Shown here one piece after another: positions 1 to 32,000 of a stretch of DNA of 32,000 bases. The notes under the pieces were generated by a model. It worked only from the letters and a program-made list of their open reading frames with translations. It searched no databases and was not told where the DNA came from. Source of the stretch: Vibrio vulnificus CMCP6 (GTDB taxonomy: Bacteria > Pseudomonadota > Gammaproteobacteria > Enterobacterales > Vibrionaceae); contig NC_004459.3 of NCBI RefSeq assembly GCF_000039765.1, positions 90,001-122,000 of the forward strand, read 5' to 3'. Positions within the stretch are counted from its first letter, which is position 1. Every line of letters begins with the position of its first letter. A program made the position numbers and the translations under genes.

Positions 1-465
1 ACCGACCAAACGACTGCGGGTATTTTTTGAATGTTGAATGGCTCGAACAATTTCAGGAACGGTAGACGCATCCACTGGCGATTGTTCAGAAATTAAGTCG
101 ACACGGAACTGACCTGGAATGAGATTTTCTTCATCTTCAAACCACTCCACCGCTTTGAGCGAGTCGGCACGAATAGCTTCAATGCTCTTATCAATCGCGT
201 AGCGGGTACCTTTATAAATATGAATATCTAGTGCAGTGGCACAAACTCGACGTTTCGTTTCAATCGGCCAACTGTCATCCCAGTCATCGACAGAAAGCTC
301 CCATGCCAAATAAGGCAGAAGATCCTCTCGGCACGCCCACGGATTGAGAAAATCGCGAATATCGCGCTCAATCAAGCCAATCTCTTCCCAAAATATCTGC
401 TCTAAGACGCGCTCAAGCTTTGAAGCTGAAGGCGGTAAAGTCGTTACGAATTCGCCATTCATCAT
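1..465 (-). CDS. Phage tail protein I (P2 gpI-like), N-terminal 155 codons; the C-terminus is beyond the window
   Basis: My own minus-strand translation from ATG 465 gives MMNGEFVTTLPPSASKLERVLEQIFWEEIGLIERDIRDFLNPWACREDLLPYLAWELSVDDWDDSWPIETKRRV... This fits the gpI family pattern (LPP..s.lE.. / LLPyLAWelsVD.WD..W). The frame is open to position 1. The start overlaps the gpJ stop (ATGA). This ORF is not in the ORF track. Confidence 0.8.
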   Translation of the reverse strand, partial: MMNGEFVTTLPPSASKLERVLEQIFWEEIGLIERDIRDFLNPWACREDLLPYLAWELSVDDWDDSWPIETKRRVCATALDIHIYKGTRYAIDKSIEAIRADSLKAVEWFEDEENLIPGQFRVDLISEQSPVDASTVPEIVRAIQHSKNTRSRLVG

Positions 466-1322
466 GCACCTGCCTTTCTCACCACAATTTCATAGCAATA
501 TGGCGCTTGCGATTTGGAGCAGGCGATCTCTTCCTGCGGGGCAATCAGCTCAACTTTTGAAACAGGTTGGTAAACGCTGTCTACACTGTCGCGCTTTACG
601 TGGGCAGCAGCGTAAATGGCGGAAAACGAGACATCGCCACCCAAGCGGTGTGCATCATCTGCCAACTTTTGTAAACGCTGCTGTGCCAACTGGAGCGTTT
701 GTTGCTCGCCAGGGCCAGTCGGCATATGCAGGGCAACTTCTATTCGGTAACGGGAAATTTCAGCAGGTAGCACAAATAGCCGATCGCTTAATGGCCTTTT
801 GGTTTGCGCATCGAGGTTGTCAAAAACAATCTGGCAGAGCTCTGGTGTCGCCACACCCTCATCTTTACGACTGAGGATATAAAGGTGAATTTGCAGATCA
901 ATGGGGTTAAGCGGGAAAGCATCGAGCACATCTTCATGGGCATTCAAAGCGTGGAAAATATAAGCGCCATCTGGCCCTGCAGTACTGAATCCTTCCGGTG
1001 CCATCTGAACGCGGCGGCGATATTGCTCATCCGTTTCAGTGTCATATTTTTCAACTGGGCGAGCAGCGCCTAAGTGCTGTAAATTCGCGCCACCGGAAAA
1101 TGCCACCATGTTATCCAAGCTCATGTCTTGGAATTCTTGCCTAGCACGTGTCACTTCTTCAGACATAGCGGAAAAAGCGTTGTAGAGTGGGTCTCCCACT
1201 TTTGGAGCATCGATACCCATCAGCTGCGCATAGCGATTAAGCATGCGCGCTCGAATGCTTGCTGCATCGAGTTGTTTCACCACTTCCGGTGGCGGTAGCT
1301 GAGGAATTTCAATCTGACTCAA
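462..1322 (-). CDS. Baseplate assembly protein J (P2 gpJ-like)
   Basis: 286 aa. Position between gpW and gpI. Its size and sequence look like the Baseplate_J family. Overlaps the gpW stop by 4 nt. Confidence 0.85.
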   Translation of the reverse strand: MSQIEIPQLPPPEVVKQLDAASIRARMLNRYAQLMGIDAPKVGDPLYNAFSAMSEEVTRARQEFQDMSLDNMVAFSGGANLQHLGAARPVEKYDTETDEQYRRRVQMAPEGFSTAGPDGAYIFHALNAHEDVLDAFPLNPIDLQIHLYILSRKDEGVATPELCQIVFDNLDAQTKRPLSDRLFVLPAEISRYRIEVALHMPTGPGEQQTLQLAQQRLQKLADDAHRLGGDVSFSAIYAAAHVKRDSVDSVYQPVSKVELIAPQEEIACSKSQAPYCYEIVVRKAGA

Positions 1323-1666
1323 ACTCGAAGCCCTGTGATGCGCTCAACGCTGCCATCAAACAGCAACGTTACGTCTAACGAAATGGAGACACTATTCTCA
1401 CCGCGCTCCAACCAAACCTTGTTGAGTTTTAGCTCGTCAACAAAGCCATTGGGAGGGTGTGCCAGCATCTCAGCGATATCGGCATAGATATCCATTTCAA
1501 GTTCTGGCGTGATATTGCGGTCCACTCGTTCAGGGAGATTTGAGCCAAAACTGCGATTAAGGGGCACGGTTCGGCGACGAGTTCGCATGCAACGCTGAAT
1601 GCGCTGCCTCAATTCTTCTACACCTGTGATGAGCTCACCTGTGGTTTCATGAATTCCGGTTGCCAT
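1319..1666 (-). CDS. Baseplate assembly protein W (GPW/gp25 family)
   Basis: 115 aa, the same length as P2 gpW. The gp25-like pattern is present (TRRRTVPLNRSFGSNL...). Synteny is V-(x)-PAAR-W-J-I. Confidence 0.85.
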   Translation of the reverse strand: MATGIHETTGELITGVEELRQRIQRCMRTRRRTVPLNRSFGSNLPERVDRNITPELEMDIYADIAEMLAHPPNGFVDELKLNKVWLERGENSVSISLDVTLLFDGSVERITGLRV

Positions 1667-1669
1667 GAT

Positions 1670-1957
1670 TTACCCTGCGAAAACGTTGGGAGAACCTGCC
1701 GCGACAGCAGAGCCACAATCGACACTGTCGCCAATTCGTGCCAGTGCCTGACCATTCACAAACACTGTAGAGCTGCCTGTGGCTTGAGTTCCTGCGTGGC
1801 AGGAAGGAGAAGGATTACAGTGAACCGCCCATGAATCACCCACTCTTAACGCAGGCTTACCGTTTATAAAGACGTTACCGCTGCCGCTTGTTGATGTGCG
1901 AGGTGGAAAGGCGCCGTGTCCTGTACAACCGTCACCCTGTCGGGATGCTGCTGGCAT
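1670..1957 (-). CDS. PAAR-domain spike-tip protein
   Basis: Gly-rich PAAR-type repeats are present (VFINGKPALRVGDSWAVH..., VFVNGQALARIGDSVDCG..., SPNVFAG). I prefer ATG 1957, which is preceded by AGGAG with a 7-nt spacer. The track start at 1972 is a TTG. Confidence 0.8.
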   Translation of the reverse strand: MPAASRQGDGCTGHGAFPPRTSTSGSGNVFINGKPALRVGDSWAVHCNPSPSCHAGTQATGSSTVFVNGQALARIGDSVDCGSAVAAGSPNVFAG

Positions 1958-2417
1958 GCATGTACTCCTCAAGCTTTTGTTTACCTGAACTGTAATCGTG
2001 GTGAAGCACTACGTTCCAAGAGCGAGAAGTAAAGAATTCGGTTTCTTGTCCGGTGTCATCCGTTTGTGTGCCGTAGGCTTCAACCGTGACACTAACCGTG
2101 ATGGTGGATTGTTCCGAGGGACGAAACTCAACCAGATCCTTGCCTGGGGGTAAATCAGGCCAGGAAAAAACACGAGTGAGAACGCCGTTCTCGAGATATT
2201 CAATAAACTGTGGCCGAAAGAGCAACGGCATATCGTGAATAAGAACTTCAGCCGACTGCGCACTGGTTTGCGCACTGAAAACATCCGGAAAGTAAGGAGA
2301 AAATGTTACCTCATACCGAGACACTTCAACGGTTTCATCCTGGTAATAGATCGAGAAACGCTGATCAACATCCGTGTCCAGCGTTTCTAGTAGCAGCGGT
2401 TCTTCTGGCGTCCACAT
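1932..2417 (-). CDS. Hypothetical protein between the spike (gpV) and PAAR; probably baseplate or spike associated
   Basis: 161-aa ORF. Its ATG lies 1 nt after the gpV stop, and its 3' end overlaps the PAAR start. I recognise no family. Confidence 0.6.
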   Translation of the reverse strand: MWTPEEPLLLETLDTDVDQRFSIYYQDETVEVSRYEVTFSPYFPDVFSAQTSAQSAEVLIHDMPLLFRPQFIEYLENGVLTRVFSWPDLPPGKDLVEFRPSEQSTITVSVTVEAYGTQTDDTGQETEFFTSRSWNVVLHHDYSSGKQKLEEYMHASSIPTG

Positions 2418-2418
2418 A

Positions 2419-3042
2419 TCAGTTAAGGTTCAATCGAGGTGTGCTGATGTTAATCGGAGAATCCGCGGAGTGCGTCATTTCTCCTGCGCTGTGCAAATTC
2501 ATAGTGGCATCAGTGGATTGGCTCATTTGCCCTTTGCTATGGAAGGTCATCGTACCTTTGCTATGGAAGGTCATCGTACCTTCGCTATTGAAAGTCATAT
2601 CACCACTACTTTTTATCTCAACATTTTGTGTTGCAGTCAGCTTTGCGTTGCCTGCCGTGGTTAAGATCAAATCACCCTCGACGTGACCTGTCAGCTTGTG
2701 TTCTTCCATATCGTATTCAAGCCAGGTGCCATCAGGAAACTCGTGGTAATAGAGGTTCAGTTGCTCTTTGGGCTGGTCAAACTTGGTTTGGTTTAGGCTG
2801 GCAACAATCACGCCCCCTTGTGCCCCAAACGGTTTTAGCACCACAACTTGCTCGCCCACTTGCAGGGGCTTAAAACTGCGCACCTCGGCAGCGTGGCTAA
2901 CGTTCATGGGAATCCAGCCGCTCACGCGGTTTTCATCAAACTGAACTTTGTAGCGCAGCGGCTTAGCTTGCACTTCGATGATGGTGCCAAACTGGATCAT
3001 TTCACTGAGAAGGCGAACAAGTTGCGAAGGCGTATGACTCAT
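2419..3042 (-). CDS. Baseplate central spike protein V (P2 gpV-like)
   Basis: 207 aa. The N-terminal OB-fold-like region (GTIIEVQAKPLRYKVQFDENRVSGWIP...) is typical of gpV/gp45. The C-terminus has octapeptide beta-helix repeats (SEGTMTFH SKGTMTFH SKGQMSQS). Confidence 0.85.
   Translation of the reverse strand: MSHTPSQLVRLLSEMIQFGTIIEVQAKPLRYKVQFDENRVSGWIPMNVSHAAEVRSFKPLQVGEQVVVLKPFGAQGGVIVASLNQTKFDQPKEQLNLYYHEFPDGTWLEYDMEEHKLTGHVEGDLILTTAGNAKLTATQNVEIKSSGDMTFNSEGTMTFHSKGTMTFHSKGQMSQSTDATMNLHSAGEMTHSADSPINISTPRLNLN
2533..2604. repeat. Three tandem 24-bp repeats inside the gpV coding sequence
   Basis: tttgctatggaaggtcatcgtacc occurs at 2533-2556 and identically at 2557-2580. A degenerate third copy, ttcgctattgaaagtcatatcacc, follows at 2581-2604. 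The repeats encode the octapeptide spike repeats. Confidence 0.9.
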
Positions 3043-3575
3043 TAGAAATTCTCGTCCACAGAGAAATAATCGTCTTCATGGCCAAAGCCGACATCCGGCG
3101 ATTGCGAAACGGATATCTCCTCTGGCAACTCACTTGGCCCAACAGGTAGCCAATCTATTTCGCCGGCTAAATCAAATGGGCCTGCTCGACATTCAGAGAT
3201 AAACCAACCATCCGGTGCCTCCTGTTGCTGAGACGTGGAAACAGACAGGATCGAGATATTGCCGAACGCACTTGAGTTGCAGAAGTTTCGCCACTCTTGC
3301 AAGAACTCGAGTTCAGCTCTCTCAACATCAAGCCCTTTGGCTTTGGAGCCACAGTAAATACGGCCGATCACCAGCAGCTTGATATAGGTGTTGTAGGCGT
3401 CATTGGGGATCTCACCTATATAGATCACAGTGAGCTCTCCGCGCTCCAAGTCGCTATTTTTGTAGGCGCTTCTGTCTTGCCAGTTGCGGCTTACGTTGCG
3501 CTCTGTATAACGAGTGCTAAACCCCGCCACCATTGCATCAAGAATCTGATTTAGGTTGCGTTCTTCTTGAGCCAT
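3042..3575 (-). CDS. Hypothetical virion protein (candidate tail-completion or baseplate-proximal protein)
   Basis: 177 aa from ATG 3575, preceded by AAGGAG with a 6-nt spacer. The track start at 3578 is a GTG. The stop overlaps the gpV start by 1 nt. The function is inferred from position only. Confidence 0.6.
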   Translation of the reverse strand: MAQEERNLNQILDAMVAGFSTRYTERNVSRNWQDRSAYKNSDLERGELTVIYIGEIPNDAYNTYIKLLVIGRIYCGSKAKGLDVERAELEFLQEWRNFCNSSAFGNISILSVSTSQQQEAPDGWFISECRAGPFDLAGEIDWLPVGPSELPEEISVSQSPDVGFGHEDDYFSVDENF

Positions 3576-4075
3576 CACACACTCCTTAATCCTGCTCGAC
3601 TCAATGCCATCTGCACCGAGGCATTGAGAATGTCAGACACTTTGTCTTGAGTTTGCTCTGCCGCTCTGTCGTAAAAATCGTCCGCTGGCGTACCATTTCT
3701 GGCAATTGAGCGAGCAATCATAAATGCCAGGTCTCGTTGGTCGGTATTGGGTGTTTTGGGTTGTATCCGTTTGACCTTCACCCAATCCAAGACAGATTGA
3801 ATCGGCGGCATACCTTGGGGGCCAGTTTCCTGCACAACCCAATTGTTGTAGTTCAGTGAGCTGGTGATCATACGACTAAGCTCCCCAACAACATTCGAAC
3901 GTATTGAGTTGACTAATAGACTTTCCGCTTTAGGCGCCTCTTCTCTCGCCGCTCGAGAGACGAACGAACCAGCATAGCTAACGGCAGATTTTAAATGCTG
4001 GTTCAAAACATTAGGAGCCGTTCGAAATGCTTCATCCAGCGCAGAGGTATTGATCTCGATATGAAGCTCACGCAT
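3575..4075 (-). CDS. HK97 gp10-like neck or tail-completion protein (tentative)
   Basis: 166 aa. The segment ...AAREEAPKAESLLVNSIRS...NYNNWVVQETG... resembles the HK97-gp10-like pattern (AP.dTG.L..SI ... Ya..vE.G). Position is between the lysis genes and the baseplate. Confidence 0.5.
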   Translation of the reverse strand: MRELHIEINTSALDEAFRTAPNVLNQHLKSAVSYAGSFVSRAAREEAPKAESLLVNSIRSNVVGELSRMITSSLNYNNWVVQETGPQGMPPIQSVLDWVKVKRIQPKTPNTDQRDLAFMIARSIARNGTPADDFYDRAAEQTQDKVSDILNASVQMALSRAGLRSV

Positions 4076-4673
4076 GGTTTACCTGCTCGAGAAACTGATT
4101 CATCAATTGCTGATGTACCGCCGCGGGCGTGCCGTTCTTGGCTTCTCCACCAATGCTGTTACGAACCGAAACAGTTTTATTTAGCTGATGAACCATGATG
4201 TACTTAACCGCCTCGGCTAGGCAGCGAAGCAGCAACAGCGGCTCATCTTGCGCATCAATCGAGAAGCTATCGCCACTTATCTTACGTGCTGCGTAATAGG
4301 TGTAAGAGAAATCTCGACCACAGCTCATCACAACCGAATCGGCGGGGAAATGAGAAAGCTGCAACCACTTTTTATCCTGGTCATCTTCAACCACCGTTAG
4401 CCTTGGCAAGCTGCGCGGGTAACCGCTTTCCCAAGGGTTTTTCGCACGCTGGCTTTGCCCGTATAAAACGGTCCGCACCTGCATGAGATCGGCAGGTGCG
4501 AGATAGAGCATTTGGCCTGTCATAAGCGAAAAGGTACCTAGCTTCTTTTGCGGCCGATAGCGGCTGTAATCGGCTAAGGCAACCTCGATCACCTGTTGTT
4601 CAACACCACTGATGAGCTCCGCACTATCCATCAACGCATTTTTGAGCCTTTCAGTCAGGGTAGAAATCTGCAT
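4068..4673 (-). CDS. Hypothetical virion protein (candidate head-completion or adaptor protein)
   Basis: 201-aa ORF. GGGGA lies 5 nt upstream of the ATG. The 3' end overlaps the next gene by 8 nt. No family recognised. Confidence 0.6.
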   Translation of the reverse strand: MQISTLTERLKNALMDSAELISGVEQQVIEVALADYSRYRPQKKLGTFSLMTGQMLYLAPADLMQVRTVLYGQSQRAKNPWESGYPRSLPRLTVVEDDQDKKWLQLSHFPADSVVMSCGRDFSYTYYAARKISGDSFSIDAQDEPLLLLRCLAEAVKYIMVHQLNKTVSVRNSIGGEAKNGTPAAVHQQLMNQFLEQVNHA

Positions 4674-4681
4674 ACCATCCC

Positions 4682-4978
4682 CTATTTACGGACGAAGTAA
4701 GCGAATGCGGAAGAGACAACCCCAAGTAACAACCAGATAAGATCACGGTTGTACTTGGTTTTTTCATTGGTTCCGCTTTGGCTTTGCTCTACTGGCCGCA
4801 GTCGGCTTTCCACATCGTCAACCGTGCGCTCTAAGCGCATGAATTGACTTTCAAGATTCGAATGCTTGGTTTGCAATTCAACCATTTGCCTCATTAACTG
4901 CGTTTGCTGTTTCATGTAGTCGCGCATTTCAATTCGAAAAGAGTGAAACTCGCCTTGAGAGACAGGATTACCGGACAT
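4682..4978 (-). CDS. Small coiled-coil protein with a C-terminal transmembrane helix (XhlA-like lysis-associated protein, tentative)
   Basis: ATG 4978 is preceded by GGAGG. The 98-aa product has a heptad-like central region (QTQLMRQMVELQTKHSNLESQFMRLERTVDDVESRL). It ends in the hydrophobic segment LIWLLLGVVSSAFAYFV. It lies immediately downstream of the holin. Confidence 0.45.
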   Translation of the reverse strand: MSGNPVSQGEFHSFRIEMRDYMKQQTQLMRQMVELQTKHSNLESQFMRLERTVDDVESRLRPVEQSQSGTNEKTKYNRDLIWLLLGVVSSAFAYFVRK

Positions 4979-5564
4979 TGCCACCTCCACGGAGTGCTGA
5001 AGCAATGCCACCAAGTACGCCCGCTGGCGCAATACCAGCGGAAACTTGTTTGTCTTGTGAGCGCTTATGAATGTTCAAACCAAGAACCGTTAGTGCGACA
5101 GAAAACAAAGCCGTCAGCTTTGCCGCTCCGGTAAAAGCTTGTTCGGTAAATTCAGGATGAAACAACATCAGCCCTGCAATACCAAAAAATAACGATGTCC
5201 AAGCTAAACAAACCGCATAACCAAACGTCGGACGCCAACGGCGAACATACGCATCATCGCTGTTCAGCTCAGCAACCATCAACTTATGCTGCTCAGTGAT
5301 CACCAGTTTGCGTTCTGCGCTTTCTAGTTCCGCTTGCTGATAGGAAAGCTCACGCAGCCGAACACGCTCTTCACTTTCCATCTGTTTGATTTTGACCAAA
5401 GCATCTGGATTACGAACCAGTTCTGCTTCGATTGCTTCCGCCGAGTTCTCCACCCCTAACGTTTCGGCAATCAGGGCGCCAACGGAAGCACCTGCAGGCC
5501 CACCGACCAAACTGCCGACAAGTGGTGCTGCGCCCCCAATCAGAGACTTCACTTTGTCCCACAT
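4968..5564 (-). CDS. Holin, 3-TM 'GTA-type' family (tentative)
   Basis: 198 aa. It has a Gly/Ala-rich N-terminus and a central coiled coil. This is followed by ...RRWRPTFGYAVCLAWTSLFFGIAGLMLF... and two further hydrophobic segments, which fits the GTA_holin_3TM pattern (WRP..G). A strong AAGGAG precedes the ATG with a 6-nt spacer. Confidence 0.6.
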   Translation of the reverse strand: MWDKVKSLIGGAAPLVGSLVGGPAGASVGALIAETLGVENSAEAIEAELVRNPDALVKIKQMESEERVRLRELSYQQAELESAERKLVITEQHKLMVAELNSDDAYVRRWRPTFGYAVCLAWTSLFFGIAGLMLFHPEFTEQAFTGAAKLTALFSVALTVLGLNIHKRSQDKQVSAGIAPAGVLGGIASALRGGGNVR

Positions 5565-5576
5565 AGTTGCTCCTTA

Positions 5577-5606
5577 GTTGGTACCGTCATCAATGACGGT
5601 ACCAAC
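5577..5606. promoter_or_regulatory. Perfect 14-bp-arm palindrome immediately upstream of the holin RBS
   Basis: The sequence is gttggtaccgtcat-ca-atgacggtaccaac. On the minus strand it is followed directly by TAAGGAG and the holin ATG, with no U-run. It could be an RNA hairpin or a protein-binding site. Confidence 0.5.
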
Positions 5607-5613
5607 CATTAAC

Positions 5614-6204
5614 TTATTGTTCAGAGGTGGCTTTTAACTTAGATAGCGCGTCTTGAATCAGGGCTAGCTTCACTTGGTCATCACCAACCGCCAGCAGCTC
5701 AATTTGCAGCTCACTCTCATCTTTGCCTTCGAGCGTTTTGGCATAAGAGGCAGGGTCAAAATCGCGTTCAGCAGTTCGTACCGCCAGTTCATCTTCGATC
5801 TCTTTGAGTAGCCCTTTACGCTTCTGGTCGAGGGTTTCCAGTTCTGATAAACGCTTTAACTCGTCGTCGTTTAACGAGGAAAAGAAAGGCTTGATATCGT
5901 CGATTTTGAGCGCCAGTAGCTGCTCAAATACCTGATCTTGAAACTTACCCGCATTGGCTTTGTTAGGGTTTTCAAAATGAATAATGGGTAGGCGTGCGGC
6001 TTGCATTGGCTGCACAACCGTTTCACCGAAGTACTTGGGCGTAATGCCAAAGTTAATGAACAGCACCATTAGCTTACGATTGATTTCAGCGGATGCCGGT
6101 ACAAAACGGGCATCCACTTCGCGAGTTTCACCGGGCTGAACTGAGCGGCCACCGATATTCACGGTTTGTTCTGAATGGTTGGTAAATGCAGTAGTGATAG
6201 ACAT
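5614..6204 (-). CDS. Hypothetical protein downstream of the capsid gene (candidate head decoration or completion protein)
   Basis: 196-aa ORF with AGGTGA upstream of the ATG. The C-terminal half is charged and coiled-coil-like. No family recognised. Confidence 0.6.
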   Translation of the reverse strand: MSITTAFTNHSEQTVNIGGRSVQPGETREVDARFVPASAEINRKLMVLFINFGITPKYFGETVVQPMQAARLPIIHFENPNKANAGKFQDQVFEQLLALKIDDIKPFFSSLNDDELKRLSELETLDQKRKGLLKEIEDELAVRTAERDFDPASYAKTLEGKDESELQIELLAVGDDQVKLALIQDALSKLKATSEQ

Positions 6205-6231
6205 GATGGGTCACCTAAACCTTTGAGTAAG

Positions 6232-6267
6232 AAAAAAGCCCCGTTGCCTTACAAGCAGTAACGGGGC
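6232..6267 (-). terminator. Intrinsic terminator or attenuator after the capsid gene
   Basis: On the minus strand the stem is GCCCCGTT...AACGGGGC (6260-6267 paired with 6238-6245). It is followed by TTTTTT (the plus-strand A-run at 6232-6237). Confidence 0.7.
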
Positions 6268-6278
6268 AATGGCTCGTA

Positions 6279-8855
6279 TTAGCGGCCTGACTGTGAATAG
6301 AAGAGTACGCTGGTAAAGCGGTTACGAATTGGCTTCGGACAGTGAATCGCGTTGTACTCTTCACCGTAAGCTTCTTTACCACCTTTGAGCTGACCATTAG
6401 CATCACGCGCTTCTTGCATTTCACTGAGCGTGAATGGCTTAACGACCGTGTAAGTGAGCGCACCTTTCTGACCCATGATGATCCGCTCATCCCCCAAGTG
6501 CGTGGCTGGCGCATTGGTTGAAAACGAAGGCAGTGCTTTCACCATCTCTAAGTCACCTTGTGCGGTGGTATCAGAGCCGTTGCGCTTCATCGAGGCGACA
6601 AACTGCTCCGCATTGGTACAGGTGTCATTGAGGGTGTTCGACATCAGCAAGAAATCTGGCGTAACAAAGCGATCATCTTTCATGATGGCTTTACGGCGAC
6701 CAATGGCTTGAAGCAGCTTGTTGTAGTGCTTCTCTGGCGCCATACCATCTGGAATATCGCTATCTACTTTGACGATGTTGGTTGCAAAACTGTAGCCAAC
6801 GCTCGCTGCATTCGCGGTGACTGGTTTCAGATCGCCCGATTCATCAACCAGGACAAACTTACCTAGGTTGTAAGAAGTCACGATGTAGTATGTGCCTGGG
6901 GCTTGAGTGCCTGAGCCGTCATAAGGCTGAATGGTCGTGCCATCAATTTGTAGTGTGATTGGGTTTTCAGCGTTACCCACAGTGTTTCCTTGCAGATCAT
7001 ACTGCTGATGCGGCGCCACAATCGGGAACTGAGCGGTTTTAAACTCCGCTTTGTCTTGCAGTTGGTTGGCAATGTCTTCACCTTGGATAGGCGCCGCAAG
7101 GTATGAGTCCGCTACGCGCTGCATGGTGTTCACAATGCGGCGAGCGACCAGTTCTTTGATGATGCGGCTCGCTGTCGCGACGTTGCGCCCCCAAGCATCC
7201 CAGTTAATGGCAGACGACTTGGAAAAATGCATTAACTCGTTCGAGACTTCAAACGCCACTTTCATTGGCAAGACATACGCCAAATCCATGCGCTGCGAGT
7301 TCTTCACTTTCGGAATGGTACCGTGCTCAAACACAATGCCATCGCCCATGATCGCCGACACATCGCGGTTTTCATAAGGGATATTGGTTGTCGCTGATGC
7401 GCTGAAGTCGGTCAGCGTTTGTACCAGTTGCAACACATTAAGGTCAGAAAGCGCTTCGCGAATCACTTCACGCTGCACAGAAACAGGCAGTTCGCTGTCT
7501 GACACGATGTTGGCGCTGCCTTGGCCTGTTAACGCCAAGCGTTCAGCATGAATCTTGTGATGATGTAAGCGGTCGAACTCGGCCAGCACTTGGCGAGCAA
7601 ACACGGGCAGTTCTTTCTCTTCCGTTAAACGCAACTGACCAAGTGCATAGGTATTGGTGTTGCGAAGCGCCGAGTGAATTTGCGCTTGCAGCTGCAAACT
7701 TTCACGCTGCTGGTCGGGTGTTTGAGTGAGAGAGCCAGTGACACTGCCAAAGCCTAAGCCATTCAACTGAATGGAGACCATTTTCTCGTTGCCATGCTTA
7801 ATTTGGTTTTCTGCCAGTTTGGTGATCTGCTCATCCGACATATCAACGCTAATAAGCGCAGACGCTTCTTTCAGCTCTTTCTTCACTTCATCACTGAGCC
7901 CTTCCGCTTTGTCGATCGCTTCCGTGAAGATTTTCACTTTCGCAGTGAGCTTTTGCTGTTTCTCCGCCTGTTCTTGCGCGGTTTTGCTGGCTTGCTCACC
8001 AAGAATACGCAGCACGTCCGCTTCACTGAGCGAACCGCCCGTTAAATTGATCACCGGCACCGCAGGGTTGCCGGATTCTGAAAGCTGCATGGCCACGCCT
8101 TCAAACTGTTCACTCAATTTGGTGGCTTGGGTCTCATCACTGATGCCGCTTAGTGAATCAGTCAGCAGTTTGACCATGGCTGTGTGTTGTTTGGCAGAGA
8201 GTTTCATGCCTTTCAGTTTGCTTTCAAACTGGGCGATCAGTTGTTTCCACATGGTTTGACGTTCCTCAGAGAATTTTTGAGCAAGAGACTCGGAAAGATA
8301 AGTGGGGCATTCATGAAGGCAGGCTTCACTGAGTTCGATCTGGTCTAGGTTTTTGATACATGGACGCGTGACCAAACCTGCACCTAGCAGGGTTGGGCCA
8401 AACTCAGAATATTGGCCATTGGTTCCGGCCTCGTTGCTGACATAGTTGAGATGTATTTCGGCGGATAAGTACTTAAAGCCTTCTTTGGTGACTTTATTAA
8501 TGCCGAGTTCGAACCACTCCACCTCTGCACGTAAACGTCCACGGTCGGTAAACAGGCGTTTCACCACCGCCCCTGCGCCATCTTCTGGCTTATGCGCGAT
8601 GTCGATAAAGATCTCCTGACCATAAACCCCATCGTTAAAGTTTTTGATCATGGAATCGAACATGCTCTGGGTCAGTTCAAATTCGCCGTAACGTGGATCA
8701 TTAAATCTGCCGGTTCGGGTAATCGTGACAACACTGCGTTTTGCGGCTCCGGTATCCACCTTGACCGCATCAGATAAGAGATGAATCACCCCTTGTGTTG
8801 TGGTTGCACCCAGTACCAAAACGCCAGAGGCTTTTAACAATTGTCTTTGATTCAT
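6279..8855 (-). CDS. Fused prohead protease (Mu gpI-like), coiled-coil scaffold and HK97-fold major capsid protein
   Basis: 858 aa. The N-terminal ~180 aa resemble the Mu-like prophage protein I / protease family (TRTGRFNDPRYGEFELT...FIDIAHKPEDGA...LSAEI). Residues ~200-400 are low-complexity and coiled-coil (Q/E/K/L-rich). The C-terminal ~450 aa look like an HK97-family capsid protein (NIPYENRDVSAIMGDGIVFEHGTIPK...MDLAYVLPMKVAFEVSNELMHFS). Confidence 0.75.
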   Translation of the reverse strand: MNQRQLLKASGVLVLGATTTQGVIHLLSDAVKVDTGAAKRSVVTITRTGRFNDPRYGEFELTQSMFDSMIKNFNDGVYGQEIFIDIAHKPEDGAGAVVKRLFTDRGRLRAEVEWFELGINKVTKEGFKYLSAEIHLNYVSNEAGTNGQYSEFGPTLLGAGLVTRPCIKNLDQIELSEACLHECPTYLSESLAQKFSEERQTMWKQLIAQFESKLKGMKLSAKQHTAMVKLLTDSLSGISDETQATKLSEQFEGVAMQLSESGNPAVPVINLTGGSLSEADVLRILGEQASKTAQEQAEKQQKLTAKVKIFTEAIDKAEGLSDEVKKELKEASALISVDMSDEQITKLAENQIKHGNEKMVSIQLNGLGFGSVTGSLTQTPDQQRESLQLQAQIHSALRNTNTYALGQLRLTEEKELPVFARQVLAEFDRLHHHKIHAERLALTGQGSANIVSDSELPVSVQREVIREALSDLNVLQLVQTLTDFSASATTNIPYENRDVSAIMGDGIVFEHGTIPKVKNSQRMDLAYVLPMKVAFEVSNELMHFSKSSAINWDAWGRNVATASRIIKELVARRIVNTMQRVADSYLAAPIQGEDIANQLQDKAEFKTAQFPIVAPHQQYDLQGNTVGNAENPITLQIDGTTIQPYDGSGTQAPGTYYIVTSYNLGKFVLVDESGDLKPVTANAASVGYSFATNIVKVDSDIPDGMAPEKHYNKLLQAIGRRKAIMKDDRFVTPDFLLMSNTLNDTCTNAEQFVASMKRNGSDTTAQGDLEMVKALPSFSTNAPATHLGDERIIMGQKGALTYTVVKPFTLSEMQEARDANGQLKGGKEAYGEEYNAIHCPKPIRNRFTSVLFYSQSGR

Positions 8856-8872
8856 TTCCTGTCCTTAAAACG

Positions 8873-8899
8873 AAAAAAGCCCCTGAAAATGTCAGGGGC
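8873..8899 (-). terminator. Intrinsic terminator closing the accessory island, ~20 nt upstream of the capsid RBS
   Basis: The stem is gcccctga (8879-8886) paired with tcaggggc (8892-8899), with a 5-nt loop. On the minus strand a run of six U follows (plus-strand A-run at 8873-8878). Confidence 0.75.
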
Positions 8900-8964
8900 T
8901 CGGTCGCCAATTAAGGGCAGTTTGAGTGATGAAAGTAACCGTTGGGAGGGTTAGATAATAGCTA

Positions 8965-9402
8965 TCATGACCTTACAGCTAAATCATCGGCTCGGAAAAA
9001 AGGATATTTGAATGGAGATGGATGTTTTAAGCAAACTTCTAGAATCACATGCTCGGTCACCGCTTTGGAAACATCAATCCTTGTATGTAAAATCCCCGCA
9101 GATTCATCTCCTGGGAACTCAGGGTCTTTGCCATCCGAGTACATTTTATAACCAAAATGGTAATGATACTGACGCTTATTCTCTGCATCTTCTAAAAATG
9201 TATTTTGAAAAGCAGTTCGTTTATGTTCAGGCGTTTTCATTTTCCAGCTTGGTTTGTATTTGCCTCTAAGTTCATCAGGGGGAGTCAGCCCATTGAAATT
9301 AATCGGTTGAACAAAATGTTTGTAAACACTGTCAATCACATCACGTTCCAGCTTTTTCATTTCATCAAGAACGGTTCTCGTAAAGTAAGCTTTATGTTCC
9401 AT
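8965..9402 (-). CDS. Unrecognised 145-aa protein downstream of the Panacea-domain gene; candidate toxin or effector
   Basis: The ORF begins 5 nt after the upstream gene's stop, which suggests an operon and possible translational coupling. The region is AT-rich. It contains RQYHYH (residues 77-82), which fits the generic Rx4H pattern. I see a weak, unverified resemblance to YafO-type toxins. Confidence 0.55.
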   Translation of the reverse strand: MEHKAYFTRTVLDEMKKLERDVIDSVYKHFVQPINFNGLTPPDELRGKYKPSWKMKTPEHKRTAFQNTFLEDAENKRQYHYHFGYKMYSDGKDPEFPGDESAGILHTRIDVSKAVTEHVILEVCLKHPSPFKYPFFRADDLAVRS

Positions 9403-9407
9403 TTTTA

Positions 9408-9983
9408 CTATACGCTTTGTATCCAGTTATAGAAATCATCAGCATTTTGAATGGTCTGCGGAACTTCAATGACTTCAGATTCCATAGCTGCTTCCATTCT
9501 GTCCATGTGAATTGAAAGCAATCTGTCATGCTGCTCATTCAGCTCTTGAGCAAAGAAATCAATAAGCTCTTGATGAGTTATCGTTTGATAATCAACTTTC
9601 TTACTTTCTTTACTAACATGAGCTAACCAAGGAGCCTCTCTATGGCTTTTCTCTCTAAGTTGCCAAGCTCCCATGTTACCTAATGTCATTAAAACAAAGT
9701 CTATGGTTTGAACAGCCCTGTCTGAAAGTTCACAAATAGCATTACCAACCGATGCTGTAATTGTTCCTTTTTTGTACGTTTGATATTCTTCGTACAATGA
9801 ACGAACTACTGGGCCATGATCCCACGCCTTTAGATCTTCATCAAAAAGTGGCTCTTCGTATTGAGCAAGATGATACCCCTGGCAATAGTAAGCGAGCTTT
9901 TGTAGCTTTAAATTGCTTACTTGTATGCCATTTTCGCTTGCTCTTTGTAGCAATGCTTTTGCGAAGATATCAGCAGAGACCAT
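9408..9983 (-). CDS. Panacea (DUF4065, SocA/GepA-like) domain protein; putative antitoxin
   Basis: 191 aa. The N-terminus, IFAKALLQRASENGIQVSNLKLQKLAYYCQGYHLAQYEEPLFDEDLKAWDHGPVVRSLY, matches the DUF4065 signature as I remember it (T..KLqKLlYy.qg..l....plf.e.feAW.hGPV....Y). GGGAG precedes the ATG with a 7-nt spacer. Confidence 0.75.
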   Translation of the reverse strand: MVSADIFAKALLQRASENGIQVSNLKLQKLAYYCQGYHLAQYEEPLFDEDLKAWDHGPVVRSLYEEYQTYKKGTITASVGNAICELSDRAVQTIDFVLMTLGNMGAWQLREKSHREAPWLAHVSKESKKVDYQTITHQELIDFFAQELNEQHDRLLSIHMDRMEAAMESEVIEVPQTIQNADDFYNWIQSV

Positions 9984-10022
9984 TGGAAACTCCCATAAAA
10001 TTTGAGGCGGGATAGTACAAAA

Positions 10023-10047
10023 GATAGCAAATGTTTACAATGCTATC
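10023..10047. promoter_or_regulatory. Inverted repeat (candidate operator) upstream of the Panacea operon
   Basis: gatagca (10023-10029) and tgctatc (10041-10047) are perfect 7-bp arms with an 11-bp spacer. They lie in a ~25% GC segment 40-65 nt upstream of the gene start. Confidence 0.3.
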
Positions 10048-10116
10048 CTTATATATATTCACTTATTGCCATATAGATTACACTTTTACTTAACTTTTAC
10101 GTCAGCACCATGCTGC

Positions 10117-10149
10117 AAAAAACAAAAGGCCCCCGGAAACTCAGGAGCC
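10117..10149 (-). terminator. Intrinsic terminator after the RelE-like toxin gene
   Basis: The minus-strand RNA GGCUCCUG-AGUUUC-CGGGGGCC forms an 8-bp stem that includes two G.U pairs. It is followed by UUUUGUUUUUU. Confidence 0.65.
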
Positions 10150-10190
10150 TATCTGTAAGTTAAAAATCTTGTTTTGGTTCTAAGAGTAAG

Positions 10191-10520
10191 CTATCCGATA
10201 AGCTTTAAATCAGCCTTCCTGCTCTTTTTCATAGACTCGTAGTAATTCTCATGAGGCCCAACGTTTAAAAGATAGAGCTCCAGCTTATCTTCGACCCAAG
10301 AGTATCCAAGTAGCACCTCTTGTTTATCCATTTTGAACTTGTGTACCCATAAATGGGATAGATCCCCCTTTTTACGTGTACCAAGCTCTGGATTCTCTAT
10401 GATCTTATCAATCTCATCTTCCACCACTACACATTGAGCTTCAGATAACTTGCTCATTTGTTTAGAAAAACGATTTGTTTCGTAAACATCAATCTGCTTT
10501 TCGTTTTGTTCGTCGCTCAT
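10191..10520 (-). CDS. RelE/ParE-family type II toxin
   Basis: 109 aa. The pattern ...IDKIIENPELGTRKKGDLSHLWVHKFKMDKQEVLLGYSWVEDKLELYLLNVGPHENYY is typical of RelE/ParE-superfamily toxins. It overlaps the upstream antitoxin gene by 32 nt. Confidence 0.75.
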   Translation of the reverse strand: MSDEQNEKQIDVYETNRFSKQMSKLSEAQCVVVEDEIDKIIENPELGTRKKGDLSHLWVHKFKMDKQEVLLGYSWVEDKLELYLLNVGPHENYYESMKKSRKADLKLIG

Positions 10521-10725
10521 AGCGTTTTACCTTACCGAGTTTTACTTCCTCGGAAGCCAAAAGCGATTCTTGTACAAAGCTATAAGGTAAGTCTGGGTTA
10601 TCTGTCATTATTTTTCCGATTTTAGCCCAATACTCAATCTGCTTAGGCACAGAACGCATTTCTGCTTCCGCATGAACCTTGACGTCAGACACAAAATCAT
10701 CGTCTAGGCGAATACTTGTTGCCAT
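10489..10725 (-). CDS. ParD-like type II antitoxin
   Basis: 78 aa. MATSIRLDDDFVSDVKVHAEAEMRSVPKQIEYWAKIGKIMTDNPDLPY matches the ParD_like pattern (RS...QIE.WA.lG). A strong GAGGAG precedes the ATG with a 7-nt spacer. Confidence 0.7.
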   Translation of the reverse strand: MATSIRLDDDFVSDVKVHAEAEMRSVPKQIEYWAKIGKIMTDNPDLPYSFVQESLLASEEVKLGKVKRYERRTKRKAD

Positions 10726-11093
10726 AGCAATTCTCCTCTAGCTTTATCATTGCACTTAACGGGAAGCTTATTTGCTAAAATTAAGCGCACATCTATGACG
10801 CAAATTTGCTGCATCGCTTTATACAACCTAAAAACTTCATCAAGCTTAAATAATCGATTCCTCTTCAAAAGCAAATTGCTTTTAACCATGATCCGAATAA
10901 GACAAAGTAAATGACTGTATTTATTTAAAAAGTTTCTCTGTTTCTTTGTATTCTGATTAGACTCAATTGGCGTATCAACAACACAAGATATGCCAAGTAT
11001 CCGCTCAATGTTTTCTAGCTGCTGCTCAAAATCAATCCTTCTTTTGGCAAGCTCTTCAAAACCAAAGTCAATAATTCTCATCCTCGCAAACAT
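10704..11093 (-). CDS. Hypothetical AT-rich ORF (129 aa from ATG 11093; the track extends it to 11216)
   Basis: ATG 11093 is preceded by GGGAG with a 7-nt spacer. ATG 11216 has no Shine-Dalgarno sequence. The predicted product is helical and basic. No family recognised. The 3' end overlaps the ParD-like RBS and start. Confidence 0.4.
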   Translation of the reverse strand: MFARMRIIDFGFEELAKRRIDFEQQLENIERILGISCVVDTPIESNQNTKKQRNFLNKYSHLLCLIRIMVKSNLLLKRNRLFKLDEVFRLYKAMQQICVIDVRLILANKLPVKCNDKARGELLWQQVFA

Positions 11094-11253
11094 TAGCAAC
11101 TCCCAAGCGAACTTCGATGTTTCCGCACACCAATAATGCAACAATTTGTCGCACAAAGCAACATATGAAGTAATGAATAGAAAGATAGGGCTAACTGCCC
11201 TGTCACCAGCAAACATTCGGTGTTAGGAAGAAGACGAACTGCACATTATCCAA

Positions 11254-11280
11254 CATCAAAGATGAAAATGCACTTTGATG
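11254..11280. promoter_or_regulatory. Inverted repeat between the divergent unknown ORFs (candidate operator)
   Basis: catcaaag (11254-11261) and ctttgatg (11273-11280) are perfect 8-bp arms with an 11-bp spacer. They lie about 40 nt upstream of the plus-strand ORF start. Confidence 0.35.
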
Positions 11281-11321
11281 CTTATAGCATTGAATAAACC
11301 GAAAAATCGAGATAATGATGC

Positions 11322-11861
11322 ATGGATAGGGTTGATTTCACACTAGAGCAAAAACAGCAAATGCTTGTTGGTATTGATAGGTTTTTCAAGCGATACGGTA
11401 GCTACCCAATTGATGACCAAACCTATTCACTTATCGCTATGTGTCTTTGGGATAGCAAGGGATTTCAAGTTCCACCGCTCTACGATGATGCAGACATAAC
11501 TCTAAATAACGACTTTGAAAGTAAATATCGCCTTATTAAAGCCGTAACTATATTGTGCTCGGGTGGGAAAAAACCTCTCGGATACGGGATTCTTTTAAAC
11601 TTTTACTTCAATCTATTTCAAACAGTCATTTCAAGACTACAGCTACTCCATGAAGAGTTACCTGTAGCTATCAAACACGTTATCTCACCACTTTTCGTCG
11701 AAGATAAAGTACTTCGAGATTACGTATATCAAGACTTCGATGGATTAGGAAATGGACTGACTAAAGTAGGAAAAATATACATTCATCCACTTTGGTCCAC
11801 TTATATGTTTCGTGAAGAAGTAGTTTTCGAAGATGAGTTGCTTCATTATCCCAAAGCCTGA
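11322..11861 (+). CDS. Hypothetical 179-aa protein, the only plus-strand gene inside the late-gene block
   Basis: Long ORF in AT-rich DNA whose stop lies inside an intrinsic terminator hairpin. The Shine-Dalgarno sequence is weak. No family recognised. Confidence 0.55.
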   Translation: MDRVDFTLEQKQQMLVGIDRFFKRYGSYPIDDQTYSLIAMCLWDSKGFQVPPLYDDADITLNNDFESKYRLIKAVTILCSGGKKPLGYGILLNFYFNLFQTVISRLQLLHEELPVAIKHVISPLFVEDKVLRDYVYQDFDGLGNGLTKVGKIYIHPLWSTYMFREEVVFEDELLHYPKA

Positions 11862-11877
11862 ATCATCAGGCTTTTTT
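11855..11877 (+). terminator. Intrinsic terminator for the plus-strand ORF, shared with the convergent 62-aa ORF
   Basis: The stem is agcctga (11855-11861) paired with tcaggct (11866-11872), with loop atca, followed by tttttt. The stop codons of both convergent ORFs (11859-11861 on plus, 11866-11868 on minus) lie inside the hairpin. On the minus strand only CUUUGGG follows, so it is a weak terminator in that direction. Confidence 0.7.
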
Positions 11878-12054
11878 AACCACTGGCACTTTTACCCAAC
11901 GCTTGCAACGGCATAGTGCTTCCCCTTCGAGCAGCTTAACGCATCGAGAACGAATGATGCCTTCACTATCGCAGATGCGATGACCACATAGGCACATCAC
12001 TTCACTGACGCGCTGACCGTTATCCTGAGGCTGATGTTTTTTTAACGTATTCAT
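11866..12054 (-). CDS. Small Cys-rich protein (putative zinc ribbon), 62 aa
   Basis: AGGAGC precedes the ATG with a 6-nt spacer. There are seven Cys residues (CLCGHRIC...RC...CRC). I noted a Com-like small zinc-finger regulator as a possibility, but the Cys spacing is not the classic CxxC...CxxC. Confidence 0.45.
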   Translation of the reverse strand: MNTLKKHQPQDNGQRVSEVMCLCGHRICDSEGIIRSRCVKLLEGEALCRCKRWVKVPVVKKA

Positions 12055-12150
12055 TATTAGCTCCTAGCGTTGGCTGGTTATTTCCAGTCCTACTTTTAAC
12101 TGACGTATGTATTATAAAGCTTGCTACGTGGAAAACAGGGGGCAAGTTAT

Positions 12151-13239
12151 TCACAGGTTTGTAGTATCAATGCCTTTTCGTTTCAGCACTGGCTCTAGGT
12201 GCTTCCAAGGGGTCGCAATCATCCCTTGGGTTAAGTGGCCTTGTTGTAAAGCGGATACTTTCTTGTTGTGCCCTAGCACCGCTTTCTGTGTCGCCTGGCT
12301 TTGGCTTTTCAGCCAATCAATTCGTGTTGTTGCATCTGCTTTGTCTTCTTCCGTCACTTCATCAACAAACACCACTTGCTCATAACTCAAGGTGTTAGGA
12401 TGCGCTGGCCACGGGCTTTTACCTCGTGGGTATACGCCACGGCCAAGGCCATAAAGATTTGCCATGGCGTGCATATCGCAGATATCCCTTTTGGGATGGT
12501 TCGGGCTTAGCTTGAACTTAGTCCCCACTACAAACTCATCTTCAAAAGCAGAGTTCTGAAACGCCATGCCGTAGGCTCGGTTAATCTCCGTTCTCATCAC
12601 TCGCTTGATTTGGTGATACGGTGCACCTTGATCTTCCATGAGCACATCACTGACCTTTTTATTGATTCCAGAGCTGCTGGCCATAGTCATTTGCTGAGCA
12701 ATATGGGACGGAACAGGCTGCATGCGGCGCTGATAATCCTGCGCGGCTTCGGATGCTGACTGGCCGAGGATAACGGCGCGTTCCACCGCGTTGGTTAGCT
12801 CTTGTTTTGCGTTGCGATGAACCCGCCAAAGGCGGTCACTCAGTTGTAACCCATCTTTCTGCTGCATGGTTCGGGTTGCCAGAACGGCAGCATCAATCGA
12901 CTCAGAAACTTTTGCGGCAGGAATACTGCTGCTGAACGTGTTCCCACCGTTTTTGGCCGCTTCGACAATATACCCTTCCACCATGCTCGATTGCTTTTGG
13001 TTTACTTGGTTGAGAATCTCCTCTATCTGCCTAGTGAGGGTATGTAACTGGGAAAGTCGAACTTGACCTAATTCATCGGCCGCGTGGCTAATCAGAAACT
13101 GGATTTCGACCAGTGCCGCCTGATAGAGATCGGTGAGATCCTGCATGGCTTGCGCATCCAGCTCATTGGTAGCACGCTGCGCTGCCTGCATCGCTCTGCG
13201 GATAGTCGCTTTAACTTGTGTGCGTTGATTGACTGCCAT
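12151..13239 (-). CDS. Head morphogenesis protein (Mu gpF / SPP1 gp7 family)
   Basis: 362 aa. Position is directly after the portal gene. The pattern ...IKRVMRTEINRAYGMAFQNS...KFKLSPNHPKRDICDMHA is typical of the Phage_Mu_F family. Confidence 0.75.
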   Translation of the reverse strand: MAVNQRTQVKATIRRAMQAAQRATNELDAQAMQDLTDLYQAALVEIQFLISHAADELGQVRLSQLHTLTRQIEEILNQVNQKQSSMVEGYIVEAAKNGGNTFSSSIPAAKVSESIDAAVLATRTMQQKDGLQLSDRLWRVHRNAKQELTNAVERAVILGQSASEAAQDYQRRMQPVPSHIAQQMTMASSSGINKKVSDVLMEDQGAPYHQIKRVMRTEINRAYGMAFQNSAFEDEFVVGTKFKLSPNHPKRDICDMHAMANLYGLGRGVYPRGKSPWPAHPNTLSYEQVVFVDEVTEEDKADATTRIDWLKSQSQATQKAVLGHNKKVSALQQGHLTQGMIATPWKHLEPVLKRKGIDTTNL

Positions 13240-13244
13240 GAGTA

Positions 13245-14624
13245 TTACCCGTTGCTGATGGACGTTGCACTTTCACCTTTCGGCTGATTGTTTGGAGTGA
13301 TGCTGACTTTATGCGCCGGCTTATTGTCCTCGTCATCGATGTCGTGGTTTTCTGGGTATGGGTCTTTACTGTTTGCCTCATCCTCACGCATGGCTTCTGC
13401 ACGTTGAACATCGACGCCTGCAGCTTCCCAAGCCAATTTCCTCGGCATACCCAGCGCCTGATATTTAAGGGCCAAGTCTGCGCGTTGGTTTTTGCTGTCT
13501 GTCATTCGTTCAGCAAACTGGATCTGGAACTGGTACGAATCCGGATTGATGCCAGCTAACAGCAGTTGCAGTTTAAAACCATCTTCATAGGCATACGCCA
13601 GCGCATCTTGCAGGGCATCAATCTCTTCGTAGTAATCGCGTTTTAAATCTTCAAGAACGTCTCGAGCGAGATCGTCTACATAGCCAAACAATCCCTTAGG
13701 TGCAGGCGCTCCGGAAAAGAAGGCATCGATGAGCAATGTGATATCGGCAATCTGCTCTAGGTTGGCATCACCACCGATAGCCGTGACGCTCAGTTTGTTA
13801 CCGTAAAAGTCAGTGGCAATTTCTCCCGATTGTCCTTCCACTCGTTCACGGTATTCATCTAAAGCTTTGCTATCAGCCCCATCGAGCGAATGCGCTAGCT
13901 TTTGCGGTGCTCGAGTTCGCCGACGAATCACCAGATCCTCTTCTGTCATGATCAGCTTTTGCCAGATGGGCCTCGCGGCATCGAGATATGGGCGCCCCAT
14001 ACAACCCATATCATCAAAGTTATCTGGGTCTAATCGGCTTACGGTGAGCTGCCAGAGCGGAAAAGTACACAGCTCTTCGTAGGTCAGTGGGTCTACCTGA
14101 CGAAATGCTTGTTTGACGTCTTTGAAACGTCCGGTTCGGTCCACGATGGGAATAATCGTTTCGGTCGGCATACGTACCGAGCTCGTCACCTGACGCTGCT
14201 CGTTGACCACCCACTGCAGCGGTAAGTTGCCCTCTTTGGCCAAGCCTGCGGCATCACTCATCAGCTTCATGCGGTTGTTGAGCTGCAAGCGAAGCGTAAA
14301 CTGTTGCCAAAGTTTGCTGACACGGGTGCTTTCTTTGCCAATCCAATGCAGTTTCAAACCGCCTTTGGTGGCATCACGCGCAATGCGGCGATGAATCTTT
14401 TTCACCCGTGGATCAACCTTATCCATGTAACGCAGCATCACAATAGCGGCGCGTAGGTTCGGATCTATCTGCATTTGGTCGTAAAGGTATTGCACTGAAC
14501 GTTCAGGGTCTGCGATGTGGCCTTTCTCAGTCGTGACATGGCCATGCTGATTACCGGAGGTATTAGGCGCGGAAGGGAGAGGCTTGTTTCTCAATATGGC
14601 CCAAATTTGGGATAACTTGCTCAT
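13245..14624 (-). CDS. Portal protein
   Basis: 459 aa. It lies immediately downstream of the large terminase with an ATGA overlap. The C-terminus is acidic. The size and position are typical of a portal. The family was not identified by eye. Confidence 0.7.
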   Translation of the reverse strand: MSKLSQIWAILRNKPLPSAPNTSGNQHGHVTTEKGHIADPERSVQYLYDQMQIDPNLRAAIVMLRYMDKVDPRVKKIHRRIARDATKGGLKLHWIGKESTRVSKLWQQFTLRLQLNNRMKLMSDAAGLAKEGNLPLQWVVNEQRQVTSSVRMPTETIIPIVDRTGRFKDVKQAFRQVDPLTYEELCTFPLWQLTVSRLDPDNFDDMGCMGRPYLDAARPIWQKLIMTEEDLVIRRRTRAPQKLAHSLDGADSKALDEYRERVEGQSGEIATDFYGNKLSVTAIGGDANLEQIADITLLIDAFFSGAPAPKGLFGYVDDLARDVLEDLKRDYYEEIDALQDALAYAYEDGFKLQLLLAGINPDSYQFQIQFAERMTDSKNQRADLALKYQALGMPRKLAWEAAGVDVQRAEAMREDEANSKDPYPENHDIDDEDNKPAHKVSITPNNQPKGESATSISNG

Positions 14625-16249
14625 CGTAGGTTCCTTAACAAGTTGAATGCGCCTGGTGCGCCTAATAGTTGTTCTCGAGTTTTGTGGTTGATGGTGATGA
14701 TGCTCGGGACAGGTGCAGCCCCTTGGGTAACTAACGCCCAGTGGCTTGCCATGTGTGCATCAAATAGGTCATCGCCAATGGTTTTCTTCACCATTTGGTA
14801 GCTGCTGTAGCTGCCAGATTTAACTGGTGAGGGTTTTATGTTTTTTAACTGCCGTGGCAAGGCAACATAGTCTTCCAACTGTGGGTCTGATTCCCTGTCA
14901 TCGACATACGGCAACACCATTTGTCTGTTGTGGTATGCGCTGCGTAGTGATTGCGCCATTTGATGTTTGGCCATGCCTTCAAATCGTAGCGGCGAGAATG
15001 CCCACTCTGGCCAAGTGGATGCGGTGCTTTCGCCGCCGCCAATGGTTCTGCGGTCGATTTGCGTTAGCCCTTCAGCAAAAAGATCATCGTTAACCTGCGT
15101 GATAAGGCCAATTCCAAAGGCATCACCAATCGCGTAATCCGGCCGAAAGTAACGCCAGAACCCGACAAGGTCTTTGCGAATCACCCCTTCATCAGTTCCC
15201 GGGTGCCACGTTTTACAGAAGATCACGACAGACCAATTGCCCACCTGCTCTTCAATGACCAATGACGAACGCGAAGAGGCAAGGTTCTCACCGTGGCCTG
15301 TATGGTCATATCCCCAAGCGATAACACCACGCTTTTTGTACACCGCATAGGGATCAGGCTCGGCAGGTTCCAAACCAATTTTGGCGCCAACTTGAATGGC
15401 GTAACGAATGTACTTTTCCCAGATGAGGTTTTTCGCCGCCACGTTGATACACAGCAACTGACGAATGTATTCATCCTCAGGCAGCTGCTTACGCATGGAC
15501 ATAATGAACTCTTCATTCAAAATACCCAGCTCTATGCCGAGGTAACAATCAACGGTAGGTAAGCAGTGATACTCGCCAGAATCAATCAAGCCGCTTAACG
15601 TGTCGGCGCCTTTGAATACTCCGGTGATGCGAATTTGTGGTTTGTTTATCGCGGTTTTACTCGCGCCTAAACGACGACTTGAACCCATCATCAATAAGAA
15701 ACGGCCATAGAGACGATCGGCATCGAGGTCGTCCACTTCTTCCAATGACGCCCAAGTCAAATCGCCACCGTCGACGTTGGCCATGATGCCGTAAGCCCGT
15801 GCTTTGGAGCGGTTCGCAAACTCATAGTAGGTATCGGCCAACTGCTTGCGACCTGACTTGTAAGCGATGAAGCCACTCAAGATATCGGAACGACGAATGG
15901 CATCCAGGTGATAACCGAGGTTCACCAGTGACTGTGCTTCTCTGGGCGCGACGATACCGCCCTCTTGATCACCATTGATTGCGTTCCAGTTAAGAAAGTA
16001 CATCTCTTTTACGGCTGTTTTACCTGTCCGGCGGCAACTGAAATCAACCGTGTTCTGATGGATATCCATCTCTTCCATTTTGAGCAGCTGAACAGGGTCC
16101 AACTCGACATTGTGAACGTGTTTGTGCCACATGCCGTGGTTGTCTGCGTAACGCATGATCTCTTTTTGCGCTCGACTCTGAATTTCGACGCGCTCTTTCG
16201 CGCTAATACGGTCAGCCACGATCGACTTCTCCATCGATGTAGTCGCCAT
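14621..16249 (-). CDS. Terminase large subunit
   Basis: Walker A-like CRRTGKT and Walker B-like LTWASLEEVDD are present, followed by a C-terminal nuclease-type region. The start is ambiguous: the track gives 16321, and internal ATGs at 16249 and 16234 reduce the overlap with the upstream gene. Confidence 0.85.
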   Translation of the reverse strand: MATTSMEKSIVADRISAKERVEIQSRAQKEIMRYADNHGMWHKHVHNVELDPVQLLKMEEMDIHQNTVDFSCRRTGKTAVKEMYFLNWNAINGDQEGGIVAPREAQSLVNLGYHLDAIRRSDILSGFIAYKSGRKQLADTYYEFANRSKARAYGIMANVDGGDLTWASLEEVDDLDADRLYGRFLLMMGSSRRLGASKTAINKPQIRITGVFKGADTLSGLIDSGEYHCLPTVDCYLGIELGILNEEFIMSMRKQLPEDEYIRQLLCINVAAKNLIWEKYIRYAIQVGAKIGLEPAEPDPYAVYKKRGVIAWGYDHTGHGENLASSRSSLVIEEQVGNWSVVIFCKTWHPGTDEGVIRKDLVGFWRYFRPDYAIGDAFGIGLITQVNDDLFAEGLTQIDRRTIGGGESTASTWPEWAFSPLRFEGMAKHQMAQSLRSAYHNRQMVLPYVDDRESDPQLEDYVALPRQLKNIKPSPVKSGSYSSYQMVKKTIGDDLFDAHMASHWALVTQGAAPVPSIITINHKTREQLLGAPGAFNLLRNLR

Positions 16250-17177
16250 CTTCAGCGCCGTGTTCCTGGCTGTGCTCAATAAGGATGTCGTCATTACGGA
16301 TACGCTGACGAGAGCGCGCAATCATTTCTCGCAGGCCCGACATCTGCTCTTTCATCTGCTTCTGATATTCCAGTGCAGATTCACGTTCATCCTCTTGCTC
16401 CTGCATCCGGCCCAACTCCAAACCGTGGTCAGTTTGAATTTTCGGCGTCATGTTGAGATCGGACATCGAGAGATTGTTTTTGCTCAGCATCTCGAGCATA
16501 GGTTTTAGCAGTGGGTGTGCTTTGACCTCTTCAATGATTGTCTTTTCTCCACGGTCATTAGTGTACTGACCGATGTGAAAACCACCTTCTTTGTCGAAGT
16601 CATACACTGGATTACGCAAGGCAACGCCATCAGCAACAATGGTTTGCATCATGTCTTGGAAGATAGCCGCCATGTTTGCCTGATTGATGGCGTGTAGTTC
16701 GGTGAGCTTGCTCGGGTCGTTGGACTGAAACGCAATAAGGTGCTGCATCATCAGTTCTGTTCGTTTAATACATGCTGGCTGAGTCGCGCAATACGCTTGG
16801 TCGACATCACAAGTGGCACACTGCGGATACTTGCCAGGGCGAGCGGGGAAAAACAAGGCGGTTCTCGCCGTTGCTCCGTGCTTCAGGGCATTGAATCGGC
16901 TCAGTGCTCTGTCGCTCACAGCCTGAAGATTGGCTGATGATCGCGCCTTACCTTCCGCTGTTTTTGGGCCTGTCGCAGCTAATACCGCACAAAACTGACC
17001 AACTTCCCAAGGCACTTGCTGCACCTCTCGCTGACAGCCATCACACACCGCAAAGTATCGAAATGGGTGGGCGCGATTGGGCTCATCTTCAATGCGGGTT
17101 GGTTCGCTTTTGAAGGTGTATTCGCAGGTATTGCACTTGAATGTAACCATGGATTTAGGCTGATTATTCTGTTTCAT
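16212..17177 (-). CDS. Cys-rich hypothetical protein upstream of the large terminase (candidate small terminase or packaging accessory protein)
   Basis: 321 aa. The N-terminus has a zinc-ribbon-like CNTC...CDGC. A second cluster, CATC...C...C, follows. The C-terminus is an acidic coiled coil. The function is suggested by position only. Confidence 0.55.
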   Translation of the reverse strand: MKQNNQPKSMVTFKCNTCEYTFKSEPTRIEDEPNRAHPFRYFAVCDGCQREVQQVPWEVGQFCAVLAATGPKTAEGKARSSANLQAVSDRALSRFNALKHGATARTALFFPARPGKYPQCATCDVDQAYCATQPACIKRTELMMQHLIAFQSNDPSKLTELHAINQANMAAIFQDMMQTIVADGVALRNPVYDFDKEGGFHIGQYTNDRGEKTIIEEVKAHPLLKPMLEMLSKNNLSMSDLNMTPKIQTDHGLELGRMQEQEDERESALEYQKQMKEQMSGLREMIARSRQRIRNDDILIEHSQEHGAEDGDYIDGEVDRG

Positions 17178-17869
17178 AACGCCATTTCGCCCGATTTTGT
17201 TTCTTGAAAGGAGGGAGTCATTTCTGCTAGCAGCTTAGAAGCAAGGTTGATTCGGGTGAGAGAGGCAGATTGCCCAGTCCAGAGTAACAAGTGGTGCGAA
17301 ACTTTATCTTTTGGCATGCCTGCGGCCAAAAGGTTGAACATCAGCACACGCTTTAAATGCTTGTTCCAGAAATTAAAGCTCGGCACGTAAATGCGCAGGG
17401 TGCGGCGCCCAGGGTGATAAGCCGCTTGATAAAGCGTTTGCCAAATATACCGATACTGCTCGGTTGTCGTCGTGTAATAGACCTCGAACCAGGGCTTAGA
17501 TAGGCGTTGAGCATCTAGCCACAGTTCAAAGTCGTCATCAGACATTTCGAGGTGGTCACTACTCATACGCGCCACGTTGATTCTTAGTCGATGGCCAGTG
17601 CGCAGCGTTTCAAGGCCTCGCCAAAGCTCTAAAAACTTCAGCGCTCCGAGATGGCGTTGTATCTCTGCCCAATGCTCAGGCAATGCTAAGCATGCGAAGG
17701 CTTTTTCAAGCTCAGGCGCACTTAGTGAGAGTTCTAATTTGGTGCAGTTTTCTAGGTACCGTCCCCCCTCTGCAAGCAGGGGGATATCTCTATGCCGAGC
17801 CCCCACCCCTTGAGCGGTGACCTGGTGATCTTTGAGTACATCGAGATATTTTGAGATTGAGCTGCACAT
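17174..17869 (-). CDS. Hypothetical protein, first gene of the late block; possible Mor/C-like C-terminal HTH (speculative)
   Basis: 231 aa. The C-terminal ...RRTLRIYVPSFNFWNKHLKRVLMFNLLAAGMPKDKVSHHLLLWTGQSASLTRINLA loosely parallels Mu Mor (GGQVYIPRG...RDLRIWNDFNGRNVSEL...YGV..NTVY). The similarity is weak. Confidence 0.5.
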   Translation of the reverse strand: MCSSISKYLDVLKDHQVTAQGVGARHRDIPLLAEGGRYLENCTKLELSLSAPELEKAFACLALPEHWAEIQRHLGALKFLELWRGLETLRTGHRLRINVARMSSDHLEMSDDDFELWLDAQRLSKPWFEVYYTTTTEQYRYIWQTLYQAAYHPGRRTLRIYVPSFNFWNKHLKRVLMFNLLAAGMPKDKVSHHLLLWTGQSASLTRINLASKLLAEMTPSFQETKSGEMAL

Positions 17870-17937
17870 TCCCTAATCCTTCATGAAAACTGAATCCAGT
17901 AAACACAAAGGCTCGGGCACCACAGTAAACTGATGAA

Positions 17938-17979
17938 CTGCACAATCTGTCAGTATGTGCAGCTAGTGATATGTATCAC
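17938..17979. promoter_or_regulatory. Two adjacent palindromes in the 300-bp gap upstream of the late/packaging operon
   Basis: The first is ctgcaca (17938-17944) with tgtgcag (17956-17962). The second is gtgata-tg-tatcac (17966-17979). Confidence 0.3.
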
Positions 17980-18169
17980 ATTGATGGTTTTGGTCGTTTC
18001 GAAAGCGAGTTCTCAAAGCTCCCGCAATCATCCGCTAACATCCAGTATACCTGAGTTTAGAAAATAAGTTAAAGACAGGTTATATCAGTTCTAAGACGTT
18101 AAAGTGCAGTAAGGAAGTCTGTGTAGAGCTCTCAAAAATTCAGGGCTTGGAATACGTAAGGGGTTGGTT

Positions 18170-18412
18170 TTAGTCGAAGATAACTGATATCTCAGCTTCA
18201 TTGATAAACAGCCAGGTATGGCCATTGGCGGTGACATCAAGCCCCGCATAAGGATTGAACTGAATTCTCGCGCCTACTGCTACTTCCTTTACCTGATGGC
18301 CAACAGCGACTACCTCACCAGTGTTAGCTGGCTTATCTGGCGTCCACAACAAGCTTCTGGGGCGTTCATCTCGCTGAATTACTACCCAATCATGCAGTGG
18401 TCTTAATTTCAT
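18170..18412 (-). CDS. GroES/Cpn10-like co-chaperonin homologue (80 aa)
   Basis: MKLRPLHDWVVIQRDE...GEVVAVG...VGARIQFNPYAG...EAEISVIF aligns by eye with E. coli GroES (MNIRPLHDRVIVKRKE...GEVLAVG...VGDIVIFNDGYG...ESDILAIV). The mobile-loop region is shortened. Its start overlaps the integrase stop (ATGA). Confidence 0.7.
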   Translation of the reverse strand: MKLRPLHDWVVIQRDERPRSLLWTPDKPANTGEVVAVGHQVKEVAVGARIQFNPYAGLDVTANGHTWLFINEAEISVIFD

Positions 18413-19455
18413 AGGCGTTTCCCTTTTCTAAGCTCATTCAACAAGGCACTAACTGGCGTATCAATTTTCCCTAATGGGTTCCCTTTATCCAGTACGTTCG
18501 TCATCTTACGCATCGAGATATGCGTGTAAATCTCTGACGTTTTAGGGTCCGCATGCCCCATCAATGCTTGAATCTGCAGAGTGCTGGAATCCGACTCCGC
18601 TAACTCTGTACCAAACAAGTGACGTAGTGCATGAGCATGGGCTTGGTCTTCCGGAACTCCCGCGGCGATCGCATATTTCTTTATCATCCGGTCAACAGCT
18701 CTAGTTGATAAGCGCCGCAGTTCTCCACGGTGCTCCCATTCCGGAACGTGACGGTTACGAAGATTAACAAACAGTACCTGGTCACCATCATCAAGCAGAC
18801 GATCAACATGCTTAAGGTCGGGATGGCCAAGATAAGCCTGAACAAGCAGCATAGCTTCAAGGGGAACGGGTACCAATCTCTCACGCTCCCCTTTTTCCAT
18901 GGTGCGAATGGCCAGACGTTCAACCTCACCATACTGATACCAAATAAGCTGTGACTCATTCAAACCGCATAGGCCCGCTACACGAAAACCGCAGCCAATC
19001 AGCAAAGACAGCATCGCACTATCTCGAACACCAGAAAGCGATGTTAACTCAGGTTGGAACAACAACGCCTCTGCACTTTTGAGCCCCATAAATCGCGGTA
19101 ATCTGCGCCCAATTTTAGGGTAAACCAAATCCGATGCAGGGTTTTTAGCGACAAGGCGCCGCTTAGCAAGAAAAGAGTAAAAGCCTCGAATAGCCGCAAC
19201 GGCCACCTTTCGTGACGCAGCAGAATAGCCAGCTCGATGCAGCCAACCACCGGAAAACTGCTCCAAATCTTTCAGTTCAACCTTGTCAAATTGGCCATCA
19301 ACAAACTTCTTTAGCTGCTCAAGCAAGCCACGATATTTGCGCACCGTTTTAGCGCTGCAGTTCTCACTATCTCTCTTCCAGGTAAGAAACTGATCAATTG
19401 GATCAGTTGAAGCTTGGTTTGTTTTTATTTCTTGGTCGGGGGCAGAAAAATCCAT
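18409..19455 (-). CDS. int: Tyrosine recombinase / phage integrase
   Basis: 348 aa. An N-terminal SAM-like core-binding domain is present. The C-terminal catalytic motifs are ...GLRVAG..., HALRHLFGTELA and LMGHADPKTSEIYTHI (the R...HxxR...Y signature). Confidence 0.9.
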   Translation of the reverse strand: MDFSAPDQEIKTNQASTDPIDQFLTWKRDSENCSAKTVRKYRGLLEQLKKFVDGQFDKVELKDLEQFSGGWLHRAGYSAASRKVAVAAIRGFYSFLAKRRLVAKNPASDLVYPKIGRRLPRFMGLKSAEALLFQPELTSLSGVRDSAMLSLLIGCGFRVAGLCGLNESQLIWYQYGEVERLAIRTMEKGERERLVPVPLEAMLLVQAYLGHPDLKHVDRLLDDGDQVLFVNLRNRHVPEWEHRGELRRLSTRAVDRMIKKYAIAAGVPEDQAHAHALRHLFGTELAESDSSTLQIQALMGHADPKTSEIYTHISMRKMTNVLDKGNPLGKIDTPVSALLNELRKGKRL

Positions 19456-19533
19456 GGACCTCTGATCTCGTAGGGTGAGAACTCACTAAAGCCAGTATTC
19501 ATAAGGCTTCCGGTCATTTGGAGGGGCTTTAAA

Positions 19534-19762
19534 AACCCATGGAAAAACCTATGGGCTATCAAAAAACATATGGGACAAAAAATGAGCAGAAAAATTAACC
19601 TATGGAGACCAATTTGCGCACCTTTCTCTCTTCCTAGTTATCTATCTCTCTCTTTTTATTAAATAAAGAAAGAAAAGAAAGAAGAACAGCGCAAAAAGGA
19701 TCAATTCAGCGACCCATGGGAAATGAGAGCAAACCTATGGAAAAACAAAGCTAACTTATGGG
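19534..19762 (+). repeat. Seven same-orientation 10-bp repeats, AAC(C/A/T)(C/T)ATGG(G/A), arranged 4 + 3 around a pyrimidine-run/purine-run tract
   Basis: The copies start at 19534, 19546, 19565, 19597, 19711 (GACCCATGGG), 19732 and 19753. The last three are spaced 21 bp apart. The central tract at 19621-19687 switches from C/T-rich to A/G-rich. A larger unit, ATGGGA..AATGAG.AG...AACCTATGGA, occurs twice. Confidence 0.7.
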
Positions 19763-20094
19763 GGTAATTTTCTTACAAAGCCAGAGACAATAAGGGATGA
19801 GACAAAGAGCCCCATATATTCACAGGTTTTGACTAAGTATGCGTGACATGAGAATTGACAGCCCACACCCAAGCCGCCATCTTATTTTTCAAGCCACAGC
19901 CCCTATCTGCGCGCCCATATCTCTCTAGGGGGTGCGGGGGAAACAACAATAAAGGAATGAAGCGCCTGTCTAATGATGGGCGTTCTTTATATAGGGGTAG
20001 CGTTTATCAATAGATACCGAGACCTCATAAAGAACGCCCTCTTAGGGGTTTTCCAGCAAGGTAAGAATGCACACATCAACCTAAGGAGATGACT

Positions 20095-20658
20095 ATGTGC
20101 GACTTACTCAAGGCAAGAACCATTGATGAGATAATTCTCGAGATCATGGAAAAGGAAGGCTTCCGCTCAAATAACGAAGACGACTTAGGCGGCGACACAA
20201 CCTACGGAATTACAGAAGCGACAGCGCGCAGATTGGGCTATGAAGGTTCGATGGCAGACCTAACCCCTGATATCGCCAAAACGCTGTATTTACATGAGTA
20301 CGTGCTTAGAGTGCGCTTTGACCTGGTGCATGCAGTTAGCCAAATCATTGGTGAAGAACTCATTGATACAGGCGTAAACATGGGGCAAGGCATTGCTGCA
20401 AAGTTCCTTCAACGCTGGCTCAACGTCTACAACAACAAGCAGCAGTACTATAAAGATCTGCTGGTAGATGGGCACATAGGCCCAGCGACAATTACAGCAC
20501 TAAAGGCGTTCTTGGCCAAACGAGGCCAAGAGGGCGAAAAGGTACTTTGGAAGTCACTGAATGCAAGCCAAGGTGGGCGATATTTGGAGATTTCCGAAAG
20601 CCGAGAGAAGAACGAAACCTTTGTCTACGGCTGGATGAAAAATAGGGTTGGAATCTAA
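20095..20658 (+). CDS. Endolysin: GH108 muramidase domain plus PG_binding_3 domain
   Basis: ILEIMEKEGFRSNNEDDLGGDTTYGIT matches the GH108 N-terminal motif (EGGY..d..D.GG.T.yGIT). The C-terminal ...VDGHIGPATITALKAF... matches the peptidoglycan-binding motif. I prefer ATG 20095 (AAGGAG with a 6-nt spacer) over the track start at 20089. Confidence 0.8.
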   Translation: MCDLLKARTIDEIILEIMEKEGFRSNNEDDLGGDTTYGITEATARRLGYEGSMADLTPDIAKTLYLHEYVLRVRFDLVHAVSQIIGEELIDTGVNMGQGIAAKFLQRWLNVYNNKQQYYKDLLVDGHIGPATITALKAFLAKRGQEGEKVLWKSLNASQGGRYLEISESREKNETFVYGWMKNRVGI

Positions 20659-20810
20659 TTTTTGGGTTCCAAAACTCGTTTGTAACCTATTGATTTAATT
20701 GAGGCGAATTGTACCAAAATGAACGATAGGAATAGGCACAAAAAGAACGACATTTCTTTATATTCATACAGTTAGCCACTTTAACTAACCGTCATGGGGT
20801 GTCGGGGGTC

Positions 20811-20838
20811 GGAGGTTCAAATCCTCTCAGTCCGACCA
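20811..20838 (+). other. tRNA 3'-end fragment (T-arm, acceptor 3' strand, CCA); probable prophage attachment-site core at the right junction
   Basis: The T-arm is GGAGG-TTCAAAT-CCTCT (20811-20827). It is followed by CAGTCCG (acceptor 3' strand), A (discriminator) and CCA (20836-20838). No complementary 5' acceptor strand (CGGACTG) and no anticodon arm can be folded from the 100 nt upstream, so this is not a complete tRNA. Confidence 0.6.
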
Positions 20839-20844
20839 TACACC

Positions 20845-20875
20845 TAAAAAAAGAGAGCTTCGGCTCTCTTTTTTG
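20845..20875. terminator. Bidirectional intrinsic terminator
   Basis: The stem is aagagagc-ttcg-gctctctt (20851-20870), flanked by an A-run and a T-run. It lies downstream of both the tRNA fragment (plus strand) and the sensor kinase gene (minus strand). Confidence 0.8.
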
Positions 20876-20907
20876 CTATTTGGCGCTCGGCATTATCAAG
20901 GTGCTGT

Positions 20908-22164
20908 CTATTCCTCTGTCTCTGCCGAACGAAAGCGCACTTTTGCGATAAAATGCGTACCGTCATCTTCCATGCTAAACGCCCAATTCATCCGCTCGCA
21001 AATTCGCTCAACAATCACCAAGCCACATCCATAACCTGCGTTGTAAGTTTCATTGCCGTCATGTCGGTTCTGAATTTCAAAACAGCACTGATGTAGCGCA
21101 ATATTGATACTCCCAACGCTATAGCTGAAAGCATTTTTGATGAGGTTATTAATGACGATGGTGACAAAGCTTTCTGGGGATCGAACTTGGCTCGGCTGCG
21201 ACAGATCAAGCTCATAACTCGAGCCCTGACGAGCAAACAAGGGTTCTAGCAACGCCAGTTGCTGCTCCAACGCCTGCTGAAGATCGTGATTGCCAAAGTG
21301 ATGTGGCTCTATCTCCGATTTACCCAACAACAAAAACGTCTCCGTCAACACCTTCATTTCCTGACCCGCTTGATGCAGACGACGTATCGCTTTTTGCGCG
21401 ACTTGGGGTTGCCCTTCCACTCGGCTAAGAATATCGGCGGAACCCTGGATCACCATAATCGGTGTCCGTAGCTCATGAGAAGCGAAGCGGCTAAACTCCT
21501 GCTCACGTTGGAAAAATCCTGCAATATGATTTTTACTGTCTAACAGAGTCTGCTCAATATGGCGCGTTTCGCTGAACGTAGTATCGATGCTAAACGGCGG
21601 ACAATCCGGTGGCATTTGACTAATTTTATGTTCAATTTCCGTCAAGGGTTTCGACAGAATGCGAACCATATACACACCATAAAGCAGCATGGCAATGGAG
21701 AGTATGCCGCCCAATACAAAAGTCACTTGGTGCAACGAGCTTTCATACTCATCCAAGTAATCATCCGAATCATCTTGGAAAACGATGTACATATTGCCAA
21801 CACCGGAAGGATGAGCAAAAACAACAAAGTGTTTGTCCTCTTCCCCTTGCAGGTATTCATAGAAACCGGGTTTGGAAAAAGCCAGCAGCCAGCTCGGTAT
21901 CTCTTTCTCGCTCCAGTAACTATCAAACTCCTGCGGATTGGGTAACGGTGCTTGGTCCTGCAATGTTGCATAATTCTCTTTGTACAGAGCGGCTTCTGTG
22001 TCTAACCAGTGGTGCAAGCTCAATACTTCTAGCTTGTTTTCCGCCACATAGATCAAGCTCCAAAACAGCGTGAACATCAGAAAGGTCAGAACACCAAAGC
22101 TCCAACGGATCTTGCGGTAAATACTAGGATAGGCGCTATGCTTTGAGTCGGTAACCTTGTCCAT
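20908..22164 (-). CDS. Two-component sensor histidine kinase
   Basis: 418 aa. There are two hydrophobic segments, an H-box (FASHELRTPI), an N-box (NLIKNAFSYS) and a G-box-like GYGCGL. It overlaps the response regulator gene by 29 nt. Confidence 0.85.
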   Translation of the reverse strand: MDKVTDSKHSAYPSIYRKIRWSFGVLTFLMFTLFWSLIYVAENKLEVLSLHHWLDTEAALYKENYATLQDQAPLPNPQEFDSYWSEKEIPSWLLAFSKPGFYEYLQGEEDKHFVVFAHPSGVGNMYIVFQDDSDDYLDEYESSLHQVTFVLGGILSIAMLLYGVYMVRILSKPLTEIEHKISQMPPDCPPFSIDTTFSETRHIEQTLLDSKNHIAGFFQREQEFSRFASHELRTPIMVIQGSADILSRVEGQPQVAQKAIRRLHQAGQEMKVLTETFLLLGKSEIEPHHFGNHDLQQALEQQLALLEPLFARQGSSYELDLSQPSQVRSPESFVTIVINNLIKNAFSYSVGSINIALHQCCFEIQNRHDGNETYNAGYGCGLVIVERICERMNWAFSMEDDGTHFIAKVRFRSAETEE

Positions 22165-22804
22165 GAATGGTCTCTAATCGTGATTCTGAAAAACCTTTGT
22201 CCAATGCGGTGCGCAAACCGTAAATGTGGCTACGCAGAGCATCACTCCCCGGCGGTTCATCGCCCCACACGCTTTCAATCACTTCAACGCGTGACACGAT
22301 TGCCGGCGCTCGCTTCATCAATAACTTCAAAATTCGCGTCTGAATACGGCTCAGTTTGATCTGCTGACCTTGGCGTTCAACCTGCTCGGTTTTGACATCC
22401 AAGGTGATGTCGGCAAATTTCAACACACCAATATCTTGTCTTGGTCCTCGGTTCGCCAATGCGTGCAGTCGCAAGCTCAGTTCCTGCATCGCAAAAGGTT
22501 TCAATAGGTAATCATCGCCACCAGCAGTAAAAGCCGCGATTTTGTCATCCAAGCCCTGTTTTGCAGTTAGAAATAGGATGGGCGTCCCACAAAGATAGTC
22601 TTCTCTGAGTTTCTTCACCGTACTGATGCCGTCAAGCTTAGGCATCATGATGTCCATGACAATCACATCGTAGTGGTTCGTTTCAATCAATCGCAGCGCC
22701 GCTTCACCATGATACGCACAATCGATGGTGATGCCTTCGAGCTCCAGATAGTCGGCAATCGTTTCTGCCACATTGTGGTTATCATCCACTAACAAAATTT
22801 TCAT
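22136..22804 (-). CDS. OmpR/PhoB-family response regulator
   Basis: 222 aa. The receiver domain (MKILLVDD...DVIVMDIMMPKLDG...LTAK) is followed by a winged-helix C-terminus (...LRSHIYGLRTAL...IHGQGYRL). Confidence 0.9.
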   Translation of the reverse strand: MKILLVDDNHNVAETIADYLELEGITIDCAYHGEAALRLIETNHYDVIVMDIMMPKLDGISTVKKLREDYLCGTPILFLTAKQGLDDKIAAFTAGGDDYLLKPFAMQELSLRLHALANRGPRQDIGVLKFADITLDVKTEQVERQGQQIKLSRIQTRILKLLMKRAPAIVSRVEVIESVWGDEPPGSDALRSHIYGLRTALDKGFSESRLETIHGQGYRLKA

Positions 22805-22816
22805 TCAGTTTTATCT

Positions 22817-22833
22817 CTTCACGATCGCTTCAC
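22817..22833. promoter_or_regulatory. Direct repeat CTTCAC-N5-CTTCAC in the divergent promoter region (candidate response-regulator box)
   Basis: cttcac occurs at 22817-22822 and again at 22828-22833. The 11-bp periodicity is typical of OmpR/PhoB-family binding sites. A GATC lies in the spacer. Confidence 0.3.
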
Positions 22834-22895
22834 ATCTCATTTCCTAACATAGCGAAAAACCAAACATCCACCATTCATATAGGGTACAGATAGAG

Positions 22896-24089
22896 ATGAA
22901 GAAGCTGACTTTAGTAAGCGCGTTAACCTTAGTTTTATCAGCTTGTGGAGGAAGTAACAGTTCAACACCAGCGCAACCCGATGTTGCTCCCAAAACAATC
23001 ACCGGTACTATTGATTCCGTCGACCCACAACACCGCTCACTTGTGGTCAATGGACACCAATATACCGTCGAGCAAGTATCGTATTCCTCGGCCAACATTG
23101 AGTTAAGTGCACTGCAACCCAATATGATGATTCGCATCGCCCCAAACACCGGTGTGCAACGCGATTCCACCAGCGGCCAAGCAGGCACTTTTTCGGCGCA
23201 ATTAGAGCCAACCATGACCGGGGTGATCAGTAACATCAACCCTACAGACCACACTTTTAGCATTAATGGAGCAACACTGACGTTTGCTAAGCTCAGCCCA
23301 GAGATTAAAAATGGCGACTGGGTGATGGTCTCTTCTCTTCCGACCGCCGACGCAGGATACAAAGTTCTGTCGGTCGTGAAGTTTGATGATCCCGATCTTG
23401 TTGGCCATGTTGAAATCGAAGGTCGCATCAACAGCCTCGATGACAACAACGGTACGTTTAAATTGGGCGCTGGCATTACAGTAAATTACGACAATGGTAC
23501 CTTTATTAAACCGCATCAACCACTTGAAAACGGTCAATGGGTAGAAATTGAAGGCCAATTTGCCAATAACGTGTTTGCCGCCAGCGAGATTGAGATCGAA
23601 TCTTACGATGATCTTGATGACGACAACGAAATCGAAGGCATTGTCACTTGGGTGGCAGGCGATAAATCGCAGTTCGAGTTGAACTACCGTGGCATGTTTA
23701 CCGTCGATGCTCACACTCGCTTTGAAGATGGCCACAAAGGTCTATTGGTCGCAGGGGCAGAAGTGGAAGTCACCGCGCAATCAAGTACAAGCAACGAGCT
23801 GCTTGCGCGTGTGGTGGAGTTTGACGAACAAGATCACGACAGCAATTGGGACGATCATGAGTTTGAGTGCGATGGCCTGGTGACTCTCCACGATAACGAG
23901 CAACGTACTATCACCATGGAATGTTCCGATGACGGCGTTAGTCTTGGCGAGAAAATTATCTATATTGATGCCAATACGCGCTTTGAGCACATTCAAGAGT
24001 CGGAGCTGCAAGGTGCCTACATTGAAGCCGAAGGCATCATGTTGAATCAACAATACGTTGCACGCGAAATTGAACGCGATATCGATTAA
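22896..24089 (+). CDS. Acidic lipoprotein with about five DUF5666-like repeats
   Basis: The lipobox signal peptide is MKKLTLVSALTLVLSAC. Repeated modules have the form G.I.S.d.....f.vNG..v......T.FE (for example TGTIDSVDPQHRSLVVNGHQYTV, MTGVISNINPTDHTFSINGATLTF and IEGIVTWVAGDKSQFELNYRGMFTVDAHTRFEDG). Confidence 0.75.
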   Translation: MKKLTLVSALTLVLSACGGSNSSTPAQPDVAPKTITGTIDSVDPQHRSLVVNGHQYTVEQVSYSSANIELSALQPNMMIRIAPNTGVQRDSTSGQAGTFSAQLEPTMTGVISNINPTDHTFSINGATLTFAKLSPEIKNGDWVMVSSLPTADAGYKVLSVVKFDDPDLVGHVEIEGRINSLDDNNGTFKLGAGITVNYDNGTFIKPHQPLENGQWVEIEGQFANNVFAASEIEIESYDDLDDDNEIEGIVTWVAGDKSQFELNYRGMFTVDAHTRFEDGHKGLLVAGAEVEVTAQSSTSNELLARVVEFDEQDHDSNWDDHEFECDGLVTLHDNEQRTITMECSDDGVSLGEKIIYIDANTRFEHIQESELQGAYIEAEGIMLNQQYVAREIERDID

Positions 24090-24149
24090 TCCGCGTTGAT
24101 ATTGCACAGCAGGTGAGTGGTTGACGTCGTCATCACTCAATCGCAAAAA

Positions 24150-24175
24150 GGCAGAGGAAATCCTCTGCCTTTTTC
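24150..24175. terminator. Intrinsic terminator after the lipoprotein gene
   Basis: The stem is ggcagagga-aa-tcctctgcc, followed by tttttc and preceded by aaaaa. Confidence 0.75.
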
Positions 24176-24277
24176 TTATTTATCAATAATGATAGCGGAT
24201 AAAAAAATAATGACAGTTCGATGCTTCACTTTGTCCAGAAGCGCGTAAGCATCGACTGCCATCTGTTTTCTTATCGC

Positions 24278-25477
24278 TTACAGGCTTAAAATCACGCCCG
24301 CAATCGATGCGCTCATCAAGTTCGCCAAGACACCTGCGGTAATTGCACGGAAGCCGTATTTCGAGATGAACGAGCGTTTTTCAGGCACCAAGCTACCCAA
24401 ACCACCGATCAACATCGCCATTGTGGAGATGTTAGCAAAACCACACAAAGCAAAAGTCACGATCGCTTGTGAGTGTGCACTCAGATCTTGTTTCACTTGC
24501 ATGAGCTGAATAAACGCTACGAATTCGTTCACCACAATTTTATTGCCGATCAGAGAACCCGCGGTAATGGCTTCATGCCATGGAATACCCAACAACCAAG
24601 CGACTGGCGCGAATAGGTAGCCCAAAATCAACTCAAAGCTAAGAGAGATGCCAAACCAACTGCCGACCCAGCCCAACAGGCCATTCAGCAGTGCAATCAC
24701 GCTGACAAACGCCAGTAAGGTTGCCCCTACCGCTACCGCGATACGCAAGCCCGACATCGCACCGTCTGCCATCGCTTCCACCACGTTGGTCGCTTTTGGC
24801 ATCTCAACGTTTTCCATCTGCACATCTTCCGCCTGAGCTTCAGTTTCAGGCATCAAGATTTTGGCCATCAAAAGACCAGCAGGTGCCGACATAAATGCCG
24901 CAGCAATCAGGTAGTTCAGTTCCACCCCCAAAGAGGCGTAACCGACTAAGGTACCGCCTGCTACCGAAGCAAGGCCACAGGTCATGACGGCAAAGAATTG
25001 CGAGTCACTCATGTGCTTTAAGTAAGGTTTCACCACCAACGGGGCTTCAATCATGCCAACGAAGATGTTGGCGGTTGCAGAAAGCGATTCAGCACGGCCA
25101 GTCCCTAACAACTTTTGTAGGGCGCCACCAATCAAGTTGATTACTTTCGGCATCAATCCAATATGGTAAAGGCCTGAGATCAAGGCAGAGAAGAAGATGA
25201 TGATACCAAGAACGTTAATCGCGAAAGTAAAACCGCCGGTTGCCAAACCGCCGAACAGAAAAGCGATGCCTTCCTGTCCATAGTTAATCAAATTTGAAAC
25301 CGCGCCCGTCACGCCATTTAGCGCATTTTTACCCGCAGGCACATACAGCACCAACAACGCAAAGGCCACTTGCAATGCAAACGCCAATCCCACCGTTTTA
25401 AGACGGATATTTTTTCTATTGGTAGAAAGCAGCCAAGCAAAAAGCAAAATGGCTACGACACCCAAGAGTGAGTTCAT
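24278..25477 (-). CDS. nupC: NupC-family (CNT) nucleoside:H+ symporter
   Basis: 399 aa and polytopic. The N-terminal STNRKNIRLKTV... and the overall pattern match the NupC/CNT family. Confidence 0.85.
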   Translation of the reverse strand: MNSLLGVVAILLFAWLLSTNRKNIRLKTVGLAFALQVAFALLVLYVPAGKNALNGVTGAVSNLINYGQEGIAFLFGGLATGGFTFAINVLGIIIFFSALISGLYHIGLMPKVINLIGGALQKLLGTGRAESLSATANIFVGMIEAPLVVKPYLKHMSDSQFFAVMTCGLASVAGGTLVGYASLGVELNYLIAAAFMSAPAGLLMAKILMPETEAQAEDVQMENVEMPKATNVVEAMADGAMSGLRIAVAVGATLLAFVSVIALLNGLLGWVGSWFGISLSFELILGYLFAPVAWLLGIPWHEAITAGSLIGNKIVVNEFVAFIQLMQVKQDLSAHSQAIVTFALCGFANISTMAMLIGGLGSLVPEKRSFISKYGFRAITAGVLANLMSASIAGVILSL

Positions 25478-25685
25478 AGTGATTATTTCCAGAGAGGGGG
25501 AACAAGGAAGGCGCGGATTGTATTACCAGCGTCGTAAGATGCAAGTCGAGAATGTTAACAAGGTGGTTCATTAGAAAAACGCAATAAAACCACAAGTCTT
25601 AACTTATTGAATAAAAACAAGATAAACGTTTGCTTTGTTTTATTGTTTCCATATGGAAAATATGTTTCTGGAAATAGAAAATATT

Positions 25686-25701
25686 TGTGACTCAAATCAC
25701 T
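25686..25701. promoter_or_regulatory. CRP-like site TGTGA-N6-TCACT
   Basis: tgtgactcaaatcact lies ~210 nt upstream of the nupC start and abuts the LysR gene stop. Related palindromes TTCCATATGGAA (25647-25658) and TTTCTGGAAA (25665-25674) are nearby. Confidence 0.3.
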
Positions 25702-26646
25702 CTAATCAGGGAAGCTGACATAGGGCTCCAGCTGTTTGTCCCAATGACACGGCGTACCGATTTTTTGTTTAATGAAATCGATGACAGCGGAGGTTTTTTT
25801 CGGCATATGCTGGCGGCTAGGATACACCGCATAAAATGGCATTTCCTGATTCGCGCGCCAATCTGGCAACAGTTGAATCAGTTTCCCAGTTCTAAACTCA
25901 TCACCAAGCAAGTAGGTCGCCAGATAGCCAATCCCCCACCCTGAGATCGCCGCGTCTCGAACCGCCTCAGCCAGATCAACCGAATAATTGCCCGATACCT
26001 TGACGCTAAGGTGCTCCCCTTGGCGGCGAAACGCCCAACTGGTGTAATCACGCTCCCAGCTTCGGTAAATCAGGCAGTTGTGATTGGCGAGATCATTGGG
26101 CTCCTTCGGTGCATCATGCTGCAGCAAATAGTCAGGAGACGCCGCGACAACGAACTGACAATCCGCTAAACGCTGAGCAATGTAGCCTTCTGGTAAATGT
26201 TCATGATTGGTGATCCAGAGATCCAACCCTTCTTGCAGCATGTCGACTTTGTAATCAAACAGATGCATTTCCACTTGCAGTAGCGGGTATTTCTGGCGCA
26301 GTTCATCAATGGCAGGGAGAATATGCAAAGTACCAAAGGATTGCGACAAGCCAATTCGTACTAAACCGGCAATTTCATCGCGCTGGCTCTCCATTTCATG
26401 CTGCGCATTATTCACCGCCTGCACCACTTGCTGGCAATGGTGATAGAAGGCCAATCCTGCTTCAGTTGGTGTAAAGCTGCGCGTGGTGCGTTGGATCAAC
26501 TTGATCCCCAACGATGCTTCGAGTTGTGCCAGTTGCTTACTGACATGAGAAACCGACACCGCTAAGCTCTTAGCGGCAGAAGTGAAGTTTTGATGTTTGA
26601 CGAGGGCGGCAAAAACCACCATTTGTGCTGCGCGTTCAGATAACAT
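25702..26646 (-). CDS. LysR-family transcriptional regulator
   Basis: 314 aa. The N-terminal HTH is VFAALVKHQNFTSAAKSLAVSVSHVSKQLAQLEASLGIKLIQRTTR, followed by a LysR substrate-binding domain. Confidence 0.9.
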   Translation of the reverse strand: MLSERAAQMVVFAALVKHQNFTSAAKSLAVSVSHVSKQLAQLEASLGIKLIQRTTRSFTPTEAGLAFYHHCQQVVQAVNNAQHEMESQRDEIAGLVRIGLSQSFGTLHILPAIDELRQKYPLLQVEMHLFDYKVDMLQEGLDLWITNHEHLPEGYIAQRLADCQFVVAASPDYLLQHDAPKEPNDLANHNCLIYRSWERDYTSWAFRRQGEHLSVKVSGNYSVDLAEAVRDAAISGWGIGYLATYLLGDEFRTGKLIQLLPDWRANQEMPFYAVYPSRQHMPKKTSAVIDFIKQKIGTPCHWDKQLEPYVSFPD

Positions 26647-26691
26647 GTTTATCGCTGTTGGCTTGTGGCTAACACCACAAGCCGAATTGAA

Positions 26692-27681
26692 TTAATTTTT
26701 GATGCGGTCAGCCAAATGGCTCACTGCCAGTGCAAAGTAATGCGAGCGATTCCACTTCATCAACACATTGTAGTTGTTGTAGACCAGATAAGCGCGGCCA
26801 TTTTCATCATCGGGCATCACTAACCAAGCTTTAATGTCTTCGTTTAGCTTAGGTAATGGGCGTCCATTGATACTAGTAATACCCAGTTTTTTCCATTCCT
26901 GCAGGTATTTGCCTTTCGCCTCTTCTCGCCCTTCTAGCTCAAGATCAAACCCTTTCGGCACGCGCACTTGGCGACCCCAAGTGTATTTATCATCCCAACC
27001 CGATTGGCTGAGGTAACTGGCTGTTGAAGCAAACACATCGGCTTTGGTATTCCAGATGTCTTTCTTGCCATCACCGTTACCGTCTGCCGCATAGGCAAGG
27101 AAAGAGCTTGGCATAAACTGACACTGCCCCATCGCACCTGCCCAAGAGCCTTTGAAGTTTTCAAACTCAATATGCCCTTGGTCTAAGATTTTCAGCGCTG
27201 CCATGGTTTCTGCACGAAAGAAGGCTTCACGACGCCCTTCATAGGCCATGGTTGATAAAGCATCGACCACAGGGAAATTGCCGGTGAACTTACCAAAGTT
27301 ACTCTCAACGCCCCACAACGCGACAATAAAGCGCGCTTGTACGCCATAGCGATCCGCAATCTGGCTCAATTCAGCGTAATGCTTTGCATAGAGATCTTTG
27401 GCTTGTTTCACTTTCCAATCGGGCACCGCACGAGGAAGATATTCATCCAGCGTTTGTTTTTTCTCCGGTTGGTTGCGATCGGCTTTTACCGCTCGTGGCT
27501 TAAATTGCACATCGCGAAAGGCTTGCTCTATGGTTTGAGCCGAAATGCCTTCTTCTGCCGCTTGGGCTTTTAAACGCTCAAGATACTGCTCAAAACTTTC
27601 AGTGTTCGCCCACGCCGATGAACAAAGTCCGATGCTGAGTATCGCGGTTACCAATTTTTTCAAATAGCCCTCCTTGAGCAA
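26692..27681 (-). CDS. Lytic murein transglycosylase (MltB family)
   Basis: 329 aa with a signal peptide. The motifs ...LWGVESNFG...GAMGQCQFMPSSF...DGDGKKDIW... are typical of the family. Confidence 0.85.
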   Translation of the reverse strand: MLKEGYLKKLVTAILSIGLCSSAWANTESFEQYLERLKAQAAEEGISAQTIEQAFRDVQFKPRAVKADRNQPEKKQTLDEYLPRAVPDWKVKQAKDLYAKHYAELSQIADRYGVQARFIVALWGVESNFGKFTGNFPVVDALSTMAYEGRREAFFRAETMAALKILDQGHIEFENFKGSWAGAMGQCQFMPSSFLAYAADGNGDGKKDIWNTKADVFASTASYLSQSGWDDKYTWGRQVRVPKGFDLELEGREEAKGKYLQEWKKLGITSINGRPLPKLNEDIKAWLVMPDDENGRAYLVYNNYNVLMKWNRSHYFALAVSHLADRIKN

Positions 27682-27713
27682 TCGAGCTGACTTTAACTCA
27701 GGGCAATCACGCC

Positions 27714-27995
27714 TTAGTCGTTTTTCTGCTGCGCTTTACGCTCTTTATGTTGTTGTAATAGATTTTCTGGCGGAGGTGGCAGTTGCAAGAAAAAGCCCTC
27801 GTTGTTGAGCGATTCTTTTACTTTTTCAATGTTCACTAATGCCAAACTACGCCCTTCAAGATTCACCGTCATCACATGAGAAGGCTTACCGAACATCTGC
27901 ATCAATGTGTCAGGGACCTGTGAAAAATCATCTTTTTTTGGGATGTAAAGATATGTGCCTTCTTTCTTAGAACTTTTATAGATAGAACAAAGCAT
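27714..27995 (-). CDS. ycgL: YcgL-domain protein
   Basis: 93 aa. [34 protein letters not shown]...[14 protein letters not shown] aligns with E. coli YcgL. The position upstream of minC is conserved. Confidence 0.75.
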
Positions 27996-28170
27996 GACAA
28001 GCCTTTTGTGCTGATTTTCGCGTTTGACACGCGAAATTTAATTTAAACCTAATTTTTTAGACGAAATCACTTATTTGACAGCAAGAGAACTTGCTGCGTA
28101 TTGGGATGAAATATAACATGACAGCCTTAGTAAAAGACAACGCTCTTTCAACAAAGGCAAGAAGTATCTA

Positions 28171-28833
28171 ATGTCTCACTCTCCAGACCTAAAAGGTAGC
28201 AGCTTTACGTTATCGGTTCTGCACCTTTGCAACAACTCGGTCGACACGGCTATCGAATTCGTCAAAGAAAAAGTTGAGCAAGCGCCCGCTTTTTTCGCGG
28301 CTGCACCTGTTGTGATCAATATCGCCAACGTTGAAGGCGACCTCGATTTTGTCGCGCTAAAACAAGGCATATCACAAGCCGGTTTTATTCCTGTAGGAAT
28401 CACTGGAGCAAAAGATAAACGAACCCAGAATCTGGCTTCCGACGCTGGGTTTGCCATTATGTCGGCCAGCAAATCGCCAACGCAGGCCCCAGCAAAGATG
28501 GCGCCAACCAAAATTGTTCGCACCCCAATTCGCTCTGGCCAGCAAATTTACGCCAAAGACGGTGATTTGGTCATTCTTAATCACGTCAGTGCGGGGGCCG
28601 AAGTTATCGCCGATGGCTCGATCCATATTCACGGCACCTTACGTGGCCGAGCGATTGCCGGGGCAAGTGGCCAAAAGGAAGCACGAATTATTTGCCATGA
28701 CTTGCAAGCAGAGCTGATCTCAATTGCGGGCAACTACTGGCTCAGTGACCAAATTGAACGCCAATTTTGGCAGCAAAAAGTGATGTTGAGCTTGGTGGAC
28801 GAATCACTCCATCTCGAAGCGCTCACTCAGTAA
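28171..28833 (+). CDS. minC: Septum site-determining protein MinC
   Basis: 220 aa. The C-terminal beta-helix motif is ...[43 protein letters not shown].... It is followed by minD and minE. Confidence 0.9.
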
Positions 28834-28855
28834 AGAATTAAAAGGAAATCACACA

Positions 28856-29670
28856 ATGGCACGCATTATTGTTGTAACTTCGGGTAAAGGTGGGGGTTTG
28901 GCAAAACACCGTCCAGCGCCGCGATTGCTTCAGGCCTTGCGCTGAAAGGAAAAAAGACAGCGGTTATCGATTTTGATATCGGCCTACGTAACCTAGATTT
29001 GATCATGGGCTGTGAACGTCGTGTGGTCTATGACTTTGTTAACGTGATTAATGGCGAAGCGACGCTCAATCAAGCGATGATCAAAGACAAACGCGTCGAC
29101 AACTTATTCATTTTGCCCGCTTCTCAAACGCGCGATAAAGATGCGTTAACCAAAGAAGGGGTCAAACGTGTATTGGATGAGCTCGATGAGATGGGCTTTG
29201 ATTTTGTCATCTGTGATTCCCCTGCGGGCATCGAGCAAGGTGCGTTAATGGCGCTATACTTTGCAGATGAAGCGATTGTCACCACCAACCCAGAAGTCTC
29301 TTCTGTGCGAGATTCAGACCGTATTTTGGGGATTTTGGATTCGAAATCTCTGCGCGCAGAGCAAGGGCTTGAGCCGGTCAAGCAGCATCTTTTGTTGACC
29401 CGTTACAACCCTGCTCGAGTGAATCTTGGCGAAATGCTGAGCGTTGAAGATGTCGAGGAAATTCTGCACATTTCACTACTCGGTGTGATTCCTGAAAGCC
29501 AAGCGGTACTGAATGCCTCGAACAAAGGCGTGCCCGTGATTTTTGATGAAAACACCGATGCAGGCATGGCCTATTCAGACACCGTTGATCGCCTACTGGG
29601 TAATCAAGTGGATTTTCGTTTCCTTACTGAGGAGAAGAAAGGACTGTTTAAACGACTGTTTGGAGGCTAG
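28856..29670 (+). pseudogene. minD: minD (septum site-determining ATPase) with a +2-nt frameshift in the deviant Walker A codons
   Basis: ATG 28856 reads MARIIVVTSGKGGG, then runs out of frame to a stop at ~28943. From ggc at ~28899 the other frame reads GKTPSSAAIASGLALKGKKTAVIDFDIGLRNLDLIMGCERR... through to 29670. The observed ggtgggggtttggc compares with the expected ggtggggttggc (GGVG), so there is one extra g and one extra t. The track's TTG start at 28999 would delete the P-loop. Confidence 0.85.
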
Positions 29671-29672
29671 AT

Positions 29673-29936
29673 ATGTCACTGCTTGAGTTTTTCCGCCCAC
29701 AAAAAAAGACCTCTGCAAGCCTCGCTAAAGAGCGTTTGCAGATCATCGTCGCAGAACGCCGCAGCCAAAATGATCCTGCGCCGTCATACTTGCCACAGCT
29801 GAAAGAAGACATTCTTAAAGTGATCAGTAAATACGTCGCGATTGATCCAGCCATGGTGGATTTGACATTCGAACATAAAGACGATGATATTTCCGTCTTG
29901 GAATTAAACGTGAAACTGCCAGATGAAGAGAAATAG
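29673..29936 (+). CDS. minE: Cell division topological specificity factor MinE
   Basis: 87 aa. [30 protein letters not shown]... is the canonical MinE N-terminus. Confidence 0.9.
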
Positions 29937-29959
29937 CGCTTCATTCATCGGATAGAAAA

Positions 29960-29989
29960 ACAGACGGCTTAGACCGTCTGTTTTTATTT
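29960..29989 (+). terminator. Intrinsic terminator after minE
   Basis: The stem is acagacgg-cttaga-ccgtctgt, followed by ttttattt. Confidence 0.8.
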
Positions 29990-30018
29990 ATCTATAAAGC
30001 AAATGCTCCAAGCGTGCT

Positions 30019-31134
30019 CTAAATTAGCTTGTTCATTTTTTCGCCCAGAATGTCTAAGCGCCAACCTTGCATCAAGTCTGGCAGGCGATTTTGATCGCGC
30101 TGATGTTTCCATACCCAACTGATCAGTTGATTAGTCTGCTTCTTCGACGCTAAAAACTCGCTCGCTAAACCTGTCGCTTTCGAAGCGTGAGTGACTTCGT
30201 CTTTCAGTTTTTTAAACAGTTGTTTGTAACCTGGCAAATCCATCAAACGTTCAATTGGTGCTGGATAATCCTCAGGATCAGTCTCACGCGCCGACTTCAC
30301 CATCGCAGCAATGCGGTTGCCATGACGCTGTACAGAGCGAACATCCATCCCCTCTTCTTCCATGCGCTTAAAGCTCGTCAGGCCTAAACGAGCCACTGTG
30401 AGTAAGTCATGTTCTTTGAAAACAAAGTTCAACGCTAAGTCACGACGAATCGCCTCTTGCATACGCCAAGTCGCAAGCGGCTTGAGTATCGCAAGCTCTC
30501 TTGGCTTAAGCTGCCAAGCCCCTTTGATATCGAGATAAGCATTGTCGGCATTCGGCGTTTTTACACGCTTGCTTGCTTGCAGTTCGCTCTCTTGCTGAGC
30601 CGCTTGCCACCAGCCCGCTTCCATCACTTTTTCCAACAAGATCTCGTACAGCGGCAACAAGTAGTGAACATCTGCCGCGGCGTACTCCAGCTGTTTGTCA
30701 CTCAGAGGACGAGCCAACCAGTCCGTGCGCGACTCACTCTTATCCAGTTCCACGTTAAGGTACTGCTCGACCAATGCGGCAAAGCCCGTCGATAGACCGT
30801 GACCCAAAAACGCGGCCATGATTTGCGTATCCACCATCGGCACGGGTATCGCACCCAACGCATTGTGGAACACTTCCAAATCCTCACCGCAAGCGTGAAG
30901 CACTTTCATTACCGAGGCATCGTTAAGCAACTCAGTAAACGCACTCATATCAGTCAGCACCGTTGGATCAATCAGCGAGAGGGTGTCACCATCAAAAAGC
31001 TGAATTAAGCCCAATTGTGGGTAATACGTTCGGGTGCGGACAAACTCGGTATCCAACATCACAACGTCTGCTTCGCGCGCTTTACTGCATACCCTAACTA
31101 GGTCTTGGTTTTCGGTAATAATTTGGTAATTCAC
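30019..31134 (-). CDS. rnd: Ribonuclease D
   Basis: From GTG 31134 the product (M)NYQIITENQDLVRVC...MLDTEFVRTRTYYPQLGLIQLFDG... is colinear with E. coli RNase D from its first residue. The track's ATG at 31191 lies inside the fadD terminator hairpin. Confidence 0.9.
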   Translation of the reverse strand: MNYQIITENQDLVRVCSKAREADVVMLDTEFVRTRTYYPQLGLIQLFDGDTLSLIDPTVLTDMSAFTELLNDASVMKVLHACGEDLEVFHNALGAIPVPMVDTQIMAAFLGHGLSTGFAALVEQYLNVELDKSESRTDWLARPLSDKQLEYAAADVHYLLPLYEILLEKVMEAGWWQAAQQESELQASKRVKTPNADNAYLDIKGAWQLKPRELAILKPLATWRMQEAIRRDLALNFVFKEHDLLTVARLGLTSFKRMEEEGMDVRSVQRHGNRIAAMVKSARETDPEDYPAPIERLMDLPGYKQLFKKLKDEVTHASKATGLASEFLASKKQTNQLISWVWKHQRDQNRLPDLMQGWRLDILGEKMNKLI

Positions 31135-31155
31135 TCGTCTCTCGCTATCGCTTTG

Positions 31156-31190
31156 AAAATAAAAATGCCAGCCTTGGAATTCGGCTGGCA
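31156..31190 (-). terminator. Intrinsic terminator after fadD
   Basis: The stem is tgccagcc (31166-31173) paired with ggctggca (31183-31190). On the minus strand UUUUUAUUUU follows. Confidence 0.75.
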
Positions 31191-31221
31191 TTTTAACACT
31201 CTTCGTGACACTTTGCGCGGC

Positions 31222-32000
31222 TTACGCTGCCTCATTCTCTTTGGCAAGCTTAGCATCATTTTCATCGCGTAATACGCGACGCAAAATCTTACCGACGTTG
31301 GTTTTCGGCAGATCTTCACGGAACTCAATCAACTTCGGCACTTTATAGCCTGTCAGGTGCTGACGACAGTGATTAATGATCTCTTCTTTGGTCAGGCTTG
31401 GATCACGCTTAACCACATAAATCTTCACCACTTCGCCAGAGACTTCGTGCGGCTGACCGATGGCCGCCACTTCAAGCACCTTACCGTGCAGCGCAACCAC
31501 ATCTTCGATTTCATTTGGATAAACGTTGAAACCGGACACCAAAATCATGTCTTTCTTACGATCAACAATGTGCAAGAAGCCATCTTCATCAAACTTGACG
31601 ATGTCGCCAGTCGATAGCCAACCGTCATTGTTGATCACTTCTTTGGTCGCTTCTGGGCGCTGCCAGTAACCTTGCATCACCTGTGGGCCACGCACTTGCA
31701 ACTCACCCGTTTCACTATTAGCGAGGGCTTCACCTTCATCGTTCACAATGCGAACTTCTGTTGATGGAACGGGCAGACCAATGGAACCGTTGTAATCCAC
31801 AAGATCGTGCGGATACGCGGCAACCAGTGGTGAACACTCGGTTAAACCGTAGCCTTCTAGCAGGTAACAGCCTGTGGTTTTCTTCCACTTCTCCGCCACC
31901 GCGCGCTGAACGGCCATGCCACCACCAACCGCCAGTTTCAGATGGCTGAAGTTCAGTTCATGGAAATCTTCATTATTGACCAGCGCGTTAAACAGCGTGT
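31222..32000 (-). CDS. fadD: Long-chain-fatty-acid--CoA ligase, C-terminal part; the N-terminus is beyond the window
   Basis: ...[12 protein letters not shown]...WLSTGDI...[20 protein letters not shown]...[31 protein letters not shown] matches the FadD C-terminus. The ORF stays open to the window edge. Confidence 0.85.

Follow-up and report, generated by a model that had tools for sequence, protein, structure and literature searches.

Genes and features of the low-GC interval

The window is the whole stretch of Vibrio vulnificus CMCP6 DNA that was analysed, 32 kb in length, and in its prophage part the terminase-portal-MuF-orf62 block ends at a slot of low G+C, beyond which lies the gene for a large head protein. 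In the order of late transcription the features are the following.

13245-14624: portal gene
12151-13239, minus strand: MuF-like head-morphogenesis gene (phrog_1657 head morphogenesis, E 4e-34)
11866-12054, minus strand: orf62, small Cys-rich protein (CxC...C...C...CxC), directly after the MuF-like gene in all related loci
11853-11874, no strand assigned: left border hairpin AAAGCCTGA-N4-TCAGGCTTT, a perfect 9-bp inverted repeat
11322-11861, plus strand: orf179, orphan cargo gene running antisense to the late genes and occupying the first slot of the hotspot
11217-11321, no strand assigned: divergent intergenic region separating orf179 from the orf170/ParDE side, with an inverted repeat inside
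10704-11216, minus strand: orf170, a doubtful ORF with no coding-type substitution pattern
10489-10725, minus strand: ParD-like antitoxin (PF11903, E 1.4e-16; phrog_16013, E 4e-41)
10191-10520, minus strand: ParE-like toxin (PF15781, E 1.7e-31)
8954-10186, minus strand: PanA-PanT cassette, a 1233-bp insertion delimited by blastn breakpoints and junction alignment
10127-10150, minus strand: terminator-like hairpin with T run (9 pairs, 6 of them G-C, then TTTGTTTTTT)
9984-10126, minus strand: putative PanAT promoter/operator region, read from the sequence
9408-9983, minus strand: PanA, Panacea (DUF4065/SocA-like) antitoxin, 191 aa (PF13274, E 7.6e-21, residues 27-119)
8965-9402, minus strand: tox145, putative PanT toxin, 145 aa, directly following PanA
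8856-8953, minus strand: right border and head-gene leader, kept in all relatives compared, Photobacterium included
6279-8855, minus strand: 858-aa head protein (phrog_328 head maturation protease, E 3e-6, a weak match to the N-terminus only)

The MuF-like gene forms the flank on the upstream side, with 67-96% identity across 24 related loci, and the head protein the flank on the downstream side, being 76-99% identical among relatives. The latter is presumed to be a protease/scaffold-capsid fusion, its capsid part being assumed from position. It also gave the sole match in 50,697 phage records, at 40% identity to the 'Mu-like prophage I protein' of Microcystis phage yong1. The family is an undescribed and not isolated one of temperate phages of Vibrio and Photobacterium.

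All seven ORFs that had been listed for the interval exist, and orf179 is the only one on the plus strand. The low G+C claimed for the island is clear in both the G+C and the GC3 values. Counted per 500 nt, G+C stays at 0.37-0.40 over 9001-12000, the flanks having about 0.47-0.52. The cargo genes have a GC3 of 0.32-0.44, whereas that of the portal, MuF and head genes is 0.53-0.55. In the variable region 8954-11851 G+C is 0.381, which is about 6.8 sd below the mean of 467 equal-length windows taken outside it in the same 32 kb (mean 0.483, sd 0.015, minimum 0.452).

The extent of the island had been put at about 3.2 kb. Homology breakpoints with relatives fall at 11852 and 8953 (blastn) and none of the 24 related loci lacks orf62, so that the variable part amounts to 2.9 kb. 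The substitutions in orf62 are mostly at third codon positions (1/0/9 and 2/0/7), its G+C is 0.476, and no match was found for it in Pfam, PHROG or PDB. Sequence comparison places it among the core genes of the phage family and not in the cargo.

Cargo and borders of the slot in related prophages

Nineteen Vibrio and Photobacterium relatives have both flanks, and each of them has low-GC DNA at this position, 1232-5365 bp long and with a G+C of 0.36-0.44 against 0.45-0.58 in its own flanks. These intervals hold about 14 different sets of cargo and 50 ORF clusters, most of which occur in one or two loci each. The alignment to relatives thus bears out the proposed variable hotspot with different cargo.

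It is hardly credible that the small ORFs are core accessory genes of head assembly and their low G+C a local compositional quirk. They do lie between head genes and orf62 is conserved in all relatives, but no other ORF of the interval is conserved across the family. Moreover, one relative (L012) has a slot of only 1232 bp with none of the window's cargo genes, near-identical phages occur with and without the PanA-PanT cassette, and ORFs of the interval match toxin-antitoxin families. The case that the preliminary description had set against its own proposal, the same seven genes being core in all relatives, is thus not what the family presents. The 1233-bp cassette is placed between ParE and the right border, is missing from L011 and L013, two loci that are 97% identical apart from it, and has the 7-bp GATAGCT at both junctions. 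The full island, cassette included, is also present in other V. vulnificus strains.

Known or candidate defence models are matched in the slot of relatives: PD-Lambda-1 (E 1e-175, 4 loci), putAbiC/AbiP (E 2e-28 and 8e-16), PDC-S31 (E 8e-33) and PDC-S42 (E 7e-36). One further ParE was found there as well. These matches support the hotspot interpretation. The suggestion that the slot carries anti-phage systems is supported by the relatives; the ORFs of the window gave no meaningful match to any PADLOC model.

The left border hairpin sits between the convergent orf62 and orf179, includes the stop codon of orf62 and is followed by a T run on the plus strand; it is likely to be the terminator of both genes. 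Its stem core, GCCTGA/TCAGGC, is kept in 12 of the 13 loci displayed while the loop varies, a Photobacterium locus (L007) is without the hairpin, and the homology of the relatives stops just past it. At the right border the blocks CCCTCC (8950-8945), ACTGCC (8921-8916) and TGGCGACC are followed by the hairpin GAGCCCCTGA-N5-TCAGGGGCTT with a T run (8901-8877), a strong intrinsic-terminator-like site on the minus strand, and then by a Shine-Dalgarno sequence. The stem is invariant and the loop variable (16 loci compared, 12 aligned); because the hairpin stems are invariant, the 12 aligned loci give no covariation evidence of RNA structure. A separate observation, counted against the explanation we prefer, is that this terminator-like hairpin stands 22 nt ahead of a head gene that late transcripts have to reach.

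Since two conserved hairpins bound the slot, the place looks like a boundary at which one transcription unit ends and the leader of another starts. The island had been said to split the head operon; its location between head genes stands, but a split operon is not obvious. Intrinsic terminators had also been predicted, and there are two strong terminator-like sites on the minus strand in addition to the perfect hairpin at the left border.

Integron cassettes are abundant in Vibrio, ParDE-type cassettes being typical cargo, and the border hairpins (GCCTGA...TCAGGC and GCCCCTGA...TCAGGGGC) could be read as recombination sites for a site-specific, integron-cassette-like exchange and not as terminators. 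We regard this as very improbable. Both borders combine conserved stems with variable loops and have a CCTGA/TCAGG core in common, and the breakpoints lie exactly at hairpin or gene ends. The internal cassette junctions, however, have no such hairpin, those of the PanA-PanT cassette having just 7 bp in common, and the prophage part of the window yielded a single integrase, which matches general phage-integrase families. In addition, T runs follow both hairpins at the expected terminator sites, and the long conserved flanks make ordinary homologous recombination possible.

Toxin-antitoxin pairs and unrecognised ORFs

The two pairs of toxin-antitoxin type reported earlier are both real as gene pairs, the matches to ParD_like, ParE-like_toxin and SocA_Panacea all exceeding the Pfam cut-offs. 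The parD-like gene and parE overlap by 32 nt. In its domains (PF11903 and PF15781), overlapping genes and antitoxin-first order the pair agrees with type II ParD/ParE systems and has no unusual feature; what lies upstream differs between relatives, being tandem repeats in some ParDE-bearing loci at the position of orf170. Eight related loci (6 once duplicates are removed) have the pair in their hotspot, and in five of them it directly adjoins the head gene.

The hairpin at 10150-10127 begins 41 nt past the parE stop codon, within the 1233-bp insertion at its upstream end. In the region that follows, the promoter-like hexamers TTGTAA (10040-10035) and TACTAT (10017-10012) are 17 nt apart, inverted repeat arms at 10020-10029 and 10041-10050 (90% complementary) surround the putative -35 hexamer, and GGGAG at 9994-9990 lies ahead of PanA. 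We infer from these elements a promoter/operator role. The putative promoter scores under the promoter-scan threshold, and the region has 3 promoter-like sites versus 8.9 in shuffled sequence.

PanA has the same sequence as AAO08648.1 of V. vulnificus CMCP6, and its substitutions by codon position (3/0/15) indicate purifying selection; its match to NF047745 SocA is below the cut-off of that model. After a gap of 5 nt it is followed by tox145. Both members of this pair had been called recognisable, which applies to PanA and not to its partner, as tox145 has no sequence match in Pfam, NCBIfam, PADLOC or PDB. The tox145 family is small, with 11 clusters in a set of 5.8 billion proteins and 34 representatives in one of 1.84 billion, and the gene is also under purifying selection (1/1/6). 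In seven of eight contexts the relatives come directly after a Panacea gene, 0-5 nt past it or overlapping it, on contigs of Shewanella, Aeromonas, Vibrio and metagenomes; the most distant relative is preceded by another partner. The motifs of the family are GKxKPS, HYHxG, SxxIxH and HPxPF, and its invariant residues include H80, Y81, H82, G84, H106 and H127, thus four histidines.

Structure prediction, which had been proposed for all seven ORFs, gave an AF2 model of tox145 with a pLDDT of 81.5. In this model a beta-alpha-alpha unit precedes a three-stranded sheet, and there are an inserted helix at 64-75 and a low-confidence loop at 86-99. The best fold matches in PDB are YoeB/ParE 6n90 (prob 0.97), RelE 2khe and YoeB 7v5y, and they are weak, with all Foldseek E above 0.001 and TM-scores of 0.38 (query) and 0.58 (target). 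A comparison of profiles with the ParE-like family gave no match. In YoeB and YafQ the catalytic residues are on sheet strands and at the C-terminus, and the model would place the invariant histidines of tox145 likewise. The modelled topology is like that of the RelE/YoeB/YafQ ribosome-dependent mRNA endonucleases, although tox145, at 145 aa, is longer than those types (about 85-95 aa) and has no detectable sequence similarity to them. We therefore propose tox145 as a putative RelE/YoeB-like fold from an uncharacterised His-rich family.

Panacea antitoxins are known from the PanA-PanT systems (Kurata et al. 2022, PMC8832971; Ernits et al. 2023, PMC10440598), in which they pair with many unrelated toxins; 88 PanT clusters were published, most of them without a CDD or Pfam domain and some HHpred-similar to RelE/YoeB/ParE types (PMC8832971). 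The pair described here agrees with these systems in its Panacea/DUF4065 antitoxin, antitoxin-first order, short gap, prophage location and conservation across genera. Like most PanT clusters tox145 has no CDD or Pfam domain, and its set of motifs is its own.

Profile searches of Pfam, PADLOC, PHROG and NCBIfam gave no family match for either orf179 or orf170. Only 3 clusters of orf179 occur among 5.8 billion proteins, and the same slot holds a 57% identical homologue in one relative (L032) and a 64% identical tblastn match in another (L016). Its substitutions by codon position are 2/1/4, 3/0/5 and 5/0/4, and its AF2 model was unusable (pLDDT 38). In the intergenic region beside it lies the inverted repeat CATCAAAG-N11-CTTTGATG (11254-11280), and this region may be a promoter or operator.

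In orf170 the substitutions are even across codon positions (3/3/3, 5/2/1 and 6/5/4) and its one homologous cluster is restricted to V. vulnificus, so that it may be no gene. An internal ATG at 11093 is preceded by a GGGAG Shine-Dalgarno sequence. The ORF may be an orphan of V. vulnificus only, or the non-coding leader of ParDE. Of the three unrecognised ORFs that had been put forward as the best candidates for novelty, orf179 keeps its place, joined by the unrecognised toxin, whereas orf62 is core and orf170 doubtful.

A hotspot for exchangeable cassettes

We consider the slot to be an accessory-gene ('moron') hotspot with exchangeable low-GC cassettes and give this explanation, its toxin-antitoxin mechanism included, a probability of roughly 0.75. 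The cargo would most likely be swapped via recombination in the shared flanks. The cassettes would be transcribed independently in the lysogen, the hairpins keeping this transcription from entering the head gene, and PanA would bind and neutralise tox145. Given the modelled RelE/YoeB-type fold and the four invariant histidines, tox145 would most likely act as an RNase that cleaves RNA during translation. The ParE and PanT toxins would halt growth when the supply of antitoxin fails, for instance through host shut-off by an infecting phage or because the prophage is lost. The outcome may be phage resistance of the abortive-infection type, prophage stabilisation, or both.

It is possible, if rather unlikely, that the cassettes are purely selfish addiction modules whose loss kills the cell and which give no protection from other phages. 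The cargo of the window consists of two toxin-antitoxin pairs plus orphans, none of them matching PADLOC, and ParDE is the most recurrent cargo of the slot. Moreover, tox145/PanA pairs are also found at the ends of other integrative elements beside integrases, which fits the stabilisation of mobile DNA. Nevertheless one such pair adjoins a CBASS-like operon and another is near a BstA-like gene, and the slot of relatives matches PD-Lambda-1 defence, Abi-type and candidate (PDC) models. Addiction and defence can also coexist.

As a hotspot of exchangeable cassettes, the slot adds a new case to a type of phage defence hotspot that is already known. It shares with the hotspots reported in 2022 (PMC9122126) a fixed position between conserved phage genes, very diverse cargo in which known defence genes are mixed with many unknowns, and a G+C below that of the core. 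It differs from them in belonging to another phage family, in lying inside the head-gene block, from MuF/orf62 to the head gene, in being bounded by two conserved hairpins, and in having in the window's prophage toxin-antitoxin modules and no recognised defence systems as cargo.

The slot also resembles the late-operon morons, such as HK97 gp15 and the JBD26 Tab located between terminase genes, which are expressed from the prophage to the benefit of the lysogen (PMC10884400). Unlike these single inserted genes it is a multi-cassette slot with turnover, for which expression in the lysogen is presumed. In both cases the extra genes are placed between virion genes and bring terminators of their own, and probably promoters as well.

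The low-GC slot and its cargo

The preliminary description had proposed that a low-GC accessory island of about 3.2 kb, with seven small ORFs, splits the head-morphogenesis genes and is a candidate toxin-antitoxin (TA) and defence hotspot. The G+C content per 500 nt is 0.37-0.40 over 9001-12000, against about 0.47-0.52 in the flanks, and that of the variable region (8954-11851) is 0.381, compared with a mean of 0.483 (sd 0.015, minimum 0.452) for 467 equally long windows taken elsewhere in the 32 kb. At third codon positions the G+C content is 0.32-0.44 for the cargo genes and rises to 0.53-0.55 for the portal, MuF and head genes. The island is thus borne out by composition. All seven ORFs are present, orf179 alone being on the plus strand, and both TA-type pairs were recovered, namely ParD/ParE (PF11903 and PF15781) and PanA (PF13274) with tox145 directly after it. 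The flanking genes also fit the morphogenesis module to which they had been assigned.

Features of the slot and its flanks
13245-14624, portal gene
12151-13239, MuF-like gene, matching MuF/head-morphogenesis PHROGs (E 4e-34)
11866-12054, orf62, encoding a 62-aa Cys-rich protein
11853-11874, perfect 9-bp hairpin
11322-11861, plus strand, orf179
10704-11216, orf170, a doubtful gene upstream of ParDE
10489-10725, ParD, PF11903 (E 1.4e-16), well above cut-off
10191-10520, ParE, PF15781 (E 1.7e-31), well above cut-off
8954-10186, PanAT cassette (PanA and tox145)
8901-8877, minus strand, strong terminator-like site
6279-8855, minus strand, head gene, 858-aa product that resembles head-maturation proteases weakly in its N-terminal part (E 3e-6); assumed from the gene position to be the capsid

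With the MuF protein as query, 24 related loci were found in Vibrio and Photobacterium genomes and viral contigs, and an orf62 homologue directly follows MuF in all of them. In the 19 loci that include both flanks the position of the slot is fixed, bounded by MuF plus orf62 and by the head gene, and in each of these it holds a low-GC interval (1232-5365 bp; G+C 0.36-0.44, against 0.45-0.58 in the flanks). In these loci the cargo comprises 50 ORF clusters, arranged in about 14 architectures. The comparison therefore supports the proposed hotspot, the same slot carrying different cargo, and we put the probability that it is a variable accessory hotspot at about 0.9.

Among the cargo of the relatives we identified PD-Lambda-1 (E 1e-175, in four loci), a putAbiC/AbiP-like protein, PDC-S31 (DUF2971), PDC-S42, a second kind of ParE and Rha-like and Arc-like regulators. 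Numerous other slot proteins match nothing, and about half of 20 representative cargo clusters had no match in the family libraries scanned. ParDE occurs again in the slot of eight related loci, of which six are distinct once duplicates are removed; in five of the loci it directly adjoins the head gene. What comes first after orf62 typically runs antisense to the late genes, and is PD-Lambda-1, PDC-S31, the PDC-S42 operon or orf179 in the different loci. A 335-aa protein without Pfam or PADLOC match (cluster C7) recurs beside the head gene in Photobacterium relatives (loci L007/L021, 14189-15753; L008/L022, 15235-16239), accompanied in L007/L021 by a 185-aa membrane protein as a candidate two-gene cargo module.

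The slot resembles the hotspots known from P2/P4 elements (PMC9122126) in its fixed core-gene flanks, in the differing cargo among relatives and in the known anti-phage genes that relatives carry; morons in late operons are also known, e.g. Tab of JBD26 (PMC10884400). The earlier suggestion of defence cargo holds for the relatives, through PD-Lambda-1, AbiP/putAbiC, PDC-S31 and PDC-S42, but not for the seven ORFs of the window itself, for which PADLOC gave nothing meaningful; its sole match, ParD against a cyclase model (E 0.011), was dismissed. Judged by association only, it is slightly short of an even chance that the island shields the lysogen from other phages. An equally simple alternative, compatible with defence, is that the island stabilises the prophage by addiction.

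Slot borders and orf62

Homology with the relatives ends at window positions 11852 and 8953. The left border is a hairpin (AAAAAGCCTGA-loop-TCAGGCTTT) with the orf62 stop codon within it; its stem core GCCTGA/TCAGGC is kept in 12 of the 13 loci shown while the loop differs in sequence and length, and the Photobacterium locus L007 has no such hairpin. The right border (8856-8953) is a conserved head-gene leader of about 95 nt, found as the same element in the compared loci L001-L024. It contains the blocks CCCTCC (8950-8945), which is anti-Shine-Dalgarno-like, ACTGC(C) and TGGCGACC, and a terminator-like hairpin (GAGCCCCTGA-loop-TCAGGGGCTT) with a T run that ends 22 nt ahead of the head-gene start. 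Across Vibrio and Photobacterium the stems of this border are invariant and the loops variable; since the stems show no variation, the border hairpins offer no covariation evidence. The only Rfam match in the island scan, a sub-threshold ctRNA on a terminator, was dismissed, and no tandem repeats of relevance were found in the island.

We infer that one late transcription unit finishes on the left side of the slot and that the next one opens, with its leader, on the right. The border hairpins would then insulate the head gene from transcription of the cargo. To reach the head gene, late transcription could need an antiterminator, a device for translational control or a late promoter within the leader.

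The gene at the left border, orf62, is kept after MuF in every relative, and its substitutions by codon position (1/0/9) have a strong third-position bias. A Com-like zinc-finger regulator was considered from its size and Cys pattern, and no profile supported this identity. A second, diverged copy of orf62 lies inside the hotspot in L001, L007, L008, L015, L021, L022 and L024, preceded in several of these by a 66-149-aa partner (clusters C2-C0). This duplicate could act as an internal recombination anchor.

Genes carried in the window

The parD and parE genes are adjacent, with a 32-nt overlap, and resemble type II ParD/ParE systems in that adjacent genes carry both family domains. Substitutions have a strong third-position bias both in parE (1/1/13 against the related locus L011) and in MuF (11/6/52). 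The coding block that ParDE loci share starts 1 nt ahead of the ParD ATG.

On sequence grounds orf170 is doubtful as a gene, because in comparisons with three sets of near relatives its substitutions are even over the codon positions (3/3/3, 5/2/1 and 6/5/4), its homologues are limited to V. vulnificus, and the relatives with ParDE have tandem repeats in its place. These repeats directly upstream of ParD differ between loci (L004, ~12480-12586; L014, ~11190-11270; L024, ~14100-14200; L008, ~11620-11750), the units being CAAACAGA, CTAAACA, ACACTGAATTAA and an AT-rich unit of ~20 nt. Between V. vulnificus strains, 27 gapped alignment columns separate orf170 from positions 5001-5405 of locus L033, where the counterpart frame is open (a 134-aa gene was called) despite the non-coding-looking substitutions.

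The gene orf179 is real, though an orphan. A search of 5.8 billion proteins gave no more than three clusters, and its relatives lie in the same slot with the frame open (a homologue 57% identical in L032 and a tblastn match of 64% in L016). No family matched in the libraries scanned, and the profile search against PDB sequences found nothing beyond noise. The structure model built from four sequences was unusable (pLDDT 38). In position and antisense orientation orf179 corresponds to the single-gene defence PD-Lambda-1 or the candidate PDC-S31 of relatives.

The remainder of the island is 97% identical in L011 and L013, but both loci lack a stretch of 1233 bases that lies in the window at 8954-10186, after the ParE stop and ahead of the right border. 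The 7-bp GATAGCT is found at both of its junctions. The full island is also present in other V. vulnificus strains. In order of transcription this PanAT cassette contains:

10150-10127, minus strand, strong terminator-like hairpin
promoter-like TTGTAA-17-TACTAT that scores under the scan threshold, its -35 hexamer enclosed by a 10-nt inverted repeat
9408-9983, minus strand, PanA, 191 aa, SocA_Panacea PF13274 (E 7.6e-21)
8965-9402, minus strand, tox145, a 145-aa ORF 5 nt downstream of PanA

PanA scores 75.6 bits against Panacea (PF13274), whose Pfam gathering cut-off is 25.7, and in NCBIfam has only a sub-threshold match to SocA; its substitutions (3/0/15) are strongly biased to third positions. 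In seven of the eight contexts examined, a Panacea gene stands immediately ahead of the tox145 homologue. The two genes abut or overlap by at most 23 nt in Shewanella, Aeromonas, Vibrio and metagenome contigs, and such pairs adjoin integrases, a BstA-like gene or a CBASS-like operon. The cassette is like PanA-PanT systems in having a Panacea antitoxin above cut-off with the partner gene directly adjoining, and PanA and tox145 are probably a true TA pair. The most distant tox145 relative (38% identity; L039, 4602-5441, and L040, 965-1804) follows a 125-aa protein without Panacea domain, which is a possible alternative antitoxin for the family. Partner swapping is typical of Panacea TA networks (PMC8832971), and by analogy the different partner would be a case of it. 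A 257-aa protein also precedes this relative.

The tox145 family is small: it forms 11 clusters among 5.8 billion proteins, and a profile search of 1.84 billion gave 34 representatives. No match was obtained for tox145 in Pfam, NCBIfam, the PHROG toxin families, PADLOC or PDB sequences, nor for nine of its relatives in NCBIfam, and among the entries listed for the 88 published PanT clusters no accession matched the family (PMC8832971). Four histidines are among the residues invariant in the 34 members (L45, G47, K50, P51, H80, Y81, H82, G84, Y88, S101, H106, H127 and P130). The AlphaFold2 model (pLDDT 81.5, pTM 0.78) consists of a strand, two helices, an inserted helix and three strands, and its top fold matches in the PDB are YoeB/ParE 6n90 (probability 0.97, E 0.02), RelE 2khe and YoeB 7v5y, none of which reaches E 0.001. 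With hhalign no similarity to the ParE-like family was found (probability 1.5%), and sequence profiles did not place tox145 in the RelE/ParE/YoeB superfamily. Given the weak fold match and the empty profile comparison, we describe the modelled protein as a putative toxin of RelE/YoeB type in its mode of working and not as a member of the superfamily. As a tentative prediction, it may be a translation-linked RNase.

The phage family and its prophage

Prophage hotspots are a productive source of new bacterial immune systems. In the searchable literature we found no description of this hotspot or of the prophage. ParDE and PanAT are known families (PMC8832971); new here are the phage family and its exact slot with hairpin borders, an uncharacterised toxin family and the orphan orf179. 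The hotspot is thereby defined in a widespread, undescribed family of temperate Vibrio and Photobacterium phages, with exact borders that are usable as search anchors and with about 50 gene clusters from only 19 loci. It alters no concept, adding one more instance and a short list of candidates. It also brings to notice a small toxin family with four invariant histidines, tightly tied to the Panacea antitoxin, whose toxicity, RNase activity and role in phage defence are directly testable in the human pathogen V. vulnificus. A joint reading, unlikely as a whole, would make the slot a rich unmined source of anti-phage genes, orf179 a new single-gene defence, tox145 a new PanA-controlled abortive-infection nuclease, and the border hairpins with CCCTCC a device that insulates the cargo and expresses it in lysogens without disturbing the head gene.

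The window carries one arm of the prophage, which ends with:

18409-19455, integrase
20089-20658, endolysin-like gene (GH108/PG_binding_3), on the strand opposite to the integrase

Chromosomal genes start at about 20.7-20.9 kb and include a two-component system, a nucleoside transporter, LysR, an SLT_2 transglycosylase, MinC and RNase D. The window has no tRNA gene, so a tRNA does not serve as the attachment site. Identical or near-identical V. vulnificus CMCP6 proteins exist for PanA (AAO08648.1), tox145 (AAO08647.1) and orf179 (AAO08651.1).

Among 50,697 phage records megablast found no DNA-level relative of window 6000-15000, and a search with the head protein gave only Microcystis phage yong1 (vB_MaeS-yong1, MT855965.1; 40% identity), so that an isolated phage for comparison is absent. 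Between its MuF-like and head genes (L036, locus 2000-5950) yong1 has about 4 kb of mixed genes, a DDE transposase among them. Since assorted genes are held at the MuF-head position there too, the slot may be old. The attribution of yong1 to Microcystis is odd for a relative of Vibrio prophages.

Follow-up and report, generated by a model that had tools for sequence, protein, structure and literature searches.

The neighboring genes described here, which encode a 191-aa protein with a Panacea (DUF4065) domain and a 145-aa partner in Vibrio vulnificus CMCP6, are read with moderate confidence as a PanAT cassette, a toxin-antitoxin system of type II, in which a divergent toxin of RelE/ParE fold would be neutralized by PanA through the C-terminal tail of the latter. 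The pair is carried as a moron among the head genes of a prophage-like element and was analyzed within a stretch of 32,000 nucleotides (contig NC_004459.3, positions 90,001 to 122,000; designated the window), to which the coordinates in Table 1 refer.

Both open reading frames lie exactly where the original prediction had placed them, panA first and the 145-aa gene downstream, with 5 nt between the panA stop codon and the start of the 145-aa gene. The ribosome-binding site that it had assigned to the pair was found again, in front of panA, and the terminator that it had put at 8873-8899 corresponds to a hairpin whose 10-pair stem contains 6 GC pairs and is followed by TTTTCGTTTT. As this hairpin and a second one on the far side of panA bound the pair, the two genes form a transcription unit of their own. 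The region upstream of panA is a possible promoter and operator, judged from its sequence: two sigma-70-like hexamers, TTGTAA (10035-10040) and TACTAT (10012-10017), are separated by a 17-nt spacer and match at 8 of 12 positions when read by eye, which lies below the threshold of the promoter scan, and they are overlapped by the inverted repeat AAGGATAGCA-N11-TGCTATCTTT (10020-10050), whose 10-nt arms (10020-10029 and 10041-10050) contain one mismatch. This repeat had been predicted with 7-bp arms and is real and slightly longer, but it does not go beyond chance, since an equally long perfect arm was obtained in 18 of 100 shuffles, and the regions in front of homologous panA genes contain no similar operator. 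Its interpretation as a conserved operator was rejected on these two grounds.

Table 1 Features of the panA/145-aa gene pair and its surroundings (window coordinates)
Feature	Position	Strand	Description
panA	9408..9983	(-)	191 aa, Panacea core and C-terminal extension; stop codon 9408-9410
Toxin-like gene	8965..9402	(-)	145 aa; predicted RelE/ParE-superfamily fold
Panacea (DUF4065) globular core	9579..9983	(-)	panA residues 1-135
panA C-terminal extension	9411..9578	(-)	Residues 136-191
Intrinsic-terminator-like hairpin and T-run	8877..8901	(-)	64 nt past the toxin stop codon
Terminator-like hairpin	10127-10150	(-)	Closes the upstream ParDE-like operon
Shine-Dalgarno-like GGGAG	9990..9994	(-)	6 nt ahead of the panA start codon (ATG); direct sequence reading
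Upstream region	10012..10050	(-)	Inverted repeat overlapping a weak sigma-70-like pair; possible promoter and operator

The Panacea-type domain recognized in the 191-aa protein by the original prediction is borne out by the PFAM family SocA_Panacea (PF13274), which matches residues 27-119 with E=7.6e-21 and a score of 75.6 bits (cutoff 25.7); a match to phrog_1281 (E=4.5e-42) was also obtained. In the AlphaFold model of PanA (pLDDT 95.9), the Panacea core is predicted to be helical with a small beta hairpin and to end near residue 135. About 50 full-length homologues of panA were found. A search of the PDB with the PanA fold gave a chain of the DarTG complex as the sole notable match, and in PADLOC no significant match was found for PanA, the 145-aa protein or the alternative partners described below.

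The 145-aa protein, for which the original prediction had found no toxin family, indeed has no match in Pfam, NCBIfam or PADLOC, even with the cutoff relaxed to E<=1. Its only match, phrog_5954, is weak (7.7e-4), and no function is assigned there. Sequence models of RelE, ParE, YoeB, HigB and similar toxins were matched neither by the window protein nor by 13 relatives at cutoffs of E<=1 to 10, and profile searches of the PDB with the family returned nothing related, apart from an odd match to uL13 and noise. The family is rare, with 34 representatives among 1.84 billion proteins, and its members come from marine Gammaproteobacteria, Gilliamella and metagenomes; one of them (WP_318453121.1) is named 'RelE family toxin' by NCBI. 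At the level of predicted structure, however, the protein can be placed. Its AlphaFold model (pLDDT 81) has the topology beta-alpha-alpha-(alpha)-beta-beta-beta, and Foldseek, which had been proposed as a check, gave as top matches 6n90 (YoeB/ParE) and 2khe (RelE) with probabilities of 0.93 and 0.97, the head of the list being 6n90, 2khe, 7v6w, 1wmi, 7v5y and 9g12. For these six structures the target-normalized TM is 0.52-0.66, and several RelE, YoeB and ParE structures align over about 125-130 columns with values of 0.55-0.66; the significance of the matches is weak, as the best E-value is 0.056, none lies below 0.001 and the query-normalized TM is about 0.4. Model confidence is lowest (pLDDT 55-69) in the two loops that are conserved best. 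The 145-aa protein thus probably belongs, as a divergent member, to the RelE/ParE structural superfamily, by a fold placement that is statistically weak.

In an alignment of 35 family sequences, which are 23-55% identical to the window protein, the residues K50, H80, Y81, H82, S101, H106 and H127 are invariant. According to the model, K50 is located in the loop after helix 2, H80 and H82 on strand 2, S101 and H106 on strand 3, and H127 in the C-terminal segment. The composition of this set is suggestive of an endoribonuclease.

The association of the two genes is conserved far beyond V. vulnificus. In 19 of the 21 loci first fetched, a full-length PanA directly precedes the toxin homologue, and across the paired loci the identities are 36-49% for PanA and 38-52% for the toxin homologue. 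The hosts include Shewanella, Aeromonas, Vibrio, Methylophaga, Pseudocolwellia, Algicola, Alteromonas and Pseudidiomarina as well as metagenomes, and in at least 10 genera the two genes overlap or are separated by a small gap. The settings of the homologous pairs are unrelated to each other (an integrase island, a site adjoining CBASS, prophages), and two viral contigs of IMG/VR show the pairing as well. Among phage GenBank records, the pair found no match at either the DNA or the protein level. A search for related phages yielded one distant capsid homologue, from a Microcystis phage.

One aspect missed in the original prediction is that the specific part of PanA is its C-terminal extension and not the Panacea domain. 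Among PanA proteins, this 55-aa tail, which ends in P-x6-DDFxxWI (general motif P-x6-[DE][DE]F-x-x-W[ILV]), is specific to the subclade paired with the 145-aa toxin family. In the model, it consists of a long helix (137-168), an extended segment (169-180; EVIEVPQTIQN) and an amphipathic helix (181-190; ADDFYNWIQS). The next-closest PanA proteins (143-150 aa) have no tail, end approximately at the core boundary (residue ~135) and are encoded upstream of an unrelated partner of 135-143 aa. When a profile built from the PanA extensions alone was searched against 1,879 six-frame open reading frames, it found proteins without a Panacea domain, the genes of which lie immediately before those of divergent toxin homologues: a 117-aa protein (locus L027; E=8e-11), proteins of 112-116 aa (L036/L037; E=8e-10), a 125-aa protein (L008; E=5e-9, and E=1e-5 in a pairwise blastp with the tail), a 118-aa protein (L038; E=3e-7), a 202-aa protein (L023; E=9e-6) and a 57-aa protein (L022; E=0.038, or 0.0065 with a shorter tail profile), the next unrelated open reading frame following at E=0.29. 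The tail is common to about three classes of unrelated, non-Panacea upstream partners, the match of the 57-aa protein being marginal.

The mechanism that we propose starts from these features. The 145-aa protein would most probably be an endoribonuclease that blocks translation, with K50, H80, H82, S101, H106 and H127 as the likely active site, and PanA would neutralize it by direct binding. From the co-occurrence of the tail and the toxin family we infer that the binding element is the extension, with its long helix, Pro-containing extended segment and D-D-F-x-x-W-I helix, rather than the Panacea core, which could act as a stabilizing scaffold or as the part that senses a trigger. Were PanA lost or displaced, for example when a phage infects the cell or the element is lost, the toxin would be freed and growth would stop. 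As the model of PanA by itself already gives the tail high confidence (pLDDT 84-93), it may also pack on the Panacea core and serve another role. A tentative extension, to which we give a rather low probability, is that the tail represents a plug-in, toxin-binding adaptor through which interchangeable upstream modules control one toxin of RelE fold; they may comprise the fused Panacea domain, a separately encoded TIGR04255-family protein together with a small tail protein, the 202-aa protein and possibly the bare (and marginal) 57-aa tail protein.

Several other explanations of the pair have to be weighed. The four invariant histidines, together with the invariant Lys, Ser and Tyr, follow a pattern that is typical of nucleases of the RelE, YoeB and YafQ type and is not known from ParE proteins. 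This argues against the same module carrying a ParE-like toxin that poisons gyrase instead of cleaving RNA, as does the lack of a match to Pfam ParE or ParE-like models, whereas the true ParE-like toxin in the neighborhood is found with E=1.7e-31. We consider such a mode of action unlikely, even though RelE and ParE share one fold, the top Foldseek match 6n90 is annotated as YoeB/ParE and ParE domains are among the PanT domains detected with CDD (Kurata 2022, PMC8832971). That the 145-aa protein is not a toxin at all, but a harmless partner travelling with tail-bearing proteins, such as a regulator, a factor that interacts with phages or a degenerate nuclease fold, is in keeping with the rarity of the family and with the finding that 8 of 25 putative PanT proteins tested were not toxic in E. 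coli (Kurata 2022, PMC8832971). On the other hand, its catalytic-type residues are strictly conserved, the genes are ordered and spaced like an antitoxin gene with its toxin gene behind it, the partners are swapped while the binding tail stays, and the pair occurs in defense or integrase islands and in prophages; we consider this explanation unlikely as well.

A further alternative takes PanA as a proteolytic adaptor of the SocAB type (type VI), which would deliver its partner to ClpXP with the tail as docking element. It derives from the best NCBIfam match of PanA, the SocA antitoxin model NF047745 (E=1.5e-22), and from the conserved extreme C-terminal peptide, which could be a protease or adaptor signal. 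We regard it as quite improbable, because PanA reaches only 80 bits against the SocA equivalog cutoff of 190, the 145-aa partner resembles no known family including SocB, the PanAT pairs tested previously formed stable type II complexes (Kurata 2022, PMC8832971), and the presence of the tail on a 57-aa protein and on non-Panacea proteins suits a simple binding peptide. The suggestion of the original prediction that the KRQYHYHFGY string contains an Rx4H motif, and hence the view of the 145-aa protein as a HEPN-type RNase, can hardly be upheld: the string is present and the window protein formally satisfies Rx4-6H with R77-x4-H82, but only one of the 35 family members has R77, N being usual at this position, the motif is located on a beta strand predicted within an alpha/beta fold and not in an all-helical HEPN protein, and no HEPN structure is among the fold matches. 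Rx4H was thus rejected as a family feature, R77 being unique to the window sequence.

If the type II cassette is accepted, the 145-aa family would extend the toxins controlled by PanA by an uncharacterized, His-rich branch of RelE/ParE fold, and the pair would provide a natural and testable case in which the binding element of an antitoxin is separable from Panacea, one tail being carried by several unrelated scaffolds. This bears on the question of the job of the Panacea domain where it is not the neutralizer (Ernits 2023, PMC10440598). If Panacea and TIGR04255 proteins are alternative trigger sensors, nature has performed a swap experiment that could reveal what Panacea senses and would give the uncharacterized TIGR04255 family its first role. 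As a principle the case carries less weight, since the hyperpromiscuity of PanAT and linear neutralization have already been published.

Among known toxins, the ribosome-dependent mRNA endonucleases RelE, YoeB, YafQ and HigB have the topology beta1-alpha1-alpha2-beta2-beta3-beta4, which the model predicts for the 145-aa protein. In RelE, YoeB and YafQ, catalytic residues sit in the loop that leads into strand 2, on this strand and strand 3, and close to the C terminus; the 145-aa family has invariant basic and His residues at the same places. Its members exceed RelE-type toxins by about 50-60 residues, contain an inserted helix (64-75) and two extended conserved loops, have signature motifs of their own (GK(Y)KPSW, HYHxG and HPxPF), show no detectable sequence-profile similarity to these toxins and are paired with an antitoxin that is not of the RelB, YefM, DinJ or HigA type. 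With YafO (PF13957; a ribosome-dependent mRNA interferase of E. coli), of which the original prediction had found the C-terminal segment faintly reminiscent, the 145-aa protein has a similar size (132 versus 145 aa) and alignable collinear motifs in common, namely an HxH strand, S/T-D-x-x-H about 23 residues further on and a hydrophobic strand followed by P/H. Profiles did not confirm the resemblance: PF13957 matches neither the window protein nor 10 relatives while E. coli YafO scores 1e-39, and an hhalign comparison with YafO, using a 14-sequence profile, gave a probability of 4.6% and a score of 21.0, which 4 of 150 block-shuffled controls equalled or exceeded; in addition, the partner is not YafN-like.

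The closest known counterpart is PanAT, pairs of which form type II complexes (Kurata 2022, PMC8832971). As in PanAT, the gene of a small partner directly follows that of a Panacea/DUF4065 protein, the pair is mobile and conserved across genera, an extra C-terminal helical element appears to be specific for the toxin family, and the closest tail-less PanA relatives are paired with another toxin-like family. Since ParE-domain PanT toxins and the RelE-like cluster T28 are listed for PanAT (Kurata 2022, PMC8832971), the 145-aa protein would represent a new PanT family of a kind already known; of the novelty suggested originally, an uncatalogued family conserved beside PanA is what stands. T28 can be called RelE/ParE-like because one member is listed with HHpred matches to YoeB/ParE (89%) and RelE (78%). 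Compared by description only, T28 shares with the present pair the order of PanA followed by toxin and the predicted RelE/ParE-like character of the latter, and it differs in its listed hosts (Sodalis, Pantoea, Psychrobacter, Pelistega, Neisseria gonorrhoeae, Taylorella and Rodentibacter versus marine Gammaproteobacteria, Gilliamella and metagenomes). The 145-aa family is represented by no model in Pfam or NCBIfam and does not belong to the validated PanT toxins, and none of its species or accessions occurs in the listed rows of the supplementary tables of Kurata 2022 and NetFlax. The appended tail is likewise distinct, being neither Phd-C, PAD1 nor ZBD, and it occurs also on non-Panacea proteins. 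C-terminal helices appended to Panacea neutralize Doc, and Phd-C fused to SUMO does so without a Panacea domain (Ernits 2023, PMC10440598). The tail-borne neutralization proposed for the PanA of the window would resemble this 'linear neutralisation' of other multidomain PanA proteins by an appended element, as exemplified by Phd-C on the PanA of Corynebacterium doosanense (Ernits 2023, PMC10440598).

The gene for the 191-aa Panacea (DUF4065) protein, panA, and the ORF for its 145-aa toxin-like partner were both confirmed, so that the gene pair originally predicted is real and correctly placed. PanA also matches phrog_1281, and among NCBIfam models it scores best with that of the SocA antitoxin, though its 80 bits lie well under the equivalog cutoff of 190; the 145-aa protein has no match in Pfam, NCBIfam or PADLOC. 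Of the expression signals ascribed to the pair, a Shine-Dalgarno-like sequence and a terminator-like hairpin of its own are present, and since the second terminator closes the neighbouring cassette, the pair is a separate unit. The proposed upstream inverted repeat is present at 10020-10050, its 10-nt arms containing one mismatch, but it does not exceed chance, and homologous panA genes are not preceded by a counterpart.

Features of the panA/145-aa locus, its surroundings and the compared loci
Feature	Locus	Position	Strand	Remarks
198-aa protein	window	4968-5564	-	precomputed Pfam GTA_holin_3TM match; phrog_1544 and a holin phrog
858-aa protein	window	6279-8855	-	phrog_328 and phrog_22848; looks like head-maturation protease fused to capsid
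Terminator-like hairpin	window	8877-8901	-	3' of the pair
145-aa ORF	window	8965-9402	-	starts 5 nt after panA ORF
panA ORF, 191 aa	window	9408-9983	-	SocA_Panacea (PF13274), E=7.6e-21, residues 27-119
GGGAG sequence	window	6 nt 5' of panA start codon	-	Shine-Dalgarno-like
Second terminator	window	10127-10150	-	closes ParD-like/ParE-like cassette
ParD-like/ParE-like cassette	window	10191-10725	-	canonical TA; directly upstream of the pair
Island ORF, 170 aa	window	10704-11216	-	129 aa per gene callers
Island ORF, 179 aa	window	11322-11861	+	
Head-morphogenesis protein	window	12151-13239		
Portal-like protein	window	13245-14624		
Integrase	window	18409-19455		
PanA/145-aa homologue pair	L012	1824-3370		directly upstream of CBASS operon (CD-NTase, Cap15-like effector); defence-island context
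Tail-less PanA pair	L039	2501-3342		
Tail-less PanA pair	L041	2501-3363		
TIGR04255-family protein	L008	4836-5609		directly upstream of small tail protein
TIGR04255-family protein	L027	638-1405		directly upstream of small tail protein
TIGR04255-family protein	L037	2-685		directly upstream of small tail protein
TIGR04255-family protein	L038	35-802		directly upstream of small tail protein

The window is a V. vulnificus prophage-like element. An accessory island of about 3 kb between the head-morphogenesis and capsid genes houses the pair together with the ParDE-like cassette, in which the gene of the 78-aa antitoxin (PF11903, E=1.4e-16) overlaps that of the 109-aa toxin (PF15781, E=1.7e-31), and two divergently oriented ORFs for which searches of Pfam, PHROGs, NCBIfam and PADLOC gave no match. 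V. vulnificus (AAO08647.1 and AAO08648.1 in CMCP6), V. cholerae, V. navarrensis and V. mimicus have annotated copies that are exact or 99% identical, and every exact copy read has the same genomic context. Among 50,697 GenBank phage records, only Microcystis phage vB_MaeS-yong1 encodes a relative of the 858-aa protein (40% identity). The integrase and packaging genes lie near each other. Rather than a complete prophage, the element may be a reduced or GTA-like one.

The 145-aa family is rare: 5.8 billion proteins yielded 11 clusters at 90% identity, and a profile search of 1.84 billion proteins yielded 34 representatives. Named hosts are mainly marine Gammaproteobacteria, and also Gilliamella; the other members come largely from metagenome assemblies. 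Of the first 21 loci retrieved, 19 encode a full-length PanA (36-49% identity across all 191 residues) directly 5' of the homologue, with genes that overlap or are separated by a few nucleotides. The neighbouring genes differ every time: in Shewanella the pair lies in an island with a resolvase and an integrase, in Aeromonas on the chromosome next to uvrD, in Vibrio at the integrase-flanked end of a prophage, and in a metagenome contig adjacent to a CBASS operon. The PanA form also occurs on two IMG/VR viral contigs.

About 50 PanA homologues are full length (183-194 aa) and carry the C-terminal tail (residues 136-191, ending in P-x6-DDFxxWI); the next-closest homologues (143-150 aa) end where this extension starts. 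In two such tail-less relatives, the next gene encodes an unrelated, conserved partner of 135-143 aa (PPxFSL...YCLS...RHGxG...MVGYR...FTLYDH), which belongs to no Pfam family. The L039 pair has a Type ISP restriction enzyme gene on one side and GAPS4 defence genes on the other. Where divergent 145-aa family members have no PanA neighbour, the upstream proteins share the C-terminal sequence of the window PanA (EVIEVPQTIQNADDFYNWIQSV), namely those of L027 (117 aa, VFVDIPDDIDSADDFYNWIQSL), L008 (125 aa, DVIKIPNDIQSENEFFEWLKTV), L037 (112 aa, GYVEIPLSISTADEFYEWLHREQ), L038 (118 aa, GAIGIPSSISTADDFYQWILQNSR), L023 (202 aa, HPDWVKDGDDFVNWINQLQV) and L022 (57 aa, KPIPQDLKSSNDILEWLLAQ). A profile built from the PanA extensions alone and searched against 1,879 six-frame ORFs recovers the 112-125-aa and 202-aa proteins with E=8e-11 to 9e-6 and the 57-aa protein with E=0.038 (a shorter tail profile lowers this to 0.0065); the top unrelated ORF has E=0.29. 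At each of the four loci that have a 112-125-aa protein, a TIGR04255-family protein is encoded one gene upstream; the two that were scanned gave E=7.7e-32 and 8.3e-17. Such TIGR04255-family proteins (about 255 aa, function unknown) are present in every three-gene variant seen. The simplest explanation of these sequence relationships is that the tail is an element recognising the 145-aa toxin family that has moved between scaffolds. A 132-aa metagenome protein (P0038), one of the family representatives, joins a PanA C-terminal extension to the first 47 residues of the toxin homologue by read-through or fusion, probably owing to a frameshift or an assembly artefact. In the PanA model (pLDDT 95.9), a long helix spanning residues 137-168 extends from the Panacea core (1-135); after it come residues 169-180 in extended form and a short helix at 181-190. 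The only PDB fold match of note for this model is 7yk3_B, a DarTG complex chain from M. tuberculosis (probability 0.96, E=0.09, TM 0.40).

An AlphaFold model of the 145-aa protein built from the family alignment (pLDDT 81, pTM 0.77) contains the elements beta(2-8), alpha(9-15), alpha(20-35), alpha(64-75), beta(78-83), beta(103-111) and beta(115-124); this is the order of RelE/ParE proteins, interrupted by an inserted helix and by two long loops. A Foldseek search of the PDB returned YoeB/ParE (6n90), RelE (2khe), YoeB (7v6w, 7v5y), archaeal RelE (1wmi) and RelE1 (9g12), with alignments of about 125-130 columns, target-normalised TM values of 0.52-0.66 and probabilities up to 0.97 at E-values of only 0.06-2; GNAT matches in the same list are short pieces with TM of about 0.2. 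On these results, a RelE/ParE fold is the best-supported placement, short of proof. One family member, WP_318453121.1, is named "RelE family toxin" by NCBI and is detected by no NCBIfam or Pfam model. For the possible YafO resemblance originally suggested, comparison of a 14-sequence alignment around the E. coli K-12 protein with the family by hhalign gave a probability of 4.6% and a score of 21.0, reached by 4 of 150 block-shuffled controls; at a relaxed threshold the alignment is collinear across HxH, SD-x-H and the last strand. Family profile positions 40-81 matched a single PDB sequence, ribosomal protein uL13 (28ye_W, E=0.003), whose LRGKHKPxYTP...LFHYHTGHP resembles the family's LxGKYKPSW...LxHYHFGY; with only this one uL13 entry matched and a per-domain E-value of 0.6, the likeness is probably due to chance.

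In an alignment of 35 members with 23-55% identity to the window protein, the motifs L-x-G-K-x-K-P-S-W (residues 45-53), H-Y-H-x-G (80-84) and H127-P-x-P-F and the residues Y88, S101 and H106 are shared; the Rx4H motif originally suggested does not hold, R77 being present in one of these sequences. The Lys, His and Ser residues that are invariant lie in the loop preceding strand 2, within strands 2 and 3, and immediately C-terminal to strand 4. Catalytic residues of RelE, YoeB and YafQ occupy such positions, which would favour RNase activity over gyrase poisoning of the ParE type.

The PanAT class is already known, with nine pairs validated and 88 toxin clusters predicted (Kurata et al. 2022; PMC8832971), including MqsR-like and ParE-domain toxins and a cluster, T28, with YoeB/ParE/RelE-like HHpred matches (PMC8832971). 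In the part of its supplementary tables consulted, hosts and accessions of the 145-aa family were not found, and the literature search returned no paper mentioning V. vulnificus together with DUF4065, or the TIGR04255 family. The 145-aa proteins are best filed as a putatively new, uncharacterised toxin family with a predicted RelE/ParE-like fold within the PanAT class. We infer the function of the pair, and its specificity element would be the portable C-terminal tail, in line with the "linear neutralisation" that Phd-C, PAD1 and ZBD are reported to provide in other PanA proteins (PMC10440598).
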